Assembly: GCA_930982035.1 (NCBI GenBank) | Contig: CAKNJL010000001.1 | Coordinates: 9,796 to 73,795, forward strand | Reading direction: 5' to 3' | Origin: an uncultured Clostridium sp. | GTDB lineage: Bacteria; Bacillota; Clostridia; TANB77; CAG-508 | DNA length: 64,000 bases | Shown here: positions 1 to 64,000 of the stretch, piece after piece | Numbering within the stretch: position 1 is the stretch's first letter | Layout of the letters: the number at the start of each line of letters is the position of its first letter | Notes under the pieces: model-generated | What the model was told of the DNA's origin: nothing | What the model saw: the letters and a program-made list of their open reading frames with translations, nothing else | Database searches by the model: none | Translations under genes and position numbers: made by a program

Positions 1-34
1 TTAAATATCCTAGCGAAAATGTTCATTTGAGACA

Positions 35-772
35 TCAGTCACAATATGATATAACACATTTACCATTTTCATTTGCTATGTGAAATTCAATATTTTCCAT
101 TGTTTTAGAACCATCTAATGCAATATTATATACATTTCCAATATATGCAGAATCTGAATACTCACCTTTTATATTAATACTTTCTACTTCAAATTCTATT
201 CCAGTTCCACCGCCAGCATTGTAACATAATATTCCATTTTCATTTTTAAATCCACCAGAAAATCTATTTTCAAACCAATCTTCTGTTACATAATTTAACA
301 TTGCATTTTTATAATCATCATATTGTATATTTGTCTTTACATATCCATCATCTCTAATAACTTCATTTGCAATATCACTATTAGTACATAAATTTAATCT
401 TAGTAACAATGCACTAGAAGCACCTTCTTTAGCTCCTACTAAATTAAGATATTCTTGTAATGCTTTTTTTATTTCTTCGTTAGAAAATTCTTTTTCTTCA
501 TTTGTTGTGGAATTATTTGTTTGCATACTATTGGTATTCACTGTATTACTAGTGTTAGATTTTTCTGATACTTGTTGTTGTAAAGTGTTTACTGTATTTT
601 CTAAAATATTAATTTCATTCTCTAAGTCTGACACCTGTTTTTCTTCATCTCTTTTACCTTCAATTGTTATATAAAGATAATATCCCATTACAATAATAAC
701 TATCATTGCAATTACTAAGAAAAATGTTGATAAACTTATTTTTAAATTCTTTTTTGTATTTTCTTCTTTCAT
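35..772 (-). CDS. membrane-anchored coiled-coil protein, unknown function
   Basis: 245-aa ORF. N-terminal hydrophobic helix (LSTFFLVIAMIVIIVMGYYLYI), then a Q/E/N-rich coiled-coil-like stretch and a globular C-terminal half. No catalytic motif recognised. Confidence 0.5.
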   Translation of the reverse strand: MKEENTKKNLKISLSTFFLVIAMIVIIVMGYYLYITIEGKRDEEKQVSDLENEINILENTVNTLQQQVSEKSNTSNTVNTNSMQTNNSTTNEEKEFSNEEIKKALQEYLNLVGAKEGASSALLLRLNLCTNSDIANEVIRDDGYVKTNIQYDDYKNAMLNYVTEDWFENRFSGGFKNENGILCYNAGGGTGIEFEVESINIKGEYSDSAYIGNVYNIALDGSKTMENIEFHIANENGKCVISYCD

Positions 773-899
773 TTGTATCCCCTTTCTTTTTTTAATAAAT
801 TAACTCTTATTGTCCAATTCTTTATATAAAATTATATCATAATAAAAATCCGATTATAAAATGTCATATAATCTTAATATAAAAATAATATTTTTGTAA

Positions 900-933
900 T
901 ATAATAAAATCCAGCTATTTTCAACTGGATTTT
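900..933 (-). terminator. hairpin terminator downstream of uvrB (bidirectional type)
   Basis: Stem AAAATCCAG (906-914) / CTGGATTTT (925-933) with a 10-nt loop, about 50 nt below the uvrB stop. A/T runs on both sides. Confidence 0.5.
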
Positions 934-984
934 ATTATTAATTTTTCTGAAAAAGTCCAAACAGAAACGTCCCCAATGGACATT

Positions 985-2940
985 TTATAATAATTTTTCT
1001 AATTCTTTTATTTTATCCCTTAATTCTGCTGCTTTTTCAAATTCCATATCTCCTGCATATTTTAACATTTCATCAGTTAATTTTGTAATTGTATCTTTTA
1101 TATCTTCTTCTTTTTCTAGTTTATATTCTACTCCTATGTCATCTGTAATTGTAACCTTAATTGAATCACGTACAGATTTTCTAATTGTTTTAGGAGTTAT
1201 ATGATGTTCTTTGTTATATGCTTCTTGTATTCTTCTTCTTCTATTTGTTTCTGATATTGCTTTTTCCATGCTTTCTGTTAATTCATCTGCATACATAATG
1301 ACTGTACCATCTGTATTTCTAGCTGCTCTTCCTATAGTTTGAATTAGAGATCTTTCTGAACGTAAAAATCCTTCTTTGTCTGCATCTAATATTGCTACTA
1401 ATGATACTTCTGGAATATCTAGTCCTTCTCTTAATAAGTTTATACCAACTAAAACGTCAAATTCTCCTAATCGAAGGTTTCTGATAATTTCCATTCTTTC
1501 TAATGTTTTTGTGTCAGAGTGCATATAATTTACTTTTATGTCTAATCCTTTTAGATAATCTGTTAAGTCTTCTGCCATTTTTTTTGTTAAGGTTGTGACT
1601 AAAACTCTTTCATTTTTTTCTGTTCTAATACGAATTTGTTCTAATAAATCATCAATTTGATTTGTTACTGGTTTTACTTCTATTTTAGGGTCTAATAATC
1701 CAGTTGGTCTTATGATTTGTTCTACAATATTTCCATTGCTATGTTCTTTTTCATAATCTCCTGGTGTAGCACTAACAAATACAACTTGATTTAATTTTTT
1801 TTCAAATTCTTCAAATTTTAAAGGTCTATTATCAAATGCTGATGGTAATCTAAAGCCATAATTAACCAATGATTCTTTTCTCGAATGGTCTCCATTATAC
1901 ATGGCTCTTACTTGTGGGATTGTTGCATGTGATTCATCAATTAGTAATAAGAAGTCGTCTGGAAAATAGTCAAATAAGGTATATGGAGGACTTCCTGGTT
2001 TTCTTCCACTTATATGTCTAGAATAGTTTTCTATTCCTGAACAAAATCCTGTTTCTTTCATCATTTCAATGTCAAAGTTTGTTCTTTCTTCTATTCTTTG
2101 TGCTTCTATTAATTTGTTATGTTCTTTAAAGTATTTTATTCTTTCTTCTAATTCTTCTTCAATTGTAACAATGGCTCTTTCCATTTTATTTTTTGTTGTT
2201 ACATAGTGAGAAGCTGGAGATATTAAAACATGTCTTCTACTTCCAATTGTTTTTCCTGTTAGTGGATTGATTTCTACGATTTTTTCAATTTCATCTCCCC
2301 AGAATTCTACTCTAATTGCTGATTCTGATTGGTCAGATGGATATATTTCAACAATATCTCCTTTTGCTCTAAATGTCCCTCTTTTAAAATCAATTTCATT
2401 TCTTGTATATTGCATTGTAACAAGTTTTTTTAATACTTCGTCTCTTCCTTTTTGCATTCCTGGTCTTAATGATAGCATCATTTCTTGATAATCTTCTGGG
2501 TCTCCTAATCCATAGATACATGAAACAGATGCTACAATAATAACATCTCTAGTTTCAAATAGTGCTAATGTTGCAGAATGTCTAAGTTTGTCTATTTCTT
2601 CGTTAACAGATGAATCTTTTTCTATATATGTATCTGATTGTGGAATATAGCTTTCTGGTTGATAATAGTCATAATATGATACAAAATATTCAACATTATT
2701 CTCTGGAAAAAATTCTTTAAATTCACTGTATAATTGTCCTGCTAATGTCTTATTATGTGCTAAAACTAGTGTTGGTCTCTGAACTTGTTGTATTATATTT
2801 GCCATTGTAAATGTTTTACCTGAACCTGTAACTCCTAATAAAGTTTGGAATTTTTTTCCTTCTTTTATTCCATTACTTAAATATTCAATTGCTTTTGGTT
2901 GGTCTCCTGTAGGTTTATAATCTGAATGTAATTTAAACAT
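985..2940 (-). CDS. uvrB: excinuclease ABC subunit B
   Basis: 651 aa. Walker [11 protein letters not shown]. Characteristic [14 protein letters not shown] segment, helicase motifs, and C-terminal UVR domain ([17 protein letters not shown]). Confidence 0.97.
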
Positions 2941-3021
2941 ATTTTTTCCTCATTTCTATTTAAACTAACACATTATTTATACCACATTTCTTCTATAAAG
3001 ACAATATCTTCAATTTCCTAT

Positions 3022-3089
3022 TGTATAAAAAATAAGAACTACTATAATATAAAAATCGTTTAATGACTTTATATTCTAATAGTTCTTAT
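3022..3089 (-). terminator. rho-independent terminator after the surface-protein gene
   Basis: About 22-bp imperfect stem ATAAGAACTACTATAATATAAA / TTTATATTCTAATAGTTCTTAT (3032-3089), followed on the minus strand by TTTTTATA. Confidence 0.6.
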
Positions 3090-3142
3090 AATGTTTATTA
3101 TATTACTGGTTTTAAATCATATAATCTTGTAATAATATATTT

Positions 3143-5972
3143 CTATAATTCTATTATTTTTAAAATAGCTTTTCTTACAATTGATAAATCTATTAAATTA
3201 ACTTCATTATCATAATTTGCATCTGCTGCTTTTTGATATTCTTCTTGTAAGGTAATTATTTTTAAATGATATTTTCTTATCCTAGATAAATCTACAAGAT
3301 TTATATTTCCATCACCATTTGAATCTCCTGTAACAATTAGTGTATATTCTTTATTTGTGTCTGTTATCAATTTATAGCCTGTTCCTATTAAGTCTGAATC
3401 TTGTATTTCTTCTCCAGAACTATTTACAACTTTATATCCTATTTCTGTAGAAATATTATTTTTAAATTCTGACAAATTTGTTTCTGGTATAATTTTACTT
3501 ATATAATTTGGATCTGTATCTATTTGATATTCAGAAGAGGTTATTGTATCATCATCTGGCTCTGGCTCTTCTACTATTTCTGTTATGTTTATTACTTTTA
3601 TTACAGAATTTCCTTTTTCATCTTCTGCATAAATTGTGTATGTTCCATTTGACTTAATACCAACTTCTGCTCTTGCTGAATTGCCCTCTGTTTTTATATT
3701 AAGTGTTGTTCCATTATTTTCAAAATATTCTATATTTTGTTCTCCTGTTGCTATTTTTATTGTTTTAATTGTAGATTGTGTATCTACTACATCTATAGTT
3801 ACTTTTACAGTTTTATCTTCTTCTATAAATTCATTAGTTGTATTCACTGTTGGAGGTGTTGTATCATCTACTTCTGGTTCATCTGTAATTGTTGTAACTT
3901 CAAATGTTTGTATTTTTGAATTACCTGCTGTATCTTTAGCAAATACTGTATATGTTCCATTTTTTGAAATATTTATTGATGTATTAACTGTTTTACTATT
4001 GTTTTCTATATCTAGTTCTTGACCATTGTCTACAAAATAGTCAATATTTTGTTCTCCTTCTGCTATTTTTACCGTATCAATAAATGTTAAAACATCTTCA
4101 ATGTTTATTGAAACAGCTACATTTTTGTTGTCTGTATTTTGTTGACTTATATTAATTTCAGGTGCTGTTTTGTCTATTATAAATTCTACAGTTGATTCAT
4201 TTCCAGCTTCGTCAATTGCTGTTAAAACATATTCTCCTTCGTCTTCTAGCATATCTCCATTTTTGTATGTTTCTATTTTTATTCCATCTTTTGTTAAAGT
4301 TATGCTTTTTAAATTTTCATCACTTATACTTGGTGTTACTGATTGATTATATACTTTGTCATTTTCAACACCACTTATTTCTGGAGGGGTTGTATCTTTA
4401 TCTGGTTCTTCCGGTTCTTCTATACTGGCTATATTAATTTCTTTTACTGCTTCATTTCCTTCTTGGTCTTTTGCATAAACTGTATATATTCCTGTTTCAG
4501 TAATGTTAAAATGAGTATTTACACTACTTCCTACACTTCCTTGCCCAATTCTTGTTCCATTTGTTGCAAAATATTCTACATTTTGACTTCCTTTAGCCCA
4601 TTTAACTTCATCTATATATGAATCTTTATCTATTACCCTTACATCAATTTGTTTTAGATTATCTGCATTTTGTGTTAAAGTAATCTCTGGCGGATCATTT
4701 GGTACTGGTTCAGGCTCTTCTACTCCTATTATTTGTTTACTATACATATATGTATATCCTTGTTCATCTTTTATATATACATTAATTGTACAATTCTCAT
4801 CAACAGTATAATTTGTAGTTACTTCTTTACCTGCATTTATAGAAATTTCTTCTCCATTATTTTCAAAATATGCTAAATCAATATCTTCTCCTATTGCTAT
4901 TTTCATTTCTACAATATTACAGATATTGTTAGTTGCTTTTATTGTTAAATTTCCAGGTGAATTCTCATCTTGAGTAATTTCTACGTTCATGACTTTTTCT
5001 TCTGATGTAATTCTTTTTTCTATCATCTTTCTATTTCCTAGTTCATCTTCTATATAAAATACATATGTATCATCTTCTGGGGCAGTATATGTTATATTTA
5101 CATCTTTTCCTTCTGTAAATTGTAGTTCTTCACCTTTTGTTTCAAAATCACTAAAATCTTCTATTTCAGAACTTTTTGCTACTTTTACTTTAACAATATT
5201 ACAAATTTTATTTGTTATTTGTAAACTTACTTCTCTAGTATTATCCGTATCATTAATTACAGCTGTAATAGGTGTTCTCTCTTTTCCTAAATATATTTGT
5301 GTAATTGTTTTATTTCCTTCACTATCTTCAACATAAATTCTATATAAAGCTTCCTCAGTTGCTCCGTGTATATTTTACAGTTACATCATTACTTTTTATA
5401 AATTCTATATCTGTTCCTTCTACACTGAAATCAATATCATCATTTATATCTTCCATTTTAGCTATTTTTATTTTTTCTATTGTGTTATTTTTACTCGTTG
5501 CGTGAATTGTTACATTCATTAGGTTTTCTTCATCTCTTGTTAGTGTAATCTGTGGCATATCATTTGGATCATTCACAGTTAATCTAGATAAAAATGCATT
5601 ACCTGCTTCATTTTTTGCATAAACTGTGTAGCTTCCATATCCATCTAACTCAAAAGATTCTTGTATAGATTGTGATGGTGTTATTTCAAATGTATAAATA
5701 TCATCATGATTTTCTTCAAAATAATTTGCATTACTTGTCTCTATATATTTGTGTACATATTTTAAGGCAGTTATATTGTATTCACTGTCTGTTGCTGTTA
5801 TATTTATTTGATTTGGATTTGTTTCATCTCTTTTTAGTTCTACATTTAATGTTATATCTCCTTCTGAAACTCCTGAAACATCAGTAGCTTGTGATACAAT
5901 TGGTATTAAAACTTGTATAAGCATTATTAGTATTACAAAAATTGATATATTCTTTTTTATATTATTTTTCAT
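3143..5972 (-). pseudogene. secreted surface protein with about 8 Ig-like repeats and a C-terminal type I dockerin, split by one frameshift
   Basis: ORF 5355..5972 carries a signal peptide (KKNISIFVILIMLIQVLIPIVSQA) and the first repeat. My translation of 5027-5375 in the frame of ORF 3143..5026 is open and continues the same repeat family (recurring G-YTVYA-D--GN blocks). The two frames overlap only around 5357-5376. The C-terminus has two calcium-loop repeats, DSNGDGNINLVDL and DANYDNEVNLIDL, which is a dockerin signature. Confidence 0.7.
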
Positions 5973-6124
5973 GGTTCATTCCTCCCTTACCACTATAAAT
6001 ATATTATAGCATTAAGAAATCTTTTTATCAATATTATTTCTTAAGCCACAAAGAAAACTTAATTTTAAAGCCTTCTTTGTGGTTTTTCAGTTAATGATGA
6101 TTTTTTTCTCCGTCCTCAAAATCA

Positions 6125-7138
6125 TCATTCTCCCATTATTTCTTCTTCTACCTCTTCACTATTTTTGTTGTTTTTATCATGAACCTTTAAGTAATATGGT
6201 TGTATATCTAGCAGACTATCCATATACACAATATTTCCATTTTTATCTGTTATCTTTAAATTAGGAAAAGTTCTTATCATCTTTTTATCTCCCCAGAATT
6301 TGTATATAAAATTTGATAATTTTTCATTTCCATAAATTTCATCATATTGTTCCTGAACTTGTTCTTTATTGGCAACATCTATATCATTTTTGACTATCAT
6401 TCTTACCAAGAAAAATTCTAATGCAAAAGCTGTTGATATACAATCTATCATTAGTAGTATAAATACTGTCATGACAAAGGTTTTTAAACCTTTATATGTT
6501 TTAAATTTGCTTTTTATCCAATCTATTATTTTATCTACTTTAGGATTTAATGACGCAATTAAATATATACCTAAAAATCCCCAAAAGATTGAATAATATA
6601 CACAAATTCTTCCATTTATATTAAGTGGCATTCCTGAATAATCCCACCATCTAACACCTAGTAGTAATTCTCCAACTAAACTTACAACATATTCTACTAC
6701 AGAGCCTACTATAAATCCCCCTATAAAAAGAGCGTTAAATTTTCTAGGAAATTTGTGTAAACATATAATCATTATTACAGCTCCTAATCCATATATTCCA
6801 CAAAATGGCCCATATAAAAAACTTTGTCTACTTTCCCAAACTCCTTTTGTTACAATTCCATAAAGTGTTTCAATTATATATCCTGCTACACTATAAATTA
6901 TAAAATATGCTAAAATTCTCCATAAACTTATTCCATTAATTGTCCTTACTTTATTTTTTTTGATATTTTCATCTTGCATTTTTGTTCCATCTTTTTTTGC
7001 TATATTTTCTTCATTTACTTTTTCATTAATAGTAACATTTTCACTATTTATTTTTTCTTTATTACTATTTTTTTCTACATTCATTTTTTTCGATTTTCCT
7101 ATATTATTTTTTTCTTCTGGATTTCTTTTTTCTTTCAT
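6125..7138 (-). CDS. polytopic membrane protein of the 'putative ABC-transporter type IV' family, with a K/E/N-rich N-terminal extension
   Basis: 337 aa. The conserved core (YSVAGYIIETLYG...SRQSFLYGPFCGIYGLGAV...VVEYVVSLVGELLLGVRWWDYSGMPLNINGRICVYYSIFWG) resembles Pfam ABC_trans_CmpB (PF06541, from memory). Paralogue of ORF 10797..11456. Confidence 0.7.
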   Translation of the reverse strand: MKEKRNPEEKNNIGKSKKMNVEKNSNKEKINSENVTINEKVNEENIAKKDGTKMQDENIKKNKVRTINGISLWRILAYFIIYSVAGYIIETLYGIVTKGVWESRQSFLYGPFCGIYGLGAVIMIICLHKFPRKFNALFIGGFIVGSVVEYVVSLVGELLLGVRWWDYSGMPLNINGRICVYYSIFWGFLGIYLIASLNPKVDKIIDWIKSKFKTYKGLKTFVMTVFILLMIDCISTAFALEFFLVRMIVKNDIDVANKEQVQEQYDEIYGNEKLSNFIYKFWGDKKMIRTFPNLKITDKNGNIVYMDSLLDIQPYYLKVHDKNNKNSEEVEEEIMGE

Positions 7139-7152
7139 ATATTAAACCTTTC

Positions 7153-8928
7153 TTAAATCAATTTTTCTAATTCTTCAATTTTATTTTTATAAAAATCTGT
7201 GGTAGATTTATATGTTGCAGGGTTTTCTAAGTCAACATCTACCATTTTTAATAATTCTACTGATTTTTTAGTACAGCCTTGACTCAACATGTTAATATAT
7301 TTTTCTACAAAACCTTCTTCTTTATTCAATATTTTTGTAGCAATACAAATTGCAGATGATATTCCTGTTGCATATTTATATACATAAAAATCTGTATAAA
7401 AATGTGGTATTCTAGCCCATTCATATTTTATTTCATCATCAATTATTATATCTTTTCCAAAATATTTTTCATTTAATTTGTAATATATATTATTTAAATC
7501 TTCTGATGCTAACATTTCACCTTTTTCAATTTTTTCATGTACTGTCTTTTCAAACTCAGCAAACATGGATTGTCTAAAAAATGTTGCTCTTATCATTTCT
7601 AATAATTCATAAATTAATTCTGCTTTTTTCTTTTTATCAGTTTCATTGTTTATTTGATATTCACTTAGCAAAATTTCATTTACTGTTGACGCAACTTCTG
7701 CTACCATTATTGTATATTGGGAATCTATTATATTTTGAGTTTTACTTGAATAATATGAGTGCATACTATGTCCTAATTCATGAGCAATTGTACTTACATC
7801 TCTTTTATTTTCTGTAAAACTCATTAATACAAATGGATGTACACCATATACTCCAGAACTATATGCCCCTCCTCTTTTATTTGGTTTTTCATATACGTCT
7901 ATCCAATTATTTTCAAAAGCTATATCTAACATTTCACCATATTCTTTTCCTAATATAGCTAATGCATCTTTCACTTCTTTTTTTGCTTCTTCAAAGGATA
8001 TTTTGTCTTCTTTTTGTTCAAATGGATTTACATATAAATCATACATGTGTATTTTATCCATGTTTAATAGTTTTCTTTTTGATGATATAAATTGATGATT
8101 TGTATCTAGTCCTTCTTCTACTCCTTTCATTAATGCTTCATAAACTTTTATTGTTGCATCATCATTGACAGTTGCTTTTTCTAAAGATGATTTATAATTT
8201 CTTAATTTTGCTGTTATTACTGTTTGTTTTACGTTTGCTAAATACATTTCTGTTATAGTATTTATATATTCACTATATTTTTTGTACATTAAGTTAAATG
8301 CTTGTTTTCTAACTTTGATATTATTACTTTTTAAATATTTTGTATAAGTTGCATCTGTTAATTCTACTTCTTCTCCATTCTCATTTATTAATGTTCCAAA
8401 TTTAAATTCTGCATTTGTTAAAATATCATATATATTTTCTGGACCAGAAAATACTTCTGAATAATTTGCAAGTAAGTTTTCTTCTTCTTTGCTTAATATA
8501 TGTTTTTTCTTTTCTAATGTATCTTTAATGTCTCTTTCATATCTTTTTAGTCTTTTATCTTCTTCCAAATATTTATTTATAATTGCTTCATCTGTAAAAG
8601 TTATTTCTGGTGTGATATAAGATGTGGCCGTGCTAAATTCAGATGATAGATTTTCTACTTCTTTAAATAATTTTATTCCTTCTTGATCTGCCATATTTAA
8701 ATGATAAGAAAACATCCCATAAGAATATATTTTATCAAAATCAATTAATATTTTTTCATAAATATTATAGCATTGATATAAATTTTCAGCACTATCACAT
8801 AAAATTCCTTTATATTTTTCAATTTCTTTTAAATCTTTTTGCATTTTCTCTTTTGCCTTATAAAAATCCTCTTTATTCTCAAATAAATCTGTCAAATTCC
8901 AATTATACTTTTTTTGTATTTGATTCAA
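7153..8928 (-). CDS. pepF: oligoendopeptidase F (M3B metallopeptidase)
   Basis: 591 aa. Zinc motif HELGHSMH. Overall PepF-like length and C-terminal helical domain. Confidence 0.92.
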   Translation of the reverse strand: MNQIQKKYNWNLTDLFENKEDFYKAKEKMQKDLKEIEKYKGILCDSAENLYQCYNIYEKILIDFDKIYSYGMFSYHLNMADQEGIKLFKEVENLSSEFSTATSYITPEITFTDEAIINKYLEEDKRLKRYERDIKDTLEKKKHILSKEEENLLANYSEVFSGPENIYDILTNAEFKFGTLINENGEEVELTDATYTKYLKSNNIKVRKQAFNLMYKKYSEYINTITEMYLANVKQTVITAKLRNYKSSLEKATVNDDATIKVYEALMKGVEEGLDTNHQFISSKRKLLNMDKIHMYDLYVNPFEQKEDKISFEEAKKEVKDALAILGKEYGEMLDIAFENNWIDVYEKPNKRGGAYSSGVYGVHPFVLMSFTENKRDVSTIAHELGHSMHSYYSSKTQNIIDSQYTIMVAEVASTVNEILLSEYQINNETDKKKKAELIYELLEMIRATFFRQSMFAEFEKTVHEKIEKGEMLASEDLNNIYYKLNEKYFGKDIIIDDEIKYEWARIPHFYTDFYVYKYATGISSAICIATKILNKEEGFVEKYINMLSQGCTKKSVELLKMVDVDLENPATYKSTTDFYKNKIEELEKLI

Positions 8929-9044
8929 TCTTATCGTCCTCCTTTTTTATGCCATTCTATCATATTTTAATTTCAGATACAATACTTTATATAATTAGTA
9001 TATATTATTTAAAACAGATTATACTAATATTCCTTTTATTTAAA

Positions 9045-9350
9045 TTAATATATTGGAATTTTTATTTGCATCCCTTCTGATAAGTCACTTGTGTCCATAT
9101 TATTTAGTTCTTTTATTTCTAAAATTACATTTCTTACATCTTGATTTTGAAAATATTGATTTTCTTTTATTTCTTCTTGTGCTATTTGCCATAAAGTCTC
9201 TCCTTTAGTTACATATTCTGTTTTATATTTTCCTTCGTTATTTGAATATGTTTTATTACTTAATAACCATATCATTATTAATATAAACAAAATCAAATTA
9301 ACTATTGACTTTACAAATTTATTTTTATTTACAATTTTTATTTTTCTCAT
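9045..9350 (-). CDS. small TM + LysM protein, YneA-like candidate SOS cell-division inhibitor
   Basis: 101 aa. N-terminal TM (IVNLILFILIMIWLL), then a LysM-like segment (YVTKGETLWQIAQEE...LSEGMQIKIP). Same size and architecture as B. subtilis YneA. The promoter carries LexA-box-like sites. Confidence 0.6.
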   Translation of the reverse strand: MRKIKIVNKNKFVKSIVNLILFILIMIWLLSNKTYSNNEGKYKTEYVTKGETLWQIAQEEIKENQYFQNQDVRNVILEIKELNNMDTSDLSEGMQIKIPIY

Positions 9351-9372
9351 AATAAATCACTCCTCTTTCCTT

Positions 9373-9424
9373 GAATGTTTGTTCGGTATGTCTGCATTAT
9401 ATACGAACATTTTTTCTTTGTCAA
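9373..9424 (-). promoter_or_regulatory. consensus sigma-A promoter overlapped by two LexA-box-like sites
   Basis: Minus strand reads TTGACA (9419-9424), a 17-nt spacer, then TATAAT (9396-9401). GAAAAAATGTTCG (9404-9416) lies in the spacer and CGAACAAACATTC (9373-9385) lies between the -10 and the RBS. Each is one mismatch from GAAC-N4-GTTC. Confidence 0.6.
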
Positions 9425-9463
9425 TAGTTTTTCCAAAAAAATGTTTGTTTATAAAAACAAAAA

Positions 9464-9709
9464 GGTTACAATTCACAGCTTAAAGATACTATTAATAAGA
9501 ATGTATATATATTAATATTGAATAAATTTTGAATGTGATTGGAGTGCTTGTAGAGTTTCTTAATCTAAAAGGAATGAGGAAGCGCGATACAGCGAGAGGC
9601 TCGTTCCTTTTAGATTTAGAAACTCTAATGCACGTATTGAACCGAGAAATTTATGAAATATTAATATATATACATTCTATAAAATAATTATAAGGCTGTG
9701 AATTGTAAC
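9464..9709 (+). ncRNA. hairpin element family 1, copy 1 (candidate structured RNA or ERIC/MITE-like palindromic repeat)
   Basis: 246-bp imperfect palindrome centred on 9586-9590. Outer stem GGTTACAATTCACAGC / GCTGTGAATTGTAAC. AT-rich stem AGAATGTATATATATTAATATT with its complement. Asymmetric internal bubble. 27-bp inner helix. GC-rich apex GAGGAAGCGCGATACAGCGAGAGGCTC (9576-9602; 17/27 G+C). The wobble pairs are U:G only when read on the plus strand. Confidence 0.5.
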
Positions 9710-9720
9710 ACAAGAAGTAT

Positions 9721-9756
9721 AAATAGAAACAACCCAAAGTCTTATTCGACTTTGGG
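9721..9756 (-). terminator. rho-independent terminator after dpaB
   Basis: Stem CCCAAAGTC (9733-9741) / GACTTTGGG (9748-9756), followed on the minus strand by TTGTTTCTATTT. Confidence 0.65.
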
Positions 9757-9769
9757 CTAATTAAATTAC

Positions 9770-10348
9770 TTATAATAATATTGGACTTATTTGTTCTCCT
9801 TCTAAAGCATATTCTATTGTTTTTATAATATATTCTGCATCAAATACTATAGACCTTGGTTTTGTTATTGGATTATCTTGTTTAAAAGGTACAAAATAAT
9901 AATTTTTTCTATTTAATAATTTTCCTATATTTTCAGCATTACCACTTAATCCATTATTAGTTGAAGGTGCTATTACCAATGGATTGTTATTTCTTAAATG
10001 TGATTTTGCTGACATAGTAGCTGGAGTATCTATAATGTCACAAGCCAATTTTGCCATAGTATTTCCAGAACATGGTGCAATTACCATAATATCTGTCATT
10101 TTCTTTGGTCCAATTGGCTCTGCGTCTTGAATAGTATGAATAATTTTTTTACCTGTCATTTCTTCTATTTCATCTATAAAATCTTTTGCTTTGCCAAATT
10201 TTGTATCTAAGTTGTAACTATTGAATGACATTATTGGTATAATTTCTGCACCTTTTTTTATAAGTTCTTTCATTTTTGGTAAAACCTTGCTAAATGTACA
10301 AAATGAGCCTGTTAATATGAAACCTATTCTCTTCCCTGTTACTTCCAA
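9770..10348 (-). CDS. dpaB: dipicolinate synthase subunit B (flavoprotein)
   Basis: 192 aa, collinear with B. subtilis SpoVFB as I recall it: GKRIGFILTGSFCT, DFIDEIEEMTGK, AEPIGPKK, VIAPCSGNTMAKLA, NNPLVIAPSTNNGLS, YFVPFKQDNP. Confidence 0.85.
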   Translation of the reverse strand: MEVTGKRIGFILTGSFCTFSKVLPKMKELIKKGAEIIPIMSFNSYNLDTKFGKAKDFIDEIEEMTGKKIIHTIQDAEPIGPKKMTDIMVIAPCSGNTMAKLACDIIDTPATMSAKSHLRNNNPLVIAPSTNNGLSGNAENIGKLLNRKNYYFVPFKQDNPITKPRSIVFDAEYIIKTIEYALEGEQISPILL

Positions 10349-10510
10349 AAAAATCCCTCCTTCTTATATAATCTTTTATATAATATGATTTTATGTAAAT
10401 AATGGTTGTTATTTTTTAATAAATCTATTTTCTTATTTAATAACCAAATAATATATTTTTAACCACTATATAAAATTTGTATAAGAATATTTACCTCACA
10501 GTTTCATTAA

Positions 10511-10773
10511 ATTAAGACTGTGTAAAACTTAAGGTCATTGGGGGCAATATATAATATAAAATCATTCACAATTTTGTATAAGCTAAATTTTCAAAGAAAT
10601 TCTAAAATAACAAGATGTGCTCTTGCACTCAGACCCTCTCTTTCAGAGAGTACCGTGCATATCCCACATCTTGTTGTTTAAGAATTTCTAATTCAAATTT
10701 AGATACGCAAAATCGTTCATTCTTTTATATTATATATTGCCCCCAATGGCCTTAAGTTTTACATAGTCTTAAT
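10511..10773 (+). repeat. hairpin element family 2, copy A
   Basis: 263-bp imperfect palindrome with its apex loop at 10641-10644. GC-rich centre GTGCTCTTGCACTCAGACCCTCTCTTTCAGAGAGTACCGTGCATATCCCAC (27/51 G+C). 190 bp (10549-10738) match the reverse complement of copy B with 5 mismatches. Confidence 0.75.
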
Positions 10774-10796
10774 TTCTAAATATTTCAAAAATAGTT

Positions 10797-11456
10797 TTAG
10801 TTTGTTTGTACTACTTCAATCTTATTTTCATAAATATCGTCCATTACTTCATCAGAGTAATATTTGTCAAAAAATACATCTATATTATTTGATGCTCCAA
10901 TTTCACGATTTCTCTCGTTTTGTCTAATCGCTGCCATTGATGATACAGATATATTAAACAACATAAAAATTATGAATAGTGCTGTAATAGTTCTAAAGTA
11001 AGCATCTTTTGTAATTTTATCTATCTTATTTATTAATGGTAATATATATTTCATAAATAAAACTCCCCCTATTCCCCAATATGTACAATGCAATAGACTT
11101 GTCCTTCCATTTATATTAAACAATAAGTGAGAATAATCCCATGATATTGTTCCAAATAATATTTCTTGGAAATATGAACATAGATATTCTACTATTCCTC
11201 CCAAAATCATGGTAACAAAAAATATTTTCAAATATCCCCCTTTTATTTTTGGAACTATAAAATAATATGCTAATATTCCCAATCCATATACTTGTGCAAA
11301 AGGTCCAAATACCAATCCTTGTCTAGATACAAAATGACCATTTTGAACAAGTCCTACTACCATTTCTACTGCATATCCAATAACACTTCCTATAATAAAT
11401 ACCCAAAATATTTTTATTATTTTATCGATATATTTTTCTTGTTTCATAAACTCCAC
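10797..11456 (-). CDS. polytopic membrane protein, 'putative ABC-transporter type IV' family (short paralogue)
   Basis: 219 aa. Same conserved blocks as ORF 6125..7138 (GYAVEMVVGLV...SRQGLVFGPFAQVYGLG...GGIVEYLCSYFQEILFGTISWDYSHLLFNINGRTSLLHCTYWG). Confidence 0.7.
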   Translation of the reverse strand: MEFMKQEKYIDKIIKIFWVFIIGSVIGYAVEMVVGLVQNGHFVSRQGLVFGPFAQVYGLGILAYYFIVPKIKGGYLKIFFVTMILGGIVEYLCSYFQEILFGTISWDYSHLLFNINGRTSLLHCTYWGIGGVLFMKYILPLINKIDKITKDAYFRTITALFIIFMLFNISVSSMAAIRQNERNREIGASNNIDVFFDKYYSDEVMDDIYENKIEVVQTN

Positions 11457-11606
11457 CTTCTTACATTATTTTAATAGAAACATTCTTTTTTTCTAATCGT
11501 CTTTTCTTACATTTCTATTACATTTTTGTAATTTTAATATATCATTTAAATATTAAAAATATTTTTAGTATTTCTTAAAATTAAATTAATAATACGATGA
11601 CAATAA

Positions 11607-11880
11607 CATTAAGTTAAAGATTAGTAAAAGATGATGCTAGACGGGAAATATATAATATAAAAGAATGAACGATTTTGCGTATCTAAATTTGAATTAGAAA
11701 TTCTTAAAGAACAAAATGTGGGATATGCACGGTACTCTCTGAAAGAGAGGGTCTGAGTGCAAGAGCACACTTTGTTCTTTTAGAATTTCTTTGAAAATTT
11801 AGCTTATACAAAATTGTGAATGATTTTATATTATATGTTTCCCCTCTAATATTATCTTTTACTAATCCTTAACTTAAATG
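11607..11880 (-). repeat. hairpin element family 2, copy B (inverted relative to copy A)
   Basis: 274-bp imperfect palindrome with its apex at 11741-11744. The core is the reverse complement of copy A. The outer stem (CATTAAGTTAAAGATTAGTAAAAGATGATGCTAGAC...) differs in sequence from that of copy A but still pairs with its own partner arm. Confidence 0.75.
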
Positions 11881-11897
11881 TCATGGATATTATGGTT

Positions 11898-13061
11898 TTA
11901 TATATATGAATTTTCTATTTTAGGTACTGCATAATATTTATTATTTACATTATGTATTTTTTGCTGAACCATATTTTTCAATTCTTCATGATTAATTTTA
12001 CTTTCTGCTGGAATAACTAAATCAAATATTAAATTCATCCTATCACCACCATCTGTCATTCTAAAATCATGAATAGAAAATTCTGGATTAATTTCTTTTA
12101 CAATTTCCTCTGTTCTTTTTCTCATTTCATTAATTTCTTCATCATCTGTTACAATTGGATCCATATGAATTGTAGTTATACAATTAAACTCTTCATAAAT
12201 ATCTTGTTCCATTTGGTCTATCACATCATGAGCCTTACAAATATCACAATTCGCAGGGACCTCTGCATGAAAGGAAACAATTTTTCTTCCTGGACCATAA
12301 TCATGTACCATGATATCATGAATGCCTGATATCATTTTATACTTTTTTGCAAACTCTTCTAAATTTGCTACAAATTCTGCATCTGGTTTCATTCCTAATA
12401 ATAAATCAATAGTTTCTTTTAATGCTTTAAATCCTGTAAATAAAATAAATATTGCAACTAAAATACTAGCATATCCATCAATTGAAATCCCAAAATTTCT
12501 TGCAACAATAGCAGATAATAATACAACAAATGTAGATATTGAATCAGATATACTGTCATAAGCATTACCTTTTATTGCTGGTGAATCAATTGTTTTTGCA
12601 ATTTTGTTATAAAAAACAAATAGCCATAATTTTGTTAACACTGCAATAGTCAAAATAACTATAGTTACTATACTGATATCTGGTACTGTTGGATTTATAA
12701 TTTTATCAAAAGAATTTCTGAATAATTCTAATCCTACTAAGACAATTAATATATCAACAATAAATGCTGTGATATATTCCATTCTTCCATGTCCCCATGG
12801 ATGGTCTCTATCTATTTTTTTCTGTGAAACCTTAAATCCAATCATTGTTACAATTGATGAACCTGCATCTGTCACATTGTTTAAGGCATCTGATATAATT
12901 GAAATAGAATTTGCAAATATTCCAATAACTAGTTTTACTATTGATAATAAGATATTTACAATAATTCCAGTTATGCTTGAAAGCATTCCATATTTTGCTC
13001 TTGTTTCTGGCTTCTCTGTATCTTTATCTTTTATAAATAATTTTATTAATAAATTTGTCAT
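11898..13061 (-). CDS. cation diffusion facilitator family efflux transporter
   Basis: Six TM segments, HPWGHGRMEYI motif, and a C-terminal cytoplasmic dimerisation domain. I prefer the second ATG (MTNLL, 13061) because of its spacing to AAGGGGA. The ORF track starts at 13073. Confidence 0.85.
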   Translation of the reverse strand: MTNLLIKLFIKDKDTEKPETRAKYGMLSSITGIIVNILLSIVKLVIGIFANSISIISDALNNVTDAGSSIVTMIGFKVSQKKIDRDHPWGHGRMEYITAFIVDILIVLVGLELFRNSFDKIINPTVPDISIVTIVILTIAVLTKLWLFVFYNKIAKTIDSPAIKGNAYDSISDSISTFVVLLSAIVARNFGISIDGYASILVAIFILFTGFKALKETIDLLLGMKPDAEFVANLEEFAKKYKMISGIHDIMVHDYGPGRKIVSFHAEVPANCDICKAHDVIDQMEQDIYEEFNCITTIHMDPIVTDDEEINEMRKRTEEIVKEINPEFSIHDFRMTDGGDRMNLIFDLVIPAESKINHEELKNMVQQKIHNVNNKYYAVPKIENSYI

Positions 13062-13198
13062 AAAAAATTCCATCCCCTTCTCATTTACTTAAAGGCTTAT
13101 ATTTGTATAATTTATTTTTTATATAACTAATTATACATTAGGTTTTATATTTTTTCAAATTATATTTTTACTTATTCAATAGATTATTTAAACTGTAA

Positions 13199-14212
13199 CT
13201 ATTTATCTTCCAAATATTTTTCTAAATCCTGATTCCAATCTTGATAATCTTTATTTTCCCTATTATCTGTTAAATTAAAATTTTCTTTTAAATAATTTGC
13301 AAGATATTTGCTAACTTTAACTGCTCCATTTGTATTTAAATGCCAACCTCCATCTTGTGTATCTGTATTCCAATCAATTCCTATTTCATCTACACAATTT
13401 AATTCTAAAAATTTTATTCCATTGCTTTCTGCATAATCAGAAATTGCTTTATGCCTAGGATATGACCACGTATTTGGTGATGGCATATCTATTAGCACAA
13501 GTTCTGTTCCGTTTTCCTTACATGTTTCAACTATTTTGTCCAAATATTTTTTAGCAACTTCGTGTATCTGTGTAGTTTCTTCTGTAAATTCTAAATATTG
13601 TGTATTTCCTTTAAAAGGTACTATTTGCTTAGATATTATATATCCTTTGTATGTTGAATCATAATTATAAAAAAGTCTTTCAAAATCTTTGGTTGTTAAA
13701 GAATTCCACCTAGTATGATATCTTATAATTGGAAATAAATAGCTTAATTTATCTTGAGTTCCATAGTTTAACATTTCATCATTTATAGCTTCTATTTTTG
13801 CTTTTCCTAATTTCATATTATCCAATAATTTCCTTATATTGTCTTCTTCTAAATAGTCATCAGCAAATGCTTCATTTACATCTAACATGATGACTTTAGG
13901 ATTTTGATAAGCCAGTACCTCTTCTATTGCATAATAAGATAACCAAATTTTCTGTTCTGGTGAACCATAAGAATATGATGTAATACCTGTCTCTTGCCAT
14001 ATTTCTAAAGGTGATATTCCATTATATATATTACTACTTCCTACAAATACTACATCTAATGAATTATTTTTTTCCTCATATATTCCTCTTGTTGAAAGTG
14101 TTGCTCCTTCATTTATTACCCATTCTGGCAAAAAAACTATATTTAAAATATAGAATAACACTAAGCCTATTAATATAAATATGATAGCTGATATAAATAC
14201 CTTATGTTTCAT
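13199..14212 (-). CDS. DltD-like / SGNH-like membrane-anchored accessory protein of the acylation operon
   Basis: 337 aa. N-terminal TM. VFVGSSN (block I-like) and DGGWHLN (D-x-x-H-like). Sits directly after the MBOAT gene. Confidence 0.55.
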   Translation of the reverse strand: MKHKVFISAIIFILIGLVLFYILNIVFLPEWVINEGATLSTRGIYEEKNNSLDVVFVGSSNIYNGISPLEIWQETGITSYSYGSPEQKIWLSYYAIEEVLAYQNPKVIMLDVNEAFADDYLEEDNIRKLLDNMKLGKAKIEAINDEMLNYGTQDKLSYLFPIIRYHTRWNSLTTKDFERLFYNYDSTYKGYIISKQIVPFKGNTQYLEFTEETTQIHEVAKKYLDKIVETCKENGTELVLIDMPSPNTWSYPRHKAISDYAESNGIKFLELNCVDEIGIDWNTDTQDGGWHLNTNGAVKVSKYLANYLKENFNLTDNRENKDYQDWNQDLEKYLEDK

Positions 14213-14231
14213 ATCTATTCCTTTCTATTAT

Positions 14232-15824
14232 TTAAAATTGTCCATATATAAAACTACTTGGGTTATAGTCTTTCCCATATATTCCAAAAATGACAATACT
14301 AAATATGCCAATATAATAAATTGACCACCTTATAAATACATTTTTTTCTGATATTTCTTCTCTTATATGATGATTTTTCTCTTGCAAATAGTCAACAATT
14401 AGCATAATTGCAATAGAAAGTATTAAAATAATAAATTCTCCCATATCTAGTCCTAATGAGAATATTTTTCCATTCAGAACTTCTCCAAAGCTTGAAAAAT
14501 CAAACATAGATTTCCCTATTGCAAATGCTGTACTTATATTTGTACTTCTAAATATTAACATACCTATATTGACTAATATAAATGTTCTTAAAATTTGCCA
14601 TAATTTATATTTTTTACTATTTTTATTTATTTTCAAGAATTCTGCTAATTTTTTAAATACTGGTTCCAAAAACATCCCTATAGCCATTATTATAAAATAA
14701 TACATTCCATAAAATACATATTTCCAACTAGCACCATGCCATAAGCCATTAGCAAACCACACAAAAATCAAAGGACATAATGCAGATAATGTTTTTGCTA
14801 AATGCTTATGTTTTTTTAATTTAATATTCAGTTTTGTTGTTATATTTAAACACCATTTTGAAAATGCAACTGAATAAAATATATATTCTTTTAGCCAAGT
14901 TCCTAAAGTAATATTCCACCTTCTCCAAAATTCTTGAATGGATTTTGAGAAAAATGGTCTTTTAAAGTTCTCTTCTAGTGTAATTCCAAATATTTCTGCT
15001 ACACCTCTTACAATATTAATGCAACCTGCAAAATCTGCATATATTTGAAATGTGTAAAATAGGACTGCACAAATTGTAATAATACCTGAATATTGTGTAT
15101 AATTGTTAAACACCGCATCTACAAATATTCCTAGTCTATCTGCAATCACCATCTTTTGAAAAAATCCCCAAATTATTAAAAGACTTCCATTTTTTATATT
15201 TTTAAATTCTATTTTATGTGGTTCATACAGTTGGTTCGCTAATTGCTTATACCTTCCAATTGGTCCTTCTAAAATCTGTGGAAAAAATACCAAAAATAAT
15301 GCTACTTTTCCTAGATTTTTATCTGGCTGTATTTTTTGTCTATAGACATCAATAATATAACTTAAAGCTTGTAATGTATAATATGAAATTCCCAATGGTA
15401 GAACAAACTGCATACTTGGAATTTGAATATTTATATTAAATATATTTAATATTCCATTTATATTGCCAGAAAAGAAATTGAAATATTTCACAACACCAAG
15501 TATTCCTAAATTTATTATTAATGCAACAGCAACTACCAATTTCTTTTTACTTTTAGCTTTTGCTTTTAACTTCTTTTTTTCTTCTTTTTCTAAATTTTTA
15601 CATTCTATTTCTATCTTTTTATCTATTCTCCCTAGCAATAAGCCTAATAGATAAATTGATATTGTTGTTATACATATAAATACTATTAATTTGTTACTAT
15701 TTATCCAGTAAAATAAATAGCTTGATATTAATAATATTATCCATTTATATTTTTTAGGTGTTATAAAGTAAGCTAGTATAACTGCTACTACAAATATAAT
15801 GAATTTTAAAGAATTGATTTCCAT
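14232..15824 (-). CDS. dltB: MBOAT family O-acyltransferase (DltB/AlgI-like)
   Basis: 530 aa, polytopic. Conserved His region NGLWHGASWKY. Lies in an operon with a carrier protein and an adenylating ligase. Confidence 0.8.
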   Translation of the reverse strand: MEINSLKFIIFVVAVILAYFITPKKYKWIILLISSYLFYWINSNKLIVFICITTISIYLLGLLLGRIDKKIEIECKNLEKEEKKKLKAKAKSKKKLVVAVALIINLGILGVVKYFNFFSGNINGILNIFNINIQIPSMQFVLPLGISYYTLQALSYIIDVYRQKIQPDKNLGKVALFLVFFPQILEGPIGRYKQLANQLYEPHKIEFKNIKNGSLLIIWGFFQKMVIADRLGIFVDAVFNNYTQYSGIITICAVLFYTFQIYADFAGCINIVRGVAEIFGITLEENFKRPFFSKSIQEFWRRWNITLGTWLKEYIFYSVAFSKWCLNITTKLNIKLKKHKHLAKTLSALCPLIFVWFANGLWHGASWKYVFYGMYYFIIMAIGMFLEPVFKKLAEFLKINKNSKKYKLWQILRTFILVNIGMLIFRSTNISTAFAIGKSMFDFSSFGEVLNGKIFSLGLDMGEFIILILSIAIMLIVDYLQEKNHHIREEISEKNVFIRWSIYYIGIFSIVIFGIYGKDYNPSSFIYGQF

Positions 15825-15903
15825 TTTGAATATAATTCCTCATATAACATATTTAGGTTTTTAGATAAGGTTTTACCCATAAACCTTCACATATTTTCCC
15901 TTA

Positions 15904-16125
15904 CTAACTTAAGCTTTCTATTAATTCATATAATTTTTTAGCTGAATTAAAATTTTCTGGTATAATATCTTTTGCTGTAATTTCTACATCAAATTCTCTA
16001 TCTATGTCTGCAACAATTGAGATAATGTCAAAAGAATCTAAAACCTCCTCATCAATAAGATGTTCATGTGTGTTATAGTCCACATCTGCATTATATTTTT
16101 TTAAAATTTCAATTAATTTTTCCAT
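15904..16125 (-). CDS. dltC: D-alanyl carrier protein-like acyl carrier protein
   Basis: 73 aa. Phosphopantetheine-site context LDSFDIISIV. Overlaps the ligase gene by 13 nt. Confidence 0.75.
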   Translation of the reverse strand: MEKLIEILKKYNADVDYNTHEHLIDEEVLDSFDIISIVADIDREFDVEITAKDIIPENFNSAKKLYELIESLS

Positions 16126-17639
16126 GTATATACTCCTTCCATAAAATTATTTTTTAACAATTTTCTATCTATTTTTCCATTTGGATTATATGGGATTGTG
16201 TCTAGTTTTATCATTTCATTTGGTACCATATATGGCAACAATTTTTCTTTAAGAATTTTATGTAGTTCATTTTTTTCTAAATTTTTAGCCTGATAAAATA
16301 ACACAATTTTAGAAGAGGTTTCATCATAAACACATATTCCTGAAGTAACTCCCTCCACTAAATTAACATTTTTTTCAATTTCTCCTAGCTCAATTCTATA
16401 GCCTAAATGTTTTATTTGAAAATCTTTTCTAGACACATATATTATTTCACCATTTTCATTAATTTTTACAATATCTCCTGTCTTATATATTTTCTCTGGA
16501 TAATTTTTATTTAATGGGTTCTGAACAAATACTTTGTCTGTTTTTTCTTTATCCCTATAATATCCTGATGCTAAAAAAGATCCTCTTACACATAATTCTC
16601 CTTTTGTACTTGGTACCCCAGCACTATTTAAAATAAGTACATCACAGTTATCACAAGCCTTTCCGATTGGGATAGATTCATTTTCTTTGAATTCTCTGTC
16701 TAAAATGTAATATGTACAAATATCTGTTACTTCTGTCGGTCCATATAAATTTGCATATAGTGCTTTTACGTTTTTTCTCCACTCATTCAATTGTTTTACA
16801 GGCATAATCTCTCCTGCAAATAAAATCTTATTTAATGTTTGTGGCTTTACTACATCAAATGCTTTCAAATTGGCAACAATACATAAAGCCGAAGGTACCC
16901 AATAAATTGTATTTATTTTATTCTCATTTATATATTCTAATAATTTTACCGGAAATGAGAAATATTTTTTAGGTATAATATTTAATGTTCCACCAGCCAT
17001 AATGGTTGAAAAAATATCTAATACTGACATACTAAAATAAAATGGTGTTTGATTTCCAAATACAGTATTTTCATCAAACTTAAATATATCAACCACTGAA
17101 CTGATATATGATATAACAGATTTATGAGAAACTGCTATTCCTTTTGGTGTTCCTGTCGACCCTGATGTAAATAACACATACATTAAGTCTGTGTCTATCA
17201 TTTTTCTTCTTATTTGATTTAATAATTTCTCATCTAATAATTCTTTTGAATATAAATCATCATATAAATATATATTTTTAAATACACCTGTTTTTTCTAG
17301 TTTCTCATAATTTTTCACATCTGTTATAATCATTTCTGGTTCTAATTTATCACAAATCACTTTTGTTCTCTCTTCTGGTGATTTAGTATCTATTACTGTA
17401 TAAAAATTTCCACTATATACAGTCCCTATCATGGCAATTAAACATTCAATGCCTTTTTCCATAAATATTGCAATTGATTTATTGGTCTTATTTAATTTAT
17501 TATTAATATTAGAACCAACTATTTTAGCACTATCCATAAATTTTTTATAAGTAATACTGTCGTTTTCTTCTAAAAATATAATTTTATTTGGCATTTTTTG
17601 TACATTATTCTCTAAATATTGTAATATGTTTTTAACCAT
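16113..17639 (-). CDS. dltA: D-alanine--poly(phosphoribitol) ligase subunit 1-like adenylating enzyme
   Basis: 508 aa. AMP-binding motifs LFTSGSTGTPKG, YGPTE and YKTGD, then GRxDFQIK-like (SRKDFQIKHLGYRIELGEIE) and PNGKIDRK. Confidence 0.85.
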   Translation of the reverse strand: MVKNILQYLENNVQKMPNKIIFLEENDSITYKKFMDSAKIVGSNINNKLNKTNKSIAIFMEKGIECLIAMIGTVYSGNFYTVIDTKSPEERTKVICDKLEPEMIITDVKNYEKLEKTGVFKNIYLYDDLYSKELLDEKLLNQIRRKMIDTDLMYVLFTSGSTGTPKGIAVSHKSVISYISSVVDIFKFDENTVFGNQTPFYFSMSVLDIFSTIMAGGTLNIIPKKYFSFPVKLLEYINENKINTIYWVPSALCIVANLKAFDVVKPQTLNKILFAGEIMPVKQLNEWRKNVKALYANLYGPTEVTDICTYYILDREFKENESIPIGKACDNCDVLILNSAGVPSTKGELCVRGSFLASGYYRDKEKTDKVFVQNPLNKNYPEKIYKTGDIVKINENGEIIYVSRKDFQIKHLGYRIELGEIEKNVNLVEGVTSGICVYDETSSKIVLFYQAKNLEKNELHKILKEKLLPYMVPNEMIKLDTIPYNPNGKIDRKLLKNNFMEGVYTWKN

Positions 17640-17716
17640 TTTTTATCCCTCACTTATTTTTTTCATATATTCTACATAAGAAATGTGTCCTTTGAGTGAA
17701 CTCTAGATATTTTTTA

Positions 17717-17771
17717 TAGCATTTTTTTATAAAATGTGTTATAATTATGTATATTACTACTAAATAGGAGG
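17717..17771 (+). promoter_or_regulatory. extended -10 promoter and RBS of the only plus-strand gene
   Basis: TGtTATAAT (17737-17745) and AGGAGG (17766-17771), 9 nt before the ATG at 17781. The -35 is weak. Confidence 0.55.
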
Positions 17772-17780
17772 TATCACATA

Positions 17781-18323
17781 ATGGAAAGAGTTTTTAAGGT
17801 TGAAAACAGAGAATGTAAACAGGTTCGGGTAGTAACTGGTGAAAAAGTACGTGAACACACTGTTGTTCACGAAACTGTATTTAAAGCTAGTAAAGGCTTG
17901 CCAATTAGCCATCTGATTCGCTCAATTCATTTGGCAAAAGTGAAATTAGCAGATGGCTCCGATGATATTATTGCCTTTTACAAAAATTCTTATGAGCATA
18001 ATCATAATATTGCCATCTTAAATCAAGATATTGTCAACTTGTTGAAAGCAGGAGAAAATATCTGTTTTTGGCCAAATGGTGCCATTATCTTTTGGAGTGA
18101 ACATTCATTGTGTACAACAGTAGATATGCAACAATTGGATTTTCATCTAGAACTAGATGATTTTCTTGAAACTAATACTATTATTTTTCTTTCCGAAAGA
18201 TATGTTACAGTAAGGAATTGCTCTAATGAAAATGAAGTCAAAAAACTTAAAGTAGACTTAAATTTGGCAGATACAAATCCTGTAAAAATAACTTTCCAAA
18301 GTAAAAAGCAGGTATTCGATTAA
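17781..18323 (+). CDS. hypothetical protein on a compositionally foreign segment
   Basis: 180 aa. Only credible plus-strand gene in the window. The first 60 nt contain 22 G/C (37%), clearly above the surroundings. Uses GC-rich codons (cgc, ggc, gcc) that are rare elsewhere. Strong RBS. I recognise no family. Confidence 0.6.
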   Translation: MERVFKVENRECKQVRVVTGEKVREHTVVHETVFKASKGLPISHLIRSIHLAKVKLADGSDDIIAFYKNSYEHNHNIAILNQDIVNLLKAGENICFWPNGAIIFWSEHSLCTTVDMQQLDFHLELDDFLETNTIIFLSERYVTVRNCSNENEVKKLKVDLNLADTNPVKITFQSKKQVFD

Positions 18324-18414
18324 TTAGAATATCTGTAGACATTTTTCAAGAACTTTATGACTAAAAAAATAGTTCTTGACGCGAAAAGGATTCCTGAATA
18401 GGAACCCCAAGAAA

Positions 18415-18448
18415 CAAAAAATCCAACTCATATTGAGCTGGATTTTTT
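18415..18448. terminator. bidirectional terminator between convergent genes
   Basis: AAAAAATCCAACTC-ATATT-GAGCTGGATTTTTT, with an A-run before and a T-run after. Sits between the stop of the plus-strand gene and the stop of the DUF362 gene. Confidence 0.65.
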
Positions 18449-18534
18449 CAAATTATATGGAATTGCATTTTCCACAATTTCAATACTTATATACAAATTT
18501 AATATCTTTCCTCATTACACCTTAAACTACATTT

Positions 18535-19422
18535 TTATTTATCTAAATCAATAATCTCATATTCACGGTTTCCTATTCCAAGGTCATAAGCTGATTCTAC
18601 AGTATGAACTCCATGAAGTGATTCAATTCTTTTAATTAATTTATCTTTGCCTGAATCAGTTGAATTGTAAACTAAATCTAGGCAAGCTTGGTCTATTGCT
18701 ACTGGATCAGTTGATGCAAGTATTCCAATATCTTCCATACAAGGTGCTGAAGCATTACCATCACAATCACAATCAATAGAAATATTTTTCATAACATTTA
18801 TATAAACTGCATTTCCTTTAAAATAATTAATAACACTTTCTGCAGCATCTGCCATTGCTTCCAAAAATTTATCTTGTTCTGGTAAGTTATTAAATAATTC
18901 TTTTTGATCATCTGTAACACCTGCTGTATGGATTAAAGTTTTACCAGCTGATGATGCACAACCAATAGAAAGTTGTTTTAATGCTCCACCATATCCTCCC
19001 ATAGCATGACCTTTAAAGTGAGATAGAACAAGTAAAGAATCATATTTTGCTAAATCTTTACCTACATAATTTTTCTTTAAAATTTTACCATTTGGAACAT
19101 CTAGTTCCATATCAGGTCCTTCTGCATCTAATAAGTCAAATGGAAAATATTTTTCCCACTCATGTTCTTTAATTAATTCACGATGTTTCTCAGTAGAATT
19201 TCTAGCTCCTTCATAAGCTGTATTACATTCCACAACTGTACCATTTACATGATTGATAACATCTTTTACAAACTCTGCTCTTAAATAATTTTTGTTTTCT
19301 CTTTCTCCAGAATGCATTTTAACAGCAACTTTTCCTTCTAATTTTTTTCCTACAGCTTCATAAGCTTTAATGATATTTTCTGGAGTTATGTCTTTAATAA
19401 AATATACTTTTGATTTTTCCAT
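18535..19422 (-). CDS. DUF362 domain protein
   Basis: 295 aa. The N-terminal pattern VYF...VAVKMHSGERENKNYLRAEFVKDVINHV...VECNTAY matches my recollection of DUF362 proteins. Confidence 0.6.
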   Translation of the reverse strand: MEKSKVYFIKDITPENIIKAYEAVGKKLEGKVAVKMHSGERENKNYLRAEFVKDVINHVNGTVVECNTAYEGARNSTEKHRELIKEHEWEKYFPFDLLDAEGPDMELDVPNGKILKKNYVGKDLAKYDSLLVLSHFKGHAMGGYGGALKQLSIGCASSAGKTLIHTAGVTDDQKELFNNLPEQDKFLEAMADAAESVINYFKGNAVYINVMKNISIDCDCDGNASAPCMEDIGILASTDPVAIDQACLDLVYNSTDSGKDKLIKRIESLHGVHTVESAYDLGIGNREYEIIDLDK

Positions 19423-19535
19423 AATTTTTCCTCCTTTAATTATTATAAAATATTTTTACTAATTACATTCCAAATCTATTATATATTTTAATATTGTGAT
19501 TAAATTTCGAATGTGATTTGAGTTTTTATAGAGTC

Positions 19536-20282
19536 TTATTTTTCTAATTTATTATATTCTTCATCACTTACTGGTTCACACCATTCATTTGATGTATCTT
19601 CTCCAGGTACTTCTACCGCAAGATGGCTAAACCAAGAATTTGCTGAGGCTCCGTGCCAATGTTTTACATTTGCTGGTATTACAACTACATCTCCTGGTTT
19701 CAAACTTTGAGCTGGTTTTCCTTCTTCTTGATACCATCCTTCTCCTTCAACACATACAAGAATTTGTCCTCCCCCTTTTGTAGCATGATGTATATGCCAA
19801 TTATTTCTACATCCTGGTTCAAATGTAACATTAGCAATAGATACAACAGAAGAACCTGGTTTAGTTAATGGTTTTAAATATGAGTTACCAACAAAATATT
19901 GTGCAAATGCTGTATTAGGTTCTCCCATTCCAAACATTCCTCCATGCTCTTCTTTAGTATTATCGTCTGCATACACTTCTTTTGCCATATTAAATACTGC
20001 CCAAGCATTTGGCCATCCAGCATAAAATGCTGCGTGTGTAATAATTTCTGCCATTTCTGTTTTTGTTATTCCATTGTTTTTTGCATTTATTAAATGATAT
20101 TTTAATGAACTATCTACCATTCCTTTACCCATAAATATACATATTGTAACTAAAGACCTGTCCCTTAAAGACAATTTGTCCTCTCTTGACCATACCTCTC
20201 CAAATAATACATCATCATTTAATTCTGCAAATTTAGGTGCAAATTCTCCTAAACTATCTCTACCTGCTGTTTGTTTTTTCAT
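19536..20282 (-). CDS. carboxymuconolactone decarboxylase-family domain fused to a cupin domain
   Basis: N-terminal half is CMD-like (LSLRDRSLVTICIFMGKG...EIITHAAFYAGWPNAW). C-terminal half is a cupin (FEPGCRNNWHIHH...GDVVVIPANVKHWHGA). Confidence 0.8.
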   Translation of the reverse strand: MKKQTAGRDSLGEFAPKFAELNDDVLFGEVWSREDKLSLRDRSLVTICIFMGKGMVDSSLKYHLINAKNNGITKTEMAEIITHAAFYAGWPNAWAVFNMAKEVYADDNTKEEHGGMFGMGEPNTAFAQYFVGNSYLKPLTKPGSSVVSIANVTFEPGCRNNWHIHHATKGGGQILVCVEGEGWYQEEGKPAQSLKPGDVVVIPANVKHWHGASANSWFSHLAVEVPGEDTSNEWCEPVSDEEYNKLEK

Positions 20283-20299
20283 ATTCTTTTTCCTCCTTA

Positions 20300-20330
20300 T
20301 AATATATTTAGGATTTAAAGTAATCCCAAA
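20300..20330 (-). promoter_or_regulatory. MerR-type promoter with a 19-nt spacer and an internal dyad
   Basis: Minus strand reads TTGGGA (20325-20330), a 19-nt spacer, then TATTAT (20300-20305). The spacer contains the dyad GGATTactttAAATCC. It lies directly upstream of the CMD/cupin gene and downstream of the MerR gene. Confidence 0.5.
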
Positions 20331-20452
20331 ACTTTTTATCTTTATGTTATAATAATTAGCATTACAAATCCAATATTATTTATTCATTTTTTTAATTCGT
20401 TTTTAAGATTATTTATTTTTATTATTCTGTATATAATAATAAAGTAATCTAT

Positions 20453-20824
20453 TTATATTAGATTTTTATCTAATATATTTTTGTCATACAATTCTATTTT
20501 CATTGTTAATTTATCATAAGCTTCTTGCATTGCATCTAGTTTTTCTTTTAATATATTTCTTTGTTCTACCAAAATTTCTCTTCTTTCTTTAACTGTTTTA
20601 TCACCTTCATCAAATAAATCTAAATACTTTTTCAAAAAACTTATTTCTAGACCTGCTGACCTCATACATTTCACAAATTGGATTCTCTTTATATCATCTT
20701 CATCATAATTTCTAATCCCATTTTTACCTTTTTTGATTGGACCAATTAGCCCTTCTCTTTCATAATATCTTAATGTATCTGTAGTTAGCCCAAACTTTTG
20801 TGCCACTTCTGATATTTGCATACT
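20453..20824 (-). CDS. MerR family transcriptional regulator
   Basis: HTH ISEVAQKFGLTTDTLRYYEREGLI followed by a coiled-coil C-terminus. I place the start at MQISEV (20824) because AAAGGAGG precedes it. The ORF track extends to 20866. Confidence 0.88.
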   Translation of the reverse strand, partial: SMQISEVAQKFGLTTDTLRYYEREGLIGPIKKGKNGIRNYDEDDIKRIQFVKCMRSAGLEISFLKKYLDLFDEGDKTVKERREILVEQRNILKEKLDAMQEAYDKLTMKIELYDKNILDKNLI

Positions 20825-20946
20825 TATCGCCTCCTTTGATTTTTTATTACATATATTATATATCACTTAGAGTTAACTTCAAGTCAATACCTTTTTTATA
20901 TTTTATTTAAAAACAATATAATTTTTCTTACAATTCATAGCTGATT

Positions 20947-21180
20947 CCTGAAAAATTCTAAAACTAATAATATATATGAAAGCCAAAAGTTATATTATAA
21001 TATTTTTTATTTATTTGTGTGACGTGGAATATATGTACGCCTTCTTAGCTTTAAATAAATGAGGAAGCGCGATACAGCGAGAGGCTCGTTTGTTTAAAGT
21101 TTAGAAGGCGTCATTTATGGAGCTAGCCAAATAAATAAAAAATATTATAATATAACTTTTGGCCCAGTAAATTTTCAGGT
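20947..21180 (+). ncRNA. hairpin element family 1, copy 2
   Basis: Contains the same 32-nt core, ATGAGGAAGCGCGATACAGCGAGAGGCTCGTT (about 21058-21089), as copy 1. The 27-bp inner helix has a different sequence but the same pairing. There is a perfect 36-bp AT-rich stem (20982-21017 / 21128-21163) and an outer pairing CCTGAAAAATT / AATTTTCAGG. Confidence 0.5.
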
Positions 21181-21226
21181 TATGAATAATGTATACATAC
21201 ATTCTATACTATTATTACTTAATTAG

Positions 21227-21278
21227 AAAAACCAGTAATATATGATGTTTTGTGAAATATTATATATTACTGGTTTTT
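21227..21278. terminator. terminator after the PBP gene (bidirectional)
   Basis: Stem AAAAACCAGTAATATAT / ATATATTACTGGTTTTT with T-runs on both strands. Confidence 0.65.
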
Positions 21279-21298
21279 ATTTAGTTTTTATTTAGTTT

Positions 21299-24121
21299 TT
21301 ATCTAATTGTAGTCCATAAGTTTAATCTTTCTTTTGGTACTGTACCATGACTTTGACATTTTTCTGGCATATTATCTTGAGTAAATATCTCCATATATGT
21401 ATCTGTACATCTACTTGTAGCTAAACAACCTGTCCTTCTACAAACTTTTGCCTCTACAATTCCTTCTGGTCTTACAAATGTTGCACTAGGTAATCCTTGA
21501 TGAATATCTGTCATAACAGCATCCCATATCTGTCCTGCCGGATTCCCACTAAAATACACTGTTTCACTATTATCATATCCATACCAAGTTGCTGCTGAAT
21601 AATATGGTGTAAATCCACAAAGCCATCTATCATAGCTATTGTCTGTTGTTCCTGTTTTTGCTGCTACATCTATTCCTGGAATTGCACAATATGTCGCTGT
21701 TCCCCCTGTTTTTACAGGTTCCTGAATGATACTTTTTGCAATATAAGCATTTTGTTTAGAAATTACTTGTTTACTTTCTTGTTTTGGCGTTAATACTGTA
21801 TTTCCCTCTGAATCTGTTACACTTGTGTAAAATGTTGGTGTTATATATACACCGTCATTTGCTATTGTTCCATATGCTGATGCCATTTCTAATGGGCTTA
21901 CTCCACTTGTCATTCCTCCAAGAGCTAAACTTAATACATTATCTGTTGTATCATCTAAAGATGTTATTCCCATATTTTTTAAGTATTGTAATGATTTTTC
22001 TGGTGTTAGTTCCATCATAATTTTAACTGCTGGTATATTTTGTGAAGTTCTTATAAAACTTCTTATATTAATAAGTCCTTTAAATCCATTATAATTCTCA
22101 GGTTCGTAATTTAACCCGAACCTTGTTTTAGTATCATTATATACTGTTCCTGCTGTTATTATTTTTTCTTGTAATCCTGGTGCTACTACTGCTAGAGGTT
22201 TTATACTAGAACCTGTTTGTTTTTCCATTTGAGTTGCTCTATTCCAACCAGCACTTGTCTTTTCTCCAAATCCTCCTGCAACTGCAACTACATTTCCTGT
22301 TTTATAATCAACTATTGCCATTCCTGATTGAGTATGTTCATTTAATAATGTTCCATCTCTCTTTTTTCTTCTTCCACTTCTTATATATTTTTCTTGTTTA
22401 TATTCTTGTTCTAATCGATTCTGAATATTTGTATCCACTGTAGAATGTATTGTAAGTCCACTACTATATACGTAATTTTTAGCCATTTGTTCTGTCATAT
22501 TCTTCTCTTCCATTACTTGCTCAACAACTTGTGAAATGACAGCATCTGTATGATAAGAAAATACCGTTCCTCCCATTATTTGTCCTGTACCAAATGTTAG
22601 TCCATTTTGTACTTCTGTTATAGCATTTTGATATTCCTCTTCACTTGATATATAACCTAATTCTTTCATTTTATCTAATACTGTAATTGTTCTATTTTTT
22701 ATTTTTTCTGTATTATCAACTGTTGTACTATATGGATTGTATGAATTTGGTGAATGGTTAATACCAGCCATAAATGCACATTCTGCTAAACTTAAATCTT
22801 TTGCACTTTTATTAAAATAATATTCTGCACCTAGTTCTACTCCATGCAAATTATTTGAGCCAACAAATAAAATATTCAAATATAATTCTAGTATTTGCTC
22901 CTTAGAAATCATTCTTTCTACTTGACATGCTCTTTGCCATTCTCTAATTTTTCTTTTAATACCTTCTATTCCTGTACTTTCATTATCATTTGTTATATTT
23001 TTTACTAATTGTTGTGTAATTGTACTTGCACCATATTCGCTTTCTCCTCTTATAAGAGTATTTGCGACTGCTCCTACTGTTCTTTTTACATCTACACCAA
23101 TATGTTCATAAAATCTTTCATCTTCTATTGCAATATATGCTTTTGGTAAATAATCTGCCATTTCATCTAATGTAATAATTTTTCGCTTTTCATCTCCACT
23201 TAAATCTGCAAGCACATTGCCATTTTTATCAACTACAACAGAATTTGATACCTTTATTACTAAATCTTCTTTGCTTAGATTTATATTTTCATTACCAAAC
23301 CAGCCTAAAAGCAAACCTGCAAAACTCCATATACCTGCTATCAATGCTAAAATCAATAAGATTATAATTATCAAAAAGAACTTTATAAAAAATTTTATAA
23401 CTCTATGTTTTTTACGTTTTTCTTCTTTTCTTTTCTTTTTTTCTTTCTTAATTTTTGCTTTTTCTTCTTTACTTACAATGTCTTTTTTTGACTTTCTTTT
23501 TTCTTTACTTTTTGTGTCTTCTTTTTGTTTCTTTTCTGTTTTTATTTCGCTCTCTTTTTTTGGTTCAGCTTCTTTTTTAGTTTTTAGATTTTCTTGGTCC
23601 TTTTCTCTTTTATGTTTTTTAGATGTTTTTTTATCTTTTTCTACTTTTCTCCACTTTGAACCATTATTTTTGTTTTCTTCTTGTTTTTCCGAATTTCCTT
23701 CTATATTCTGTCCTTTTGGATTTTTAACTGTTTCTTTTTTATTATGTAGAAAAAACTGACCTTTTTTCTTAGTTTTTGTTTTATTCTCTTTATTGTTCTG
23801 TGTCTCGTTTTTCTTTTCCTTTACTTCTTCATTTCTACCTATTTCTTTTGGTTTTTCTAATACTGCTACCGCTGTTTTAGATTCTATTTTAGATACTTTT
23901 TTATTCTCTGCTTCATTTAATATATTTTCTTCTTGTATTTTTTTTATGTTAGCAGGAGTTATTATGGTTTTATCTTTTTTAGCTTTTTCTTCAGAAGTGC
24001 TTTTTAGTTCCTTTTTATTAGAATCTTTTGAAGTGTCATTTCTTATTTTTTTATTAGTTTTTTTTCTATTTACATATGGTTTTTTTTGTTTTTTATTACT
24101 TCTCTTTTTCTTCTTTTTCAT
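21299..24121 (-). CDS. class A penicillin-binding protein (glycosyltransferase + transpeptidase) with a long K/E-rich N-terminal extension
   Basis: 940 aa. GT51 motifs EDERFYEHIGVD and GASTITQQL. Transpeptidase motifs SSIKP, SQN and KTGTT. The first roughly 250 aa are a low-complexity K/E/N region before the TM anchor. Confidence 0.92.
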   Translation of the reverse strand: MKKKKKRSNKKQKKPYVNRKKTNKKIRNDTSKDSNKKELKSTSEEKAKKDKTIITPANIKKIQEENILNEAENKKVSKIESKTAVAVLEKPKEIGRNEEVKEKKNETQNNKENKTKTKKKGQFFLHNKKETVKNPKGQNIEGNSEKQEENKNNGSKWRKVEKDKKTSKKHKREKDQENLKTKKEAEPKKESEIKTEKKQKEDTKSKEKRKSKKDIVSKEEKAKIKKEKKKRKEEKRKKHRVIKFFIKFFLIIIILLILALIAGIWSFAGLLLGWFGNENINLSKEDLVIKVSNSVVVDKNGNVLADLSGDEKRKIITLDEMADYLPKAYIAIEDERFYEHIGVDVKRTVGAVANTLIRGESEYGASTITQQLVKNITNDNESTGIEGIKRKIREWQRACQVERMISKEQILELYLNILFVGSNNLHGVELGAEYYFNKSAKDLSLAECAFMAGINHSPNSYNPYSTTVDNTEKIKNRTITVLDKMKELGYISSEEEYQNAITEVQNGLTFGTGQIMGGTVFSYHTDAVISQVVEQVMEEKNMTEQMAKNYVYSSGLTIHSTVDTNIQNRLEQEYKQEKYIRSGRRKKRDGTLLNEHTQSGMAIVDYKTGNVVAVAGGFGEKTSAGWNRATQMEKQTGSSIKPLAVVAPGLQEKIITAGTVYNDTKTRFGLNYEPENYNGFKGLINIRSFIRTSQNIPAVKIMMELTPEKSLQYLKNMGITSLDDTTDNVLSLALGGMTSGVSPLEMASAYGTIANDGVYITPTFYTSVTDSEGNTVLTPKQESKQVISKQNAYIAKSIIQEPVKTGGTATYCAIPGIDVAAKTGTTDNSYDRWLCGFTPYYSAATWYGYDNSETVYFSGNPAGQIWDAVMTDIHQGLPSATFVRPEGIVEAKVCRRTGCLATSRCTDTYMEIFTQDNMPEKCQSHGTVPKERLNLWTTIR

Positions 24122-24496
24122 GCCTTAGACCTCCTTTTGCAACATATATTATTAGTAACACCTCTATATTGATAATTCTAATTATAGTAAATGTAATTCT
24201 TTTGAAAATAAAGTATGAAATATTTATTTTCATTTTGTGTTTCGAAACTAAAAAGTTTCATTTTATTTCCTATAATTAAATAAAAGCAACATATATATCG
24301 TTTTTTTATATTTTATTTATATATATTACAACATTTTCCAAAAATTTACTTGTATTTTATCACATTTTGTCTTAAATTACTAGCATTATTTTTCTTTTTT
24401 TATATATTTAATAAATCCATAAAGAGGGTTCCTATTTTAGGACACCCTCTCTATATTTTTTAGTTTGTAAATTATAACATAATTATTCGGTTATAA

Positions 24497-24965
24497 CTAT
24501 AATTTATTAATAAATATTATTTGTTTTTTCACCTCATTATCATTATTTTGTTCAAATTCACATAATTTTTTAAAGCCATATTTTTCATGTAAAGCTATTG
24601 AAGGTATATTATTACTATTAATACAACTATATAAAGTATAATCTTTAAATTTGTCTAATACATATTTCAATAATTTCTTTGCAATACCTCTACCCATAAA
24701 TTCTTTTTTGGTTACTACTTCCCAGATATATGCGGCTTTATCTGGCATATTTTCAATTTTAATTGGAAATTTCTCTAATTCACAAAAATCATTTCCTTTA
24801 TATACTGCAATATATCCGCGCAGGAATATCATTTTCTAAATATACTATTTTTAATATTTTATTATTGTTAATTAGCATATTATTACTTTCTTCTGATATA
24901 TATCCACTATTATTTTCTTTCCATATTTCTTTTATTTCTTTAAGATATTGATTTTCTACTATCAT
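24497..24965 (-). pseudogene. GNAT acetyltransferase interrupted by a frameshift
   Basis: ATG at 24963-24965 is preceded by GAGAGGTGG and encodes MIVENQYLKEIKEIWKENNSGYISEE...LENDI. That frame then closes, and the GNAT core (RGYIAVYKGN...FMGRGIAKKLLKYV) continues in another frame. The frames overlap around 24800-24838. Confidence 0.65.
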
Positions 24966-24976
24966 TTAACCACCTC

Positions 24977-26584
24977 TCATACATTTAAGACACTATATTC
25001 TTGCATAATATTATTTTTCACTTTATAATGTCTATCACAAATATCTTTAATCTCTTCTCTATGAGTAACAATGATAACTGTTTTTTCTTTTAAATATTTT
25101 TTTATCAAATTTATAATCATTTTTTCTGTTTCTTTGTCTAAATTAGATGTCGGCTCATCTAAAATATATATATCCTTATCAAGTAAAATACCTCTTATGA
25201 TATTTAATCTTTGTTTTTGTCCTACTGATAATTTTAATCCTTTTTCACCTACAATAGTGTCTAATCCATCTTCTAATCTATTAACCCAATCTTCTAATCC
25301 TGCTTCTTTTAAATACATCATTAATTTATTGTCATCTATGTTTTTTCCTAAACACAGATTTTCTCTTATTGTTAAATCAAATAAATCTATTTCTTGTGAA
25401 ATATATGCTAAATCTAAATTTCCTTTTCTTATTCTTCCGTCTATTTTATAACAATTATCATCTATTTCTATATATCTGCAAAATATATTTAAAAAAGTAG
25501 ATTTTCCTTGACCTGATTTTCCTACGATACTAATTTTTTCCCCTTTAGATATCTTAAAATTTGGCACTGAAATTGTTGTTTTCATTTGATTTTCATATTT
25601 AAAATTCAAATTTTCTATTTGTATAGTTTTCCAATCATCTATAATGTTATTCCCTACATCATCATTTCCTATTATTTTTTCAACCTGATTTGTGGCTGCT
25701 TGAAATTTATTATAGTGCATAAATAACCTAGATAAATCTTTTAATTCAGTACTCAATCCAGTAAACATCGTTGCATAAAATAATAGATAAGATAATATAT
25801 CTTGTCCATTTTTCATTTTAAAATATAAATTTATAAGAACAACAGCATACATTACATATACAAGAAAGCTTATACCATTAGATCGTAGTGAATAGAAAAA
25901 ATTAGTTTTATCTAGTTTTGGAATAACTTCTTTAAACGCTTTCTCATTCTTATTATTGGCAAATTTAGAAGCATTTAGTCTTTTTACTGTTTTTATATTT
26001 TGTAAAAAATCTACATATGTTGCATTATATTTAGAATATGTATCATTATATTTTTCTTGCACAGAAACATATTTTTTTCCAAGCCATAAATTATATAATA
26101 TCATAAAAATCACCATTATTGAGCAAACATAAAACATATTTACATCTTGGTTAAATACTTGAATTAAAAATATTGCTATAGATATTATAAATCCATTTAC
26201 TGTTTCAAAGATGTATTCTATAAATTCTTGTGATTCTTCTGCAATAATATCTACTTGCTTTTTTAGAAAGCCATTATGAACTTTATTCAGCTTGAATGGT
26301 TTCATTTTACATATTCTACTAAAATATGACAGTTGTAAATCTTTTGCATATTTATTTTCAAACCTTAATATATATACTACCCATAGATGATTTAATATTA
26401 ATTCTAATAATTTTAGTGATATAACAGATATAATTAACCATTTGAATTTTTCTAATGTAAATGGTGCTGTTGTAAATATTGATAATACTACTGGCATTAA
26501 ATAAATACATAAGTTTACTATAAAAGCATCTATATAGCATAATATAAATTTTTTTTTGTTTAATATTTTAAATGGATATTTCAT
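24977..26584 (-). CDS. ABC exporter, fused permease/ATP-binding protein
   Basis: 535 aa. N-terminal six-TM domain. Walker A GKSGQGKST, signature LSVGQKQR, Walker B YILDEPTS. Confidence 0.88.
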   Translation of the reverse strand: MKYPFKILNKKKFILCYIDAFIVNLCIYLMPVVLSIFTTAPFTLEKFKWLIISVISLKLLELILNHLWVVYILRFENKYAKDLQLSYFSRICKMKPFKLNKVHNGFLKKQVDIIAEESQEFIEYIFETVNGFIISIAIFLIQVFNQDVNMFYVCSIMVIFMILYNLWLGKKYVSVQEKYNDTYSKYNATYVDFLQNIKTVKRLNASKFANNKNEKAFKEVIPKLDKTNFFYSLRSNGISFLVYVMYAVVLINLYFKMKNGQDILSYLLFYATMFTGLSTELKDLSRLFMHYNKFQAATNQVEKIIGNDDVGNNIIDDWKTIQIENLNFKYENQMKTTISVPNFKISKGEKISIVGKSGQGKSTFLNIFCRYIEIDDNCYKIDGRIRKGNLDLAYISQEIDLFDLTIRENLCLGKNIDDNKLMMYLKEAGLEDWVNRLEDGLDTIVGEKGLKLSVGQKQRLNIIRGILLDKDIYILDEPTSNLDKETEKMIINLIKKYLKEKTVIIVTHREEIKDICDRHYKVKNNIMQEYSVLNV

Positions 26585-26645
26585 CTGTGCCTCCTATTTT
26601 ATATCTTTTACTAGTACTAATTACTTAATAATTCTCATCTTGCCA

Positions 26646-27233
26646 TTATTCCAATTCAAAGTCTGATAACTTATATCCTAATTCTTTAAATTTATCATAT
26701 AATTTACTTGGAGAAATCCCAAATAAAGTATTGTAATCTCCATTTACTTTATCTAAAAAGAGAGAAGCTTTTCCTAACATTGCATAGCCACTTCTATTCA
26801 ATATATTTTCTTCATTTTCAACATACCATTTTATATCATCATCAGATATTTTTTTAATATAAACTTCAGCAGTATCTGAAAAGCAAATCTCTTTATCTTG
26901 ATATAAATCTTTTATAGTAACACCAGTTATAGCAAAAGTACATTTTCCAGACATTTCTTTCATATTTTGATATGCTTCTTCTTTGCTTTTTGGCTTTTCA
27001 TAGATTTTTCCATCCATATATATTACTGTATCTGCTGATACAATTATCGCTTTTTTATTTATTTGCCCTGCTACTGAGTTTGCTTTATCTCGTGATAAGT
27101 CTTTTACATATTCACTTGGATTAGTTGATTCACTTTTTTCTTCAACTAAACTTTTAACAACTTCATATTTCCATCCTATGTTTTTAAAAATATCTTGTCT
27201 TGGTTTTGAACTTGAAGCTAAAATTAGATTCAT
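26646..27233 (-). CDS. maf: Maf-like nucleoside triphosphate pyrophosphatase
   Basis: 195 aa. LILASSSKPRQDIF...SADTVIYMDGKIYEKPKSKEEA...GYAMLGKASLFLDKVNGDYNTLFG. Confidence 0.88.
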   Translation of the reverse strand: MNLILASSSKPRQDIFKNIGWKYEVVKSLVEEKSESTNPSEYVKDLSRDKANSVAGQINKKAIIVSADTVIYMDGKIYEKPKSKEEAYQNMKEMSGKCTFAITGVTIKDLYQDKEICFSDTAEVYIKKISDDDIKWYVENEENILNRSGYAMLGKASLFLDKVNGDYNTLFGISPSKLYDKFKELGYKLSDFELE

Positions 27234-27301
27234 TTTATTCCCTCCATAACTAAAAGTTTGTTGTTTCTATTAGTTGTAATTTTTTACAAAAATCTATTAT
27301 G

Positions 27302-27742
27302 TTATTTATTCATCCTTTCAATATACTCTCTTAAAATATATTTTTGCCATTCTCTAAACAACTTGTCCTTGTATTCTTCTGGATTTACCCATAATACTTT
27401 ATGGTCTTTTTCTATTGGTTCTGCTACCTTTTCATCAAATTCTGCTGTATACACATATGCTTCTACTTCTAAATGACCTTTTTCTTCTCCATCTATAAAT
27501 GACCTAACTTCATCAAATGGTTTTATATTTTTTATGGTGTATCCTGTTTCTTCAATAAATTCTCTTTTTAGTGCTTGTAGCTTTGTTTCTCCTTCTTCTA
27601 TTCCACCGCCTAAATAGAATAAATCTCTACCATCTGTTACAATTCCTACTTTGTCATCTTCATTTCTTTTCATAATTGCATAAGCTCCAGGTCTTTTTCT
27701 GTATTTTATATTTTGATTTTCTTCTTCTTTTATATATTTCAT
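27302..27742 (-). CDS. NUDIX hydrolase
   Basis: Nudix box GGGIEEGETKLQALKREFIEETGY. Confidence 0.85.
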   Translation of the reverse strand: MKYIKEEENQNIKYRKRPGAYAIMKRNEDDKVGIVTDGRDLFYLGGGIEEGETKLQALKREFIEETGYTIKNIKPFDEVRSFIDGEEKGHLEVEAYVYTAEFDEKVAEPIEKDHKVLWVNPEEYKDKLFREWQKYILREYIERMNK

Positions 27743-27761
27743 TTTTATCCTTCTTTCTTGA

Positions 27762-28349
27762 TTATTTTATAGTTTGAATATAACTATAAATATCATTCCA
27801 ATTATTAAAGCATATTAAATTTGAATTATTTTCTTCTATCACATTACAAACTCTTATCGTTTTTATTCCAGCTTTTTTTACATTTAAACAATTACTTTTG
27901 CTATCATCAATAAATAAATCGATCTCTTCCTCAATACATGCGTCTTCTTTATTTCTTGCATTTACAACTAATTTATCATAATATATATTATTTTTATCTA
28001 ACCAATCTTTGCTATATTTATATGGATCATCATGGAATTCCGAATCTCTAGCAGTAATAATTATAATTTCATTTCCGTCATTTCTTAATTTTTTTATAAC
28101 TTCTACTACATTCTCTCTTGGTTTAGCTTTATTTGTTATACTTTCTTGTATGTCTTTTAAGAAATATTTTAATTCGTCATAATTGAATTGAAACATCTCT
28201 TGCCATTTGTTGCCATTATTGTTCTTATCTTCAAAATTTTTTTCTACTTTTATATCTTTTCCTAAACTTCTAGCATATTTCTCTCCTGCCTTGATTAATT
28301 CATCTTTTACATCTGTTAGTGTATCATCTATATCTATTCCAATTTTCAT
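27762..28349 (-). CDS. HAD-superfamily nucleotidase-like protein (NT5C-like)
   Basis: Motif I IDIDDTLTD, then IIITAR and a C-terminal FIDDS motif. Size and layout resemble 5'(3')-deoxyribonucleotidase-type HAD enzymes. Confidence 0.5.
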   Translation of the reverse strand: MKIGIDIDDTLTDVKDELIKAGEKYARSLGKDIKVEKNFEDKNNNGNKWQEMFQFNYDELKYFLKDIQESITNKAKPRENVVEVIKKLRNDGNEIIIITARDSEFHDDPYKYSKDWLDKNNIYYDKLVVNARNKEDACIEEEIDLFIDDSKSNCLNVKKAGIKTIRVCNVIEENNSNLICFNNWNDIYSYIQTIK

Positions 28350-28380
28350 AAATAACCTCTACTTTAACTCATATTCTTTT

Positions 28381-29022
28381 TTATTTCATTTCTTTTTCTA
28401 ATTTTTGTAATATATTATTTAATATTTCTTTTCTATTTTTTGATGTATCTATATATTCAATTCCATATTTAGGACATTCTACTTTTAATAGTTCATTCAT
28501 TTCAGCCCATTTTTCAGCATGTGCCTCTAGTTCTTCGTCTGTTATATCATAAGTCCAATCTTTTACTAGAGAAATAGTTGTTTTCTTCTCTTTATTATCA
28601 ATAATATCTGTTTTATAATCTTTACCTATATCATTTTCTCTACATAAATTTACTATATCTTCTTTTTTTAAATTTCCATGAGCTAAACATATTACTATTG
28701 TATTTTTTAAATCTACCATTTCACTTACATATTTAGGTGTTAGTTGACCACTTTCTAATATTGTTCCATGCTTATTTATATCTTCTTCGATACATGAATT
28801 GAAAAAATTTAACAATACTTTTTGGAAATATTCTCCATGCTCCCATTCTTTTTGTGTTTTTATGTTTTTTTCATAATATTCAGTTTTTCCAGCAGCATCT
28901 ATTAATGCCCATTTTATAGAATCAGAATGAATTAAATTATATTCTTTATATTTTTGTTTTATCATCTCACTTAATGTTGTTTTCCCTGCTCTGCCGATTC
29001 CCATTATTATTATATTTTTCAT
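28381..29022 (-). CDS. P-loop NTPase / kinase-like protein (tandem paralogue 1)
   Basis: P-loop GIGRAGKTT. Collinear with ORF 29109..29690 except for an insertion of about 20 aa (KTDIIDNKEKKTTISLVKDW). Start placed at MKNIIIMG. The ORF track starts at 29061. Confidence 0.55.
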   Translation of the reverse strand: MKNIIIMGIGRAGKTTLSEMIKQKYKEYNLIHSDSIKWALIDAAGKTEYYEKNIKTQKEWEHGEYFQKVLLNFFNSCIEEDINKHGTILESGQLTPKYVSEMVDLKNTIVICLAHGNLKKEDIVNLCRENDIGKDYKTDIIDNKEKKTTISLVKDWTYDITDEELEAHAEKWAEMNELLKVECPKYGIEYIDTSKNRKEILNNILQKLEKEMK

Positions 29023-29108
29023 TAAAAAACTCATTCCTTTCTTGCTTCGCTCTAAAGGCACACATAGTCATGAAAGTTAATTTCTTTCAAACTATTCCTC
29101 CGTAAATA

Positions 29109-29690
29109 TTATTTAATTTCTTTTTCTAATTTGTCCATTATTTTATTTAATATTTCTTCTCTATTTATATGTGTGTCTATATATTCGATTCCGTATTTTG
29201 GACATTCTACTTTCAAATTTTCATTAGTTTCTGCCCACTTCTCTGCATGAGCATCTAAATCTTCATCTGATATTCCATAACTCCAGTCTTCTTCTTTATC
29301 ATTTTTTCTGCACAAATCAATTATTCCTTGTTTATCTAAATCTCCGTGACCTAGACATATACAATAAACATTATATTTGTCTATCAGTTCTTTTACATAT
29401 CTTGGTTCTAATTGACCTGATTCAAGCAAAATCCCATAACCTTTTTCATCCTTATTCACATATGATTTATATATCTCAACTAACGTTTTTTGAAACTCAT
29501 CTCCATGTTCCCATTCTTTTTGAGCTTTAATATTTTTTCTATAATATGGTTCTTCATCTTTTCCTCTAATTATTCCCCATTTGATTGAATCTGAATGAAT
29601 TAAGTTATACTCATTCCATTTGTCTTTAATCATATTGCTTAATGTTGTTTTTCCTGCTCTACCTACTCCAATTATTACTATATTTTTCAA
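29109..29690 (-). CDS. P-loop NTPase / kinase-like protein (tandem paralogue 2)
   Basis: P-loop GVGRAGKTT. Shares SDSIKW, KEWEHG, LESGQL, HAEKWAE, VECPKYGIEYIDT and LEKE with its neighbour. Confidence 0.55.
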   Translation of the reverse strand: MKNIVIIGVGRAGKTTLSNMIKDKWNEYNLIHSDSIKWGIIRGKDEEPYYRKNIKAQKEWEHGDEFQKTLVEIYKSYVNKDEKGYGILLESGQLEPRYVKELIDKYNVYCICLGHGDLDKQGIIDLCRKNDKEEDWSYGISDEDLDAHAEKWAETNENLKVECPKYGIEYIDTHINREEILNKIMDKLEKEIK

Positions 29691-29708
29691 TTTACTTCCT
29701 CCTATCGT

Positions 29709-30314
29709 TTATAATTGCTTTTCATAAACATATGCTTTTTCAAATTTCTTATTTCCAACAATACTGCTTTCTATATTTTGTATTTTAGTTTCGTATACAA
29801 TTTCACAATTAAATTTTTTATAGAACTTATGATTGCAAGATTCGTCTGTTAGTATTTGAATTTTCTTTAATTCATCTTCTTTTGCTAATTTAAAGTTTTC
29901 TAATAATAACTTTGTTCCTATCCCTTTATTTTGATATTCTTTTTTTACAATTAATATAGATATTTCTCCATCAAATTTCTTTTCTAATTCTTTTGGTTCA
30001 TAATATCCATAATTCTCATTATACTTCTTTAATGCTTCCTTATTTTTTATTTTTTTGCTATTCATCAACATTTTTCTTGTTATTTTTGCTATATTTTTTC
30101 TTAATAAATGTTTTTTAGAATTCCATTTAGCATATCCACAAAAGCCTATAAGCTCACCATTTTCTTTATAGGTTATAATCTTTTCACTTTCTTCTAATAT
30201 TTCCATTAAATATATCCAAGCACATATATTTCCTTCAGTTTCTGATTCTTTTTTTCCTAAATTTCATTCTTTACCTAATATTTTTACTGCTTGTTTCATT
30301 TCTTTTATATTCAT
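29709..30314 (-). pseudogene. GNAT acetyltransferase with an in-frame TGA at codon 17
   Basis: GNAT core VKKEYQNKGIGTKLL. The ATG at 30312-30314 has a good RBS (GCAGGAGaagtatATG). The reading frame is continuous to 29709 apart from a TGA at 30264-30266. The downstream Met at 30206 has no RBS. Confidence 0.55.
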
Positions 30315-30385
30315 ATACTTCTCCTGCTTTTATTTTTCTTTCATATGCCTTGAGCATATTTTGGGCTTTAAAATCAAATAATTTT

Positions 30386-32029
30386 TTAGTAATCTATCGC
30401 AAATTTATTTTTTATCATATCTACCTTACCATCTTTTAAATAGATAATCTTATCGGAATTTTCGATTGTAGATTTCCTATGAGCAATAATAATAACTGTA
30501 CTTTCTTTTGTAATTCTATCAATTAATTTTTGTATTCTATCTTCTGTTTTTAGATCTATGTTTGAAGTTGGTTCATCAAATATATAAATGTTTGCTTTAT
30601 GCAAAATTGCCCTTAAAAATGCAATCATCTGTAACTGACCATAAGATAATTTAGCTTTTGATATTTTTTCATCTAATCCATCTTTAAATTTGTTCATAGT
30701 ATTTTCAAATCCTATTTCCTTCGCTACTGTCTTTATTTGTTCATCTGTAATACTTTCATCTCCAAGAATAATATTGTTTTTCAAAGTATCTTCTAGGATA
30801 TATGGTGTTTGTGATATATATGAGATATTTTTTCTAATATCTTTTATCCTAATTTTTGTTATATCTTTTCCTCCAATTAAAATCCTTCCTTTTTGGAATG
30901 GATATAATCTCATTAAAATATTCATCATTGTAGTTTTGCCTACACCTGTTTTTCCTGCTATTGTTACCTTACTACCTTCTTTTATGATAAATGAAATATC
31001 ATTTAAAACTTTATTATCTCCATATTGCATATATACATTTTTAAATTCTATATCACCTTTTAAATCTTCATCTTTTTCACCTTTTTCAATATCTTCTACA
31101 CCATTTTCTTTTAGTAATTTATTAATTCTTTTTAATGACATAAATGATGACTGTATTTCTTCTAATTGGTCAAATATTTCGGTTAAAGGTTCTCTACAAT
31201 TTTTGATATGGTTTATAACCAAGTATATACTTCCTAATGATATTAAAGTATCTATATTTAAAGTGTACTGTAATATAAAATAAATTGCTAATGCTTGTAT
31301 AGCTGTTGATAACGGATATGTAAAACTTTCTACAAATATAAATCTTTTTCTATATACTAATTCTTCATCTAATGTTTTATGAATTTTTCTAGTTGTATTT
31401 TTTTGTAGTCCAAAAAGATATGTTAATTTGTTTTTATTATACATTTCTGAATATTGTCTATTTTCTTTATCTCTTTTATTTAAAATTTGCTTGTTAGCTT
31501 TTGCAACTTGATGTGTAAATATGTATGAAACTACTGATGTAATTGCCATTGCAATACAACCTATAATTGCTAACTTAACATCTGCAAAAAACATAAATAC
31601 TACCATTAATGCAATGTATAAAACATCATTTACTAATACTTGCAAAGTACCCAAAAATAGTGCTGATACATTATCTATATCTGCTGTTAATCTTGTATAA
31701 ATTTCTGATGAATTATATTTTTGATATGTTCCCATATTCCATTTTAATACATGGCAAAATAGTTTTTCTCTTAAATCTTTTAATATTTTTGACATTGCTT
31801 TGTTAATAACTGTATTTCTTAAGTCTTTTGATATTATAAGAAGAATATGTGCTGTAATATATAGAATTACTAAATTTCTTAAAATTATAACAATGTTAGT
31901 ATCGTTTAAATCAATATCTAATATTTGTTTTAATACTAAAGGATGTGTAACACTTAATAAATTTGTTATTATTAGAAAAAATGCGACCAGAAAAAGTATT
32001 TTAATATTTTTCTTTAGTATAGATTTCAT
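30386..32029 (-). CDS. ABC exporter permease/ATPase (heterodimer partner B)
   Basis: 547 aa. GKTGVGKTT, LSYGQLQM, IFDEPTSNID. Overlaps the upstream partner by 29 nt. Confidence 0.88.
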   Translation of the reverse strand: MKSILKKNIKILFLVAFFLIITNLLSVTHPLVLKQILDIDLNDTNIVIILRNLVILYITAHILLIISKDLRNTVINKAMSKILKDLREKLFCHVLKWNMGTYQKYNSSEIYTRLTADIDNVSALFLGTLQVLVNDVLYIALMVVFMFFADVKLAIIGCIAMAITSVVSYIFTHQVAKANKQILNKRDKENRQYSEMYNKNKLTYLFGLQKNTTRKIHKTLDEELVYRKRFIFVESFTYPLSTAIQALAIYFILQYTLNIDTLISLGSIYLVINHIKNCREPLTEIFDQLEEIQSSFMSLKRINKLLKENGVEDIEKGEKDEDLKGDIEFKNVYMQYGDNKVLNDISFIIKEGSKVTIAGKTGVGKTTMMNILMRLYPFQKGRILIGGKDITKIRIKDIRKNISYISQTPYILEDTLKNNIILGDESITDEQIKTVAKEIGFENTMNKFKDGLDEKISKAKLSYGQLQMIAFLRAILHKANIYIFDEPTSNIDLKTEDRIQKLIDRITKESTVIIIAHRKSTIENSDKIIYLKDGKVDMIKNKFAIDY

Positions 32030-33755
32030 CTTCTTCCTCCTTTTTTTCTAACATATATACTTCTTTGTAAAATTTGTTTCTTTCTAATAGTTCTTCATGT
32101 GTTCCACAGTCTTCAATCTTTCCATCTAGTAGCACATAGATTTTATCTAATTTTTCTACACTAGATATTTTGTTTGAGATAACAATTAATGTACTATCTC
32201 CTACTTCTTTTAGTAAGTTATTCATTATTTTCTTCTCTGTATTTGAATCCAATGCAGATAAAGTATCATCAAAGATATTGATTTCTCTTGCATTTGATAA
32301 ATTTCTTGCAATTGATACTCTTTGTTTTTGTCCTCCAGATAGTTTAACTCCTTTTTCTCCAACAAGTGTATCTTCCTTTTTGTCTAGTTTTTCTATATCT
32401 TCTTCAAGTTCTGCATTTTTAATTATTTTCTGAAATCCTTTATTATTCAAATTTTCTGTAATATCTACATTTGCTTTAATTGTATCATCTAATATAATAT
32501 TTTGTTGTAACGCATAATTGTATTTTGAGAACAAATCATCTTTTCTATATTTACTTATATCTTCTCCATTTATTAATACCATTCCATCTGGAATTTCATA
32601 AAATCCTGATATAATGTTCATTAGAGTCGTTTTACCACTACCTACTTGTCCTATAATTCCTATTTTATCTCCATTATGTATTGTAATATTTATATTATCT
32701 AATGCAGGTTTTTCCGTATTGTTATACCAATATGATAAATGTTTGATTTCTATTCTATCAATTTTCTCTAAACTTTTTCCATCTTTTTTGTATTCATCTA
32801 GATTTAGGAAATAATTAAATCTGTCTAATGATTGTTTTAAATATGGCATTCTTTCTAACAATTTTTGCATCCCTGCAACAAAATCTACTAAAGCATAACT
32901 AATATACCCCATAAAAGCTGTTAATTCTCCTGTTGTAATAATCCCTTTTTGTATATATTGAACTCCAACAGTAAAGCTAACCATAAAACATAGTCCATAT
33001 AAAATATTTATAATCCTACTTATACGATTTTTAGCAACACCTATTTCATAATCAGCTTTATACATTTTTGAGTTTATATTTTTAAAAGATTTTATTTGAT
33101 TTTCCTGTTGATTATATGATTTTATTAGTAAAAATCCATCTGTATTTTGTTCTATATTTCTTGATAACTCTACATAGGTTTTTCTAGACACTTCTACTTT
33201 TTCTTTTAACTTTTTATAACTACGATACATGAATATCACTGATATTGGAAATATTGGTATAAGCCATAGAGCTAGTTGTTTATTGAATTGTCCCCATATT
33301 AATATAATTGCCATAACAGGTGCTATAATAATTTTTGTTAACCAAAACCAATAGTTTCCTAGCACTTTATGAATCATTAATATTTCTTTTGATAAATATG
33401 CTAAAAAGTTCCCTTTATTTTCTTTTTCAAAATATTCTGGTTTTACTTTTTGCAAATGTTCTATAACTTTTTTTCTTAAATATGTATCAGCTTTTCTTGA
33501 TACTGTAAAATACAGTATTCTAAATAAAGTTCTTGGTATAAATATTACGCTAGAATAAAATATTAGCCAATATGCTTCTTGTATAATTAGTTCCTTATTT
33601 ATATTGGTTTGAGATAGCATGTCTAATATTTTTCCTATGCTTTCTGGGATTTTAAATGTTAAATAAATTACAATTGTATGAAATACTATTCCAAGTAAAT
33701 GATATGGCAATACTCTATTTAATTCTTTTGTTATTATTTTGTTATATTTTTTCAT
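32001..33755 (-). CDS. ABC exporter permease/ATPase (heterodimer partner A)
   Basis: 584 aa. GQVGSGKTT, LSGGQKQR, IFDDTLSALD. Confidence 0.88.
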   Translation of the reverse strand: MKKYNKIITKELNRVLPYHLLGIVFHTIVIYLTFKIPESIGKILDMLSQTNINKELIIQEAYWLIFYSSVIFIPRTLFRILYFTVSRKADTYLRKKVIEHLQKVKPEYFEKENKGNFLAYLSKEILMIHKVLGNYWFWLTKIIIAPVMAIILIWGQFNKQLALWLIPIFPISVIFMYRSYKKLKEKVEVSRKTYVELSRNIEQNTDGFLLIKSYNQQENQIKSFKNINSKMYKADYEIGVAKNRISRIINILYGLCFMVSFTVGVQYIQKGIITTGELTAFMGYISYALVDFVAGMQKLLERMPYLKQSLDRFNYFLNLDEYKKDGKSLEKIDRIEIKHLSYWYNNTEKPALDNINITIHNGDKIGIIGQVGSGKTTLMNIISGFYEIPDGMVLINGEDISKYRKDDLFSKYNYALQQNIILDDTIKANVDITENLNNKGFQKIIKNAELEEDIEKLDKKEDTLVGEKGVKLSGGQKQRVSIARNLSNAREINIFDDTLSALDSNTEKKIMNNLLKEVGDSTLIVISNKISSVEKLDKIYVLLDGKIEDCGTHEELLERNKFYKEVYMLEKKEEEDEIYTKEKY

Positions 33756-33938
33756 TTGAACTCCCTTTAATTTTCGTTATTCATTCTTGTTTTTTCCTCT
33801 ATCATCTAAGATTATTTATCTCACTTATTTTATCTGGTTCAATTTTATAATTTCTTTCTGCATCCATTAGTCCATTTACTTCCTGTTGTACATCTGTTAA
33901 TTGTGTATAACAATATCATTATTATCTATATATCTTTA

Positions 33939-34364
33939 TTAACTATTTATAATATCCATTGCAAATGGTATAACATCTTTGCTATAATGCCCTACGTTTG
34001 GCATTGATATGAATTTCCAATCGAATTTTATACCATTATTATTTGCAAATTCTTTTGCTGAATTATAGAAGTTTTTTGCTCTTTCATATCTATTTTTTCC
34101 CTCTGTATTATCTTCTGGTAGTAAATTTAACATATTTGATTCTGTGTCCTTTTCACCAGCTAATATATAAACCTCTTTTTGCAAACTTGCTTTAATTCTA
34201 TCCGAATACTTATCTAAATTCTTAATTCCATAAGGATAGTTTTTAGTTGTATCATAAAATGTATATAAACCAGCATTAGCACATATGTACTTATTACAAT
34301 ATTTGCTATTTCCTAACATTAAAAATCTATGTGTGAATTGTGAACCAGAAGAATGTCCAAACAT
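33939..34364 (-). pseudogene. alpha/beta hydrolase, N-terminally truncated fragment
   Basis: The 141-aa ORF begins exactly at the nucleophile elbow (MFGHSSGSQF) and has a late His (NVGHYS). The roughly 100 aa that normally precede the elbow are missing, and the upstream gene ends only 27 nt away. Confidence 0.55.
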
Positions 34365-34390
34365 TATATATCCATTTTAGAACTCCTAAT

Positions 34391-35062
34391 TTATATATTT
34401 AAAAACTTATTTATACTATCCTTTATTTTATCTAACTCATGTCCTGTTGCTAAACAAGTATTCCAGCCTCTATTTTTTGCGACTTCAATATTTTCTTCAC
34501 TATCATCTATAAATAAAATTTTCTTAGGCTCTATCTTACAGTCTTTTTCTACTATTTCATAAATTTTCTCTTTAGGTTTTCGACAGTTTAATTCAAATGA
34601 AAGCCAGACATAATCAAATTGTTTTAAATCTACTTGTTTATCTAATCTTTGCTTATCTAATGAACCTAAATTAGATAAAATAGCAATTTTACATTTATCT
34701 TTTAAACTATGAGTAAATTCTACTACATCTTTGTAATATTCTACTTTATCAAATTCTTTTATGTAATAATCGTAAAATTCCTCTGAATTACATTTCAAAT
34801 TAAATTCTTTTTTTATTTTTTCAAACCATCTATCATTTTCCAAATAAATATGGTATGTTATATCTTCTACTGATTGAGCATGATATCTTTCTACTATTGT
34901 TTTTTCATCTTCTTTACTATTAAAATGTTTTATAAGATTTATTATAGCTTTATCTATCGAATATTCTCCTTCTTTATGACTTTCTATAACTCCTCCCCAG
35001 TCAAATATAACTATTTTTCTTTTATTCTCTATTTTTTTAATTTTAGAATATATATCATTCAT
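34391..35062 (-). CDS. HAD family hydrolase (subfamily IA-like)
   Basis: Motif I VIFDWGGVI, then ILSNLG and a C-terminal FIDDSEENI. Confidence 0.75.
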   Translation of the reverse strand: MNDIYSKIKKIENKRKIVIFDWGGVIESHKEGEYSIDKAIINLIKHFNSKEDEKTIVERYHAQSVEDITYHIYLENDRWFEKIKKEFNLKCNSEEFYDYYIKEFDKVEYYKDVVEFTHSLKDKCKIAILSNLGSLDKQRLDKQVDLKQFDYVWLSFELNCRKPKEKIYEIVEKDCKIEPKKILFIDDSEENIEVAKNRGWNTCLATGHELDKIKDSINKFLNI

Positions 35063-35102
35063 TTATATTGCCTTCTTTTAATTAAATTTATATTATCTCT
35101 TT

Positions 35103-35816
35103 CTATAAAATTTCTTTTAATTCTTTTAACTTGTGAATTTCATATTTAGGAACATATGTAGTACTTTTGCTTTCATCGTTATAATTGCACCAACAAGTGT
35201 CTATATTATTTTCTATACCTCCTTTTATGTCTTTTTCAAGTTCGTCACCTATAAATAATATATTTTCTTTTGATGGATTCCCTGATTTCTCTAATAAGCC
35301 TTTATAGAATCCTTCATGTGGTTTCATAAATCCTACCTCTTCTGCTGAAAATATAGTGTTAAAATATTTTTTTACTTGCAATTTTTCTAATTTTGAATTT
35401 AGTGGTACTATCGGACCATTTGTTGCAATAATAAGAGTATATTTTTTGTCATATAAGTACTTTATTACATCAAGTGTCCCTTCTCTTGCAATAACTTTTT
35501 TCTTCATTCCATCCATATAAATGTCATTTATATGAACTGCTTCATTATAATCAATACTATCTCCAAAGTATTTCAAAAACCTACTTGCTCTTAGCCATTC
35601 TGCCTTTTTTTCTTTATTATCTTCATAAGGTGTGATTAATTTTCCAAGTGCTCTATCTCTCCAAGTTTTTTTATCTATACTATAAAATGTTTCAAATTTT
35701 TCATCACTGTAATCTTCCTTTTTATATTCTAAAACTGTTTTGAATGCTTGTCTTATGTTTTCACAATCATCTGTTAGTGTATCGTCTAAATCAAATATTA
35801 TTGTATTATACATTAT
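35103..35816 (-). CDS. HAD family hydrolase
   Basis: Motif I IIFDLDDTLTD, then IATNG and GDELEKDIKGG. Start placed at MYNTII after GAGGAGG. The ORF track extends to 35900. Confidence 0.8.
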   Translation of the reverse strand: MMYNTIIFDLDDTLTDDCENIRQAFKTVLEYKKEDYSDEKFETFYSIDKKTWRDRALGKLITPYEDNKEKKAEWLRASRFLKYFGDSIDYNEAVHINDIYMDGMKKKVIAREGTLDVIKYLYDKKYTLIIATNGPIVPLNSKLEKLQVKKYFNTIFSAEEVGFMKPHEGFYKGLLEKSGNPSKENILFIGDELEKDIKGGIENNIDTCWCNYNDESKSTTYVPKYEIHKLKELKEIL

Positions 35817-35853
35817 TTTTCCTCCTCGTTTGATATAAATTATACTTAATTTA

Positions 35854-36837
35854 TTATTTTTTTGCAATATATAATGTTGCTGGTCCTGGTATTTCGTCAA
35901 CTCTTTCTATTTCTTTAAAATTACTCTTGTTTATTAATTTTTGTATTTCATTATGTGTATATGCTTTTCCCTTTTCTGTGTTAATTAACATTTCAATAGC
36001 AAATTGTACAGAAAATTCTGGACTTATTTTATCTTCATTTAAGAAAAAACTTGTTAAAAAAAGTCTTCCATTCGGCTTTAGTACAGTATAGATATTCTCT
36101 AACAATTTCTTCACATTATTTTCTGGCTCTTGATGGATTACTGCAAATAGAAATACATCATCATAATTTTCTGTAGGAAAAGTACTATTATAATCATAAC
36201 TTTCTGATATCATGCGACCTTGCAATCCTTCTTGATTAATTCTTTTATTTTGTATTTTGACCATTTCCGGTAAATCAATCATCTTTCCTGTAACTGTTTC
36301 ATATTTCTTAGCCACTGTTATTGAATAAGTTCCTGCACCTGCTCCAACATCTAATATTTTATGATTATTAAAATCATAGTTTTCTGCAATAAATTTTGCT
36401 TGAGTTATTGCATTTGCGTCCATTCCTTTCATAAAGCTTTCTGCTTCTTTTTCTGTTAATTGTTTAAAATTATTTGTTGATACTCCTTCATTTTTTATAG
36501 CATTTTCTAAATTTTGGTATTTCTTTATTACTGTTTCAGCAAAATTTATATACCCTAACTGATTGTATTCTGAATTTTTATTTAATACTTCATTATACTC
36601 TTTTAAATAATATGTATCATTAGTCTTACTTATTATTTTATAAAATGTCAGAGCATTTAATATTGGTTCAATTTTTCCTTCTTCTAAATTTAATTCTCTA
36701 GCTATCTGTGCTAATGTTTTTCCTTTATTATCCAAACAGTCAAATAATTTAATGTTATTAGCAGAAATTATTATATATGTTAATTTATAGCTATTAATCA
36801 TTTCTTTGAATTTTTTTGTTTGCTCTTTTATTTCCAT
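35854..36837 (-). CDS. class I SAM-dependent O-methyltransferase with an N-terminal wHTH/dimerisation domain
   Basis: SAM motif ILDVGAGAGTYS. Methyltransf_2-like layout. Start placed at MEIKEQ after AGAGGGGTG. Confidence 0.75.
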   Translation of the reverse strand: MEIKEQTKKFKEMINSYKLTYIIISANNIKLFDCLDNKGKTLAQIARELNLEEGKIEPILNALTFYKIISKTNDTYYLKEYNEVLNKNSEYNQLGYINFAETVIKKYQNLENAIKNEGVSTNNFKQLTEKEAESFMKGMDANAITQAKFIAENYDFNNHKILDVGAGAGTYSITVAKKYETVTGKMIDLPEMVKIQNKRINQEGLQGRMISESYDYNSTFPTENYDDVFLFAVIHQEPENNVKKLLENIYTVLKPNGRLFLTSFFLNEDKISPEFSVQFAIEMLINTEKGKAYTHNEIQKLINKSNFKEIERVDEIPGPATLYIAKK

Positions 36838-36893
36838 AGTTTTCACCCCTCTTTTATAAACTTTTACTTTGGTTTTCATTCTATCATATATAA

Positions 36894-36930
36894 CTGAAAA
36901 AAGGAAGAGTTCATTTAAACCTTCCTTCCA
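36894..36930 (-). terminator. rho-independent terminator
   Basis: Minus strand reads AAGGAAG-gtttaaatgaact-CTTCCTT followed by TTTTC. Confidence 0.6.
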
Positions 36931-37015
36931 CTTTTAAAATTATCTATTATGTAATTAATTAAAATTCCTATTCATTTACCATGAATTCCTACTTGAGTTT
37001 ATTCATTTTTTAGTT

Positions 37016-38181
37016 TTAATCTTTTAAATCAAATACTATCAATGGAACTTCCATTTCATTTTTAGTCAATCCACAATGCGTTGACTTCTTTTCATCTGGA
37101 TGTTTCATCTCTCTTGATAAATATGTTCCTATATTTATTCTTACATCTGATACTGCTATAGCATATAATCTCCTATAAAATCCTCGATCTTTTTATGCCT
37201 ATTACCATATCCTAATAAATTGCTTTTTAATAAATCTTCTTTAGAATACAATATATATTTATCTTGAAATAGCTTATTAAATATATTCTCAAATTCTTTT
37301 CTTTTATTATATTTTACAAAGAATCCAATCATTCGTGATTCTAATGTTGGTGGCATTATTAGGCATTCTTGTATTTCTTTTAATTCTAATATATCTATTG
37401 TTTCATTTATGTCTTGATGTCCATGATCTGCTGAAAGTATTATCAATGTATTTGTACATTTTAACTTTTGTAACATTTTTTCAAATTCTTGTTCTGCTTG
37501 TAATATAAACTTTTTTGTTTCTTCTGAATAACAACCATTCTTATGAATAATACCATCTGGATTATCATTATATGCAATTACAAATTTGTTCTGAGTATTT
37601 TTGCATAATGTTACTATGCTTTCACACATTTCCTCAACTGTGTTTGCTGTCATTGTTAGTTTTTTTTTTTTCTCACAATAGCTTGGCATAATTTCATAAG
37701 TTTCTATATTACTATTTTTTTCTTTGATTTGTTCGTATACAGTTTTATATCCTATGATATCTGATATTTTTTGATTTTTTACTTTCAGTTTTTCTTCTGT
37801 ATATGAATCCCTTTCAGGTAATACATCAATATTTCTTCCATATTCTTTAAAATATTGTGACCAAGCTATCCAACCTGTTTCAATTGGAGGTTTTCCTGAA
37901 TAATATGTAGTCATTGCTGCTGTTGTAGTTGATGGATAAACTGATGTTATTTCATCTATTTTGTTTTTAGAAAATATTCCATTTGGAGAAATATTTTTCA
38001 AAATATTTTCTCCCATCCCATCTAATATTACTAAAACTACATTTCTATATTGTTTCTCTAATAATTTGTCTATTTTTTCCAAAGTGTTATATTTTGTTTC
38101 TACTTCATAATTTTTTAATATAGATGTTATTAAATTTAATATGCAATGGTTATAATTTGGCATTAAAATACTTTTATTCAT
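37016..38181 (-). pseudogene. alkaline-phosphatase-superfamily phosphodiesterase/pyrophosphatase with a C-terminal frameshift
   Basis: Metal-site motifs ILDGMG, YPSTTTAAMTT and SADHGH. ORF 37156..38181 ends at ...FIGDYML. My translation of the adjacent frame continues with AIAVSDVRINIGTYLSREMKHPDEKKSTHCGLTKNEMEVPLIVFDLKD, which is the expected HGG-type C-terminal block. Confidence 0.65.
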
Positions 38182-38206
38182 AAAATTCTCCTTCTCTTGA
38201 TTAATT

Positions 38207-38923
38207 TTAGTACTTACAGCATTTCAAAATTTGCTTTTGAACATATTCACTTATTTTTGAATCAATTCCAAAATCAGCATTAAAACATTCATCAATAATT
38301 CCATTAACATTTAACTTTTGATAATTATCCATTGATTTTTCGTTTACCGCAATAAATACATTCTTTCCACCTATGCTATGGACATATTCAAATGCATATT
38401 TATCTGTCAAACCATCTCCAAAATATATGACTTTACTAGTTTCGTTATTTTCACCTTGAATTTTTTGAATTATTTCAACTTTCTTTTCATCTGTTAATAA
38501 AACATCTACATCTCCATATATTCCATTTTCTTGCTTAAATGTAACTCCATAGACATCATTAACAAATTCTCTAATTGGTGTTTCGTCAATATAGTCTTTT
38601 ATTCCTGAAGTAATAATATAGTGTTTAACTCCTGTTTTTGAGCTTTGAAATTTTCTAAAATAATCAGCAACTCCTTTGTTTAATTCTACTTTATTTGCTC
38701 CTAGACATGCATTTTCCCTTGTCATTGCTATTTTATTTTCTGATAGAATATCTCTATAACATTTATAATACGCTTCATATAGCCCTGTTGCATTTTTGTT
38801 TTCTATTTCTTTTTTTATTCTCTCCATTAGTCTTTCGTTATCATATCCACATTTTTTCAATATTTCATATTGTGGCAATGAATATGGTGTTAATGTACCA
38901 TCAAAATCATATATTATTATCAT
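38207..38923 (-). CDS. HAD-IB-like phosphatase
   Basis: Motif I IYDFDGTLT, then ITSG and GDGLTD. Confidence 0.75.
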   Translation of the reverse strand: MIIIYDFDGTLTPYSLPQYEILKKCGYDNERLMERIKKEIENKNATGLYEAYYKCYRDILSENKIAMTRENACLGANKVELNKGVADYFRKFQSSKTGVKHYIITSGIKDYIDETPIREFVNDVYGVTFKQENGIYGDVDVLLTDEKKVEIIQKIQGENNETSKVIYFGDGLTDKYAFEYVHSIGGKNVFIAVNEKSMDNYQKLNVNGIIDECFNADFGIDSKISEYVQKQILKCCKY

Positions 38924-38989
38924 TTTTTCACTTCCTCATTTTTCTATTTTAAATATTTTATTGTTAATTATTTATATATATATTTTTTG

Positions 38990-39011
38990 TTTAGTTATAT
39001 ACTGATGTCTT
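38990..39011. repeat. direct repeat copy 1 (TTTAGTTATATACTGATGTCTT)
   Basis: 21 of 22 nt are identical to 47230-47251. Weaker similarity extends to about 44 bp. Confidence 0.6.
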
Positions 39012-39210
39012 CTACTAAAATTGGCAAATCTGTTGCTGTTGTCTTTGCTGTTTCTGGTAATTTTGTATATTCCTTATAACAAAATATTTCTAAAACGGTA
39101 TTATTTAGTTTTAGCATATTTAGTTTTATACTATCATCTTCTGCTTTTCATGATTTAAACAACCTTGATTTAATTTTATAAAGTACATTAGCATTTTCCT
39201 ATAGGATTTA

Positions 39211-40186
39211 CTAATATTCATCAAAAATTTTTAGTTCTTCACTTGGTACAATTTGAGTGGTTTTCTTTAGTTCTTTTTCATTCACTATTAAGCTTTCATC
39301 TATATCGAAATTAAGCCAATCCGAATTCCATAATTTTATATTAGATTTATATAACTTTTTACAAATAATAGAATTATAATTTCTTTTTGGCTTATATGTA
39401 ATTGTTATTCTTTGTAACCAAATGCTTAAATAATCCGTATTAGGAATCTTTGAAAATTTATTTTCTATCAATGAAATGATACTCTCTCTATCTTTTTTCT
39501 TTTCAAATGATAATAACTTGCTTAAAATAGCAACACAAACATAATATGATTTCGTATTATTATACATTATGTCTATAATAATACTTATTATGGCTCTATT
39601 ATCAAAAGGTTTATTTTCCTTATTCTCTATTTCATTCTTATATATATTGTTTAATAAAGTAATTACTCTTCCGCTATTAGGAAATTGTAAAGAAAAATTT
39701 CTGATTTGCAATAGATTTTTCTGCAAACTAATATCATCATCATATTTAAAATCAATAGATTCCAATTTATCTCGTTTTATAGAATTGGATATTACATCAT
39801 CAGATATCAATGTTTTTTGCGTATTTAATCTCATATTTAAAGTTGCTAACTCTTCTAAAATTATTTTTAATATTTCGTTTAATTCATCTCTATTATTTGA
39901 AAATACACGATAATCATCTCTATATCTCAATATTTTATAATTATTTATATTCTCTTCTTCTAATCTATTAGAAATCAAAGTATCTCCATATCCTAAAACA
40001 ATTTCTGCGATAAAATCCATAAGAGTAGTCCCTTTCTGTTAAATTTTTTCCTTGTATCTTTTTATCAACTTTTTTTAATAAATCTGTAAAATCAAAATAT
40101 TTTGGTAGCTCTAACCCAAAATAGCTAGTATTCTTCATAAAATACTTTTTTGCTCTTTCTGGTGTCATATCTAAAATCTTTTTCAA
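39211..40186 (-). pseudogene. Abi/UG-class reverse transcriptase remnant with an internal deletion
   Basis: The N-terminal piece (ERAKKYFMKNTSYFGLELPKYFDFTDLLKK) lies in one frame. The C-terminal piece starts mid motif B (TLMDFIAEIVLGYGD), then RT motif C (ILRYRDDYRVF) and motif D (LNMRLNTQKTLI). About 190 aa, including palm motif A, are absent between the two pieces, and the pieces are out of frame. Confidence 0.65.
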
Positions 40187-40211
40187 TGCTCTATCTCCCT
40201 ACATCATTTAG

Positions 40212-41693
40212 TTATATATTTAATCTATATTTTCTATTCTTATTTGCACCCTCTGCTGTAATCATTTCTTCTTTTGCCATCTTTCCTAATATAGCTCTTG
40301 TTCTTTGCACTGATAATCCTAATAATTCGCTAGCAATTGTTGTTGTTATATATTCATTTTGTTGCAAATAATTCAAAATTTTATCGCTTGTTTTATCGCT
40401 TGTTTTATCGCTTGTTTTTGTTTTATTTAAAATTTCATTTTCAAATCCATCATGTATAAATATGGTTGTAATAAAATAATCTCTTGTTTCATTTGTTTCA
40501 AACTCTGGTTCTTTTGAGCCATTATTTTTCAATGCTCTCTTTATTTTAGGAATACCTGTATTTCTACCTTCGGTTAATTTTAATTCTTTTAAGAATTCTC
40601 CAATTCTACGATTTCTGTATTTTCTTGCAATTATATTTTTATCTTCGATTGATTTTTCGCTTATTGAACGGTCTGGTCCAGGATAACTTACAATATGGAT
40701 TCTATCTTCCATTATTCTAACTTCTACTGGCTCTCTTACATCATACCCTCTGTGATAAACTGCATTTACCAAAGCTTCTTCTATCGCTTGATATGGATAA
40801 TTAAAAAATCGTATTGCTTCTGCTTGTCCATCCACTTTTAAAATTTTTTCCTCAATTAATATATTGCTGATATAAGTTAAAGCACTTTTTATCATGCTAT
40901 CTATTGGTCCTCTAAATATTCTTTCCGTCATATCATCACCTTCTGGACCATTTCTTAAATCTACTACTTCTATTTGTGAATATGGAAAGAATTTTTGTGG
41001 ATCATCATTAAAAAACATCAATCCAACATTTAAAGGTTTCATATATTCTGGTGTTCCATCTATAATTCTCATACTTTTACATAAATCAATAAAATCCATC
41101 TTTTCAGATTCTTCTAGTAAATCACTTTTAATTTCATATAAATAATTTTGAATAAGTGGTAACTTCAAATCTTGAATTTCTGCTTCATAGTTCATTCTAT
41201 CATCAAAAGGAATAGTTCTTGCCATATCATACAATTCTTTTTGTTCTGTTTCTGTTGCTTTTACTGTACTTGACATTTTTCTTATATAATATGAATATCC
41301 TTTTGAAAAATCTTTATCTAATGTTGTTGGACATTTATACGGTCTTGTTTGTCCACCAAAACACCATACTACTAATATATTTTTATCTTTATATTGTGCT
41401 ACATCTACGATTGGTGTGTATGAAGGTTGAATCAACTTGCTTTTCGCCAATAATTCTTTTTGAATTTTATCAATTTCAGATAATTCAAGTCCTGTTATTG
41501 GCATTTTAGGTCTACCATTTTCTTCTTCAACTCCGATTAAAATATATCCACCACCCCAGTTATCTATATCATTTGCAAATGCACAAATTGTATGTAATAT
41601 TGGCTCTGGATTCCAATTTTTCTTTAATTCTAACCTTGCATTTTCCACAATATTTTCGTTTAATATATTTTCTATACTTGTAGGTAATTTCAT
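40212..41693 (-). CDS. AlbA_2 (Schlafen-like) + HATPase_c_4 + C-terminal wHTH protein
   Basis: 493 aa. N-terminus ENARLELKKNWNPEPILHTICAFANDIDNWGGGYILIGV. Central EEALVNAVYHRGYDVREPVEVRI. C-terminal HTH ELLGLSVQRTRAILGKM. Contains a 12-bp x3 tandem (40381-40416) that encodes TSDKTSDKTSDK. Confidence 0.75.
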   Translation of the reverse strand: MKLPTSIENILNENIVENARLELKKNWNPEPILHTICAFANDIDNWGGGYILIGVEEENGRPKMPITGLELSEIDKIQKELLAKSKLIQPSYTPIVDVAQYKDKNILVVWCFGGQTRPYKCPTTLDKDFSKGYSYYIRKMSSTVKATETEQKELYDMARTIPFDDRMNYEAEIQDLKLPLIQNYLYEIKSDLLEESEKMDFIDLCKSMRIIDGTPEYMKPLNVGLMFFNDDPQKFFPYSQIEVVDLRNGPEGDDMTERIFRGPIDSMIKSALTYISNILIEEKILKVDGQAEAIRFFNYPYQAIEEALVNAVYHRGYDVREPVEVRIMEDRIHIVSYPGPDRSISEKSIEDKNIIARKYRNRRIGEFLKELKLTEGRNTGIPKIKRALKNNGSKEPEFETNETRDYFITTIFIHDGFENEILNKTKTSDKTSDKTSDKILNYLQQNEYITTTIASELLGLSVQRTRAILGKMAKEEMITAEGANKNRKYRLNI

Positions 41694-42023
41694 AGTTACA
41701 CCTCCTTAAATCTTTTTTACTCCAAATGCTGAAATATTTGCTGTTACTGTTTCAAAACTTCCATTTACAGAATAATTTATATCACTTAGAATATATAATG
41801 CATCTCGTTCATTAACAAGAAACGTTTCACCTTATATATTGAACTCTGTATTTGCTATTATAAAATAGTATACACTCTCTCACTTAAAATTTTTGATAGT
41901 ATATGATTTGTCTATATAAAGAGTTATTTTTTTATTATTTCATCTATCATATATACACCTTTCTTTTTTAGATGTTAAAATTTTACATAAAAGGTTAATT
42001 TCATCTTTCTTTCACTAAAGCTT

Positions 42024-42830
42024 TTAAATGTTAAGACTTTTTCTTGCTTCCTTCCATACTTCTATTGGTATCTTATCTAAATCATCATCCAATCCATATT
42101 CTTTTGCTATCTTTTGTGTCTCTTTTATGTATAAATCAGGATAATCAATACCTGTTTGAATTAATTTTATTAATACATTTCCCCATTTTATTGCAGTTTT
42201 ATTTAACAAACTATTTTTTATTAATTCTATTGGTTCATTAATATCATATTGAAGATTATAGTTTTCAATCTTATGATAATCTTGATTTATTTCTAATATA
42301 GCAAATTCTATCCCTATTTTTCTTCCAGTTGCTAATCCTACTGAACCTGGATTGATATATTTTGTATTTTCTCTTTCAAAAATATATTGTTTATGCAAAT
42401 GTCCAAAGATTTTATACATACAATCGTTTCCATCTTTATAATTCCTTTCATGACTTACAAATATTTTTGGCATATTAGGAATATTGATTGTAAGATTTTC
42501 TGGGAGATTTGAAATAAACTTTATGTCTTCTTTATCTAATTCATTATATGCACATAATAACGGTCCCTTTCTATTTTCCATAGTCCAATCCTTATTATCA
42601 GATTTATTATATTCTATAATGTAATTTTCTCTATTTCCTCTTATCATGTAACTTTCATATTTTTTCATTGTATCCTTTATAAGTTTGATAACTTCGTGTG
42701 ATTTAGGTATATCAGTAATATAATCGCCACACCATATAATTCTATCAATATTCATTTTATCAATAGTTTTGATGCATTTTTTTAAGGCAAAAATATTACC
42801 ATGTATGTCACTAAGTATTGCGAATTTCAT
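42024..42830 (-). CDS. metallophosphoesterase (YfcE/MPP family) with a helical C-terminal extension
   Basis: LSDIHGN, CGDYITD, RGNRE and GHLH motifs. Start placed at MKFAIL after GAGGAA. The ORF track starts at a GTG at 42842. Confidence 0.8.
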   Translation of the reverse strand: MKFAILSDIHGNIFALKKCIKTIDKMNIDRIIWCGDYITDIPKSHEVIKLIKDTMKKYESYMIRGNRENYIIEYNKSDNKDWTMENRKGPLLCAYNELDKEDIKFISNLPENLTINIPNMPKIFVSHERNYKDGNDCMYKIFGHLHKQYIFERENTKYINPGSVGLATGRKIGIEFAILEINQDYHKIENYNLQYDINEPIELIKNSLLNKTAIKWGNVLIKLIQTGIDYPDLYIKETQKIAKEYGLDDDLDKIPIEVWKEARKSLNI

Positions 42831-43045
42831 ATATTTCCTCACATCCTTTCTAAAATATTTTATTATTAATTATTTTCAGATATATATTTTTGATTTTTAT
42901 GACTTGTTTTTTCCTAACATTACTATTTATTTTAATCAATAGCATTTTATCATAAACAAGTCAAAAAAGAAAGCCTTTTTTCAAAGGCTTCCAATATACA
43001 AATAGGATACATTTTATGCGTTTAAGTTAAATTCTAATTAAATTC

Positions 43046-46000
43046 TTAATTTTTAAATAGATTTTTTCTTGTTTTTAAGTAAAATACCAATACTAAAATA
43101 CCTATCCCTAATATTATTAAAATAATGGTATTGAATCCTGTTTTAGGTAATGTTTCTGATGATACAGTAGTATCTTCATTCACATGAGATATTTGGCCTT
43201 GATTCTGTGTTATTGTTTCTTCTATCTTTTGTTCTTCATCTGAAGTTGGTATTTCATCTGATGTTTGTTCTATTGTTTGTTCTTCGTTCAAGACTGGTAT
43301 TTCACTTGGTGCTTCTTCTACTTTTTGTTCTTCATCTGGAGTTGTTTTTTTATTTGATATCTCTTCTGGTTTCTGTTCTTTGTTTGTAGTTGGTGTTTTA
43401 TTTGGTTTTTGTTCTTCACCTAGTGTTGGTGTTTTTTCTGGTACCTCTTCTGGTTTTTGCTCCTGGTCTGGAATTGGTTTTTCATCTGGTTTTTGTTCTG
43501 GTTTTTGTTCTGGCTTTTGTTCTGGCTTTTGTTCTGGTTTTTCTTCTTCATCTGGAGTTGGAGTTCCTTCTGGCATTTCTTCTGGTTTTTGCTCCTCATC
43601 TGGGGTTTCTGGTAATGTTTCTTCCGGTTTTTCTTCTTCATCTGGAGTTGGTTTTTCATCTGGTGTTCCTTCAGGTTTTTGCTCCTCATCTGGGCTCTCT
43701 GGTAATATTTCTTCCGGTTTTTGTTCTGGTTTTTCTTCTTCATCTGGAGTTGGTTTTTGTTCTGGCTTTTCTCCTTCACCAGGGTTTGGCTTTTCTTCTG
43801 GTTTCTGCTCTGGTTTTTGCTCTTCATCTGGATTTTCTGGTAGTGTTTCATCTGGTATCTCTCCTGGTTTTTCTTCTTCAGTTGGTGGTGTTTCACTTTC
43901 TTCCTGCGTTGTATCTTCAAACAAATTAATCATAGTTGCTGTAATAAAGTCTCTACCATCTCCATAGTTTTCCGTTGCTACTAACTTTACATATTTAGAT
44001 TTAATAACTTCATCAAATACAACCATTTTTGAATCAGGACTATCTGCCCAATTTGTTATTGTAGCAACATCTGTCCAAGTTTTTCCATCCATACTCACTA
44101 ATACTTGTCCTTCTTTAATTCTACCATTGTTTCCAATCTGTCTTGGTACATATTCTAATGCTGATAAATATTTTGGTTCATCTAATTCTATTACAATATA
44201 TCTTTCTGAATCATCTCCATTCCAACTGCTATGCCACATCGTATGAATATTCCCATCAATTGCATTTTGTGCTCCCTCGTTAGGTCCTAGTTCTTCACTA
44301 GATACTTGGAAAATAGATAAATGATCAATAGAAATATATTTTTGTGTATCTAATTGGTTATCTTCTGTAAAACTAAATGTTAATTCATCACTAGGTAAAG
44401 ATACTCCTGTTGCTCCTGTCCTTACAATAACTGTCTTATCACCTGTTAAATCTGGTATTTGCTCTTTATAAGATGTCCAAATATCCTTTTCACTATATTT
44501 CCATTCCATAATATCCGTAGCACCAATGATTTTGTTTTCAAGGTCATTATTGTAAAGATTTGTTGTAATGGTTCCTTTTAGAATATCTATCCTATAAATA
44601 TTCTCCTCTTCATAACCAGCTCCCACAATATGCACTAAAATATCATTTTCAGCTGTAATACTTTCTATTTCTTCATTTGTTAATTGCACTTTGTGTTCAT
44701 GTACTTGAGTCCATGTTTCTTGATTATTTAAACTATATTCCCATGCTACACCTACTCCTTCAAATCTGCTACCAAGTACAATTGCTCCAGCATTTTCTCC
44801 ATCAAATGAGAATGTGGCAATTTCTGTATCTGTATTTCCTAACAAATAATTTGCAACTTCACGTACTGCTACTTCTTGTATTGTTTCATTACTTGTAGCC
44901 ATTGTTCCCTCTGTTAATGTTTTTGTTAATAACACATTAAGTGCTACTGTATATTCTGTTTCTTCTATTGATGGCTCGATTAGTTTTAATAAGTCATGCA
45001 TTGGAAGTGGATAATATTTTAAGCTATTTGCTATTTCTTGTGCAAGCATATATTTTTCTTCACTTGTTTTTGTATCATCAGATATATATAAATTTACTAA
45101 TCCATGCCAAGCATCGAAGTTAAGTGGTTGAACTTCAATTGCTTTTCTATATATATTGTATAATTCTTCTTCATTGCCTTTATAGGTATTTGCAAGTAAT
45201 AAAATTTCTTCTGATTTTTCATAATTGTTAAAATCATTTAATGCACCTTGTGCTAGCAAAACATAAGGTACAGGATATTGACTAGCATAACTACCATTAC
45301 CCCAACCATTTGGCATACGAATTGTCAATTTTTCTGTTTTTCCAGATTGTTGCCAACCAGAAATATCATTATATAAATTCCAAATTCCATTTCCTTTGCT
45401 ATCTAAAGAATAATATATATATGCTGCATGACCTGGCTGACTCACTACGCTTGAAGGAACTCCATAAGATCCCCATATATTTGATCCTGTCTTTGAAAGT
45501 GCTCCACACACGCCACCTTCTTCAAAAACAATCCATAATTTCGGATACCCTGTTTGGTAGGTTATATTATATTTTGACAAATTATATTTTTGGTTCCATT
45601 TTTCGTAATTTGAAGGATCATAATACTCACTTTTAGAATAGTCATAACCAAATGTGTATTCTATATAACTATATGGATTTCTACTATCATGTTCTGTCGT
45701 ATATGCATTTAACCATTCAATTTCCTCATCATCTATAATATTATTCATAACAAAACGCATTTCTTCAATTGTTAAAGATTCAAATATTTTACTATCTAAT
45801 TTTCCTTCTTGATGTATTTTTTTATAAATTTCATAACGAGTAACTGCATTTGAGTTATTTGGGTCATTTGGATTATTTGTCATTCCTCCTGCCCATAAGC
45901 CAACATCAGTTGAATGGGTTAATGATAATGTAATCATCATTTTACGATATAAATTTTTTAAAGCTGTTCCATTTGCAGTTATTTCTTCTTTATTTAAGTC

Positions 46001-46918
46001 ATCTTTATATGTAGCATATAATTTAGAAAGAACTCTTAAAGATTCCATATAACTACCATCTGGTTCTCCTCCAATAATATAAAGGCGAAGATTATCTACA
46101 TTGTTCATTAGCCAAGAAATCACTTGATAATTCTCATCACTATATCTTACAAATTGTTGTAATAAGTCATATCCCACATTTTTTACAAATTCTCTTTGTA
46201 GTAGTGCTATTTCAAATTCGCCTGCTATCTCTTGATTAACCGAATATGTTTTAATCTTTTTATCATATTCTTCTACTGTTTTAATAAAATCAGCTTCTGA
46301 TGTATCTTCTACATAACTTTCTTTTATCAATTTAGCATCTGCATAAACAGTTTCATCATACCATGGAGACCAAAAATCACCAGGATATTCTTGGTTTTCA
46401 TCAGCAACTAATTTTAAATAATTTGCACCTTTAATATTTATTTTTATAAATGGTGCATCACTCCAACCATAAAGAATGTCTGAGTGGTATTTTTCTTCCC
46501 AATATTCGCCATCATTAGATGTATAAATATAAAATTTTGCTCCAGTATTGAAGTAGTCACTTTGCTCACTTGCATCAACACCAATATATGATGTGAAGTA
46601 ATCATAATCATATTCTCTTAAATCATAAACGATTTCAGATGTTGCCCATGCACAGATTCCTTTTAGAAATGGCTTTTTCTTTCCATTTACATTTAGGGTA
46701 ATAAAATCGTTATTTTGATTTTTATCTAAAAGAATAGAATAACCACTTTGGGCAAATGATTTTTCATTTAAATATGAAATATTTGATAAATAAACATAAT
46801 CAGGATTTTCGGTTGTTTGTGATGTTACTGCATAACTACTTGTTACTGTTAATAAAATCATCACTATAGCAATCCCTAATATGAATAATGTTTTTCTTTT
46901 TACTTTTAGCATACTCAT
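43046..46918 (-). CDS. LPXTG-anchored giant surface protein (NPCBM-like, Cys-containing core, F5/8 discoidin, P/E/K repeats)
   Basis: Signal peptide after MSMLKVKRKTLFILGIAIV (RBS AAAGGAGG). NPCBM-like N-terminal domain (FLKGICAWATSEIVYDL...YIGVDASE). Central GGVCGALSKTG...QPGHAAYIYY. Discoidin domain (AIDGNIHTMWHSSW). Proline-rich EEKPEQKP repeats. LPKTG followed by a TM segment and a basic tail. Confidence 0.85.
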   Translation of the reverse strand: MSMLKVKRKTLFILGIAIVMILLTVTSSYAVTSQTTENPDYVYLSNISYLNEKSFAQSGYSILLDKNQNNDFITLNVNGKKKPFLKGICAWATSEIVYDLREYDYDYFTSYIGVDASEQSDYFNTGAKFYIYTSNDGEYWEEKYHSDILYGWSDAPFIKINIKGANYLKLVADENQEYPGDFWSPWYDETVYADAKLIKESYVEDTSEADFIKTVEEYDKKIKTYSVNQEIAGEFEIALLQREFVKNVGYDLLQQFVRYSDENYQVISWLMNNVDNLRLYIIGGEPDGSYMESLRVLSKLYATYKDDLNKEEITANGTALKNLYRKMMITLSLTHSTDVGLWAGGMTNNPNDPNNSNAVTRYEIYKKIHQEGKLDSKIFESLTIEEMRFVMNNIIDDEEIEWLNAYTTEHDSRNPYSYIEYTFGYDYSKSEYYDPSNYEKWNQKYNLSKYNITYQTGYPKLWIVFEEGGVCGALSKTGSNIWGSYGVPSSVVSQPGHAAYIYYSLDSKGNGIWNLYNDISGWQQSGKTEKLTIRMPNGWGNGSYASQYPVPYVLLAQGALNDFNNYEKSEEILLLANTYKGNEEELYNIYRKAIEVQPLNFDAWHGLVNLYISDDTKTSEEKYMLAQEIANSLKYYPLPMHDLLKLIEPSIEETEYTVALNVLLTKTLTEGTMATSNETIQEVAVREVANYLLGNTDTEIATFSFDGENAGAIVLGSRFEGVGVAWEYSLNNQETWTQVHEHKVQLTNEEIESITAENDILVHIVGAGYEEENIYRIDILKGTITTNLYNNDLENKIIGATDIMEWKYSEKDIWTSYKEQIPDLTGDKTVIVRTGATGVSLPSDELTFSFTEDNQLDTQKYISIDHLSIFQVSSEELGPNEGAQNAIDGNIHTMWHSSWNGDDSERYIVIELDEPKYLSALEYVPRQIGNNGRIKEGQVLVSMDGKTWTDVATITNWADSPDSKMVVFDEVIKSKYVKLVATENYGDGRDFITATMINLFEDTTQEESETPPTEEEKPGEIPDETLPENPDEEQKPEQKPEEKPNPGEGEKPEQKPTPDEEEKPEQKPEEILPESPDEEQKPEGTPDEKPTPDEEEKPEETLPETPDEEQKPEEMPEGTPTPDEEEKPEQKPEQKPEQKPEQKPDEKPIPDQEQKPEEVPEKTPTLGEEQKPNKTPTTNKEQKPEEISNKKTTPDEEQKVEEAPSEIPVLNEEQTIEQTSDEIPTSDEEQKIEETITQNQGQISHVNEDTTVSSETLPKTGFNTIILIILGIGILVLVFYLKTRKNLFKN
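43380..43900 (-). repeat. in-frame tandem P/E/K/Q repeat region of the surface-protein gene
   Basis: Reiterated GGTTTTTGTTCTGG-type units that encode (E)EKPEQKP / PDEEQKPE repeats. This region also generates the spurious ORFs in the other frames. Confidence 0.85.
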
Positions 46919-47229
46919 TATCGTATACCTCCTTTGTATAAATAACATCATTCATATTTTATCATGTTTACATAATTATTTTCAATATGTTATATCATTT
47001 TTTCTGTTGTCAAATTATTCCTTTTCATTATTTAAGAGAACAATAGCGGACTTTCTTAAGTATTTTCTCTGTTTATAACATTTTAAAGTCTACCTCCTTG
47101 TTCGTACGCCAATTTTACTTTAATAAAACTGTGTGCAACCATTAGAGAGAAGCGACGTTCTTGTATAGAAAAAAGCTATTGAAATAAAATCAACCGCTTT
47201 TTAATCCTTTATATTAATTTTTTTATTTA

Positions 47230-47251
47230 TTTAGTTATATGCTGATGTCTT
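47230..47251. repeat. direct repeat copy 2 (TTTAGTTATATGCTGATGTCTT)
   Basis: Partner of 38990-39011, in the same orientation, 8.2 kb away. Confidence 0.6.
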
Positions 47252-47269
47252 AGCCACTTAAAATTATTG

Positions 47270-48019
47270 TTATTTTAAATTATTATCTAACTTAATTATA
47301 TCTTCTAAATATGGTCTTCTAGGGTTTTCTAAACTTCTTAATGTTTCTAAAGCTTGTTCTTTTTTTATAAAATGCAACCTTTCGAATTCTATATCTTCAC
47401 CAGTTTGTCCCAACATTCTTTTATATTCACTATATTTTTCTTTCATCTCTTTTGCGGTAATTGTTAAAATTCCTTTCATAATAGGCCTATATAAATGTCT
47501 TCTTTCTTGTGGTATTTCCATATATTTCATTTTGTATTCTTGTACTATAGATTTATCAAACAAATCTATATTAATTTCTTCTTTTAATTCTCCTGCTACA
47601 TTATTTATAATATCAACTTGTCCATCTTCTTTTATGTCATTTTGATCTAGTGTTCCTCCAATAATTTGTAATCCTTTTGGGAATGAAGTTATTTGGCTCA
47701 TTTCTCCAACAATATAATATCCGTCTTTGGTTTCTAGCAATATTCCAGAGCTTAGATTATAACAAGCATATTTTCCTTCAATTCCAACTCTTTCGTCAAA
47801 TAGGTGATGTGCATAATTTGTTTTTTGAATACTTATTTTTATTTTATCTTGCAATTCTTCAAATTTTGTTACATTATACACTTCTCCATTAAATAGATGT
47901 GGATTTTCTTCTACTTGTTTTTCCCAAAAATTTTCTATTTTCTTTTGTAAATCTTCCGGTAGCTTAAAAACTCCTTCTTTTTTTATCACTTCGATTTTTT
48001 TGTTTAGTTTTACTACCAT
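47270..48019 (-). CDS. hypothetical protein, possibly a Nudix fold with a degenerate Nudix box
   Basis: 249 aa. NPHLFNGEVY N-terminal pattern. IGGTLDQNDIKEDGQVDIINNVAGELKEEINI sits where a Nudix box would be, but the Arg/Glu signature is incomplete. Confidence 0.4.
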   Translation of the reverse strand: MVVKLNKKIEVIKKEGVFKLPEDLQKKIENFWEKQVEENPHLFNGEVYNVTKFEELQDKIKISIQKTNYAHHLFDERVGIEGKYACYNLSSGILLETKDGYYIVGEMSQITSFPKGLQIIGGTLDQNDIKEDGQVDIINNVAGELKEEINIDLFDKSIVQEYKMKYMEIPQERRHLYRPIMKGILTITAKEMKEKYSEYKRMLGQTGEDIEFERLHFIKKEQALETLRSLENPRRPYLEDIIKLDNNLK

Positions 48020-48112
48020 TACCTTTACCTCCTTCTTTTGTAATCAATATTTTACATCATCATATATACTTTTTATATTATAATTTGTATATCTTCATAT
48101 AAATTATTTTTA

Positions 48113-48448
48113 CTATATCTTATCTACATCTATTCCTAATTTTCTAAAATTGTCATTTATTTTTGTCATATCTCTATACATACCTTCTTTTAATTCAAAT
48201 CTATAATTTTCCATTTCTATATTCATTTTTTCATCTTCTAATTCTTTATCTATATTGTATGGAACTTTTATAAACTGAAAAGAAATTTCTGATGAATATT
48301 CTTTACTTCCATATTCTCCTTCTATTATTAAGTAATTACTTTTAGTCGTTTCCAATACATTACTATCCTTATTTTTGTTTCTTATAACATCAAATGGATT
48401 ACCTACACTTCTTCCTTGAAAAAGTCTGATTTTAGGACTTATAATCAA
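48113..48448 (-). CDS. hypothetical protein (possibly a 3' remnant); source of the split repeat
   Basis: The 111-codon ORF starts at TTG with no RBS, 12 nt after pepC. Its last roughly 100 bp recur as two separated halves at 51537-51600 and 57999-58036. Confidence 0.4.
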   Translation of the reverse strand: MIISPKIRLFQGRSVGNPFDVIRNKNKDSNVLETTKSNYLIIEGEYGSKEYSSEISFQFIKVPYNIDKELEDEKMNIEMENYRFELKEGMYRDMTKINDNFRKLGIDVDKI

Positions 48449-48460
48449 ATAAATCTTTGT

Positions 48461-49798
48461 TTAAAATGGATCTTCAATCTCAAATTCAACTGGCTCCTGC
48501 TCTAACAATTTTAGTTGTTCTTCTGTTAAATACTTTTTATCTATAACAACACTCAAAACAAATTCATTAAAGAAATTATCATTCATTATATAATACCCAT
48601 TTACTTTTTCTTTATCTCCATAGCTATCTTCAATTTTCCATCTCTGTGGTTTATCATTAATCAAATTAACTCCTGTAAATGTCATAACATGATGCATGCT
48701 AATATCATACAAGTTTAATGCTTCTTCTTTTGATAATGTATTTAAATTTAATGTATCTTCATAATTATATAATCTAGTATCTAATATTCCTGATTTTTCA
48801 TCTCTAAATTTCAAGATATGCGCCCCCATATAAACAGGAATGTCATCTTTCAATTGTTTTATAGTTAATTCTTTTAAATCTTCAATTGGTAGATTTAAAT
48901 ATTTAACATAGGAATTTTTATAAATATTTCCTGCATATTTCTTTCTATATACTTTACAATATTCTTTATTGTACATAGGCATATTTCCTATTGTTACGAA
49001 ATTTTCTAATTCTAAATCTAGAAATTTATTTTTAAATTCAATTGGTGTTAAACGCTCAATCCTTTTATATTCGCCATTTTTATCTTTATATTCATAATTA
49101 AATTCTGTTACAGGTTCTCCTAATATTTTGCATAATAAAATATAATTTTCTTGTAAAAATTCATTTTTTGCTTCTCTTAATAAATTTATATTGGTTCCAC
49201 TTTTCTTTAAATTTAATAATTTTATTATATCTTTTTTGACTTTTTCAGTATATAAATACTCTACTTTTTCGTAGTTTGTACTTTCAACTGCATTTGGATT
49301 ATATGAATATGGAAATATTCCATACTTATTTACAATAGATACAAACCAATCCCAATAACCTCCCTCTGAAACACAGTATTTTATTACACTCTCTTTGTAA
49401 AGATAATCAAATTCAACATTTTCTAAATTAATTATGTTTTCATAAGCATTATTGGATTTTTCTAGTTTATCAAAAAACGCAATATGATTATTAGATAATT
49501 CTAAATCTATAACATTTATATTCAAATTTTTAGCTATACTGTATTTTATTAAATTCAAACCACCATATATCCAACATTTCCAACTATCTTGTTGGTCATA
49601 TCTTTTACTTTCTGGTAATTCTATATTAAAAATAGGTTGGTTTTCTATTATAACATCTCTATTAATACATGCATTTTCTAAACCGTTTTTGGTTATTGCA
49701 TTTTCTATTATTTTATTAGTTTTATTAGAACTATAAATATCTCTAAATTTCTTGATTTGTTCTAATGATATTTGACTTTCCATCCTGCTCATCTCCAT
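48461..49798 (-). CDS. pepC: aminopeptidase C / bleomycin-hydrolase-like C1 cysteine peptidase
   Basis: 445 aa. Catalytic Cys context QQDSWKCWIYGGLN and His context MHHVMTFTGVN. The length is typical of PepC. The true start may be the third Met (49783). Confidence 0.8.
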   Translation of the reverse strand: MEMSRMESQISLEQIKKFRDIYSSNKTNKIIENAITKNGLENACINRDVIIENQPIFNIELPESKRYDQQDSWKCWIYGGLNLIKYSIAKNLNINVIDLELSNNHIAFFDKLEKSNNAYENIINLENVEFDYLYKESVIKYCVSEGGYWDWFVSIVNKYGIFPYSYNPNAVESTNYEKVEYLYTEKVKKDIIKLLNLKKSGTNINLLREAKNEFLQENYILLCKILGEPVTEFNYEYKDKNGEYKRIERLTPIEFKNKFLDLELENFVTIGNMPMYNKEYCKVYRKKYAGNIYKNSYVKYLNLPIEDLKELTIKQLKDDIPVYMGAHILKFRDEKSGILDTRLYNYEDTLNLNTLSKEEALNLYDISMHHVMTFTGVNLINDKPQRWKIEDSYGDKEKVNGYYIMNDNFFNEFVLSVVIDKKYLTEEQLKLLEQEPVEFEIEDPF

Positions 49799-49831
49799 AT
49801 TATTTTTTATGGTATCTTATCATAAAAATTT

Positions 49832-50010
49832 AAAAAAAGAAAGTGCTTTTCAAACACTTCCAACTAAGTTTTATCTCTAGACATTCATATTTTTTAATAT
49901 TAATTTTATACTACTACTGTGAAGACTGCTTCGCAGTACTTCACGAATATAAGATGCCTAACCTTGTTGTATACGGAAAAATCCGCATCGGGTCAAGATA
50001 AAAGCCGATT
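49832..50010 (-). ncRNA. candidate small RNA or 5' leader upstream of pepC
   Basis: Lies between two minus-strand terminators. Contains a long hairpin (TTGTATA-GGAAAAATC...GATTTTTCC-TATACAA with nested ATCGG/CCGAT), a second hairpin (GTGAAGtACTGC-GAA-GCAGTCTTCAC), and ends in its own terminator (GGAAGTG-N9-CACTTTC-T7, 49832-49861). GC-richer than the surroundings. Confidence 0.35.
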
Positions 50011-50041
50011 TTTCCTATACAATAAGAAAATCAGCCCCATA
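50011..50041 (-). terminator. rho-independent terminator after ORF 50067..51149
   Basis: Minus strand reads GTCAGCTCC-ATAT-GGGGCTGAT followed by TTTCTTATT. Confidence 0.7.
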
Positions 50042-50066
50042 TGGAGCTGACTTCTATTATTTGTTT

Positions 50067-51149
50067 TTACCACTTTAAATCCCAATTAAAAAAAGAATAA
50101 GCTGCATATATACCAGCACCTTTTTGAGGCTGTTCAGTTCTATTCATAACTCTAGGCTGTAAAGAAGAATTTCCTACAAGTATTATATTTGATAGCACTT
50201 CATAATCATTAAAGAATCTATTATAAAAAAATAAGAAATTCTCAAACTGTTCTTTTTTTATCCATTTGCCACCTATAATAAAATGTTCAGGATTAAAAAA
50301 AGAGCCTATTTGTATACACGCTGGACTAAATGCTGATAAAATTTCTTCTTTATTATCAATTAGCATATTAGCATATTCGTTATCAGACACTGTTGTTAAT
50401 TTTTGAAACAAATCTTTTTGCTTATTTGAAAATCTAGGGAATACCATCCCAAATACTGGATTTGAATCTTTATTTAAGATATTGTTTTTTACATAAGATA
50501 TCCTGTTTTGATCTAAATCATAATAGACAATAGAATCTGATTCAAAAACTTTTTCCCTTAAATATAAGGTATATGCTAATACACTGTCTCCTAATACCGC
50601 TGAACGGAATGTTATTGGCATCAAGCTTCTAGAATTTTTAAATAAAACTGATAAATCATATAATTTTAGCTCAGAGCCACTTTCAAAATATGCAAGATTT
50701 TCTTGAGTATTTGTATAACTCATAAACTTGTCAAATATAATAGAAATAGCCGTAACATTTATTTTCTCTGATATTTTATATAGCATCTTTTGCATAAGAT
50801 CCCATATATCAAAGGAACTTTTGTAATGAACTTTGTTTATGAAGTGTGGCAAAACTTTATCTAAAACTGATTCTAACTCAAAGTTCACCAATTCTACTTC
50901 TACTTCATCATCTGTCACATAAAATCCTACAAAATATGCAAAATCTGGGTTGACTAAAAATTTTTTTGAGTCTAAAATTATATTGTTCTCTTTCAGTTCA
51001 TCAATTATCTTTTTTACAGTTGGAAAACTTTTATCCAATTTCTTTAGCAAAAAGGACAATTTGCTTTCTGGTAAATTTGCACCTCTTTTTCTAAAGGTAT
51101 AAAGAATTTCTTGGTTTTTGGTTATAAGTTCCCGTTGCTTTGGTAACAT
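50067..51149 (-). CDS. hypothetical protein with an N-terminal wHTH; ROK/ASKHA-like layout but without the glycine motifs
   Basis: 360 aa. N-terminal segment SFPTVKKIIDELKENNIIL resembles a wHTH. The remainder has only a weak ROK-like pattern. Confidence 0.3.
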   Translation of the reverse strand: MLPKQRELITKNQEILYTFRKRGANLPESKLSFLLKKLDKSFPTVKKIIDELKENNIILDSKKFLVNPDFAYFVGFYVTDDEVEVELVNFELESVLDKVLPHFINKVHYKSSFDIWDLMQKMLYKISEKINVTAISIIFDKFMSYTNTQENLAYFESGSELKLYDLSVLFKNSRSLMPITFRSAVLGDSVLAYTLYLREKVFESDSIVYYDLDQNRISYVKNNILNKDSNPVFGMVFPRFSNKQKDLFQKLTTVSDNEYANMLIDNKEEILSAFSPACIQIGSFFNPEHFIIGGKWIKKEQFENFLFFYNRFFNDYEVLSNIILVGNSSLQPRVMNRTEQPQKGAGIYAAYSFFNWDLKW

Positions 51150-51407
51150 ATAAATTCCTCCTAACTTAACAATTTTGTTTATTAGTTACTTATATATAAA
51201 CTGGATACTACCAGATAATTTTTATAATAATATTTTAACATAATTTATTAGCATTTTCAATAACAAATACCAAAACTTCAGGGAAATTCAAGAATATTAC
51301 AAAAGCATTACAATTACCATATAACATAAAAAGCACGCTCTATTCATATAAAATAATATCTCCATTTACTTCATCCATATCAGTCATAATAGATTTTTTA
51401 TGCTTTT

Positions 51408-51500
51408 TTATTTTCCTTCACTATTTTCAAGCAATGTACTTAAACTATAGCACTTTATTGTTATTCCACTACCAGTTCCCAAGAGTATAATCTTTTCCAT
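51408..51500 (-). pseudogene. MBL-fold hydrolase N-terminal fragment
   Basis: 30-codon ORF, MEKIILLGTGSGITIKCYSLSTLLENSEGK, which is the typical start of MBL/RNase Z-like proteins. It then stops. Confidence 0.35.
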
Positions 51501-51536
51501 ATTATTCCATTTTATAAAAATTTAAAAAAGCACCAA

Positions 51537-51600
51537 TTGTCATATCTCTATACATACCTTCTTTTAATTCAAATCTGTAAATTTCCCTTTCCATATTTAT
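51537..51600. repeat. split repeat, half 'core + right arm'
   Basis: TTGTCATATCTCTATACATACCTTCTTTTAATTCAAATCT matches 48163-48202 exactly. Similarity then decays over about 30 more bp. The left flank is unrelated. Confidence 0.7.
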
Positions 51601-52159
51601 TTTTCATTATCATATCTTTGGTGCAAAATTTCAAATAATCTTTTCCATTCTTCTGGATGGTTAACTATATCTTTATCTTTGTTATTTATCATTGTTTCAA
51701 AATCTTTATAATATATATTTTTTACTTCGCTTACTTCTTCCTTTTGCAACTTTAGTGAACTTATGTCCAAATCCATTTCTATTATATATACATCATAAAA
51801 TTGATTATCTAAAAATTTTCCATCATTTTCTATCACTTCTTGCGAAAATGTAAATAAATATTCTAATTTTTTAGTATCTAGTTCAATACCTATTTCTTCT
51901 TCAAATTCTCTTTTTATACTATCAATTTCATCTTCACACTAATAGGGTGTCCTGCAACTGATATATATAATTTATTAGGATATACATCTTTATTACTACT
52001 TCTTCTTTGAACTAGTAATTCCCTATTTGAATTTATTATCCATATATGAACACCCTTATGCCAATATCCTTTGCTATGAACTTCTTTTCTTGGCTTTTTT
52101 TCTCCTGTTTTGTTTCCGTTTTTATCTAATATATCTAAATATTCCATAAATTCCTCCAA
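51597..52159 (-). pseudogene. NUDIX hydrolase interrupted by a frameshift inside the Nudix box
   Basis: ORF 51914..52159 ends at ...AGHPISVKMKLIV. Shifting one nucleotide gives GEDEIDSIKREFEEEIGIEL, a Nudix box, which runs in frame into ORF 51597..51836. Confidence 0.7.
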
Positions 52160-52476
52160 TACTTATATTGATTTACAATATACCATAATCTTATCTAGTT
52201 TTCAATCATTAAAACTCTATTTAATTAGATGACTGAGAAGGTTTATTTCGGTAATTTGATATGTATTTTTTCATTTCTGGAAATTTTAATATAAACCTAT
52301 CAATTAATTTTTTTCTATTCTCATATAGTAAATGTTGATTGTCTTATAAATGATATTTTTTATAAATTTCTATAATATTCATTTTATTTAATCATCTCTA
52401 AACTTTTTTATCCTTATCCGAATATATAGTGTGCATATGTAAATCTATCATCTATATCACCTCGTAAAATTATTTA

Positions 52477-52935
52477 CTAATATTCTTTTAAGTTATATTT
52501 TATTAACTTGTCTCCATCATATTCAAATTTTACTGTGAAAAATCTACTATCATTTTGTAATTTCTCCACAAAAATTTTATCACCTTCCCAAGTATTTAAC
52601 TTTGTAACCTCTTTTTTATCAATCCATTGTAAATCTCCTTCATTGCATTCTATTAAATCTCCTGTAAAATCATTTGAAGTAAATACATACATATATTCTG
52701 TTTCCCAATTTGTTGATACATAAGTTACAATAGTTCTTAATTTGTATGAATTTAATTTCAAACCTGTTTCTTCCATTACTTCTCTTACGATGCATTCTTC
52801 TGGACTTTCACCTTCTTCGAATTTTCCACCTATTCCTAACCATTTGTCTTTATTGATATCATTTTTCTTTTTTGTTCTATGTAACATTAAATATTTATCA
52901 TCTTTTTCAATATAACATAATGTTGAAAGTATCAT
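52477..52935 (-). CDS. MutT/8-oxo-dGTP diphosphatase-like NUDIX hydrolase
   Basis: Nudix box GGKFEEGESPEECIVREVMEETGL. Confidence 0.85.
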   Translation of the reverse strand: MILSTLCYIEKDDKYLMLHRTKKKNDINKDKWLGIGGKFEEGESPEECIVREVMEETGLKLNSYKLRTIVTYVSTNWETEYMYVFTSNDFTGDLIECNEGDLQWIDKKEVTKLNTWEGDKIFVEKLQNDSRFFTVKFEYDGDKLIKYNLKEY

Positions 52936-52952
52936 ATCTTATCTCTCCTCTA

Positions 52953-53306
52953 TTATTCTTTTTTCCAAATCCTATTTATATTTTCCTGCTCTTTATCTTT
53001 TAAAGCCTTATATAAATCAATATCTAGTTTATTGCACACACTACATAATACAATAAAAACATCTGCTACTTCACTTTCTACTGTATCATAATGGTTAGCT
53101 TTATTTTTATCAATTCCCATATCTGTAGAATTTTTCCTTATAGATTTTGCTAATTCTCCAACTTCTTCTAATAGTAATAACATTGTTTTTTCCATTTCTT
53201 GATTTGAAAAACCTCTTATTTCTATTACATCTTTTATATATTGTTGTACTTCTTGCAATGTGTTTTCTTCATTTAATTTATTCCATAAATCTAATTGACT
53301 ATTCAT
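52953..53306 (-). CDS. MazG-like nucleotide pyrophosphohydrolase
   Basis: LLLEEVGELAKSIRK and ESEVADVFIVLCSVCNKLDIDL (EExxE / D motifs). Start placed at MNSQLD. The ORF track starts at 53354. Confidence 0.75.
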   Translation of the reverse strand: MNSQLDLWNKLNEENTLQEVQQYIKDVIEIRGFSNQEMEKTMLLLLEEVGELAKSIRKNSTDMGIDKNKANHYDTVESEVADVFIVLCSVCNKLDIDLYKALKDKEQENINRIWKKE

Positions 53307-53329
53307 TTTATTACTTCCTTCCCATTTTT

Positions 53330-53647
53330 CTATTTTGTTTCTTCTTCTATCCATTTTAAAAACTTTTCATTTCCATTTGTAATATCATAAGATATAATCT
53401 CACAAGTTTCGTAATCATGATTTTTTAATATTTCTTTTTCAACTTCTTTAAATAAAGTCTTTTTTGTTTTCATTTGAATAAAAAACTCTGGTTCTCTTTC
53501 AATTTTTCCTTTCCACCAATATGAACTATTTATATTTGTTACTTGGCAACAACAAACTAACCTTTTTTCCAACAATGTCTCCACTATATTATCTGCAATT
53601 TCTTTTTTATTACATGCTGTTGTAATTATGCAATATTCTTTTTTCAT
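53330..53647 (-). CDS. cutA: CutA1 divalent-cation tolerance protein
   Basis: 105 aa. IITTACNKKEIADNIVETLLEKRLVCCCQV...SYWWKGKIE...E pattern typical of CutA. Confidence 0.8.
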   Translation of the reverse strand: MKKEYCIITTACNKKEIADNIVETLLEKRLVCCCQVTNINSSYWWKGKIEREPEFFIQMKTKKTLFKEVEKEILKNHDYETCEIISYDITNGNEKFLKWIEEETK

Positions 53648-53896
53648 ATTCTCACACCTCTAACTTTCTATTCACACTATACCACAAATTTCAATTTTTT
53701 AATAGTTTTTTACTGATATTTATATAATTCTATACTTACCTTTATTATCACAGAATCCTCACATAAATGATGTCAAAAGCAAATAATAGTAAGTTTATTA
53801 TAGAACTATCATTTTTATGTATTTACAAAAAACTCTCTATATCTCATTTCTATCTTTTTAATAATGTTGTTTAATTTATTTCTGATTTTTAATTTT

Positions 53897-54090
53897 ATAA
53901 GTCAAAATCTTTGATTTTTTTGACCTATGGATTTTTTATAGAACGATTTTTCCAATTTTTTCGTTTTGTGAAATTTTATAGCACGGATTTTTCCATTTTT
54001 TCGTTCTATAAAAATTTATAGCACGGATTTTTTCAATTTTCCGTGCTATAAATTTTTTTAAAACGATTTTTTAATATTTTCCGTTTTATA
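53897..54090. repeat. five tandem roughly 40-bp palindromic units immediately after fic
   Basis: Units at 53897-53928, 53937-53970, 53977-54010, 54017-54050 and 54057-54090. The best unit is TATAGCACGG-attttttcaatttt-CCGTGCTATA. The stems differ between units (GTCAAA/TTTGAC, GAACGA/TCGTT, AAACG/CGTTT) while the loop stays A/T-rich and similar. Confidence 0.8.
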
Positions 54091-54094
54091 ATTT

Positions 54095-55231
54095 TTATTT
54101 TAAAAACAAATTGATATATTTTTGAAAAGCAAATACTTGATTTCTACTATATCCAGTTGTTTCTATAATAATATTCTTTTCTTTTAATGCATTAATACAT
54201 ACATTTAAAGTTGTTGGTTTTATATCTATTAACTCTAATATTTTCTTTCTTGAAACAATTGGTTCATCATACAATATATCTAATACTTTTTTAGCATTTT
54301 CTGGTTTTACTGGTAAATCCATTATAACCTTATCCATTTCCATTGTAAGTTCAACTACATTTCTAAATTTTTCTTTTGCAGTTTTTGATGTTTCTATAAC
54401 TGCTTCTAAGAAAAATTTAATCCAAGCTATCATATCATTATGAGTTCTTACTCTTGTTAGCATATCATAATATGTATCTTTATTTCTTTCAATGTAATCA
54501 GAAATATATAAACAAGACTTATCAAGCATTCCTTTGCTTTGAATATATAATGGTATAAGTAGTCTTCCTATTCTTCCATTGCCATCTAAAAAAGGATGTA
54601 TTGATTCAAACTGATAATGTAAAATTGCAATTTTTATTAAGTCTGGTGTATCTATTTCTTCATTATTTATAAATTTTTCAAAATCTGTTAAACATTCTGC
54701 AATTTCTGTATGTGGTGGTGGAACATATACTGCATTACTTGGCATACTTCCTCCAATCCAGTTTTGTGATGTTCTAAATTCTCCTGGTGTTTTATGTTCT
54801 CCACGAACTCCTTGCATTAATATTTTATGAAGTTCTCTTATTAATCTAGTACATACTGGAAACCCATTTTTTATTCTTTCTACACCATAGTTTGTAGCTT
54901 TTACATGATTTTGTACTTCTTCCCAATCATCTCTTTTTTCTGGGTTAATATCTGTTACATCTAATAAATCTTCTTCTACGGTCGTTCTTGTTCCTTCAAT
55001 TCTACTTGATTTATTAGCTTCAATTTTTACATGCATTTTAATATATAAATCTACATTTGGTATTAATAATGAATATGCATTTAACTCTCCAATTTGTCTG
55101 TTGGCTTCTGCTAATAGTTTGTCCAATTTAGTATCATCCCATCCCCAGTTATAGTTTATTTTACTAGGAATAAATGCTTTATAATCATTCATTTTCACAT
55201 ATTCACCTGATTTATAATCTTCTAACTTCAT
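54095..55231 (-). CDS. fic: Fic family protein (Fic_N + Fic + C-terminal wHTH)
   Basis: 378 aa. Fic motif HPFLDGNGRIGRLL. C-terminal wHTH-like ILELIDIKPTTLNVCINALKEKNII. Confidence 0.9.
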   Translation of the reverse strand: MKLEDYKSGEYVKMNDYKAFIPSKINYNWGWDDTKLDKLLAEANRQIGELNAYSLLIPNVDLYIKMHVKIEANKSSRIEGTRTTVEEDLLDVTDINPEKRDDWEEVQNHVKATNYGVERIKNGFPVCTRLIRELHKILMQGVRGEHKTPGEFRTSQNWIGGSMPSNAVYVPPPHTEIAECLTDFEKFINNEEIDTPDLIKIAILHYQFESIHPFLDGNGRIGRLLIPLYIQSKGMLDKSCLYISDYIERNKDTYYDMLTRVRTHNDMIAWIKFFLEAVIETSKTAKEKFRNVVELTMEMDKVIMDLPVKPENAKKVLDILYDEPIVSRKKILELIDIKPTTLNVCINALKEKNIIIETTGYSRNQVFAFQKYINLFLK

Positions 55232-55373
55232 TTATATCGCCTCCTACAAATTAAATTTTGGCTATTTTTGGTTGTTTTGTACGAACATTTGTATTGTATC
55301 ATATTTCTTAAATATATTCAATCTTTTTAACAAATTTTGTAAAAAATTTATTTAATATAGTGTTAAAAAAATA

Positions 55374-55407
55374 TATAGCACGGATTTTGTTAAATTTCCA
55401 TACTATA
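55374..55407. repeat. single degenerate copy of the TATAGCACGG palindrome
   Basis: TATAGCACGGattttgttaaattTCCATACTATA, followed on the minus strand by a T-run. Sits between the GNAT pseudogene and fic. Confidence 0.6.
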
Positions 55408-55462
55408 TATATTTATTATAATTTCCTAATTTTTTTATTTATATGTTCTAATTAACAAATTT

Positions 55463-55785
55463 TTAAATTTCCATTTGATAATGTATTTCTGTTTCTCCAT
55501 ATACTTTAAAGCCTAATTGTTCATATAACTTTTTAGCAGGATTCTCTTTAAATACCTTAAAATTGTTCTAATACCTTTTTCATAATTTTCTTCTAATTGT
55601 TCTTCTAAAATCTTTTTTCCTATTCCTTTATTTCGATATTTTTTTAATATACTTATTTCATTTATAAATTTTGCAAAAGCTTTTTCAAAATGTGTAACTA
55701 CTGCTACTTTAGGTAAATCAACTGTTCTTTTGGTATTTAATACTACAATAGGATTACTACCATAGCTTCCCAATGGTATATACAT
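55463..55785 (-). pseudogene. GNAT acetyltransferase with a C-terminal frameshift
   Basis: ORF 55513..55785 has YRNKGIGKKILEE. A shift of one nucleotide near 55550-55565 restores KVFKENPAKKLYEQLGFKVYGETEIHYQMEI, a canonical GNAT C-terminus. Confidence 0.65.
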
Positions 55786-55812
55786 TTTTTACTCCTTATA
55801 AAATTTGATTTT

Positions 55813-56673
55813 TTATATTTTTCTTTCTAAGTTATATTTTTTTATCCATTCAGTCACTCTATCATATTTCGTAATTAAAATATTTTTTAGATATTCTTCA
55901 AATTCACTATCTCTATTTATTTTTCCAGTTAACATTTTAGAATATATCCTAAAAGCATAAAATCTATTATATAATTGCCATTTTCCTTCAGATATTTCTA
56001 TATCATTTATGTATCTGTAACCATCTATTAAATTTTTAAAATCTTCATATTGATAAATTTCCTTTTGATTTAATAGATTTAACATCCTTGTAAAATCATA
56101 ATCTCTATCTCCAATGCACATACTCTCTAAGTCAAGCAAATAGTATTTTCCCTCTGAATATATTATGTTTTCTGGTCTAAGATCCCTATGTATAACTGCT
56201 AATTTTGAAACATTGATTTTTTCTAATTTTTGTTCTAAAACTCCTGTTGATATTTCAAAAATATTATTTTCCATTAGTCCTTTTGCTGATTCTTTTAACT
56301 CTAGATATTCTGACATCATGGCTTTCTTCCAATTAACTTTTTGTTTAATTGGGATATTGTGTAAATTTGCCATTAGTTTTCCTATATTATACAAATGTTC
56401 TTTTGCTTCTTCATCTTTTATTGCATTTCCTTTTATTTTTTCCATAATTATTATTTTTTGATTATATGTCCCTATAATTTTTGGAGTGCAATAATTTAAA
56501 TTCATAAGTTCTTTTAACCATTGTGATTCATTTTTAAATTTTTTTAAATCATTTATTTCTTTAAATATGTAACCTTTATATTCTCTTACTTCATTTATAT
56601 ATGAATTATATTTTCTTGCATTATTTATATTATTTTCATACTCTTTTATAATTTCTTCTATATTTTTCTTCAT
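55813..56673 (-). CDS. APH/choline-kinase-like phosphotransferase
   Basis: Catalytic loop VIHRDLRPENII and LLDLES (DFG-equivalent). Confidence 0.75.
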   Translation of the reverse strand: MKKNIEEIIKEYENNINNARKYNSYINEVREYKGYIFKEINDLKKFKNESQWLKELMNLNYCTPKIIGTYNQKIIIMEKIKGNAIKDEEAKEHLYNIGKLMANLHNIPIKQKVNWKKAMMSEYLELKESAKGLMENNIFEISTGVLEQKLEKINVSKLAVIHRDLRPENIIYSEGKYYLLDLESMCIGDRDYDFTRMLNLLNQKEIYQYEDFKNLIDGYRYINDIEISEGKWQLYNRFYAFRIYSKMLTGKINRDSEFEEYLKNILITKYDRVTEWIKKYNLERKI

Positions 56674-57022
56674 ATTTCCTCCAAATTTTCATACCATTGG
56701 CACGAGTCTTTATAACTGTGTCATTATTATAAATTTTGTGACGTTGTTACCAAAATCTAATATTTTCTTTTGCATTTCCTATTAATGTTTTTATAGCTAT
56801 TATCTATATTTACATTATCTAAATCCGTCATTTTTTTCTCTATTAAAACCTCATATTAATTTTTCATATTTTAGCATACTTTCTATAACTTTACAAGTAT
56901 AGCAAATGCCCGATTTTCAATATTTTTTAATAAAAAATACACCGAAGTGTATGTACTCTGCATTTTATCTGTACAAAAATATTTTTTGTAGATGATTAGA
57001 AAGCTTGTCTTTCTAAATGTTT

Positions 57023-57172
57023 TTAGGAAATATTATTAGCTACTTTTTCTAATTCATTTAATAATTCTTCTGTTACTTCTTTTTGTTTCTTTCTTGCTTC
57101 TAAAACACTTTCTTTTTGAAATTTACCATCTTTATTATATTTTAAACTTTCTATTATTTCTTTTACTTCCAT
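57023..57172 (-). pseudogene. N-terminal fragment of a DUF1186-like protein
   Basis: 49-codon ORF after AAAGGAG: MEVKEIIESLKYNKDGKFQKESVLEARKKQKEVTEELLNELEKVANNIS. It then stops. The family assignment is from memory. Confidence 0.3.
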
Positions 57173-57192
57173 AGTTACTCCTTTTAACAATT

Positions 57193-57724
57193 TTATATAT
57201 TTTTATTATATAATTTTTGAAATTCGTCTTTAAAGTCAATAAATTCATCATCTTCTTCTATATATTCTTTTAACCATGATAAAAACATTTCCTTTTCTTG
57301 CGATGTAGACTTTTTTAGTAGTATTTCCATAATTTCTTTGAATTCACTTTGTATATCGCCATGTTCTCCATTTGAACCATCAATACAGAATTCTCCTATT
57401 GTCTCCATAGTTGCCTCAATGATATTAATAGCTTCTGATATATTATTATTTTCTATATCATTTTTTATTTTATATGAATAATCATAAAGGATATCCATTG
57501 CCTCGCTACCCATTTCATCACTGATATATCCTCTATCTGATATTCTATATAATGATTTATATAATAATCTTTTAAATTCTTCTTTAGATTTTTTTGGAAA
57601 ATATCCGTGAAAATCTTATTTCAAATTTTTCTTTAATATATGGATTTTCTATTATAGTTTCCAGCGTAAAATCCTCTAATTCTTCTGTATTTATTTGCTT
57701 TAATATTTTTTTATAATTTATCAT
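57193..57724 (-). pseudogene. hypothetical acidic helical protein interrupted by a frameshift
   Basis: ATG at 57722-57724 opens MINYKKILKQINTEELEDFTLETIIENPYIKEKFEIRFS. The frame of ORF 57193..57513 is open upstream (FHGYFPKKSKEEFKRLLYKSLYRISDRGYISDE). The frames overlap around 57586-57625, which includes an A7/T7 run. Confidence 0.55.
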
Positions 57725-57734
57725 CTTGATTTTC

Positions 57735-57965
57735 CTTTCTATTTGCATCAACAGATTTTATCCATTTTGATGGAGACATTGTGAATCTGTTTCTTCCTGC
57801 TTCATTTTTAACCGCCTCGAATCCCACACGGTTAAAATTTGGATTATATATTTTTTCCCATGGTCCTAAATAATCAATGTATCTTTATTTCTCATCCAGT
57901 TTTGAATAACAAATCTAGGCTCGTTTCCATTAACCTTTTTAGCAATATCTGTTAGAGACACATTA
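57735..57965 (-). pseudogene. KilA-N-like DNA-binding protein fragment (frameshifted, truncated at both ends)
   Basis: My translation gives SLTDIAKKVNGNEPRFVIQNWMRNKDTL, then in another frame LGPWEKIYNPNFNRVGFEAVKNEAGRNRFTMSPSKWIKSVDA. This pattern matches my recollection of KilA-N / antirepressor-associated proteins of phages and ICEs. Confidence 0.45.
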
Positions 57966-57998
57966 TCTTATTCATTTATAACTTTTGTATTTATTTCA

Positions 57999-58036
57999 TA
58001 ATTTTCTAAAATTGTCATTTATTTTGGTCATATCTC
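57999..58036. repeat. split repeat, half 'left arm + core'
   Basis: TAATTTTCTAAAATTGTCATTTATTTTGGTCATATCTC matches 48137-48174 with 1 mismatch. The right flank is unrelated. Confidence 0.7.
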
Positions 58037-58231
58037 AATCATTAAAAATCTATATTTATTTTATAACCTTTTTTACTTTCCTACAATCTAATTATATCTA
58101 TATATCTTACTAAATTATTTGTTGCTTTATTTGGTAATTTTACATTTATTTTCTATTTTTTTATATACTTTTTCATAATATTTAATATCCGCTTTTATCT
58201 CCTCTTTTTGTATTCATCTATATAGGCTATT

Positions 58232-59182
58232 TTAATATATTTCTTTGTATTCTTTATATTTTTCTCTTAAACTATCTCTATAGTCTATTTTTTCTGCTTG
58301 GATTTCATATTCTAATATCCATTCTTTGTAAAGTTCAAATTCCTCTAGCATTTCTAATAATATATATTCCTTAATCTCTTTATCTTTTTTTATGTATTGT
58401 TTGTGAAAGTATTTTATTCCTTCTTGGATTTCACATAAATCAAAATAAATTTGAACAACACATTCAACAAAATAATTTAAATACTCTTCATTTTCATAGC
58501 TAGCTTGTTTTTTATATTTTTCTTTCCAATTTTCCACTTGCTCTTTTAATAATTCTATTGCCATATATTTTGCATCCGTAGTTTTTAAACATGATTCAAA
58601 TGAATATAATATTGTTCTATGATATTCTTGCGGATCATATTTAACATTTAGTAAATCTATACAATATGATAGATTTTCTTTTGTTATTCCATTTGATAAT
58701 TTTCTTTGAACAATATTTTTAAGAAATTCTGATTGTGAAACTTGAATAGCTCCAAATGTATTCCAACTAGAAAATGTTAAATAATGTGTTCCAAAACTTA
58801 AAACCCCAAATAAATCTTTTAATAAATCTGTTGCTTTTTTGCCTTCTTCTGTTGTTGGTAAAAAGCTATTTAGTTGCTTATAGAATGTTTTTACTTTAAA
58901 TCTCCATTTACTTCTTTCATTTTTTGGAATTATTTTATTTGGTCTTGCATATAAGTCATCACTTGCACATTCAATAAAGTATTCTACTTCTTTTTCTAAT
59001 CTTTCTATTGTTATATTTTTATCTACCTTTTCTATTTTTGTATTTAGATTTATTATATAATTATCTATATTGTAATCTTCTTTGATATTTTTTGGTATTC
59101 TTTTATATAATTCAACAATTATTTTTCTTTTATCTTCTTCATTATAATTTTTTATTATTTCTCTTAACTCATTAACTTTCAT
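58232..59182 (-). CDS. hypothetical helical protein
   Basis: 316 aa, all-helical composition, no motif recognised. Last gene of a tightly packed operon. Confidence 0.5.
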   Translation of the reverse strand: MKVNELREIIKNYNEEDKRKIIVELYKRIPKNIKEDYNIDNYIINLNTKIEKVDKNITIERLEKEVEYFIECASDDLYARPNKIIPKNERSKWRFKVKTFYKQLNSFLPTTEEGKKATDLLKDLFGVLSFGTHYLTFSSWNTFGAIQVSQSEFLKNIVQRKLSNGITKENLSYCIDLLNVKYDPQEYHRTILYSFESCLKTTDAKYMAIELLKEQVENWKEKYKKQASYENEEYLNYFVECVVQIYFDLCEIQEGIKYFHKQYIKKDKEIKEYILLEMLEEFELYKEWILEYEIQAEKIDYRDSLREKYKEYKEIY

Positions 59183-59218
59183 AATTTCAATTCCTCATTT
59201 TTATTATTAAATAAATTT

Positions 59219-59458
59219 TTACTTTTTAATATTATATTTTTTTATTAATTCTTTTGCTTTTTCAATTCCTTTTTCTGTTATATATGTAGACTTGGCTTTA
59301 TATGTACTTCCACCTATCATATTTTCACTTTGTAATTTATTTAAAATATCAAAGTCATAACCCTTCCATGTTCTTTGATATTTACCATATGGTTCTCTTT
59401 CAGTCCATGATGTCAAATATAATAGCAATAATGTTAGTTCCTTTATTTGTTCTTCCAT
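59219..59458 (-). CDS. small conserved hypothetical protein (LTSW...WKGYDFD type)
   Basis: 79 aa. LTLLLLYLTSWTE...RTWKGYDFDILNKL...ITEKG resembles a small DUF family I recall as DUF6429, with low certainty. Confidence 0.45.
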   Translation of the reverse strand: MEEQIKELTLLLLYLTSWTEREPYGKYQRTWKGYDFDILNKLQSENMIGGSTYKAKSTYITEKGIEKAKELIKKYNIKK

Positions 59459-59460
59459 TT

Positions 59461-60011
59461 TTAAATCTCTCTTTCTATGAATTCTATAAATGTTGGTACT
59501 GTTCCCAATAAGTATTTGTTATCTTTAACTACAAGATAAGCTTCTGCTTCTGAGCCCCATGAATATGTATCCTCATATTCAATTTCTTCTATTTTGGCTT
59601 TTGTAAATTTCTTTCTTCCAGTTAGATAATTTAGTAAATGTTCATTACTTCTTGTACTTCTATAAGTACTCTTTTACACTTTCTATAAACTCCATTTTTA
59701 TAATACATTATAGATAAAGGAAATAGCATAAAAGCTGAATCGTCTGAATACCTATTATATAGTTCTTCAGCTTTATCAAATTTTTCCAGTGCAGTATATA
59801 ATCCTATCATCAAATATCTTATGCCTAAATTATCACTTTCACATAATTCTAATAATTCTTCTCCTTGTTTTATTGCTTTTGTTTTTACTTGTTCATCATA
59901 TGCCTCAAATAATAAATCATCTGATTGTTCTCTTTTGATAAATTCTTCATCATCGAAATCCATATTTTTCAACCTCCATATTTTTTCTTCTAATTCATTT
60001 TTCAAATTCAT
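59461..60011 (-). pseudogene. hypothetical TPR-like protein interrupted by a frameshift
   Basis: ORF 59631..60035 ends at ...EVQEVMNIY. The adjacent frame continues with SNEHLLNYLTGRKKFTKAKIEEIEYEDTYSWGSEAEAYLVVKDNKYLLGTVPTFIEFIEREI and ends 2 nt before the next gene. Confidence 0.5.
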
Positions 60012-60810
60012 TCTTTCTACTCTTAAAAAAATCATAAAAATATCTTACATTTTCAAGTTCACTCCATTTTTGAACTTTATAATCTTTTGTATCTAAATTA
60101 TATATTTTAGCATTTAGAATTCCTAACATAAATGGAGAATGCGTTGCAATTATAAATTGAATACCTAAGTATCTTGCCATTTTATTTATCTCTTCTGCAA
60201 GTTTTACTTGATTTTGCGGGGATAATGAAACTTCTGGTTCATCTAATAAATACAAATTGTATGGTTCAATATTATCTTCTAAAATTTGCAATGTTGTTTC
60301 TCCATTAGAATACTTATCTTGCGAAAATTCAAACCTTGCAAATTGTTTTCCACCTTCTTTTGTTTGCAAAAAATCCTTTGCATTTTGCAATCCTCTTTTT
60401 CTTGCTAAATTACTTTCTATACTTTCTTGTAAAATTGCATCTTGTTGTATTTTCCTTATTTCATATAAGATTTCTTCACTTTTTATATATCTGCTATTTT
60501 CTGGTATTCTAGTTAATTTTCTACCATTCTCATTTTCTCCTAGTTCATATTCACATTTTGATGCATAATCCTCAAAATAATCTAATGTTCCAACAACTTT
60601 TGGATTACTTCGTTCTTTTCCTTTTAAATTTAATTTATGAGCAATGATATTTAGTATGGTTGATTTTCCTGAGCCATTATTTCCATATAATACTGTTATG
60701 CTGTCAAATATAAATATATCTGGCTCTTTATTTTGTAATACATTAAATGGATATATATTATTATTTTTTATTCTGCTATCACTTAATTTAAATGTTTTTA
60801 GGTATATCAT
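59995..60810 (-). CDS. stand-alone ABC-like (AAA_21-type) ATPase
   Basis: 271 aa. Walker A GNNGSGKST. Walker B and downstream LYLLDEPEVSLSPQNQ...IIATHSP. No TM or nuclease domain. Confidence 0.75.
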   Translation of the reverse strand: MIYLKTFKLSDSRIKNNNIYPFNVLQNKEPDIFIFDSITVLYGNNGSGKSTILNIIAHKLNLKGKERSNPKVVGTLDYFEDYASKCEYELGENENGRKLTRIPENSRYIKSEEILYEIRKIQQDAILQESIESNLARKRGLQNAKDFLQTKEGGKQFARFEFSQDKYSNGETTLQILEDNIEPYNLYLLDEPEVSLSPQNQVKLAEEINKMARYLGIQFIIATHSPFMLGILNAKIYNLDTKDYKVQKWSELENVRYFYDFFKSRKNEFEK

Positions 60811-61349
60811 TTTTCATTCCTCAAATTATATTTATCAATATTTTCTTTGATTGCAAATCCATTAGTTCCTTTTACTTTTTTTAAAAATATTATTCCATCT
60901 AAATGGTCACATTCGTGTTGAACTAATCTTGCAAAAAATCCATTTAATGGTTTTACTATTTTCTCTCCATTTTCATTATAATAAGTCAATTCTATATTTT
61001 TATATCTTTCTACTTTTCCTCTTATGCTTGGTACACTCATACAACCTTCGTATTGCACATCTGCATCTTCTGATAACTTCTTCCATGTTGGATTTATCAT
61101 TGCTGTTATTGGTATTTCTTCTGCATCATTGTATTTTATATTTTCTGTTTTTGCTCCTACTACAATAATTCTTTTATCTACACCTATTTGAGGTGCAGCA
61201 ATTCCTAATCCTGTTCCAAATTCTAGTGTTGATTTTAAATCTTCTATAATATCCAAAATTTCTTCATTAATGTTTTTTATATCTACTTCATTACATTGTC
61301 TTTGAAGAATAGGGTCTCCTACTTCTCTTACTTTTAATACTTTACCCAT
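60807..61349 (-). CDS. def: peptide deformylase
   Basis: 180 aa. Motifs GLGIAAPQIG, EGCMSVP and HECDHLDG. The stop overlaps the ATPase start (ATGA). Confidence 0.92.
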   Translation of the reverse strand: MGKVLKVREVGDPILQRQCNEVDIKNINEEILDIIEDLKSTLEFGTGLGIAAPQIGVDKRIIVVGAKTENIKYNDAEEIPITAMINPTWKKLSEDADVQYEGCMSVPSIRGKVERYKNIELTYYNENGEKIVKPLNGFFARLVQHECDHLDGIIFLKKVKGTNGFAIKENIDKYNLRNEK

Positions 61350-61445
61350 TTTGTCTTACCTCCATATATCACCATATTTATATCACAGATTTACATTTTC
61401 CTCAACAAAATCATTAAAATTTGCACTGAATACATTGAATTTTTG

Positions 61446-61480
61446 GTTCAAAAATAAAGCACCTATTACAAAGGTACTTT
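61446..61480 (-). terminator. rho-independent terminator after abiEii
   Basis: Minus strand reads AAAGTACCT-ttgtaat-AGGTGCTTT followed by ATTTTTG. Confidence 0.6.
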
Positions 61481-61534
61481 ACTTAGGATTCTCTTTAACT
61501 TTTAAATTTTATTTTTCAAAATATCGTTAGCCAT

Positions 61535-62392
61535 TTATTCTCCTTTATTTTTCTTTATTATATTTATTATTTCTTCCAACACTTTCATAGTATCTTCATA
61601 ACTAATATCTTCTGCATAACTAAACTTGCTCTGATAATTTTTCCAATGCTCTTTCAAAGCGTCACTTTCTTTTATAACTTCCATTATTTCATCTATATTA
61701 TCAAATTTATCAATGGATCCTCTATACTCAAATTTCTTTATAATAGCTTGTTTTAGCAATTTCTTATCAAAATTCTTCTGTTGTGTTGTCCATAATATAT
61801 AAATATCATAAAAATCCCTTGCTCTTGTAGTATCAACATTTCTAGATATAATTGTTTCAAATTTATCTGCTATCACAGTTTCCATATTATATGCAAGTAT
61901 TTCTATAGAACGATTTTCAAAAATTAAATCAAATTTATATTTTATTTCTTTTGGAGTAATGACATCTCCTGTTGTTATGTCTAATTTCATAGGTACAACT
62001 AACTTATCAAATTTTGCATCTAATGATACTCTATATCCACCATATTCATCTTCTTGTCTTATTTCTTTTATTCCTTTAAATTCAAAAGTTACACCATCAT
62101 CTAAATCTATCTTAAATATATCATCTAAAATATTTTCAAGATTATCTTTTTCTAAATCAAAGCCTTTTATTGTTGCATCCATATCTAGTGTATTTCTCAT
62201 ATCTATTCCTACTATAGCTGTTATTAGCATTCCACCTTTTAATATGAATTTATATTTATACTCTGATACAGCAATTCTTTCCAATAGTCTCTCTAGCATA
62301 TAGTTTTGTAAAATGATATTTTCGTTTACATCAACTTTTGTTGACATGTTTTTTATCCATGCTTTTAGTTGTGCTCTATTTTTAGCTATCAT
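61535..62392 (-). CDS. abiEii: AbiEii/AbiGii-family nucleotidyltransferase toxin (type IV TA)
   Basis: 285 aa. N-terminus ...LERLLERIAVSEYKYKFILKGGMLI, with a DUF1814-like layout. Overlaps the upstream antitoxin gene by 4 nt. Confidence 0.8.
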   Translation of the reverse strand: MIAKNRAQLKAWIKNMSTKVDVNENIILQNYMLERLLERIAVSEYKYKFILKGGMLITAIVGIDMRNTLDMDATIKGFDLEKDNLENILDDIFKIDLDDGVTFEFKGIKEIRQEDEYGGYRVSLDAKFDKLVVPMKLDITTGDVITPKEIKYKFDLIFENRSIEILAYNMETVIADKFETIISRNVDTTRARDFYDIYILWTTQQKNFDKKLLKQAIIKKFEYRGSIDKFDNIDEIMEVIKESDALKEHWKNYQSKFSYAEDISYEDTMKVLEEIINIIKKNKGE

Positions 62393-62982
62393 AGCAAAAC
62401 CTCCAGATATTTTCTTAGTTCATCTTCAATATTAAATATTTTTGCATATTTATGCAATTTAATAGAATTTCTATCTTTTCTATCAGCATATCTTTTCATT
62501 GCGTCTGTAAATAAAGCTATTTCAATTTTCTTTTTATTTCTTATAATGTCACATATTGTTCTCTCTAAATCATAAACTTTTACTTTATTCCCATAAGGTG
62601 TTTTCATTTCTACAATTCCTATTTCATATAATTCCTCTTTTAAATAGAAAAATTGATAATTTTTATTTTTTAACAATTTTGTATTATAGTAACTTGGTAT
62701 TGTTAATTGATATCTTATAGGTGTTCTATCACATAAATCATGAAAGTACAAAGCTGTTTCGTGAGAAAATATTCCTTTTTTGCAAATTGCTTGTGTAATA
62801 AAGTATTTATCTTCAAATGTATCTGCACCTATATATGTTCCTCTTGCTACTCTTTCTATTAATCCTCTCTCTATCATTCTCGTTAAAACCTTATTGTTAA
62901 TCCCTAAATCTTCTACTTGGTATGTTTCAATTACTCCATTATTCTTTTTTAATAACTTTTCTACCTTTTGTATATCATCCAT
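62389..62982 (-). CDS. abiEi: AbiEi-family antitoxin / transcriptional regulator
   Basis: N-terminal wHTH GVIETYQVEDLGINNKVLTRMIERGLIERVARGTYI. Start placed at MDDIQK after AAAGGAGA. The ORF track extends to 63045, through the operator palindrome. Confidence 0.8.
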   Translation of the reverse strand: MDDIQKVEKLLKKNNGVIETYQVEDLGINNKVLTRMIERGLIERVARGTYIGADTFEDKYFITQAICKKGIFSHETALYFHDLCDRTPIRYQLTIPSYYNTKLLKNKNYQFFYLKEELYEIGIVEMKTPYGNKVKVYDLERTICDIIRNKKKIEIALFTDAMKRYADRKDRNSIKLHKYAKIFNIEDELRKYLEVLL

Positions 62983-62997
62983 CACTATTTCTCCTTT

Positions 62998-63043
62998 GCC
63001 GTTTTCATTCGTAAATATTGTATCATTTACGAATGAAAACGGC
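62998..63043 (-). promoter_or_regulatory. perfect 19-bp inverted repeat overlapping the predicted abiE promoter (candidate AbiEi operator)
   Basis: GCCGTTTTCATTCGTAAAT (62998-63016), 8 nt, then ATTTACGAATGAAAACGGC (63025-63043). On the minus strand TTGCCG, a 17-nt spacer and TGaTACAAT fall inside the dyad. The RBS follows immediately. Confidence 0.6.
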
Positions 63044-63077
63044 AAGTATTTCTTATAATTTTTTTATTTTATAAAAT

Positions 63078-63110
63078 TATAGCACGGACTTATAAAATTT
63101 CCGTGCTATA
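63078..63110. repeat. single perfect copy of the TATAGCACGG palindrome
   Basis: TATAGCACGGacttataaaatttCCGTGCTATA, between the APH-like gene and the abiE promoter. Confidence 0.7.
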
Positions 63111-63245
63111 AATCTAGCTTTCTAAGTAAAATGCTAATCTTAAATTATCTCTAATATATTTCTCTTCAAAAATATTGATACTTCATCGTTCATATCTTTC
63201 TCCTAATCTTTGAGATTTTTTCTGACAAATTTAAATAAAAATTCA

Positions 63246-64000
63246 TTATTTTTTTAGAATTTCTATCATCTTATCCATTTGACTAACATTATATTTAATT
63301 TCTTCTATAGCCTGTACAATTTCACTTTCGGCTAACTCTATTTCCTCTTGTTTATAATCATTTTCTATACATAATGACCTTTTAAAATTATAATCTAACC
63401 ATCCAAGTCCACCGTAAATGTCTGCATATATTATTTTTTTAATATTAGTATCAGTTTCATTTTTAGAATTTTTTTTATAACTATTTACTACTATTTCAAA
63501 TTTATTATAATCTAAATTTTCTACATCTCCACCAGACCAATACCAAGCAACTTGTATTAATTCAATAGTTGGATTAATATACCCACTAGCTTCCCAATCT
63601 ATAATAAATGGTTTATATTCTTGCCAAATTACATTCTTTCTATCAAGGTCAGTATGACTAATAACTAAATTTTCATTAACATATTTAATTGCTTCATTTG
63701 ATTTTTTATTTAATTCATATAATAAATCAATATTTTTCTCTAAAATATTGAGGTAATCTTTGTTTTTTCTCTTTGCTAATTCTAAATATTTATTCCAGTC
63801 AAATTGTTCTATATTAATCTTTTTTCTCTCATTATCTTCAATTTCAGAAAAATCGATATTGTGAATTTTGGCTAGAATTTCTCCTACTATTTCACAATGT
63901 TTTTCTGTTATCTCTTCAGCTTTCAAGGTTTTACCTTCTATCCAATCAAATGCCATAAAATATCTATTATTTATTTTTCTCATAATATCATTGTTTTTTA
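63246..64000 (-). CDS. APH-family phosphotransferase, probably partial (runs off the window)
   Basis: HTDLDRKNVIW catalytic loop and IIDWEASGY. The frame stays open upstream of the annotated Met to position 64000, and the usual N-terminal ATP-binding lobe is missing from the window. Confidence 0.7.
   Translation of the reverse strand, partial: KNNDIMRKINNRYFMAFDWIEGKTLKAEEITEKHCEIVGEILAKIHNIDFSEIEDNERKKINIEQFDWNKYLELAKRKNKDYLNILEKNIDLLYELNKKSNEAIKYVNENLVISHTDLDRKNVIWQEYKPFIIDWEASGYINPTIELIQVAWYWSGGDVENLDYNKFEIVVNSYKKNSKNETDTNIKKIIYADIYGGLGWLDYNFKRSLCIENDYKQEEIELAESEIVQAIEEIKYNVSQMDKMIEILKK

Follow-up and report, generated by a model that had tools for sequence, protein, structure and literature searches.

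Correia elements of Neisseria and RUP elements of Streptococcus pneumoniae are bacterial MITEs of 100-250 bp that are non-coding and occur in many intergenic copies. They carry terminal inverted repeats, are flanked by a target duplication of fixed length (TA) and fold as a whole into a hairpin, and their ends may carry promoter-like hexamers. The ERIC or IRU elements of enterobacteria, about 127 bp long, usually lie inside transcripts and include variants with internal insertions. REPINs leave no target duplication, have their conserved part at the base of the hairpin and use a single-strand HUH transposase (RAYT), and the eukaryotic foldback elements are much longer, with arms that consist of tandem subrepeats. 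Compensatory variation of the textbook kind can occur in long palindromic repeats that are not RNA genes, and inverted ends and flank duplications are to be checked before such repeats are called structured RNAs. Another kind of hairpin is represented by the ssoA-type single-strand origins, in which an RSB motif (TTATGCCGAGAAAATTT) and a CS-6 motif (TAGCGT) have been described (PMC4598088); single-strand origins are orientation-specific (PMC4595007). In pT181 and pE194 the RSB is located on the 5' arm, with TAGCGA downstream.

The window, that is the whole stretch of 64,000 nucleotides that was analysed, has a G+C content of 22-31% across its length and contains two copies of a long hairpin that share a GC-rich tip. 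This 32-nt apex core, ATGAGGAAGCGCGATACAGCGAGAGGCTCGTT, is found on the plus strand at 9574-9605 (copy A) and, in identical form, at 21059-21090 (copy B), and nowhere else in the window. Even with up to three mismatches allowed no further match was detected in the window, none is expected by chance, and none of 100 shuffles contained a match. The regions of both copies fold as a single hairpin of about 250 nt with the core at the tip, with energies of -110.6 kcal/mol for copy A (z -14.6 against shuffles) and -101.8 kcal/mol for copy B (z -13.2). Beneath the core lies a 27-bp helix, formed in copy A by 9552-9578 (5' arm) and 9600-9626 (3' arm) and in copy B by 21037-21063 and 21085-21111. When the pairing was re-derived by hand, 10 pair positions of this helix were found to differ between the copies, of which 8 are double changes to another Watson-Crick pair and 2 become G:T or T:G in copy B. 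The first-pass annotation, made from the letters alone, had described the identical core and just these numbers, and on both points it was right; we are dealing with a genuine repeated hairpin element with real compensatory variation. The T:T mismatch at pair 10 of the helix, which was said to be kept, is indeed present in both window copies, but it is not universal, since other lineages have A:C, or T:T plus A:A, there or beside it in the middle of the helix; what all lineages share is an imperfection at this place.

Further down, the plus strand of copy A contains an asymmetric internal loop, whose left side (GAATGTGATTGGAG) occupies 9531-9551 together with a short GTGC helix and whose right side, at 9627-9654, includes GTATTGAACCGAGAAATTTAT (GAGCCGAG in other copies). 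Next to the loop is a long AT-rich stem, a 32-nt inverted repeat with its left arm at 9498-9529 and its right arm at 9647-9678, the two being 94% complementary; helices 1 and 2 of this stem co-vary. Copy B has a stem that is complementary at 36 of 36 positions.

Copy A extends from 9465 to 9709 and thus comprises 245 bp with perfect 15-bp inverted ends: the left terminal inverted repeat, GTTACAATTCACAGC at 9465-9479 on the plus strand, has a 15/15 inverted match at 9695-9709 on the minus strand. The same ends were found in the copies L002, L006, L010, L012 and L017. A block upstream of both cores (TTACAATTCAYAGCT; 9466-9480 in copy A and 20928-20942 in copy B) had been pointed out before, in the form TTACAATTCAYAGC, for its -10-like hexamer. 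It is present at both copies, but it represents the terminal inverted repeat and not a promoter, since it recurs perfectly inverted at 9695-9709 and the ends are bounded by 8-bp target-site duplications. At copy A these duplications are ACAAAAAG (9457-9464) and ACAAGAAG (9710-9717), which match at 7 of 8 positions, and at the same locus in a sister strain (L017) the pair is perfect, 8/8 (CTTTTTGT / CTTTTTGT). Altogether, perfect 8-bp direct duplications flank five independent insertions, namely L017, L002 (TAAAATTT), L006 (TTTCTATG), L010 (CCAAATAC) and L001b (AGAAAAAA), the last of which has the ends GTTATTGTTCAGACC / GGTCTGAATACTAAC. Two complete copies, L012 and L015, have no flank duplication. 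Copy B, as read by eye, spans 20927-21193 on the plus strand, with CTTACAATTCATAGC at its left end, a degenerate right end (GGTTATGAATAATGTA) and no recognisable duplication in its flanks; it is an older, diverged member of the family.

A collection of copies with an exact 25-mer from the apex yielded 15 loci, which are distributed over 8 MAGs of uncultured Clostridia / Bacillota, 8 of the loci belonging to the single MAG BRZ_EH__bin43. Seven of the eight bin43 copies are of the sequence type of copy A, and those complete copies that were compared with it (L002, L006, L010) show 97-98% identity to it across the inner 173 nt, so that the family marks recent transposition. With a looser core pattern one extra locus was obtained from metagenome contigs and no match from viral contigs, and with the neighbouring proteins as a guide the window's own locus was found again in many metagenome assemblies. 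As far as seen, the superfamily to which the element belongs is confined to few uncultured gut Clostridia of roughly 25% G+C.

Older traces of the family are present as well. A decayed left-arm fragment of a third copy lies at 19470-19535 on the plus strand of the window; it is 81% identical to bases 41-105 of copy A (window 9504-9568) and has neither apex nor right arm. A similar half-copy is found in L012 at 4961-5027. Both window copies are placed between a terminator and the next promoter, amid ordinary chromosomal genes; the ten neighbouring proteins scanned include LysM, flavoprotein, CmpB-like, cation efflux, MerR and PBP proteins. The related genome L009 is syntenic with window 3156-10288 at 70-85% identity and is devoid of copy A and also of the adjacent terminator. 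Conserved coding capacity is absent from the element: the only open reading frame of copy A encodes 52 aa, the reading frame stops after 12 codons in copy B, as read from the sequence, and a protein search with the 52-aa product, which was also meant to fish out more copies, revealed no homologues.

The 15-bp inverted ends, the 8-bp duplications, the multiple copies at unrelated loci, the non-coding nature, the decayed fragments and the absence of copy A from a syntenic relative together lead us to regard the element as probably a non-autonomous MITE of the palindromic or foldback type. A transposon without a transposase is its most likely identity, ahead of a new RNA gene, and the palindromic MITE family to which it belongs is real and previously undescribed. 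With Correia and RUP elements it has in common the small non-coding format, inverted ends, a duplication of fixed length, intergenic copies, a hairpin and a promoter-like end. It differs from them in its duplication, which is 8 bp and not TA, in the lack of sequence similarity, and in an interior built as a hairpin of several tiers, in which apices can be exchanged and an asymmetric internal loop is conserved. Like ERIC it is an intergenic imperfect palindrome that is conserved beyond neutral expectation and has variants with internal insertions; unlike ERIC it has clear inverted ends and 8-bp duplications, resides in another host clade and shows no sequence relation. REPINs and REP doublets resemble it as repeated hairpin-forming doublets whose stems stay complementary, but its 8-bp duplications argue for a DDE-type enzyme, and membership in the REPIN / RAYT group was rejected on account of them. 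A palindromic element derived from IS200/IS605, which would have neither inverted ends nor duplication and would insert 3' of a fixed tetranucleotide, was likewise discarded, since this element has both inverted ends and duplications. The eukaryotic foldback elements are similar in that nearly all of the element is one inverted repeat around a short unique centre, in that the arms evolve in concert and in that inversions and deletions are promoted; they have eukaryotic hosts, greater length and arms of subrepeats, and no common descent is implied.

A MITE of this kind would depend on a transposase encoded elsewhere that recognises the 15-bp inverted ends (consensus GTTAnnnTTCA). The 245-bp element would have been inserted with an 8-bp staggered cut, as the duplications suggest, by a DDE-type transposase acting in trans, and it would in addition carry a selected recognition block in its internal loop. 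Target-site duplications together with a cognate transposase had been named at first reading as the marks of an ordinary MITE; the duplications were found, whereas the window, the 16 loci and the plasmid and phage collections revealed no transposase with such ends. An all-against-all BLASTP comparison disclosed no repeated open reading frame, as a candidate transposase, in the loci or the window. In plasmid and phage sequences, BLASTN with the module, with the entire element or with the empty shell as query gave only AT-rich noise, and in the literature the end sequences retrieved only chance matches in unrelated papers, a MITE keyword search returning nothing relevant. Some observations count against a MITE: no autonomous element or transposase with such ends turned up in the loci searched, L012, L015 and copy B have no duplication, and no clean empty site was recovered, the syntenic site in L009 lacking the terminator as well. 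To the same side belong the loop blocks, which are identical in the copy-A type and in L001b, and the conserved helix imperfection, both of which are unexpected of neutral MITE interiors.

The hairpin is maintained. In a consensus structure of 62 pairs built from 13 distinct copies, 97.3% of the cells are paired; these pairing values were reached by none of 500 shuffles, and slid controls were just 34-51% paired. Both sides have changed at 33 of the 62 pairs (in the 27-bp helix at 11 of the 26 pairs counted), and variation restricted to one side is seen at only 2 pairs. The pattern of this co-variation is that of duplex DNA and almost purely Watson-Crick, since one-sided changes are few, other mismatches (22) outnumber non-fixed G:U cells (9) and stems of 32-36 bp are 94-100% complementary. 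In a MITE, complementarity of the arms would probably be preserved by processes at the DNA level, either template switches across the hairpin while it is replicated or conversion of one arm by the other, and the same processes could give rise to inversions of the interior and to slippage deletions. Compensatory changes of this origin need not reflect selection on an RNA.

That the collected copies agree in their apex was largely brought about by the search itself, which used an apex 25-mer. Indeed, when a covariance model of the 127-nt module was run over 191 kb of DNA, two copies without the apex 25-mer were recovered (L001b and L009b), in both of which the 32-nt core is replaced. In L001b the loop blocks CGAATGTGATTGGAG and CGTATTGAGCCGAG are exact, the left side of the loop is identical to that of copy A, and every surrounding helix has changed in a compensating way; its apex, as read by eye, is that of another hairpin family, family 2. 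In L009b the apex is a different small GC-rich hairpin, and the loop block is mostly kept. Conversely, at the locus shared by L005, L008, L011 and L014 the family-1 module takes the place of the small terminal hairpin of a family-2 element. The ends of L001b and those of the family-2 copy L013b (GTTCAATTCATAAT) are related to the ends of copy A. Since apices are swapped and the ends are of the same type, families 1 and 2 constitute one superfamily with exchangeable tips. The window itself contains two members of family 2, one at 10509-10775 on the plus strand, a related superfamily member with a weak covariance-model match at 10569-10713, and a second at 11609-11877 on the minus strand, inverted relative to the first.

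The apex is therefore an exchangeable tip and not the invariant part of the family. With the search bias taken into account, the best conserved part is the asymmetric internal loop (CGAATGTGATTGGAG / CGTATTGAGCCGAG), and this loop and the mid-helix imperfection are what persists across all lineages. Since simple palindrome correction would erase both, we infer that selection acts on them, the most likely reason being recognition by a protein that works on the element, and that something selects on a folded or sequence-specific form. The exact conservation of two non-complementary loop blocks in a fast-evolving hairpin could thus lead to an undescribed protein-hairpin interaction. There is an outside chance that the loop and the imperfect helix make up a strand-specific recognition module that is read in a folded single strand, DNA or RNA, rides on the MITE shell, puts up with changes of its apex and is copied to new places in the chromosome. 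Such a module could be related, in mirrored form, to the RSB region at which RNA polymerase binds plasmid single-strand origins, or it could be the site for a hairpin-specific protein that drives the spread of the element or its nesting into other hairpins.

The orientation of the interior bears directly on any function of one strand. Relative to the shell or to the flanking genes, the interior has been inverted at least three independent times. First, L009 and L016 represent the same locus, with flanks about 90% identical, and their central segments of about 125 nt have opposite orientation. Second, the interior of copy A is inverted relative to its outer shell, since its inner 173 nt align with the bin43 copies at the identity given above and its 21-nt subterminal segments match these copies only when swapped (20/21 to the opposite side, 12-13/21 to the same side); the left segment, 9480-9500 on the plus strand, is not complementary to its partner at 9674-9694. 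Third, L005, L011, L008 and L014 represent a single locus in four species, and the nested hairpin in its entirety, about 450 nt, has one orientation in the first two and the opposite one in the others. The orientation of the core against the GC skew of the flanks is unbiased (11:7). At the copy A locus, contigs from about ten strains all have one and the same orientation, and inversion is therefore a rare rearrangement and not a phase variation. Because of the interior inversions and the unbiased orientation, no function tied to one strand relative to the host genes, to replication or to the promoter-like site of the shell is conserved.

It is unlikely, in view of these inversions, that the element is a structured non-coding RNA, in which transcription of the plus strand of the core would yield a rod-shaped molecule of 250-350 nt, its internal loop and apex functional and the MITE shell a mere vehicle. 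Strong co-variation, conserved unpaired blocks and a conserved helix imperfection are what such an RNA would display; nevertheless the perfect stems of 30-36 bp and the near-absence of one-sided G:U changes have the look of duplex DNA. Under RNA parameters the strand of the core folds better than its complement in 13 of 13 copies, and the defined helices contain 8 G:U sites against 2 A:C sites, both in favour of an RNA. However, when the apex was replaced and segments were folded separately, the strand asymmetry proved to lie only in the conserved loop segment, which the copies share by descent; asymmetry that is restricted to a shared loop and apex amounts to one evolutionary event, and the variable helices are strand-symmetric, with a strand difference of about zero under DNA parameters. 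The first-pass annotation had deduced a folded plus strand from wobble pairs that were all U:G or G:U, an argument that does not hold for the whole hairpin, where G:T and A:C oppositions are about equally frequent. The remark that the folded strand is antisense to every neighbouring gene turned out to be uninformative, as 55 of the 56 open reading frames picked in the window are on the minus strand.

A promoter for such an RNA might be sought in the sequence TTCACA-17-TAGAAT at 9674-9702 on the minus strand, which reads inward from the right end of copy A and agrees with the consensus at 10 of 12 positions, a consensus match only. In the bin43 copies the promoter-like half is on the other side of the core and faces the core strand, which speaks for an RNA gene, but the three inversions put the core on either strand relative to this site and to the flanking genes. 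Together with the unbiased orientation and the strand-symmetric variable helices, they undermine the plus-strand RNA that was originally envisaged. Further points against an RNA are the exchangeable apex and the lack of a known family: at gathering score the whole window gave no Rfam match, and at a relaxed E-value there were only sub-threshold matches, nearly all to miRNA-precursor models, which we read as chance matches to long hairpins. The element has no Rfam match, as was first supposed. The loose resemblance to 6S RNA was not borne out, since no 6S model matched at gathering score and the element is multi-copy, whereas 6S RNA is encoded by a single-copy gene.

We consider it very unlikely that the hairpin functions as single-stranded DNA, folded and in this form recognised by a protein of the host or of the element, although Watson-Crick-strict pairing would suit DNA. 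The possibilities would be an RNA polymerase that primes the complementary strand, as at plasmid single-strand origins, or a hairpin-binding nuclease or transposase. The closest comparison is ssoA (palA), like the element a long imperfect hairpin in a Firmicute, with a GCCGAGAAA block adjoining a TTGG / CCGA pairing and a loop motif near TAGCG(T/A) (PMC4598088, PMC5703833). In the element, a 9-mer of the RSB motif recurs in GAGCCGAGAAATTT, the conserved block on the right-hand side of the loop, the TTGG / CCGA pairing is present as in palA of pT181 and pE194, and the CAGCGA of the apex agrees with the CS-6 motif TAGCG(T/A) at 5 of 6 positions. The arrangement is mirrored, however: the RSB-like block of the element follows the CS-6-like motif and belongs to the 3' arm, while the ssoA block precedes its CS-6 motif and belongs to the 5' arm. 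Thus a CCGAGAAA block and the CAGCGA motif, the latter noted at first reading as similar to CS-6, do exist, in the wrong order and on the wrong arm. Moreover, copy A reads ACCGAG, type B is without the block, and the apex that bears CAGCGA is dispensable. The covariance model assigns only 16.5 bits (E about 1) to the ssoA of pE194 and nothing to pT181. The element is chromosomal, occurs in many copies and is free in its orientation, unlike the orientation-specific single-strand origins (PMC4595007), and its 8-bp flank duplications indicate double-strand cut-or-copy transposition. The likeness to ssoA is a resemblance and not a membership.

A programmed invertible switch (inverton), with the arms as inverted repeats for a site-specific invertase, has in its favour that the three interior inversions have their break points in the arms, but it is extremely unlikely, since the single orientation at the copy A locus speaks for rare, evolutionary inversion, which we take to be replication-based and to occur between close inverted repeats, the inverted segment is GC-rich and without promoter-like content, and there is neither a recombinase among the ten neighbouring proteins scanned nor a repeated open reading frame in the loci or the window.

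The family visibly drives rearrangements in its host genomes, among them local inversions, deletions and the loss of a CmpB-like gene. One allele has a deletion between direct TATTAATA repeats (the L026 / L028 alleles). We considered whether the inner hairpin might be a separately inserted element with TATTAATA as its own 8-bp duplication, and discarded this idea, because the 8-mer is complementary to itself, the termini that would result do not form inverted repeats, and the L026 / L028 alleles are better accounted for by a slippage deletion. Growth of the palindrome by inverted duplication of unrelated flanks was rejected for the AT-rich stems, which align between lineages, and is possible for L012, the flanks of which are an inverted 21-nt pair. 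In L001 and L004, the imperfection of the 27-bp helix is the insertion point of another repeat.

The two family-2 hairpins of the window lie in opposite orientation at positions 10509-10775 and 11609-11877, and between them stands a CmpB-like gene (PF06541; ORF 10797-11456). Strains L022-L024 have no CmpB-like gene and carry in its place a single hybrid hairpin, whose left outer arm is that of one family-2 copy and whose right outer arm is that of the other. This arrangement indicates that the two family-2 elements recombined with each other and that the gene was deleted in the process.

Loss has also affected copy A of family 1 (window 9465-9709). The alleles of its locus in two other strains (L026, 1972-2221; L028, 833-1082) lack 169 nt, comprising the entire inner hairpin including the core, while the inverted ends of the element are still present. 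The missing segment is bounded by two direct TATTAATA 8-mers, and the loss is best read as a slippage-type deletion of the palindrome. In the window, copy A is bracketed on the minus strand by the perfect promoter TTGACA-17-TATAAT of the LysM gene (9396-9424) and the intrinsic terminator of the flavoprotein gene (9730-9759), and the insertion therefore falls within the only stretch that separates these two transcription units.

At locus L012, the two sides of a complete family-1 copy (6073-6358) carry no direct duplication; in its stead they form a 21-nt pair in inverted orientation, CTTCAATTCATGACAAATCAAT / ATTGATTTGTCACGAATTGAAG. The flank sequence is itself similar to the inverted end of the family-1 element, and the copy looks as if it were nested in a minimal relative of the element. 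A 47-nt mini-element with similar ends adjoins the family-1 copy at locus L002.

A third repeat family, built of three hairpins and devoid of inverted ends, is found at window 47030-47200, at L005 (3290-3460), and inserted in the family-1 copies at L001 (7023-7173) and L004 (75-247), where in both cases it interrupts the 27-bp helix at its imperfection. Its middle hairpin matches G[AG]CGC[GC]AAAWTT..loop..AATTT.TGTGCA and co-varies. The window repeat lies directly upstream of the gene for a 1301-aa NPCBM / F5_F8 type C protein.

A nested hairpin of three tiers and about 500 nt is present at L008 (about 2790-3330) and in the same locus of three further species (L005, L011, L014), and its outermost palindrome contains AAAAAAGGGAATTTGGGGACGGAC. 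Similar GGGACGG motifs adjoin the family-1 copy at L003, and this suggests a further repeat family. An imperfect palindrome at window 53961-54066, with arms of 52 nt that are 71% complementary and with repeated TTTATAGCACGGA units, bears no relation to family 1.

The window is part of a single replichore with strongly co-oriented genes: the minus strand carries 55 of the 56 ORFs of at least 90 aa, and the GC skew is negative over the whole window.

Follow-up and report, generated by a model that had tools for sequence, protein, structure and literature searches.

A low-copy palindromic repeat with covarying arms and strain-variable copies in an uncultured gut Clostridium

A 64-kb stretch of DNA from an uncultured Clostridium sp. 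(the window; positions are 1-based on its forward strand) contains two long hairpins, A and B, which are copies of a previously undescribed palindromic repeat. This repeat, family 2, behaves like small mobile DNA and not like a conserved RNA gene. Its arms covary, its presence differs between strains, it has been truncated in a close relative, and sibling hairpin families in the same genomes are nested. We consider it probable that family 2 is a low-copy, MITE/REPIN-like element. It would differ between strains by gain, replacement, nesting and truncation, would favour the centres of palindromes just 3' of genes, and would owe its arm symmetry to inheritance and renewal at the DNA level. The host is a spore-forming gut Clostridium of about 26% G+C, in which family 2 resides in intergenic 3' flanks.

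Hairpins A and B and their further copies

The repeat search placed the arms of hairpin A at 10509-10619 and 10665-10775 (111 nt, 81% complementary) and those of hairpin B at 11609-11720 and 11766-11877 (112 nt, 78% complementary). The segments 10541-10742 of A and 11643-11844 of B match in inverted orientation (202 nt, 96% identity; Table 1). Copy A folds with a minimum free energy (MFE) of -130.5 kcal/mol on the plus strand (z = -20.9 versus dinucleotide shuffles) and of -132.8 kcal/mol on the minus strand (z = -20.2). The description of A and B in the first-pass annotation as long rod-like hairpins therefore stands, at about 270 nt each, as does that of a G+C-rich centre of 51 nt with nested stems. 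The centre of A, at 10617-10667, has 52.9% G+C in a window of 25.9% G+C overall, and it folds into TGCAC...GTGCA enclosing CTCTCT-TTC-AGAGAG. Its central 35 nt, TGCACTCAGACCCTCTCTT-N-CAGAGAGTACCGTGCA, are the same in all four copies found except for the middle loop base (T or A); the bases flanking these 35 nt differ in the copy at locus L003. The likeness of the overall architecture to that of the neighbouring family 1 hairpins was also confirmed. The lengths of the family-2 copies span 213-323 nt.

Table 1. Positions of the hairpins and neighbouring genes (window coordinates unless a locus is named).
Feature	Position	Strand	Remarks
Copy A, full hairpin (outer stem and core)	10509..10775	+	Inverted repeat, fold energies
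Copy A, conserved core	10541..10742	+	Unit common to copy B, L003/L004 and L005
G+C-rich apex module	10617..10667	+	Central 35 nt near-invariant over four copies
Copy B, full hairpin, inverted relative to A	11603..11884	-	Inverted repeat, folds
Copy B, conserved core	11643..11844	-	8 differences from A
CDF cation-efflux gene	13073-11898	-	Directly before copy B in gene sense
CmpB-like membrane protein gene (219 aa, PF06541)	10797..11456	-	Pfam E = 4e-36
Flavoprotein (DpaB-like) gene	10348-9770	-	Follows copy A in gene sense
Family 1 hairpin	9465-9709		After the flavoprotein gene in gene sense
Allelic series of palindromes	L022 1602-1628; L024 1489-1520; L018 1449-1626; window 20982-21163		
Family 3 hairpins	L014 6233-6445; L015 6172-6404 (also L016, L017)		

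Nearly all genes in the window lie on the minus strand. Copy B starts 18 nt downstream of the CDF stop codon, and copy A lies 22 nt 3' of the CmpB-like stop, upstream of the flavoprotein gene. The 219-aa CmpB-like gene is thus enclosed by the inverted copies B and A; its product has 34% identity to a paralogue encoded at 6125-7138. Beyond the hairpin at 9465-9709, the order in gene sense is LysM, M3 peptidase and a second CmpB-like gene. Copies A, B and L005 start 0-22 nt past a stop codon and L003 about 215 nt downstream of one. The strand corresponding to A(+) is the sense strand in three of the four copies, with A and B in opposed orientations relative to their co-directional flanking genes. 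The terminator scan returned sites at 9759-9730 and 9591-9605 only, and none at A or B. Neither hairpin has on its 3' side the T run of an intrinsic terminator, and no canonical terminator was found after the CDF or the CmpB-like gene. No transposase or RAYT domain was found in the 51 ORFs scanned among the 57 of at least 120 aa in the window, the other six being mostly short and overlapping larger genes. Likewise, the Pfam results and gene tables gave no Y1 transposase in the window or in the short loci of relatives.

Further copies were sought with an apex-pattern scan of one genome per species, which gave three real loci (two of them distinct, L003 = L004 and L005) and one chance match. L003 and L004 are one locus in two metagenome-assembled genomes (MAGs). 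The core of L003 (459-661) is 86.7% identical to that of A, and the core of L005 (1187-1385) is 94.5% identical. L003 and L005 belong to one MAG, labelled 'uncultured Clostridia'. A contig from the same sample, L022, encodes a CDF protein 98% identical to that of the window, which indicates that this MAG is essentially of the same species. The census thus comprises four intact loci (A, B, L003 = L004 and L005) and a remnant in L012/L013. It upholds the view of A and B as members of a repeat family, but the genome-collection scan and the metagenome scan added only two further distinct loci. Over 360 kb of the window and related loci, an nhmmer profile of the core matched A, B, L003/L004 and L005 only and no diverged copy. 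Solo outer stems lacking the core were looked for, and none was found. A metagenome scan and two viral scans gave no further copies, only unrelated phage-like sequence with 24 nt of the apex. This near-match (CAGACCCTCTCTGTCAGAGAGTAC; L007 786-813 and L008 8028-8052), in phage-like sequence of about 39% G+C, is probably a coincidence. Searches of plasmid and phage collections with blastn gave no match to the element. Ten contigs of the window strain assembled from short reads (L001, L002 and L050-L057) break off within A or B, in keeping with a repeat. Family 2 is rare and low-copy.

The first-pass annotation had named a match to a known repeat or ncRNA family as a finding that would speak against its reading. 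Rfam 15 gave no hit that reached the gathering score, either for the window or for seven related loci, and at E <= 10 on 9400-12000 just generic miRNA-precursor hairpin models appeared, far below threshold. A 6S-like RNA, a ribozyme, a retron msd, a plasmid single-strand origin and an attC site were rejected on the grounds that Rfam gave no signal, that no reverse transcriptase, integrase or replicon is adjacent, and that the context is chromosomal and housekeeping. Coding potential was rejected after six-frame translation, which gave no ORF common to the copies: a stop interrupts the longest frame in L005, and in L003 that frame is shifted. When the translated element was compared with the protein database to catch spurious ORF calls, nothing matched.

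Arm covariation and the two strands

Within 10549-10738, A and B differ at exactly five positions (10608, 10614, 10615, 10670 and 10676), in agreement with the first-pass annotation. Four of these form two base pairs, 10608/10676 and 10614/10670. Five sites placed at random would include at least two partner pairs with a probability of 1.7e-4, and chance therefore does not account for the pattern. Over the whole 202-nt core there are eight differences, made up of three compensated pairs and two single changes, with the third compensated pair (10545/10739) outside the 190-bp block. Whether pairing is preserved every time on the A(+)/B(-) strand, as the first-pass annotation stated, depends on the limits chosen for the block. 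The next difference, T to C at 10548, produces a C.A mismatch on B(-), whereas the complementary strand has a wobble there.

In the alignment of the four distinct copies (A, B, L003 and L005), 92.9% of the cells pair. Both-sided changes are found in 22 of 108 pairs, compared with 9.6 ± 2.2 in shuffles and at most 5 with slid partners, and double changes (25 cells) far exceed one-sided wobble (G:U) changes. The arms of the family-2 copies clearly co-evolve. The covariation carries no tie to one RNA strand. When each left arm was aligned to the complement of its own right arm, the wobble counts on the two strands were 6/6 in A, 4/8 in B, 4/5 in L003 and 3/3 in L005, with no strand bias in wobble versus A.C across the four copies. 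The opposite strand has the lower MFE in 4/4 copies, by 2-11 kcal/mol; the advantage is 9-11 kcal/mol in B, L003 and L005, and in A the two strands are about equal. Among the core columns, 14 of 51 unpaired (27%) and 18 of 145 paired (12%) vary (p = 0.016). L005 contains 81 consecutive perfect Watson-Crick pairs without a G:U, and also two adjacent uncompensated mismatches in the helix to which the first-pass annotation had drawn attention.

One block change is informative about mechanism. In L003 the right-arm block CGTTCATTC is exchanged for CAGAAATAA, which complements the copy's own left-arm block save for one mismatch. In A, B and L005, the CGTTCATTC block matches the left-arm block in the same reading direction, which amounts to a short inversion, and it is this inversion that produces 'bubble 1'. 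The exchange in L003 is positive evidence for templated DNA events. Template switching is known to yield both arm homogenisation and spacer inversion (PMC8604942, PMC8794818), and switching during replication can create and maintain hairpins in a manner that mimics compensatory substitution (PMC8794818, PMC8604942). It should be mentioned that covariation is also expected from selection on a structure. The A-specific change from G-C to U:G at 10608/10676 is not a product expected of templated correction, and is easier to explain by selection for wobble pairing in a single strand.

Strain variation, outer layers and sibling families

The spacers orthologous to the L005 site were located by a search with the SpoIID protein of L005. 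In L005, 301 nt of family 2 (1136-1436) occupy the spacer between spoIID and an M23 peptidase gene. In 13 same-species loci (L026-L033 and L035-L039) with flanks about 96% identical, an unrelated 96-nt hairpin (L026 3523-3618) is found there instead. Both alleles split an 18-bp perfect palindrome, with halves ATGATTTTG and CAAAATCAT, at its exact centre; this motif is absent from the ends of any other element examined. The junctions between host palindrome and element at the L005 site contain no homology to guide conversion. In relatives at 84% amino acid identity, a nested family-1 hairpin of about 440 nt is present at the spoIID site. This multi-layer hairpin (L040 about 3520-3950, also in L041-L045; spacer MFE -232 kcal/mol) consists of several nested layers, among them two inverted GTGATTGGAG bubble modules and the family-1 apex; no other 'Russian doll' in the material was as extreme.

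Searching with the CDF protein gave a graded series of relatives, the contigs of which were compared with the window. In L012 (CDF 96% amino acid identity) the order is PBP - CDF - 295-nt spacer - flavoprotein - LysM - M3 - CmpB, and the 219-aa CmpB-like gene and most of A and B are missing. The spacer joins the left outer stem of B to the apex and left arm of A, in A minus orientation, at a 5-nt microhomology, AAGAT (L012 6204-6208). A second small deletion lies further on, and the folding of the remnant is lost (z = -0.9). L012 is a deletion derivative of a window-like arrangement, which implies that the family-2 element is dispensable there. In most other relatives a LiaF-like gene follows CDF, and their homology to the window ends 2 nt beyond the CDF stop codon. 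Several other differences were seen in this region. A short palindrome, GCCAAAAGTTATATTATAC/TATAACTTTTGGC, followed by TTTCATATAT, stands in place of the flavoprotein-gene terminator in L012 (7051-). Large strain-specific indels occur between PBP and CDF (window 13081-21282 versus L012 4735-4982 and L009 2936-4982), where the presence of AMP-binding, MBOAT, 337-aa, DUF362 and CMD/cupin genes is strain-dependent and where several of the breakpoints have a hairpin element at or close to them.

The sibling families display the same kind of variation in other combinations. The family-1 apex, a 49-nt G+C-rich module (ATGAGGAAGCGCGATACAGCGAGAGGCTCGT), sits in two unrelated outer stems in the window, F1a at 9465-9709 and F1b at 20982-21163, with 90% identity between the two. 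F1a, which L012 lacks, has the ends GTTACAATTCACAGC together with an 8-bp duplication (ACAAAAAG/ACAAGAAG). F1b, with the ends GCCAAAAGTTATATTA, is absent in L009 and is itself nested in a decayed F1a-type element, and at L003 5661-5920 an F1a-type outer stem carries a different apex. In the PBP-MerR spacer, palindromes of 27, 32 and 182 nt form an allelic series within identical flanks (Table 1), that is, palindromes have been inserted or deleted centrally between strains. Directly after the CDF stop, the relatives L014 and L015-L017 (about 90% amino acid identity) have a family 3 hairpin. The ends of this hairpin are GTAACAGTTCAG, and its 8-bp direct target duplications (AGAACTTC, AAAGAGTC) are clean. 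Its G+C-rich cargo differs between L014 and L015, and L009 has no family 3 hairpin after CDF. The 3' end of the CDF gene is a hotspot for hairpin elements. The 8-bp target duplications of the sibling families indicate that transposition of such hairpins occurs in these genomes.

The outer stems of family 2 are homologous at about 55-63% identity: A-B and B-L005 are about 63% identical (shuffle p = 0.001-0.006) and A-L005 55% (23/42, p = 0.014), and L003 has at most a decayed outer stem. Each diverged stem still pairs with its own partner arm, as had been noted from A and B. The outermost ends are the least conserved part of family 2, the opposite of a classical MITE. The identity of the core (94-96%) is about that of orthologous DNA between these strains. 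The difference between about 95% in the core and about 63% in the outer stems suggests that a young 202-nt core lies inside older palindromic layers. A single unit that spread once cannot give both identities unless its outer part hyper-evolves. An alternative source of the outer divergence is a set of masters whose outer part needs only to pair, like the spacer of a REPIN (PMC3116915). In both cases we attribute the 'compensated' outer stems to the layers of palindromic DNA and not to selection on an RNA.

Origin of the element and related systems

In the reading that we favour, new copies would insert at the exact centre of an existing palindrome, which could be a short hairpin or an earlier element. 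Such insertion would build 'Russian-doll' hairpins and hide any target duplication. No direct repeats are recognisable at A, B or L003, and CTAG/CTAG is seen at the core boundary of L005; central insertion would disguise a duplication as part of the stem. The repeats in the family-2 flanks are inverted and not direct, for example AAGA/TCTT in L003. The complementarity of the arms would be inherited from the palindromic origin and may be refreshed by replication template switching (quasi-palindrome correction), possibly aided by selection for the ability to fold into a hairpin as a single-stranded DNA intermediate. In this reading, arm symmetry is not kept up by selection acting on a single RNA strand. 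Copies would decay via central or microhomology deletions. A hairpin co-transcribed with its upstream gene would probably act incidentally as a 3' stem in termination or stabilisation. An autonomous partner of family 2 was not found among the 51 window ORFs scanned or in the plasmid and phage collections. A possible, though rather doubtful, account is that the elements home to palindrome centres without visible target duplication via an undescribed mechanism. This might involve a hairpin-apex-specific recombinase acting on folded single-stranded DNA; otherwise, hairpin DNA might be captured where palindromes are broken at their tips. The hosts could then be short terminator-like stems or earlier elements, in layers up to about 440 nt, and the conserved asymmetric core of family 2 may serve as the recognition module.

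The first-pass annotation implied a structured RNA maintained by compensation on one strand. Such an RNA could be an independent small RNA or a 3'-UTR stabiliser or terminator, and compensatory evolution at the RNA level would preserve its long stem. We consider this unlikely. The strong arm covariation with 92.9% pairing over four copies, the two compensated pairs among five differences (P = 1.7e-4) and the near-invariant G+C-rich apex are what such an RNA would show. The change from G-C to U:G in A keeps wobble pairing only in RNA. Three of the four copies start 0-22 nt past a stop, the A(+)-like strand is sense in three of four, and the CDF and CmpB-like genes are followed by no canonical terminator. 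However, the reading of one-strand compensation found no support: wobble and A.C are balanced, no copy folds better on the proposed strand than on its complement, and A and B are opposed relative to co-directional genes. Moreover, 10548 breaks pairing on the proposed strand, the 81 perfect pairs of L005 include no G:U, the unpaired columns are more variable than the paired ones, and Rfam gave no match. The element is also absent, replaced or truncated in close strains that retain the neighbouring genes. Of the observations that the first-pass annotation itself had named as contrary to its reading, two apply in part: uncompensated stem changes are present, as the two adjacent mismatches in the L005 helix, and so is behaviour like that of mobile DNA, as gain, replacement and truncation between strains.

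A DNA-level origin does not by itself require mobility. Non-mobile palindromes might have arisen and grown in place at the 3' ends of genes by template switching during replication and hairpin-break repair, with the core spread between loci only by ectopic gene conversion among similar AT-rich stems. This too seems improbable to us, even though it would account for the templated block changes and perfect arms, the central indel series at one site, and the failure to find a target duplication, conserved termini or a transposase. Template switching can create hairpins de novo (PMC8794818), and recombination could find a substrate in the stems beside the core, which consist of low-complexity AT runs. 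Against in-place growth, the junctions at L005 have no homology to guide conversion, the same 202-nt core with fixed internal asymmetries is found at four unlinked loci, and clean target duplications of 8 bp accompany sibling families in these genomes. The arrangement in the window, in which inverted 202-nt repeats bracket a single gene, could also be seen as a composite transposon-like unit with A and B as the ends that move the CmpB-like gene, the more so as all of this is missing in L012 and most relatives have the LiaF-like gene after CDF. This is very unlikely. L012 keeps parts of both copies joined at microhomology, which is a deletion and not an empty site, L003 and L005 are solo copies, and there are no flanking direct repeats. 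The CmpB-like gene is found in one and the same context in all 16 contigs that contain it, with at most one base difference from the window. These contigs are of the window strain and thus carry no information on polymorphism within A and B.

The probable mobile element was compared with known systems. REPINs (REP doublets mobilised by RAYT) are, like family 2, non-coding intergenic hairpins predicted to fold in single-stranded DNA or mRNA; they likewise have one conserved part and one in which only length and pairing count, and are persistent and vertically inherited. Compensatory changes across the REPIN hairpin have been reported to be common (PMC3116915). The two differ in that REPINs are about 70-110 nt long whereas family 2 is 213-323 nt and of very low copy number, that REPINs have conserved REPs at both ends and a variable apex spacer whereas family 2 is conserved in the centre and variable in its outer part, and that REPINs have a RAYT whereas none was seen in the 64 kb examined. 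The two inverted end REPs of 20-40 nt that define a REPIN are not present in family 2.

Bacterial MITEs include Correia/CREE, ERIC/IRU, RUP and Bacillus bcr1. Like family 2, which is non-coding and below the limit of about 600 bp, they are small, intergenic, inverted-repeat over their whole length and strain-polymorphic, and they form a long hairpin when transcribed. Family 2 shares with them the dispersed copies and strain insertion polymorphism (four loci, a remnant and the spoIID site). It does not have their terminal inverted repeats conserved among copies, its ends being about 63% identical and its centre 94-96%. Families 1a and 3 do resemble MITEs in having 8-bp target duplications and conserved terminal repeats; in family 2 no target duplication was recognisable. 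We know of no cognate IS for family 2. Because the conserved ends of MITEs and of REPINs were both looked for and are lacking, family 2 is assigned to neither class and is placed as a new relative of such elements.

IS1397/ISKpn1 and IS110/IS1111-type elements insert into the loops of palindromic units. Their insertion at palindrome centres resembles that at the spoIID site and gives rise to nested mosaics, but they are protein-coding IS, whereas the family-2 insert and its host are both non-coding hairpins. Integron attC sites are imperfect palindromes that are recombined as folded single strands and have strand-defining bulges. As in family 2, structure is kept more than sequence; however, attC sites are 57-141 nt long, have conserved bases at the stem base and flank cassettes next to an integrase, none of which was seen for family 2. 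Template-switch mutagenesis produces, as here, multi-nucleotide changes that complement the other arm and short inversions in inverted repeats, and it gives apparent compensatory substitutions without RNA selection (PMC8794818, PMC8604942, PMC7202029). It is a process and not an element, and alone it cannot explain one core at four unlinked loci.

These observations call for caution in genome scans. 'Compensatory' changes in a long hairpin are no evidence for an RNA if the element is a DNA palindrome of which both strands fold equally; template switching and layered insertion give the same picture. The hairpins mark strain-variable points, often near indels and rearrangements, in an abundant uncultured gut lineage, and they break short-read assemblies, which is relevant to MAG quality and strain typing. 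Homing to the centre of a palindrome, if true, would add a new route by which non-coding DNA spreads and would explain the persistence of palindromes of more than 300 bp in a bacterium.

A few other features of the window are recorded here. A 627-aa protein encoded at 3143-5026 (-) has a C-terminal dockerin type I domain, suggestive of a cellulosome-like complex in this organism. At 39211-40020 (-) lies the C-terminal half only of an AbiP2-type defence reverse transcriptase (PADLOC E = 3e-86); the match covers profile positions 219-485 of 489, which marks a truncated gene. A link between this reverse transcriptase and the hairpins was rejected, as it is a defence-gene remnant 28 kb away. It adjoins a gene for a protein with Schlafen/AlbA_2, HATPase_c_4 and HTH domains (40212-41693, -). 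Genes for a Fic/DOC protein, an AAA_21 ATPase and an AbiEii nucleotidyltransferase toxin at 54095-55231 and 59995-62392 form what looks like a small defence/toxin-antitoxin neighbourhood.

Follow-up and report, generated by a model that had tools for sequence, protein, structure and literature searches.

The 64,000-nt window analysed here carries a minus-strand fic gene whose open reading frame, stop codon included, occupies 54095–55231, so that array A, a row of five tandem 40-bp units at 53897–54090 (no strand assigned) recognised by sequence reading and Tandem Repeats Finder, ends 4 nt past the fic stop. The units lie at 53897–53930 (A1), 53937–53970 (A2), 53977–54010 (A3), 54017–54050 (A4) and 54057–54090 (A5), each comprising an arm of 9–10 bp, a spacer of 13–16 nt made up only of A and T, a complementary arm and a 6-bp A/T linker, much as the initial annotation had described them (five head-to-tail units of ~40 bp, with inverted arms of 9–10 bp around an A/T spacer); Tandem Repeats Finder returned a period of 40 bp and 4.0–4.1 copies across 53914–54098. 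The exclusion of a CRISPR array likewise stands, there being no unique spacers between units that abut through their 6-bp A/T linkers. The palindromy of the arms holds in part: inverted arms are present in A1–A5, but A4 is the sole perfect palindrome within array A (TATAGCACGG-N14-CCGTGCTATA; -14.7 kcal/mol as RNA), the arms of A2, A3 and A5 being hybrid or decayed. In the array as a whole, only about 1.5 units are of the GC class, which is the class matching the helix of the array's own Fic protein.

Two lone units, also without assigned strand, accompany the array in the window. The exact motif TATAGCACGG-N12-16-CCGTGCTATA has two matches in the window (at 54017 and 63078) and none in 100 shuffles, which confirms the reported perfect copy at 63078–63110 (U7), a unit of GC type lying between a kinase-like gene (stop at 63246, 135 nt away) and the abiEi promoter; an equivalent unit stands behind the orthologous kinase gene in loci L048 and L056, with different genes downstream. 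The degenerate copy noted at 55374–55407 (U6) is real, having been found again in an nhmmer census, and combines one GC-type arm with one decayed arm, 105 nt past the stop of a GNAT gene and about 55 bp upstream of the -35 box of a fic promoter predicted by consensus match only (TTGAAT, 17 nt, TG-TACAAT; 55293–55321, minus strand). The spacer of U6 is inverted relative to that of the equivalent upstream unit in L005 and L009, and in both of these loci the unit upstream of the fic promoter is of GC type, though their Fic proteins belong to the GGACG class. The further claim that all three loci follow gene stops applies closely to array A, at 4 nt, and loosely to U7 and U6, at 135 and 105 nt.

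The product of fic is a 378-aa class II Fic enzyme by Pfam and PDB alignment, comprising Fic_N (E 6e-22), Fic (E 1e-20) plus, at the C terminus, a winged helix-turn-helix (wHTH), with an HTH_24 match at residues 312–355. The translation contains HPFLDGNGR and the inhibitory sequence SSRIEG, in agreement with the patterns HPFx[D/E]GN[G/K]R and [S/T]xxxE[G/N], and residues 35–377 align with residues 31–363 of SoFic (PDB 9TCL, E 1.9e-36; PDB 3EQX, E 1.1e-34). As judged from these alignments, the protein is a full-length relative of SoFic, with a C-terminal wHTH homologous to that of SoFic. Codons 321–356 (54164–54271, minus strand), which encode the wHTH from helix 2 through the turn to the recognition helix, are hypervariable.

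Distribution and symmetry of the unit

The genome (2.16 Mb, 26.7% G+C) was scanned with an nhmmer profile run without filters and with a covariance model, and every unit was located on contig C1 at 63.7–77.1 kb, a 13.5-kb stretch containing array A, the two lone units and two further arrays just outside the window, array B (C1 about 74722–74922) and array C (C1 about 76880–77085), which flank a large serine recombinase gene. This stretch is part of two serine-recombinase elements that have inserted, one stacked on the other, at the rumA 3' end. Units are likewise found at one locus only in the complete genome of a related species; among 101 genomes of the family, the unit occurs in 22, from 19 of 50 genera, with one to four matches each at one locus (two in one case), and is absent from all three other genomes of the genus to which the genome studied here belongs. 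With all units of the genome confined to one 13.5-kb stretch, rather than standing at hundreds of 3' ends, and with one or two loci per family genome, a species-wide family of terminators or REP elements is rejected.

The REP/BIME-like cluster proposed in the initial annotation is not borne out by other measures either. The units do resemble enterobacterial REP/BIME sequences as imperfect palindromes of about 35–40 bp clustered behind gene ends; unlike those sequences, which number hundreds per genome and are associated with RAYT transposases, they show no genome-wide spread, and a check for such an association placed all seven Y1 transposase genes (Y1_Tnp) of the genome on other contigs, with no unit near any of them. 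The window and three loci were searched against Rfam, with no family matched.

Across 58 distinct units from this and related genomes, the arms pair in 91.9% of cells versus 81.8% in shuffles, eight of ten pairs have changed on both sides, and the covariation score was matched by none of 500 shuffles, in support of the earlier observation that both arms change together. Wobble-type mismatches are symmetric between the strands (33 versus 30), as expected of duplex DNA sites, and selection on the RNA of one strand is thereby discarded; the A/T (T) runs flanking the units are also symmetric on both strands in the 75 units counted, which removes U-tracts limited to the antisense strand from consideration. 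Copy number varies from 2 to 6.4 among the arrays of orthologues, hybrid and decayed units are common, and arrays are internally mixed.

The array as a conserved partner of fic

It is fic, and not the recombinase, that accompanies the array consistently. Where loci selected by their recombinase carry fic, the array lies straight behind the fic stop in 10 of 10, and L004, L007, L012, L016 and L017, which possess the recombinase and a gene for a ParB HTH domain protein, have no fic and no array. Among the 20 family-genome loci retrieved by a unit match only, fic or a 26–64-codon stump of its 3' end stands right before the units in nine and a rumA tail in two, with an intact recombinase in only one. 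A recombinase match was found in 0 of 80 fic-selected metagenome loci, within flanks of up to 2.5 kb. These 80 loci were pooled with the fic-carrying genome loci, and arrays were counted from Tandem Repeats Finder output (period 38–42 bp, start ≤90 bp from the stop) instead of by a strict automatic palindrome test, which undercounts arrays with imperfect arms. At Fic identities of at least 83%, an array was scored in 19 of 22 loci, the other three showing 2–3 units by eye or by nhmmer; the proportion was 6/6 at 60–83%, 3/6 at 51–59% (two more by eye) and 1/51 at 50% or below, with a control of the 300 bp upstream of fic giving 0/81. Of the 35 rows whose period is 39 or 40, 33 have a period of exactly 40.

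Distant orthologues retain the same build with unrelated arm sequences, as in L112 (58% Fic identity, directly upstream of enolase), with TTATCGTCA-N14-TGACGATAA; L114, with arms TTCCAGAATC/GATTTTGGAA; L118, with TTCCAA-N12-TTGGAA; L119, with CTATTTTAG-N14-CTAAAATA; and L120, with AAAGTAAAATA-N8-TATATTTTACTTT. Evolution has conserved the array alongside this Fic subfamily. Units of its family have also been identified away from fic, behind a displaced rumA tail or recombinase end (array B; L028, L029, L041, L051–L059, L064) and behind the kinase-like gene (U7), and arrays outlast deletion of fic down to a stump of 16–64 codons (array C, L083, L088, L091). A natural fic deletion is visible at L005 10560–10850, where the upstream unit is kept along with the promoter of fic and its first 11 codons (MKLEEYKSGE, stop), fused to an array unit, an arrangement suggesting that the array recombined with the upstream unit or with the start of the gene.

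Amino-acid variability among 19 full-length Fic orthologues of at least 83% identity peaks at residues about 325–355 (entropy 1.2–1.4 bits versus a protein mean of 0.27), and the last 22 residues are nearly invariant. Values of pN are 0.041 for codons 1–320, 0.263 for codons 321–356 (the HTH) and 0.048 for codons 357–378, with corresponding pS values of 0.44, 0.52 and 0.50; since pS is similar across the three regions, the excess amino-acid change does not represent imported old divergence. The helix-turn-helix is the sole fast-evolving part of Fic. One dominant arm class was found per helix class in 27 of the 27 loci that could be placed in six classes, helix KPTTLNV occurring with arm GCACG, KFTTLVGV with TTACG, (K/R)(P/S)STLKDT with GGACG, KLTT(I/V)NG with TCACG, KEGT(I/V)KN with GGTCAA, and MP(D/M)ST(V/L)NG with GAACG. 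On a tree of the remaining gene (nt 1–954), the helix classes are interspersed, well-supported branches forcing at least three changes each for TT, GG and GGTC, and the GC-class fic of the window is sister to a TT-class gene; helix and arms thus switch or move jointly on different backbones. The association could nonetheless be one of linkage alone, as helix and arms lie about 100 bp apart and the 3' block may be swapped whole by recombination.

Candidate operators for Fic dimers and competing explanations

Among the readings offered in the initial annotation, binding sites for the Fic wHTH are favoured over terminators and REP/BIME sequences, on the basis of the adjacency of fic and array, the match between helix and arm classes, and published DNA binding by SoFic and CccR. 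Fic dimers probably use the units as a tandem row of operators, one whose location downstream of the gene is unusual. Each 34-bp palindrome, of 10+14+10 bp, would constitute a putative operator for one dimer of the Fic encoded immediately upstream, and three to six such operators at a fixed 40-bp pitch would line up several dimers just beyond the fic stop. Enzymes of this kind are widespread, with about 1,800 proteins of the same domain order in InterPro, as stated in a report in which SoFic of Shewanella oneidensis is described as binding specifically, and only as a dimer, to the 100 bp that immediately precede its gene (bioRxiv 10.64898/2026.07.09.737422). CccR of Yersinia pseudotuberculosis represses its own promoter via a palindromic site, with a requirement for dimerisation and with DNA-binding heads about 70 Å apart (PMC9755527). 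It is from this dimer-dependent, sequence-specific binding to their own promoters, with a palindromic site in CccR, that we infer binding by the Fic of the window. In these two sources, binding to the protein's own promoter is demonstrated for two proteins, and the role of the Fic DNA-binding tail is left largely open (bioRxiv 10.64898/2026.07.09.737422; PMC9755527).

The Fic of the window shares with CccR and SoFic the same domain order of an N-terminal helix with the inhibitory motif, a Fic core and a C-terminal wHTH. With CccR it shares a palindromic site, putative here, the arms of a unit being 19–24 bp apart (65–82 Å, about two helical turns; 18–24 bp in distant arrays), compared with the separation of about 70 Å between the CccR heads. 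Unlike the sites of CccR and SoFic, which lie in their own promoters, the arrays lie behind the stop codon, with a single upstream unit in only some loci; no repeat array features in the available accounts of those proteins, whereas here a row of three to six units at a fixed 40-bp pitch begins a few bases past the stop. The recognition helix falls here, again unlike in CccR and SoFic, into discrete classes matched to arm classes, and binding is predicted from sequence. In the literature searched, no position behind the gene, tandem row at 40-bp pitch or set of matched specificity classes was found for Fic enzymes. 

If occupied, the array may, in the speculative consequence that we prefer, have two roles, one as a protein roadblock or insulator between fic and the downstream DNA, here formerly the recombinase operon, and the other as a local sink that keeps Fic as DNA-bound dimers and so couples the level or state of the enzyme to the presence of its own locus. 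A protein roadblock would reconcile the operator and terminator readings. Under the operator reading, the joint change of both arms would reflect switching of protein specificity and not hairpin selection, which also fits the absence of strand bias in wobble-type mismatches. Confidence in Fic binding is kept moderate, however, by the units situated away from fic, the GC-type upstream unit found with a GG-class Fic, the inverted spacer of U6, the mixed arrays and the arrays surviving the loss of fic. A further proposal, which we regard as rather improbable, is that the array is a DNA partner controlling a potentially toxic AMP-transferase, whose dimers would be kept harmless or regulated while sitting on the operators behind their own gene, such that loss or excision of the DNA would free Fic to modify a target such as EF-Tu, in a one-protein addiction or abortive module where the helix and arm classes would prevent cross-talk between co-resident copies; were this so, the specificity classes would work much like plasmid incompatibility groups. 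The locus offers a conserved, sequence-readable DNA partner for the Fic wHTH, a natural specificity table of six helix classes matched to six arm classes, and an unexpected position behind the gene. With these three features, what the wHTH reads, and why, is directly testable with short oligonucleotides and helix swaps, and they hint at a DNA-binding role beyond promoter repression.

An account of the units as nucleic-acid hairpins, that is, weak two-way terminators or stabilisers of RNA ends that punctuate the operons of the element and are repeated at places requiring strong insulation (past fic, before the recombinase operon and past the rumA stub), is unlikely, although it would accommodate the location of all copies in the genome between the end of a coding region and the next promoter, the covariation of the arms, the symmetric A/T runs flanking units on both strands, and the folding of A4, U6 and U7 at -11 to -15 kcal/mol ahead of AAUUUUU or UAUUUUUUU on the sense strand, U6 and U7 resembling weak terminators. 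The loops, however, measure 12–16 nt; a consensus terminator scan gave 0 sites in 53000–56000; on the sense strand, folding is minimal for three of array A's five units; the arrays of distant orthologues have no U-tract; and L098, L107 and L109 possess separate hairpins, read by eye, that resemble ordinary terminators 3' of their arrays. G-U-type mismatches show no strand bias, and the fixed 40-bp pitch and the tracking of the arms with a hypervariable helix are left unexplained. Together with the confinement of the units to one stretch and to 22 of 101 family genomes, these observations leave the terminator family put forward initially unsupported, and so correct the simplest reading of a repeat that annotation pipelines would ignore.

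Binding of the array by another protein of the mobile element, as plasmid-centromere-like sites or accessory sites for the serine recombinase, is distinctly improbable. The closest recombinase loci do feature a 246-aa ParB HTH domain protein (33.2 bits versus a cutoff of 22.6) encoded between array and recombinase, the recombinase gene is bracketed by two arrays in the genome studied here, and paralogues of the recombinase have a second, 42-bp array type with a parS-like palindrome before their operon; the ParB-HTH gene and the arrays nevertheless occur independently, the former without arrays in the five fic-less loci listed above (L004, L007, L012, L016 and L017) and the latter without the gene in the genome of the window, L015, L023 and L043. 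No ParA was seen in the loci read, the fic-selected metagenome loci have arrays with no recombinase match among the 80, and the units bear no relation to the crossover core CA(T/C)GTGGA(G/A)TG, which lies within the 3' end of rumA. The same core eliminates the units as recombinase attachment sites or cassette boundaries, as the two flanking arrays had suggested, and a search of the literature on recombinase-linked arrays found nothing relevant. In the F plasmid centromere sopC, a 43-bp direct repeat occurs twelve times, and the ParB-family protein SopB binds the 16-bp inverted repeat present in each copy. The present arrays resemble it in their tandem units of about 40 bp, each a single palindromic and putative protein site on a mobile element, but have no ParA/ParB partition pair, a ParB-HTH gene that does not co-occur with them, and an AMP-transferring enzyme as conserved partner. 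Still less probable is a functionless satellite, in which a fic-adjacent palindrome is amplified by slippage, kept symmetric via template switching at quasi-palindromes and carried along with the 3' end of fic; such an origin would suit the copy-number range of 2 to 6.4 among orthologues, the many hybrid and decayed units and the persistence of arrays after fic deletion, but hitch-hiking does not explain a position, pitch and palindromic build kept from 100% to about 50% Fic identity despite complete turnover of the arms, nor an amino-acid change focused in the recognition helix at unchanged synonymous divergence.

The recombinase island at rumA

Arrays B and C enclose the gene for a large serine recombinase of 620 aa, whose domains are Resolvase, Recombinase and Zn-ribbon. 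Loci cease to be homologous at a single point, which falls near codon 555 of the recombinase, at the crossover core given above, and the same core ends the 23S rRNA m5U methyltransferase gene rumA/rlmD (...PVDMFPFT, the break, then SHVECVAVLQLK). The rumA gene of the genome studied here (C1 98051 to 96707, minus strand) ends in FT, the break, then RTL and a stop, and the displaced tail, THVECMAVLQLKRDM and a stop, sits directly behind the recombinase at C1 75099, which indicates two elements stacked at rumA. The newer element (C1 96716 to 75090) runs through pemK, a 49-bp fic stump, array C and a ~110-nt non-coding element to the recombinase; the older (C1 75099 to about 63607) has, in order, the rumA tail, array B, a GNAT-kinase fusion and the kinase-like gene, then U7, abiEi/Eii, def, an ATPase, further genes and GNAT, and lastly U6, fic, array A and an 85-bp piece of the non-coding element. 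Array A belongs to the older element, whose recombinase module is lost, and the decayed 85-bp remnant of the ~110-nt element (53812–53894, minus strand) marks the site of that loss, the intact element lying between the fic array and the recombinase operon in relatives.

Such stacking at the rumA/rlmD 3' end, with each insertion leaving a displaced gene tail, recalls SCC-type composite islands and streptococcal rum-locus elements, in which a serine recombinase likewise inserts at the 3' end of a gene, a likeness that concerns the vehicle and not the array, the crossover core being unrelated to the units. Streptococcal integrating elements presumably target rum, to go by the names of their records; the nearest phage records carry the suffix '_rum', and only the catalytic part of the recombinase was matched in phage and plasmid collections.

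The ~110-nt non-coding element (L001 2954–3075, minus strand; C1 76749–76870) is present in about 70 copies in L002–L066, always co-oriented with a serine recombinase operon and 0.7–1.5 kb upstream of it. It consists of GGCAGGAAAG, hairpin 1, (G/C)TAAACACAT and hairpin 2, with no Rfam match and with compensatory changes between loci seen by eye in both hairpins (GAGATAC/GTATCTC versus GTGATGC/GCATCAC; TAGAAAA/TTTTCTA versus TTGAAGG/CCTTCAA), and may represent either a leader RNA or a DNA site connected with the recombinase. In the closest relatives (L009 8972–9929 and others), the ParB-HTH protein and a 74-aa protein are encoded between the non-coding element and the recombinase; in the genome studied here both genes are gone, removed by a 1.33-kb deletion flanked by direct repeats of 15 bp (ATACAGAGAAAATGCA) at L001 about 2958. 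The 61–74-aa homologue precedes nearly every recombinase of the family and is, on that ground, a candidate directionality factor.

The crossover core is internal both to the recombinase reading frame, at about codon 555, and to the 3' end of rumA (C1 75099, L001 about 1290; equivalent junctions in L002–L068), and the tail DNA past the core encodes a conserved C-terminal extension of ~55 aa in the recombinase frame (ILDFD..FE.KGRFGKEKHQNLGVKVKVVA, then a stop). Insertion into a naive rumA shortens the recombinase, as in L009, where the core contains a TGA and the protein has 561 aa, and stacking behind an older element restores the long form of 620 aa in the genome studied here, such that the integration state may change the recombinase. 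The second array type, of 40–42-bp units with the palindrome AGT(T/A)CACCAAGTGAACT and parS-like half-sites (L029 9353–9540; also L022, L024, L025, L031, L033, L039, L063 and L065), lies between the non-coding element and the 61-aa gene preceding recombinase paralogues of ~55% identity, and probably provides operators within the promoter that drives the recombinase operon.

The rumA/rlmD gene, which lies beyond the window, anchors a co-oriented island of at least 33 kb whose genes are of small-hydrolase, kinase, toxin-antitoxin and defence type (Nudix, MazG, HD, GNAT, APH-like, PemK, AbiE, Fic). Homology breakpoints had appeared ten-fold enriched at the units, a result with nothing specific to say about them, as a control found every gene end in the islands to be equally mosaic. 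Island genes are shuffled singly between genera, with fewer than 10% of locus-pair comparisons at gene ends staying collinear among the loci sampled.
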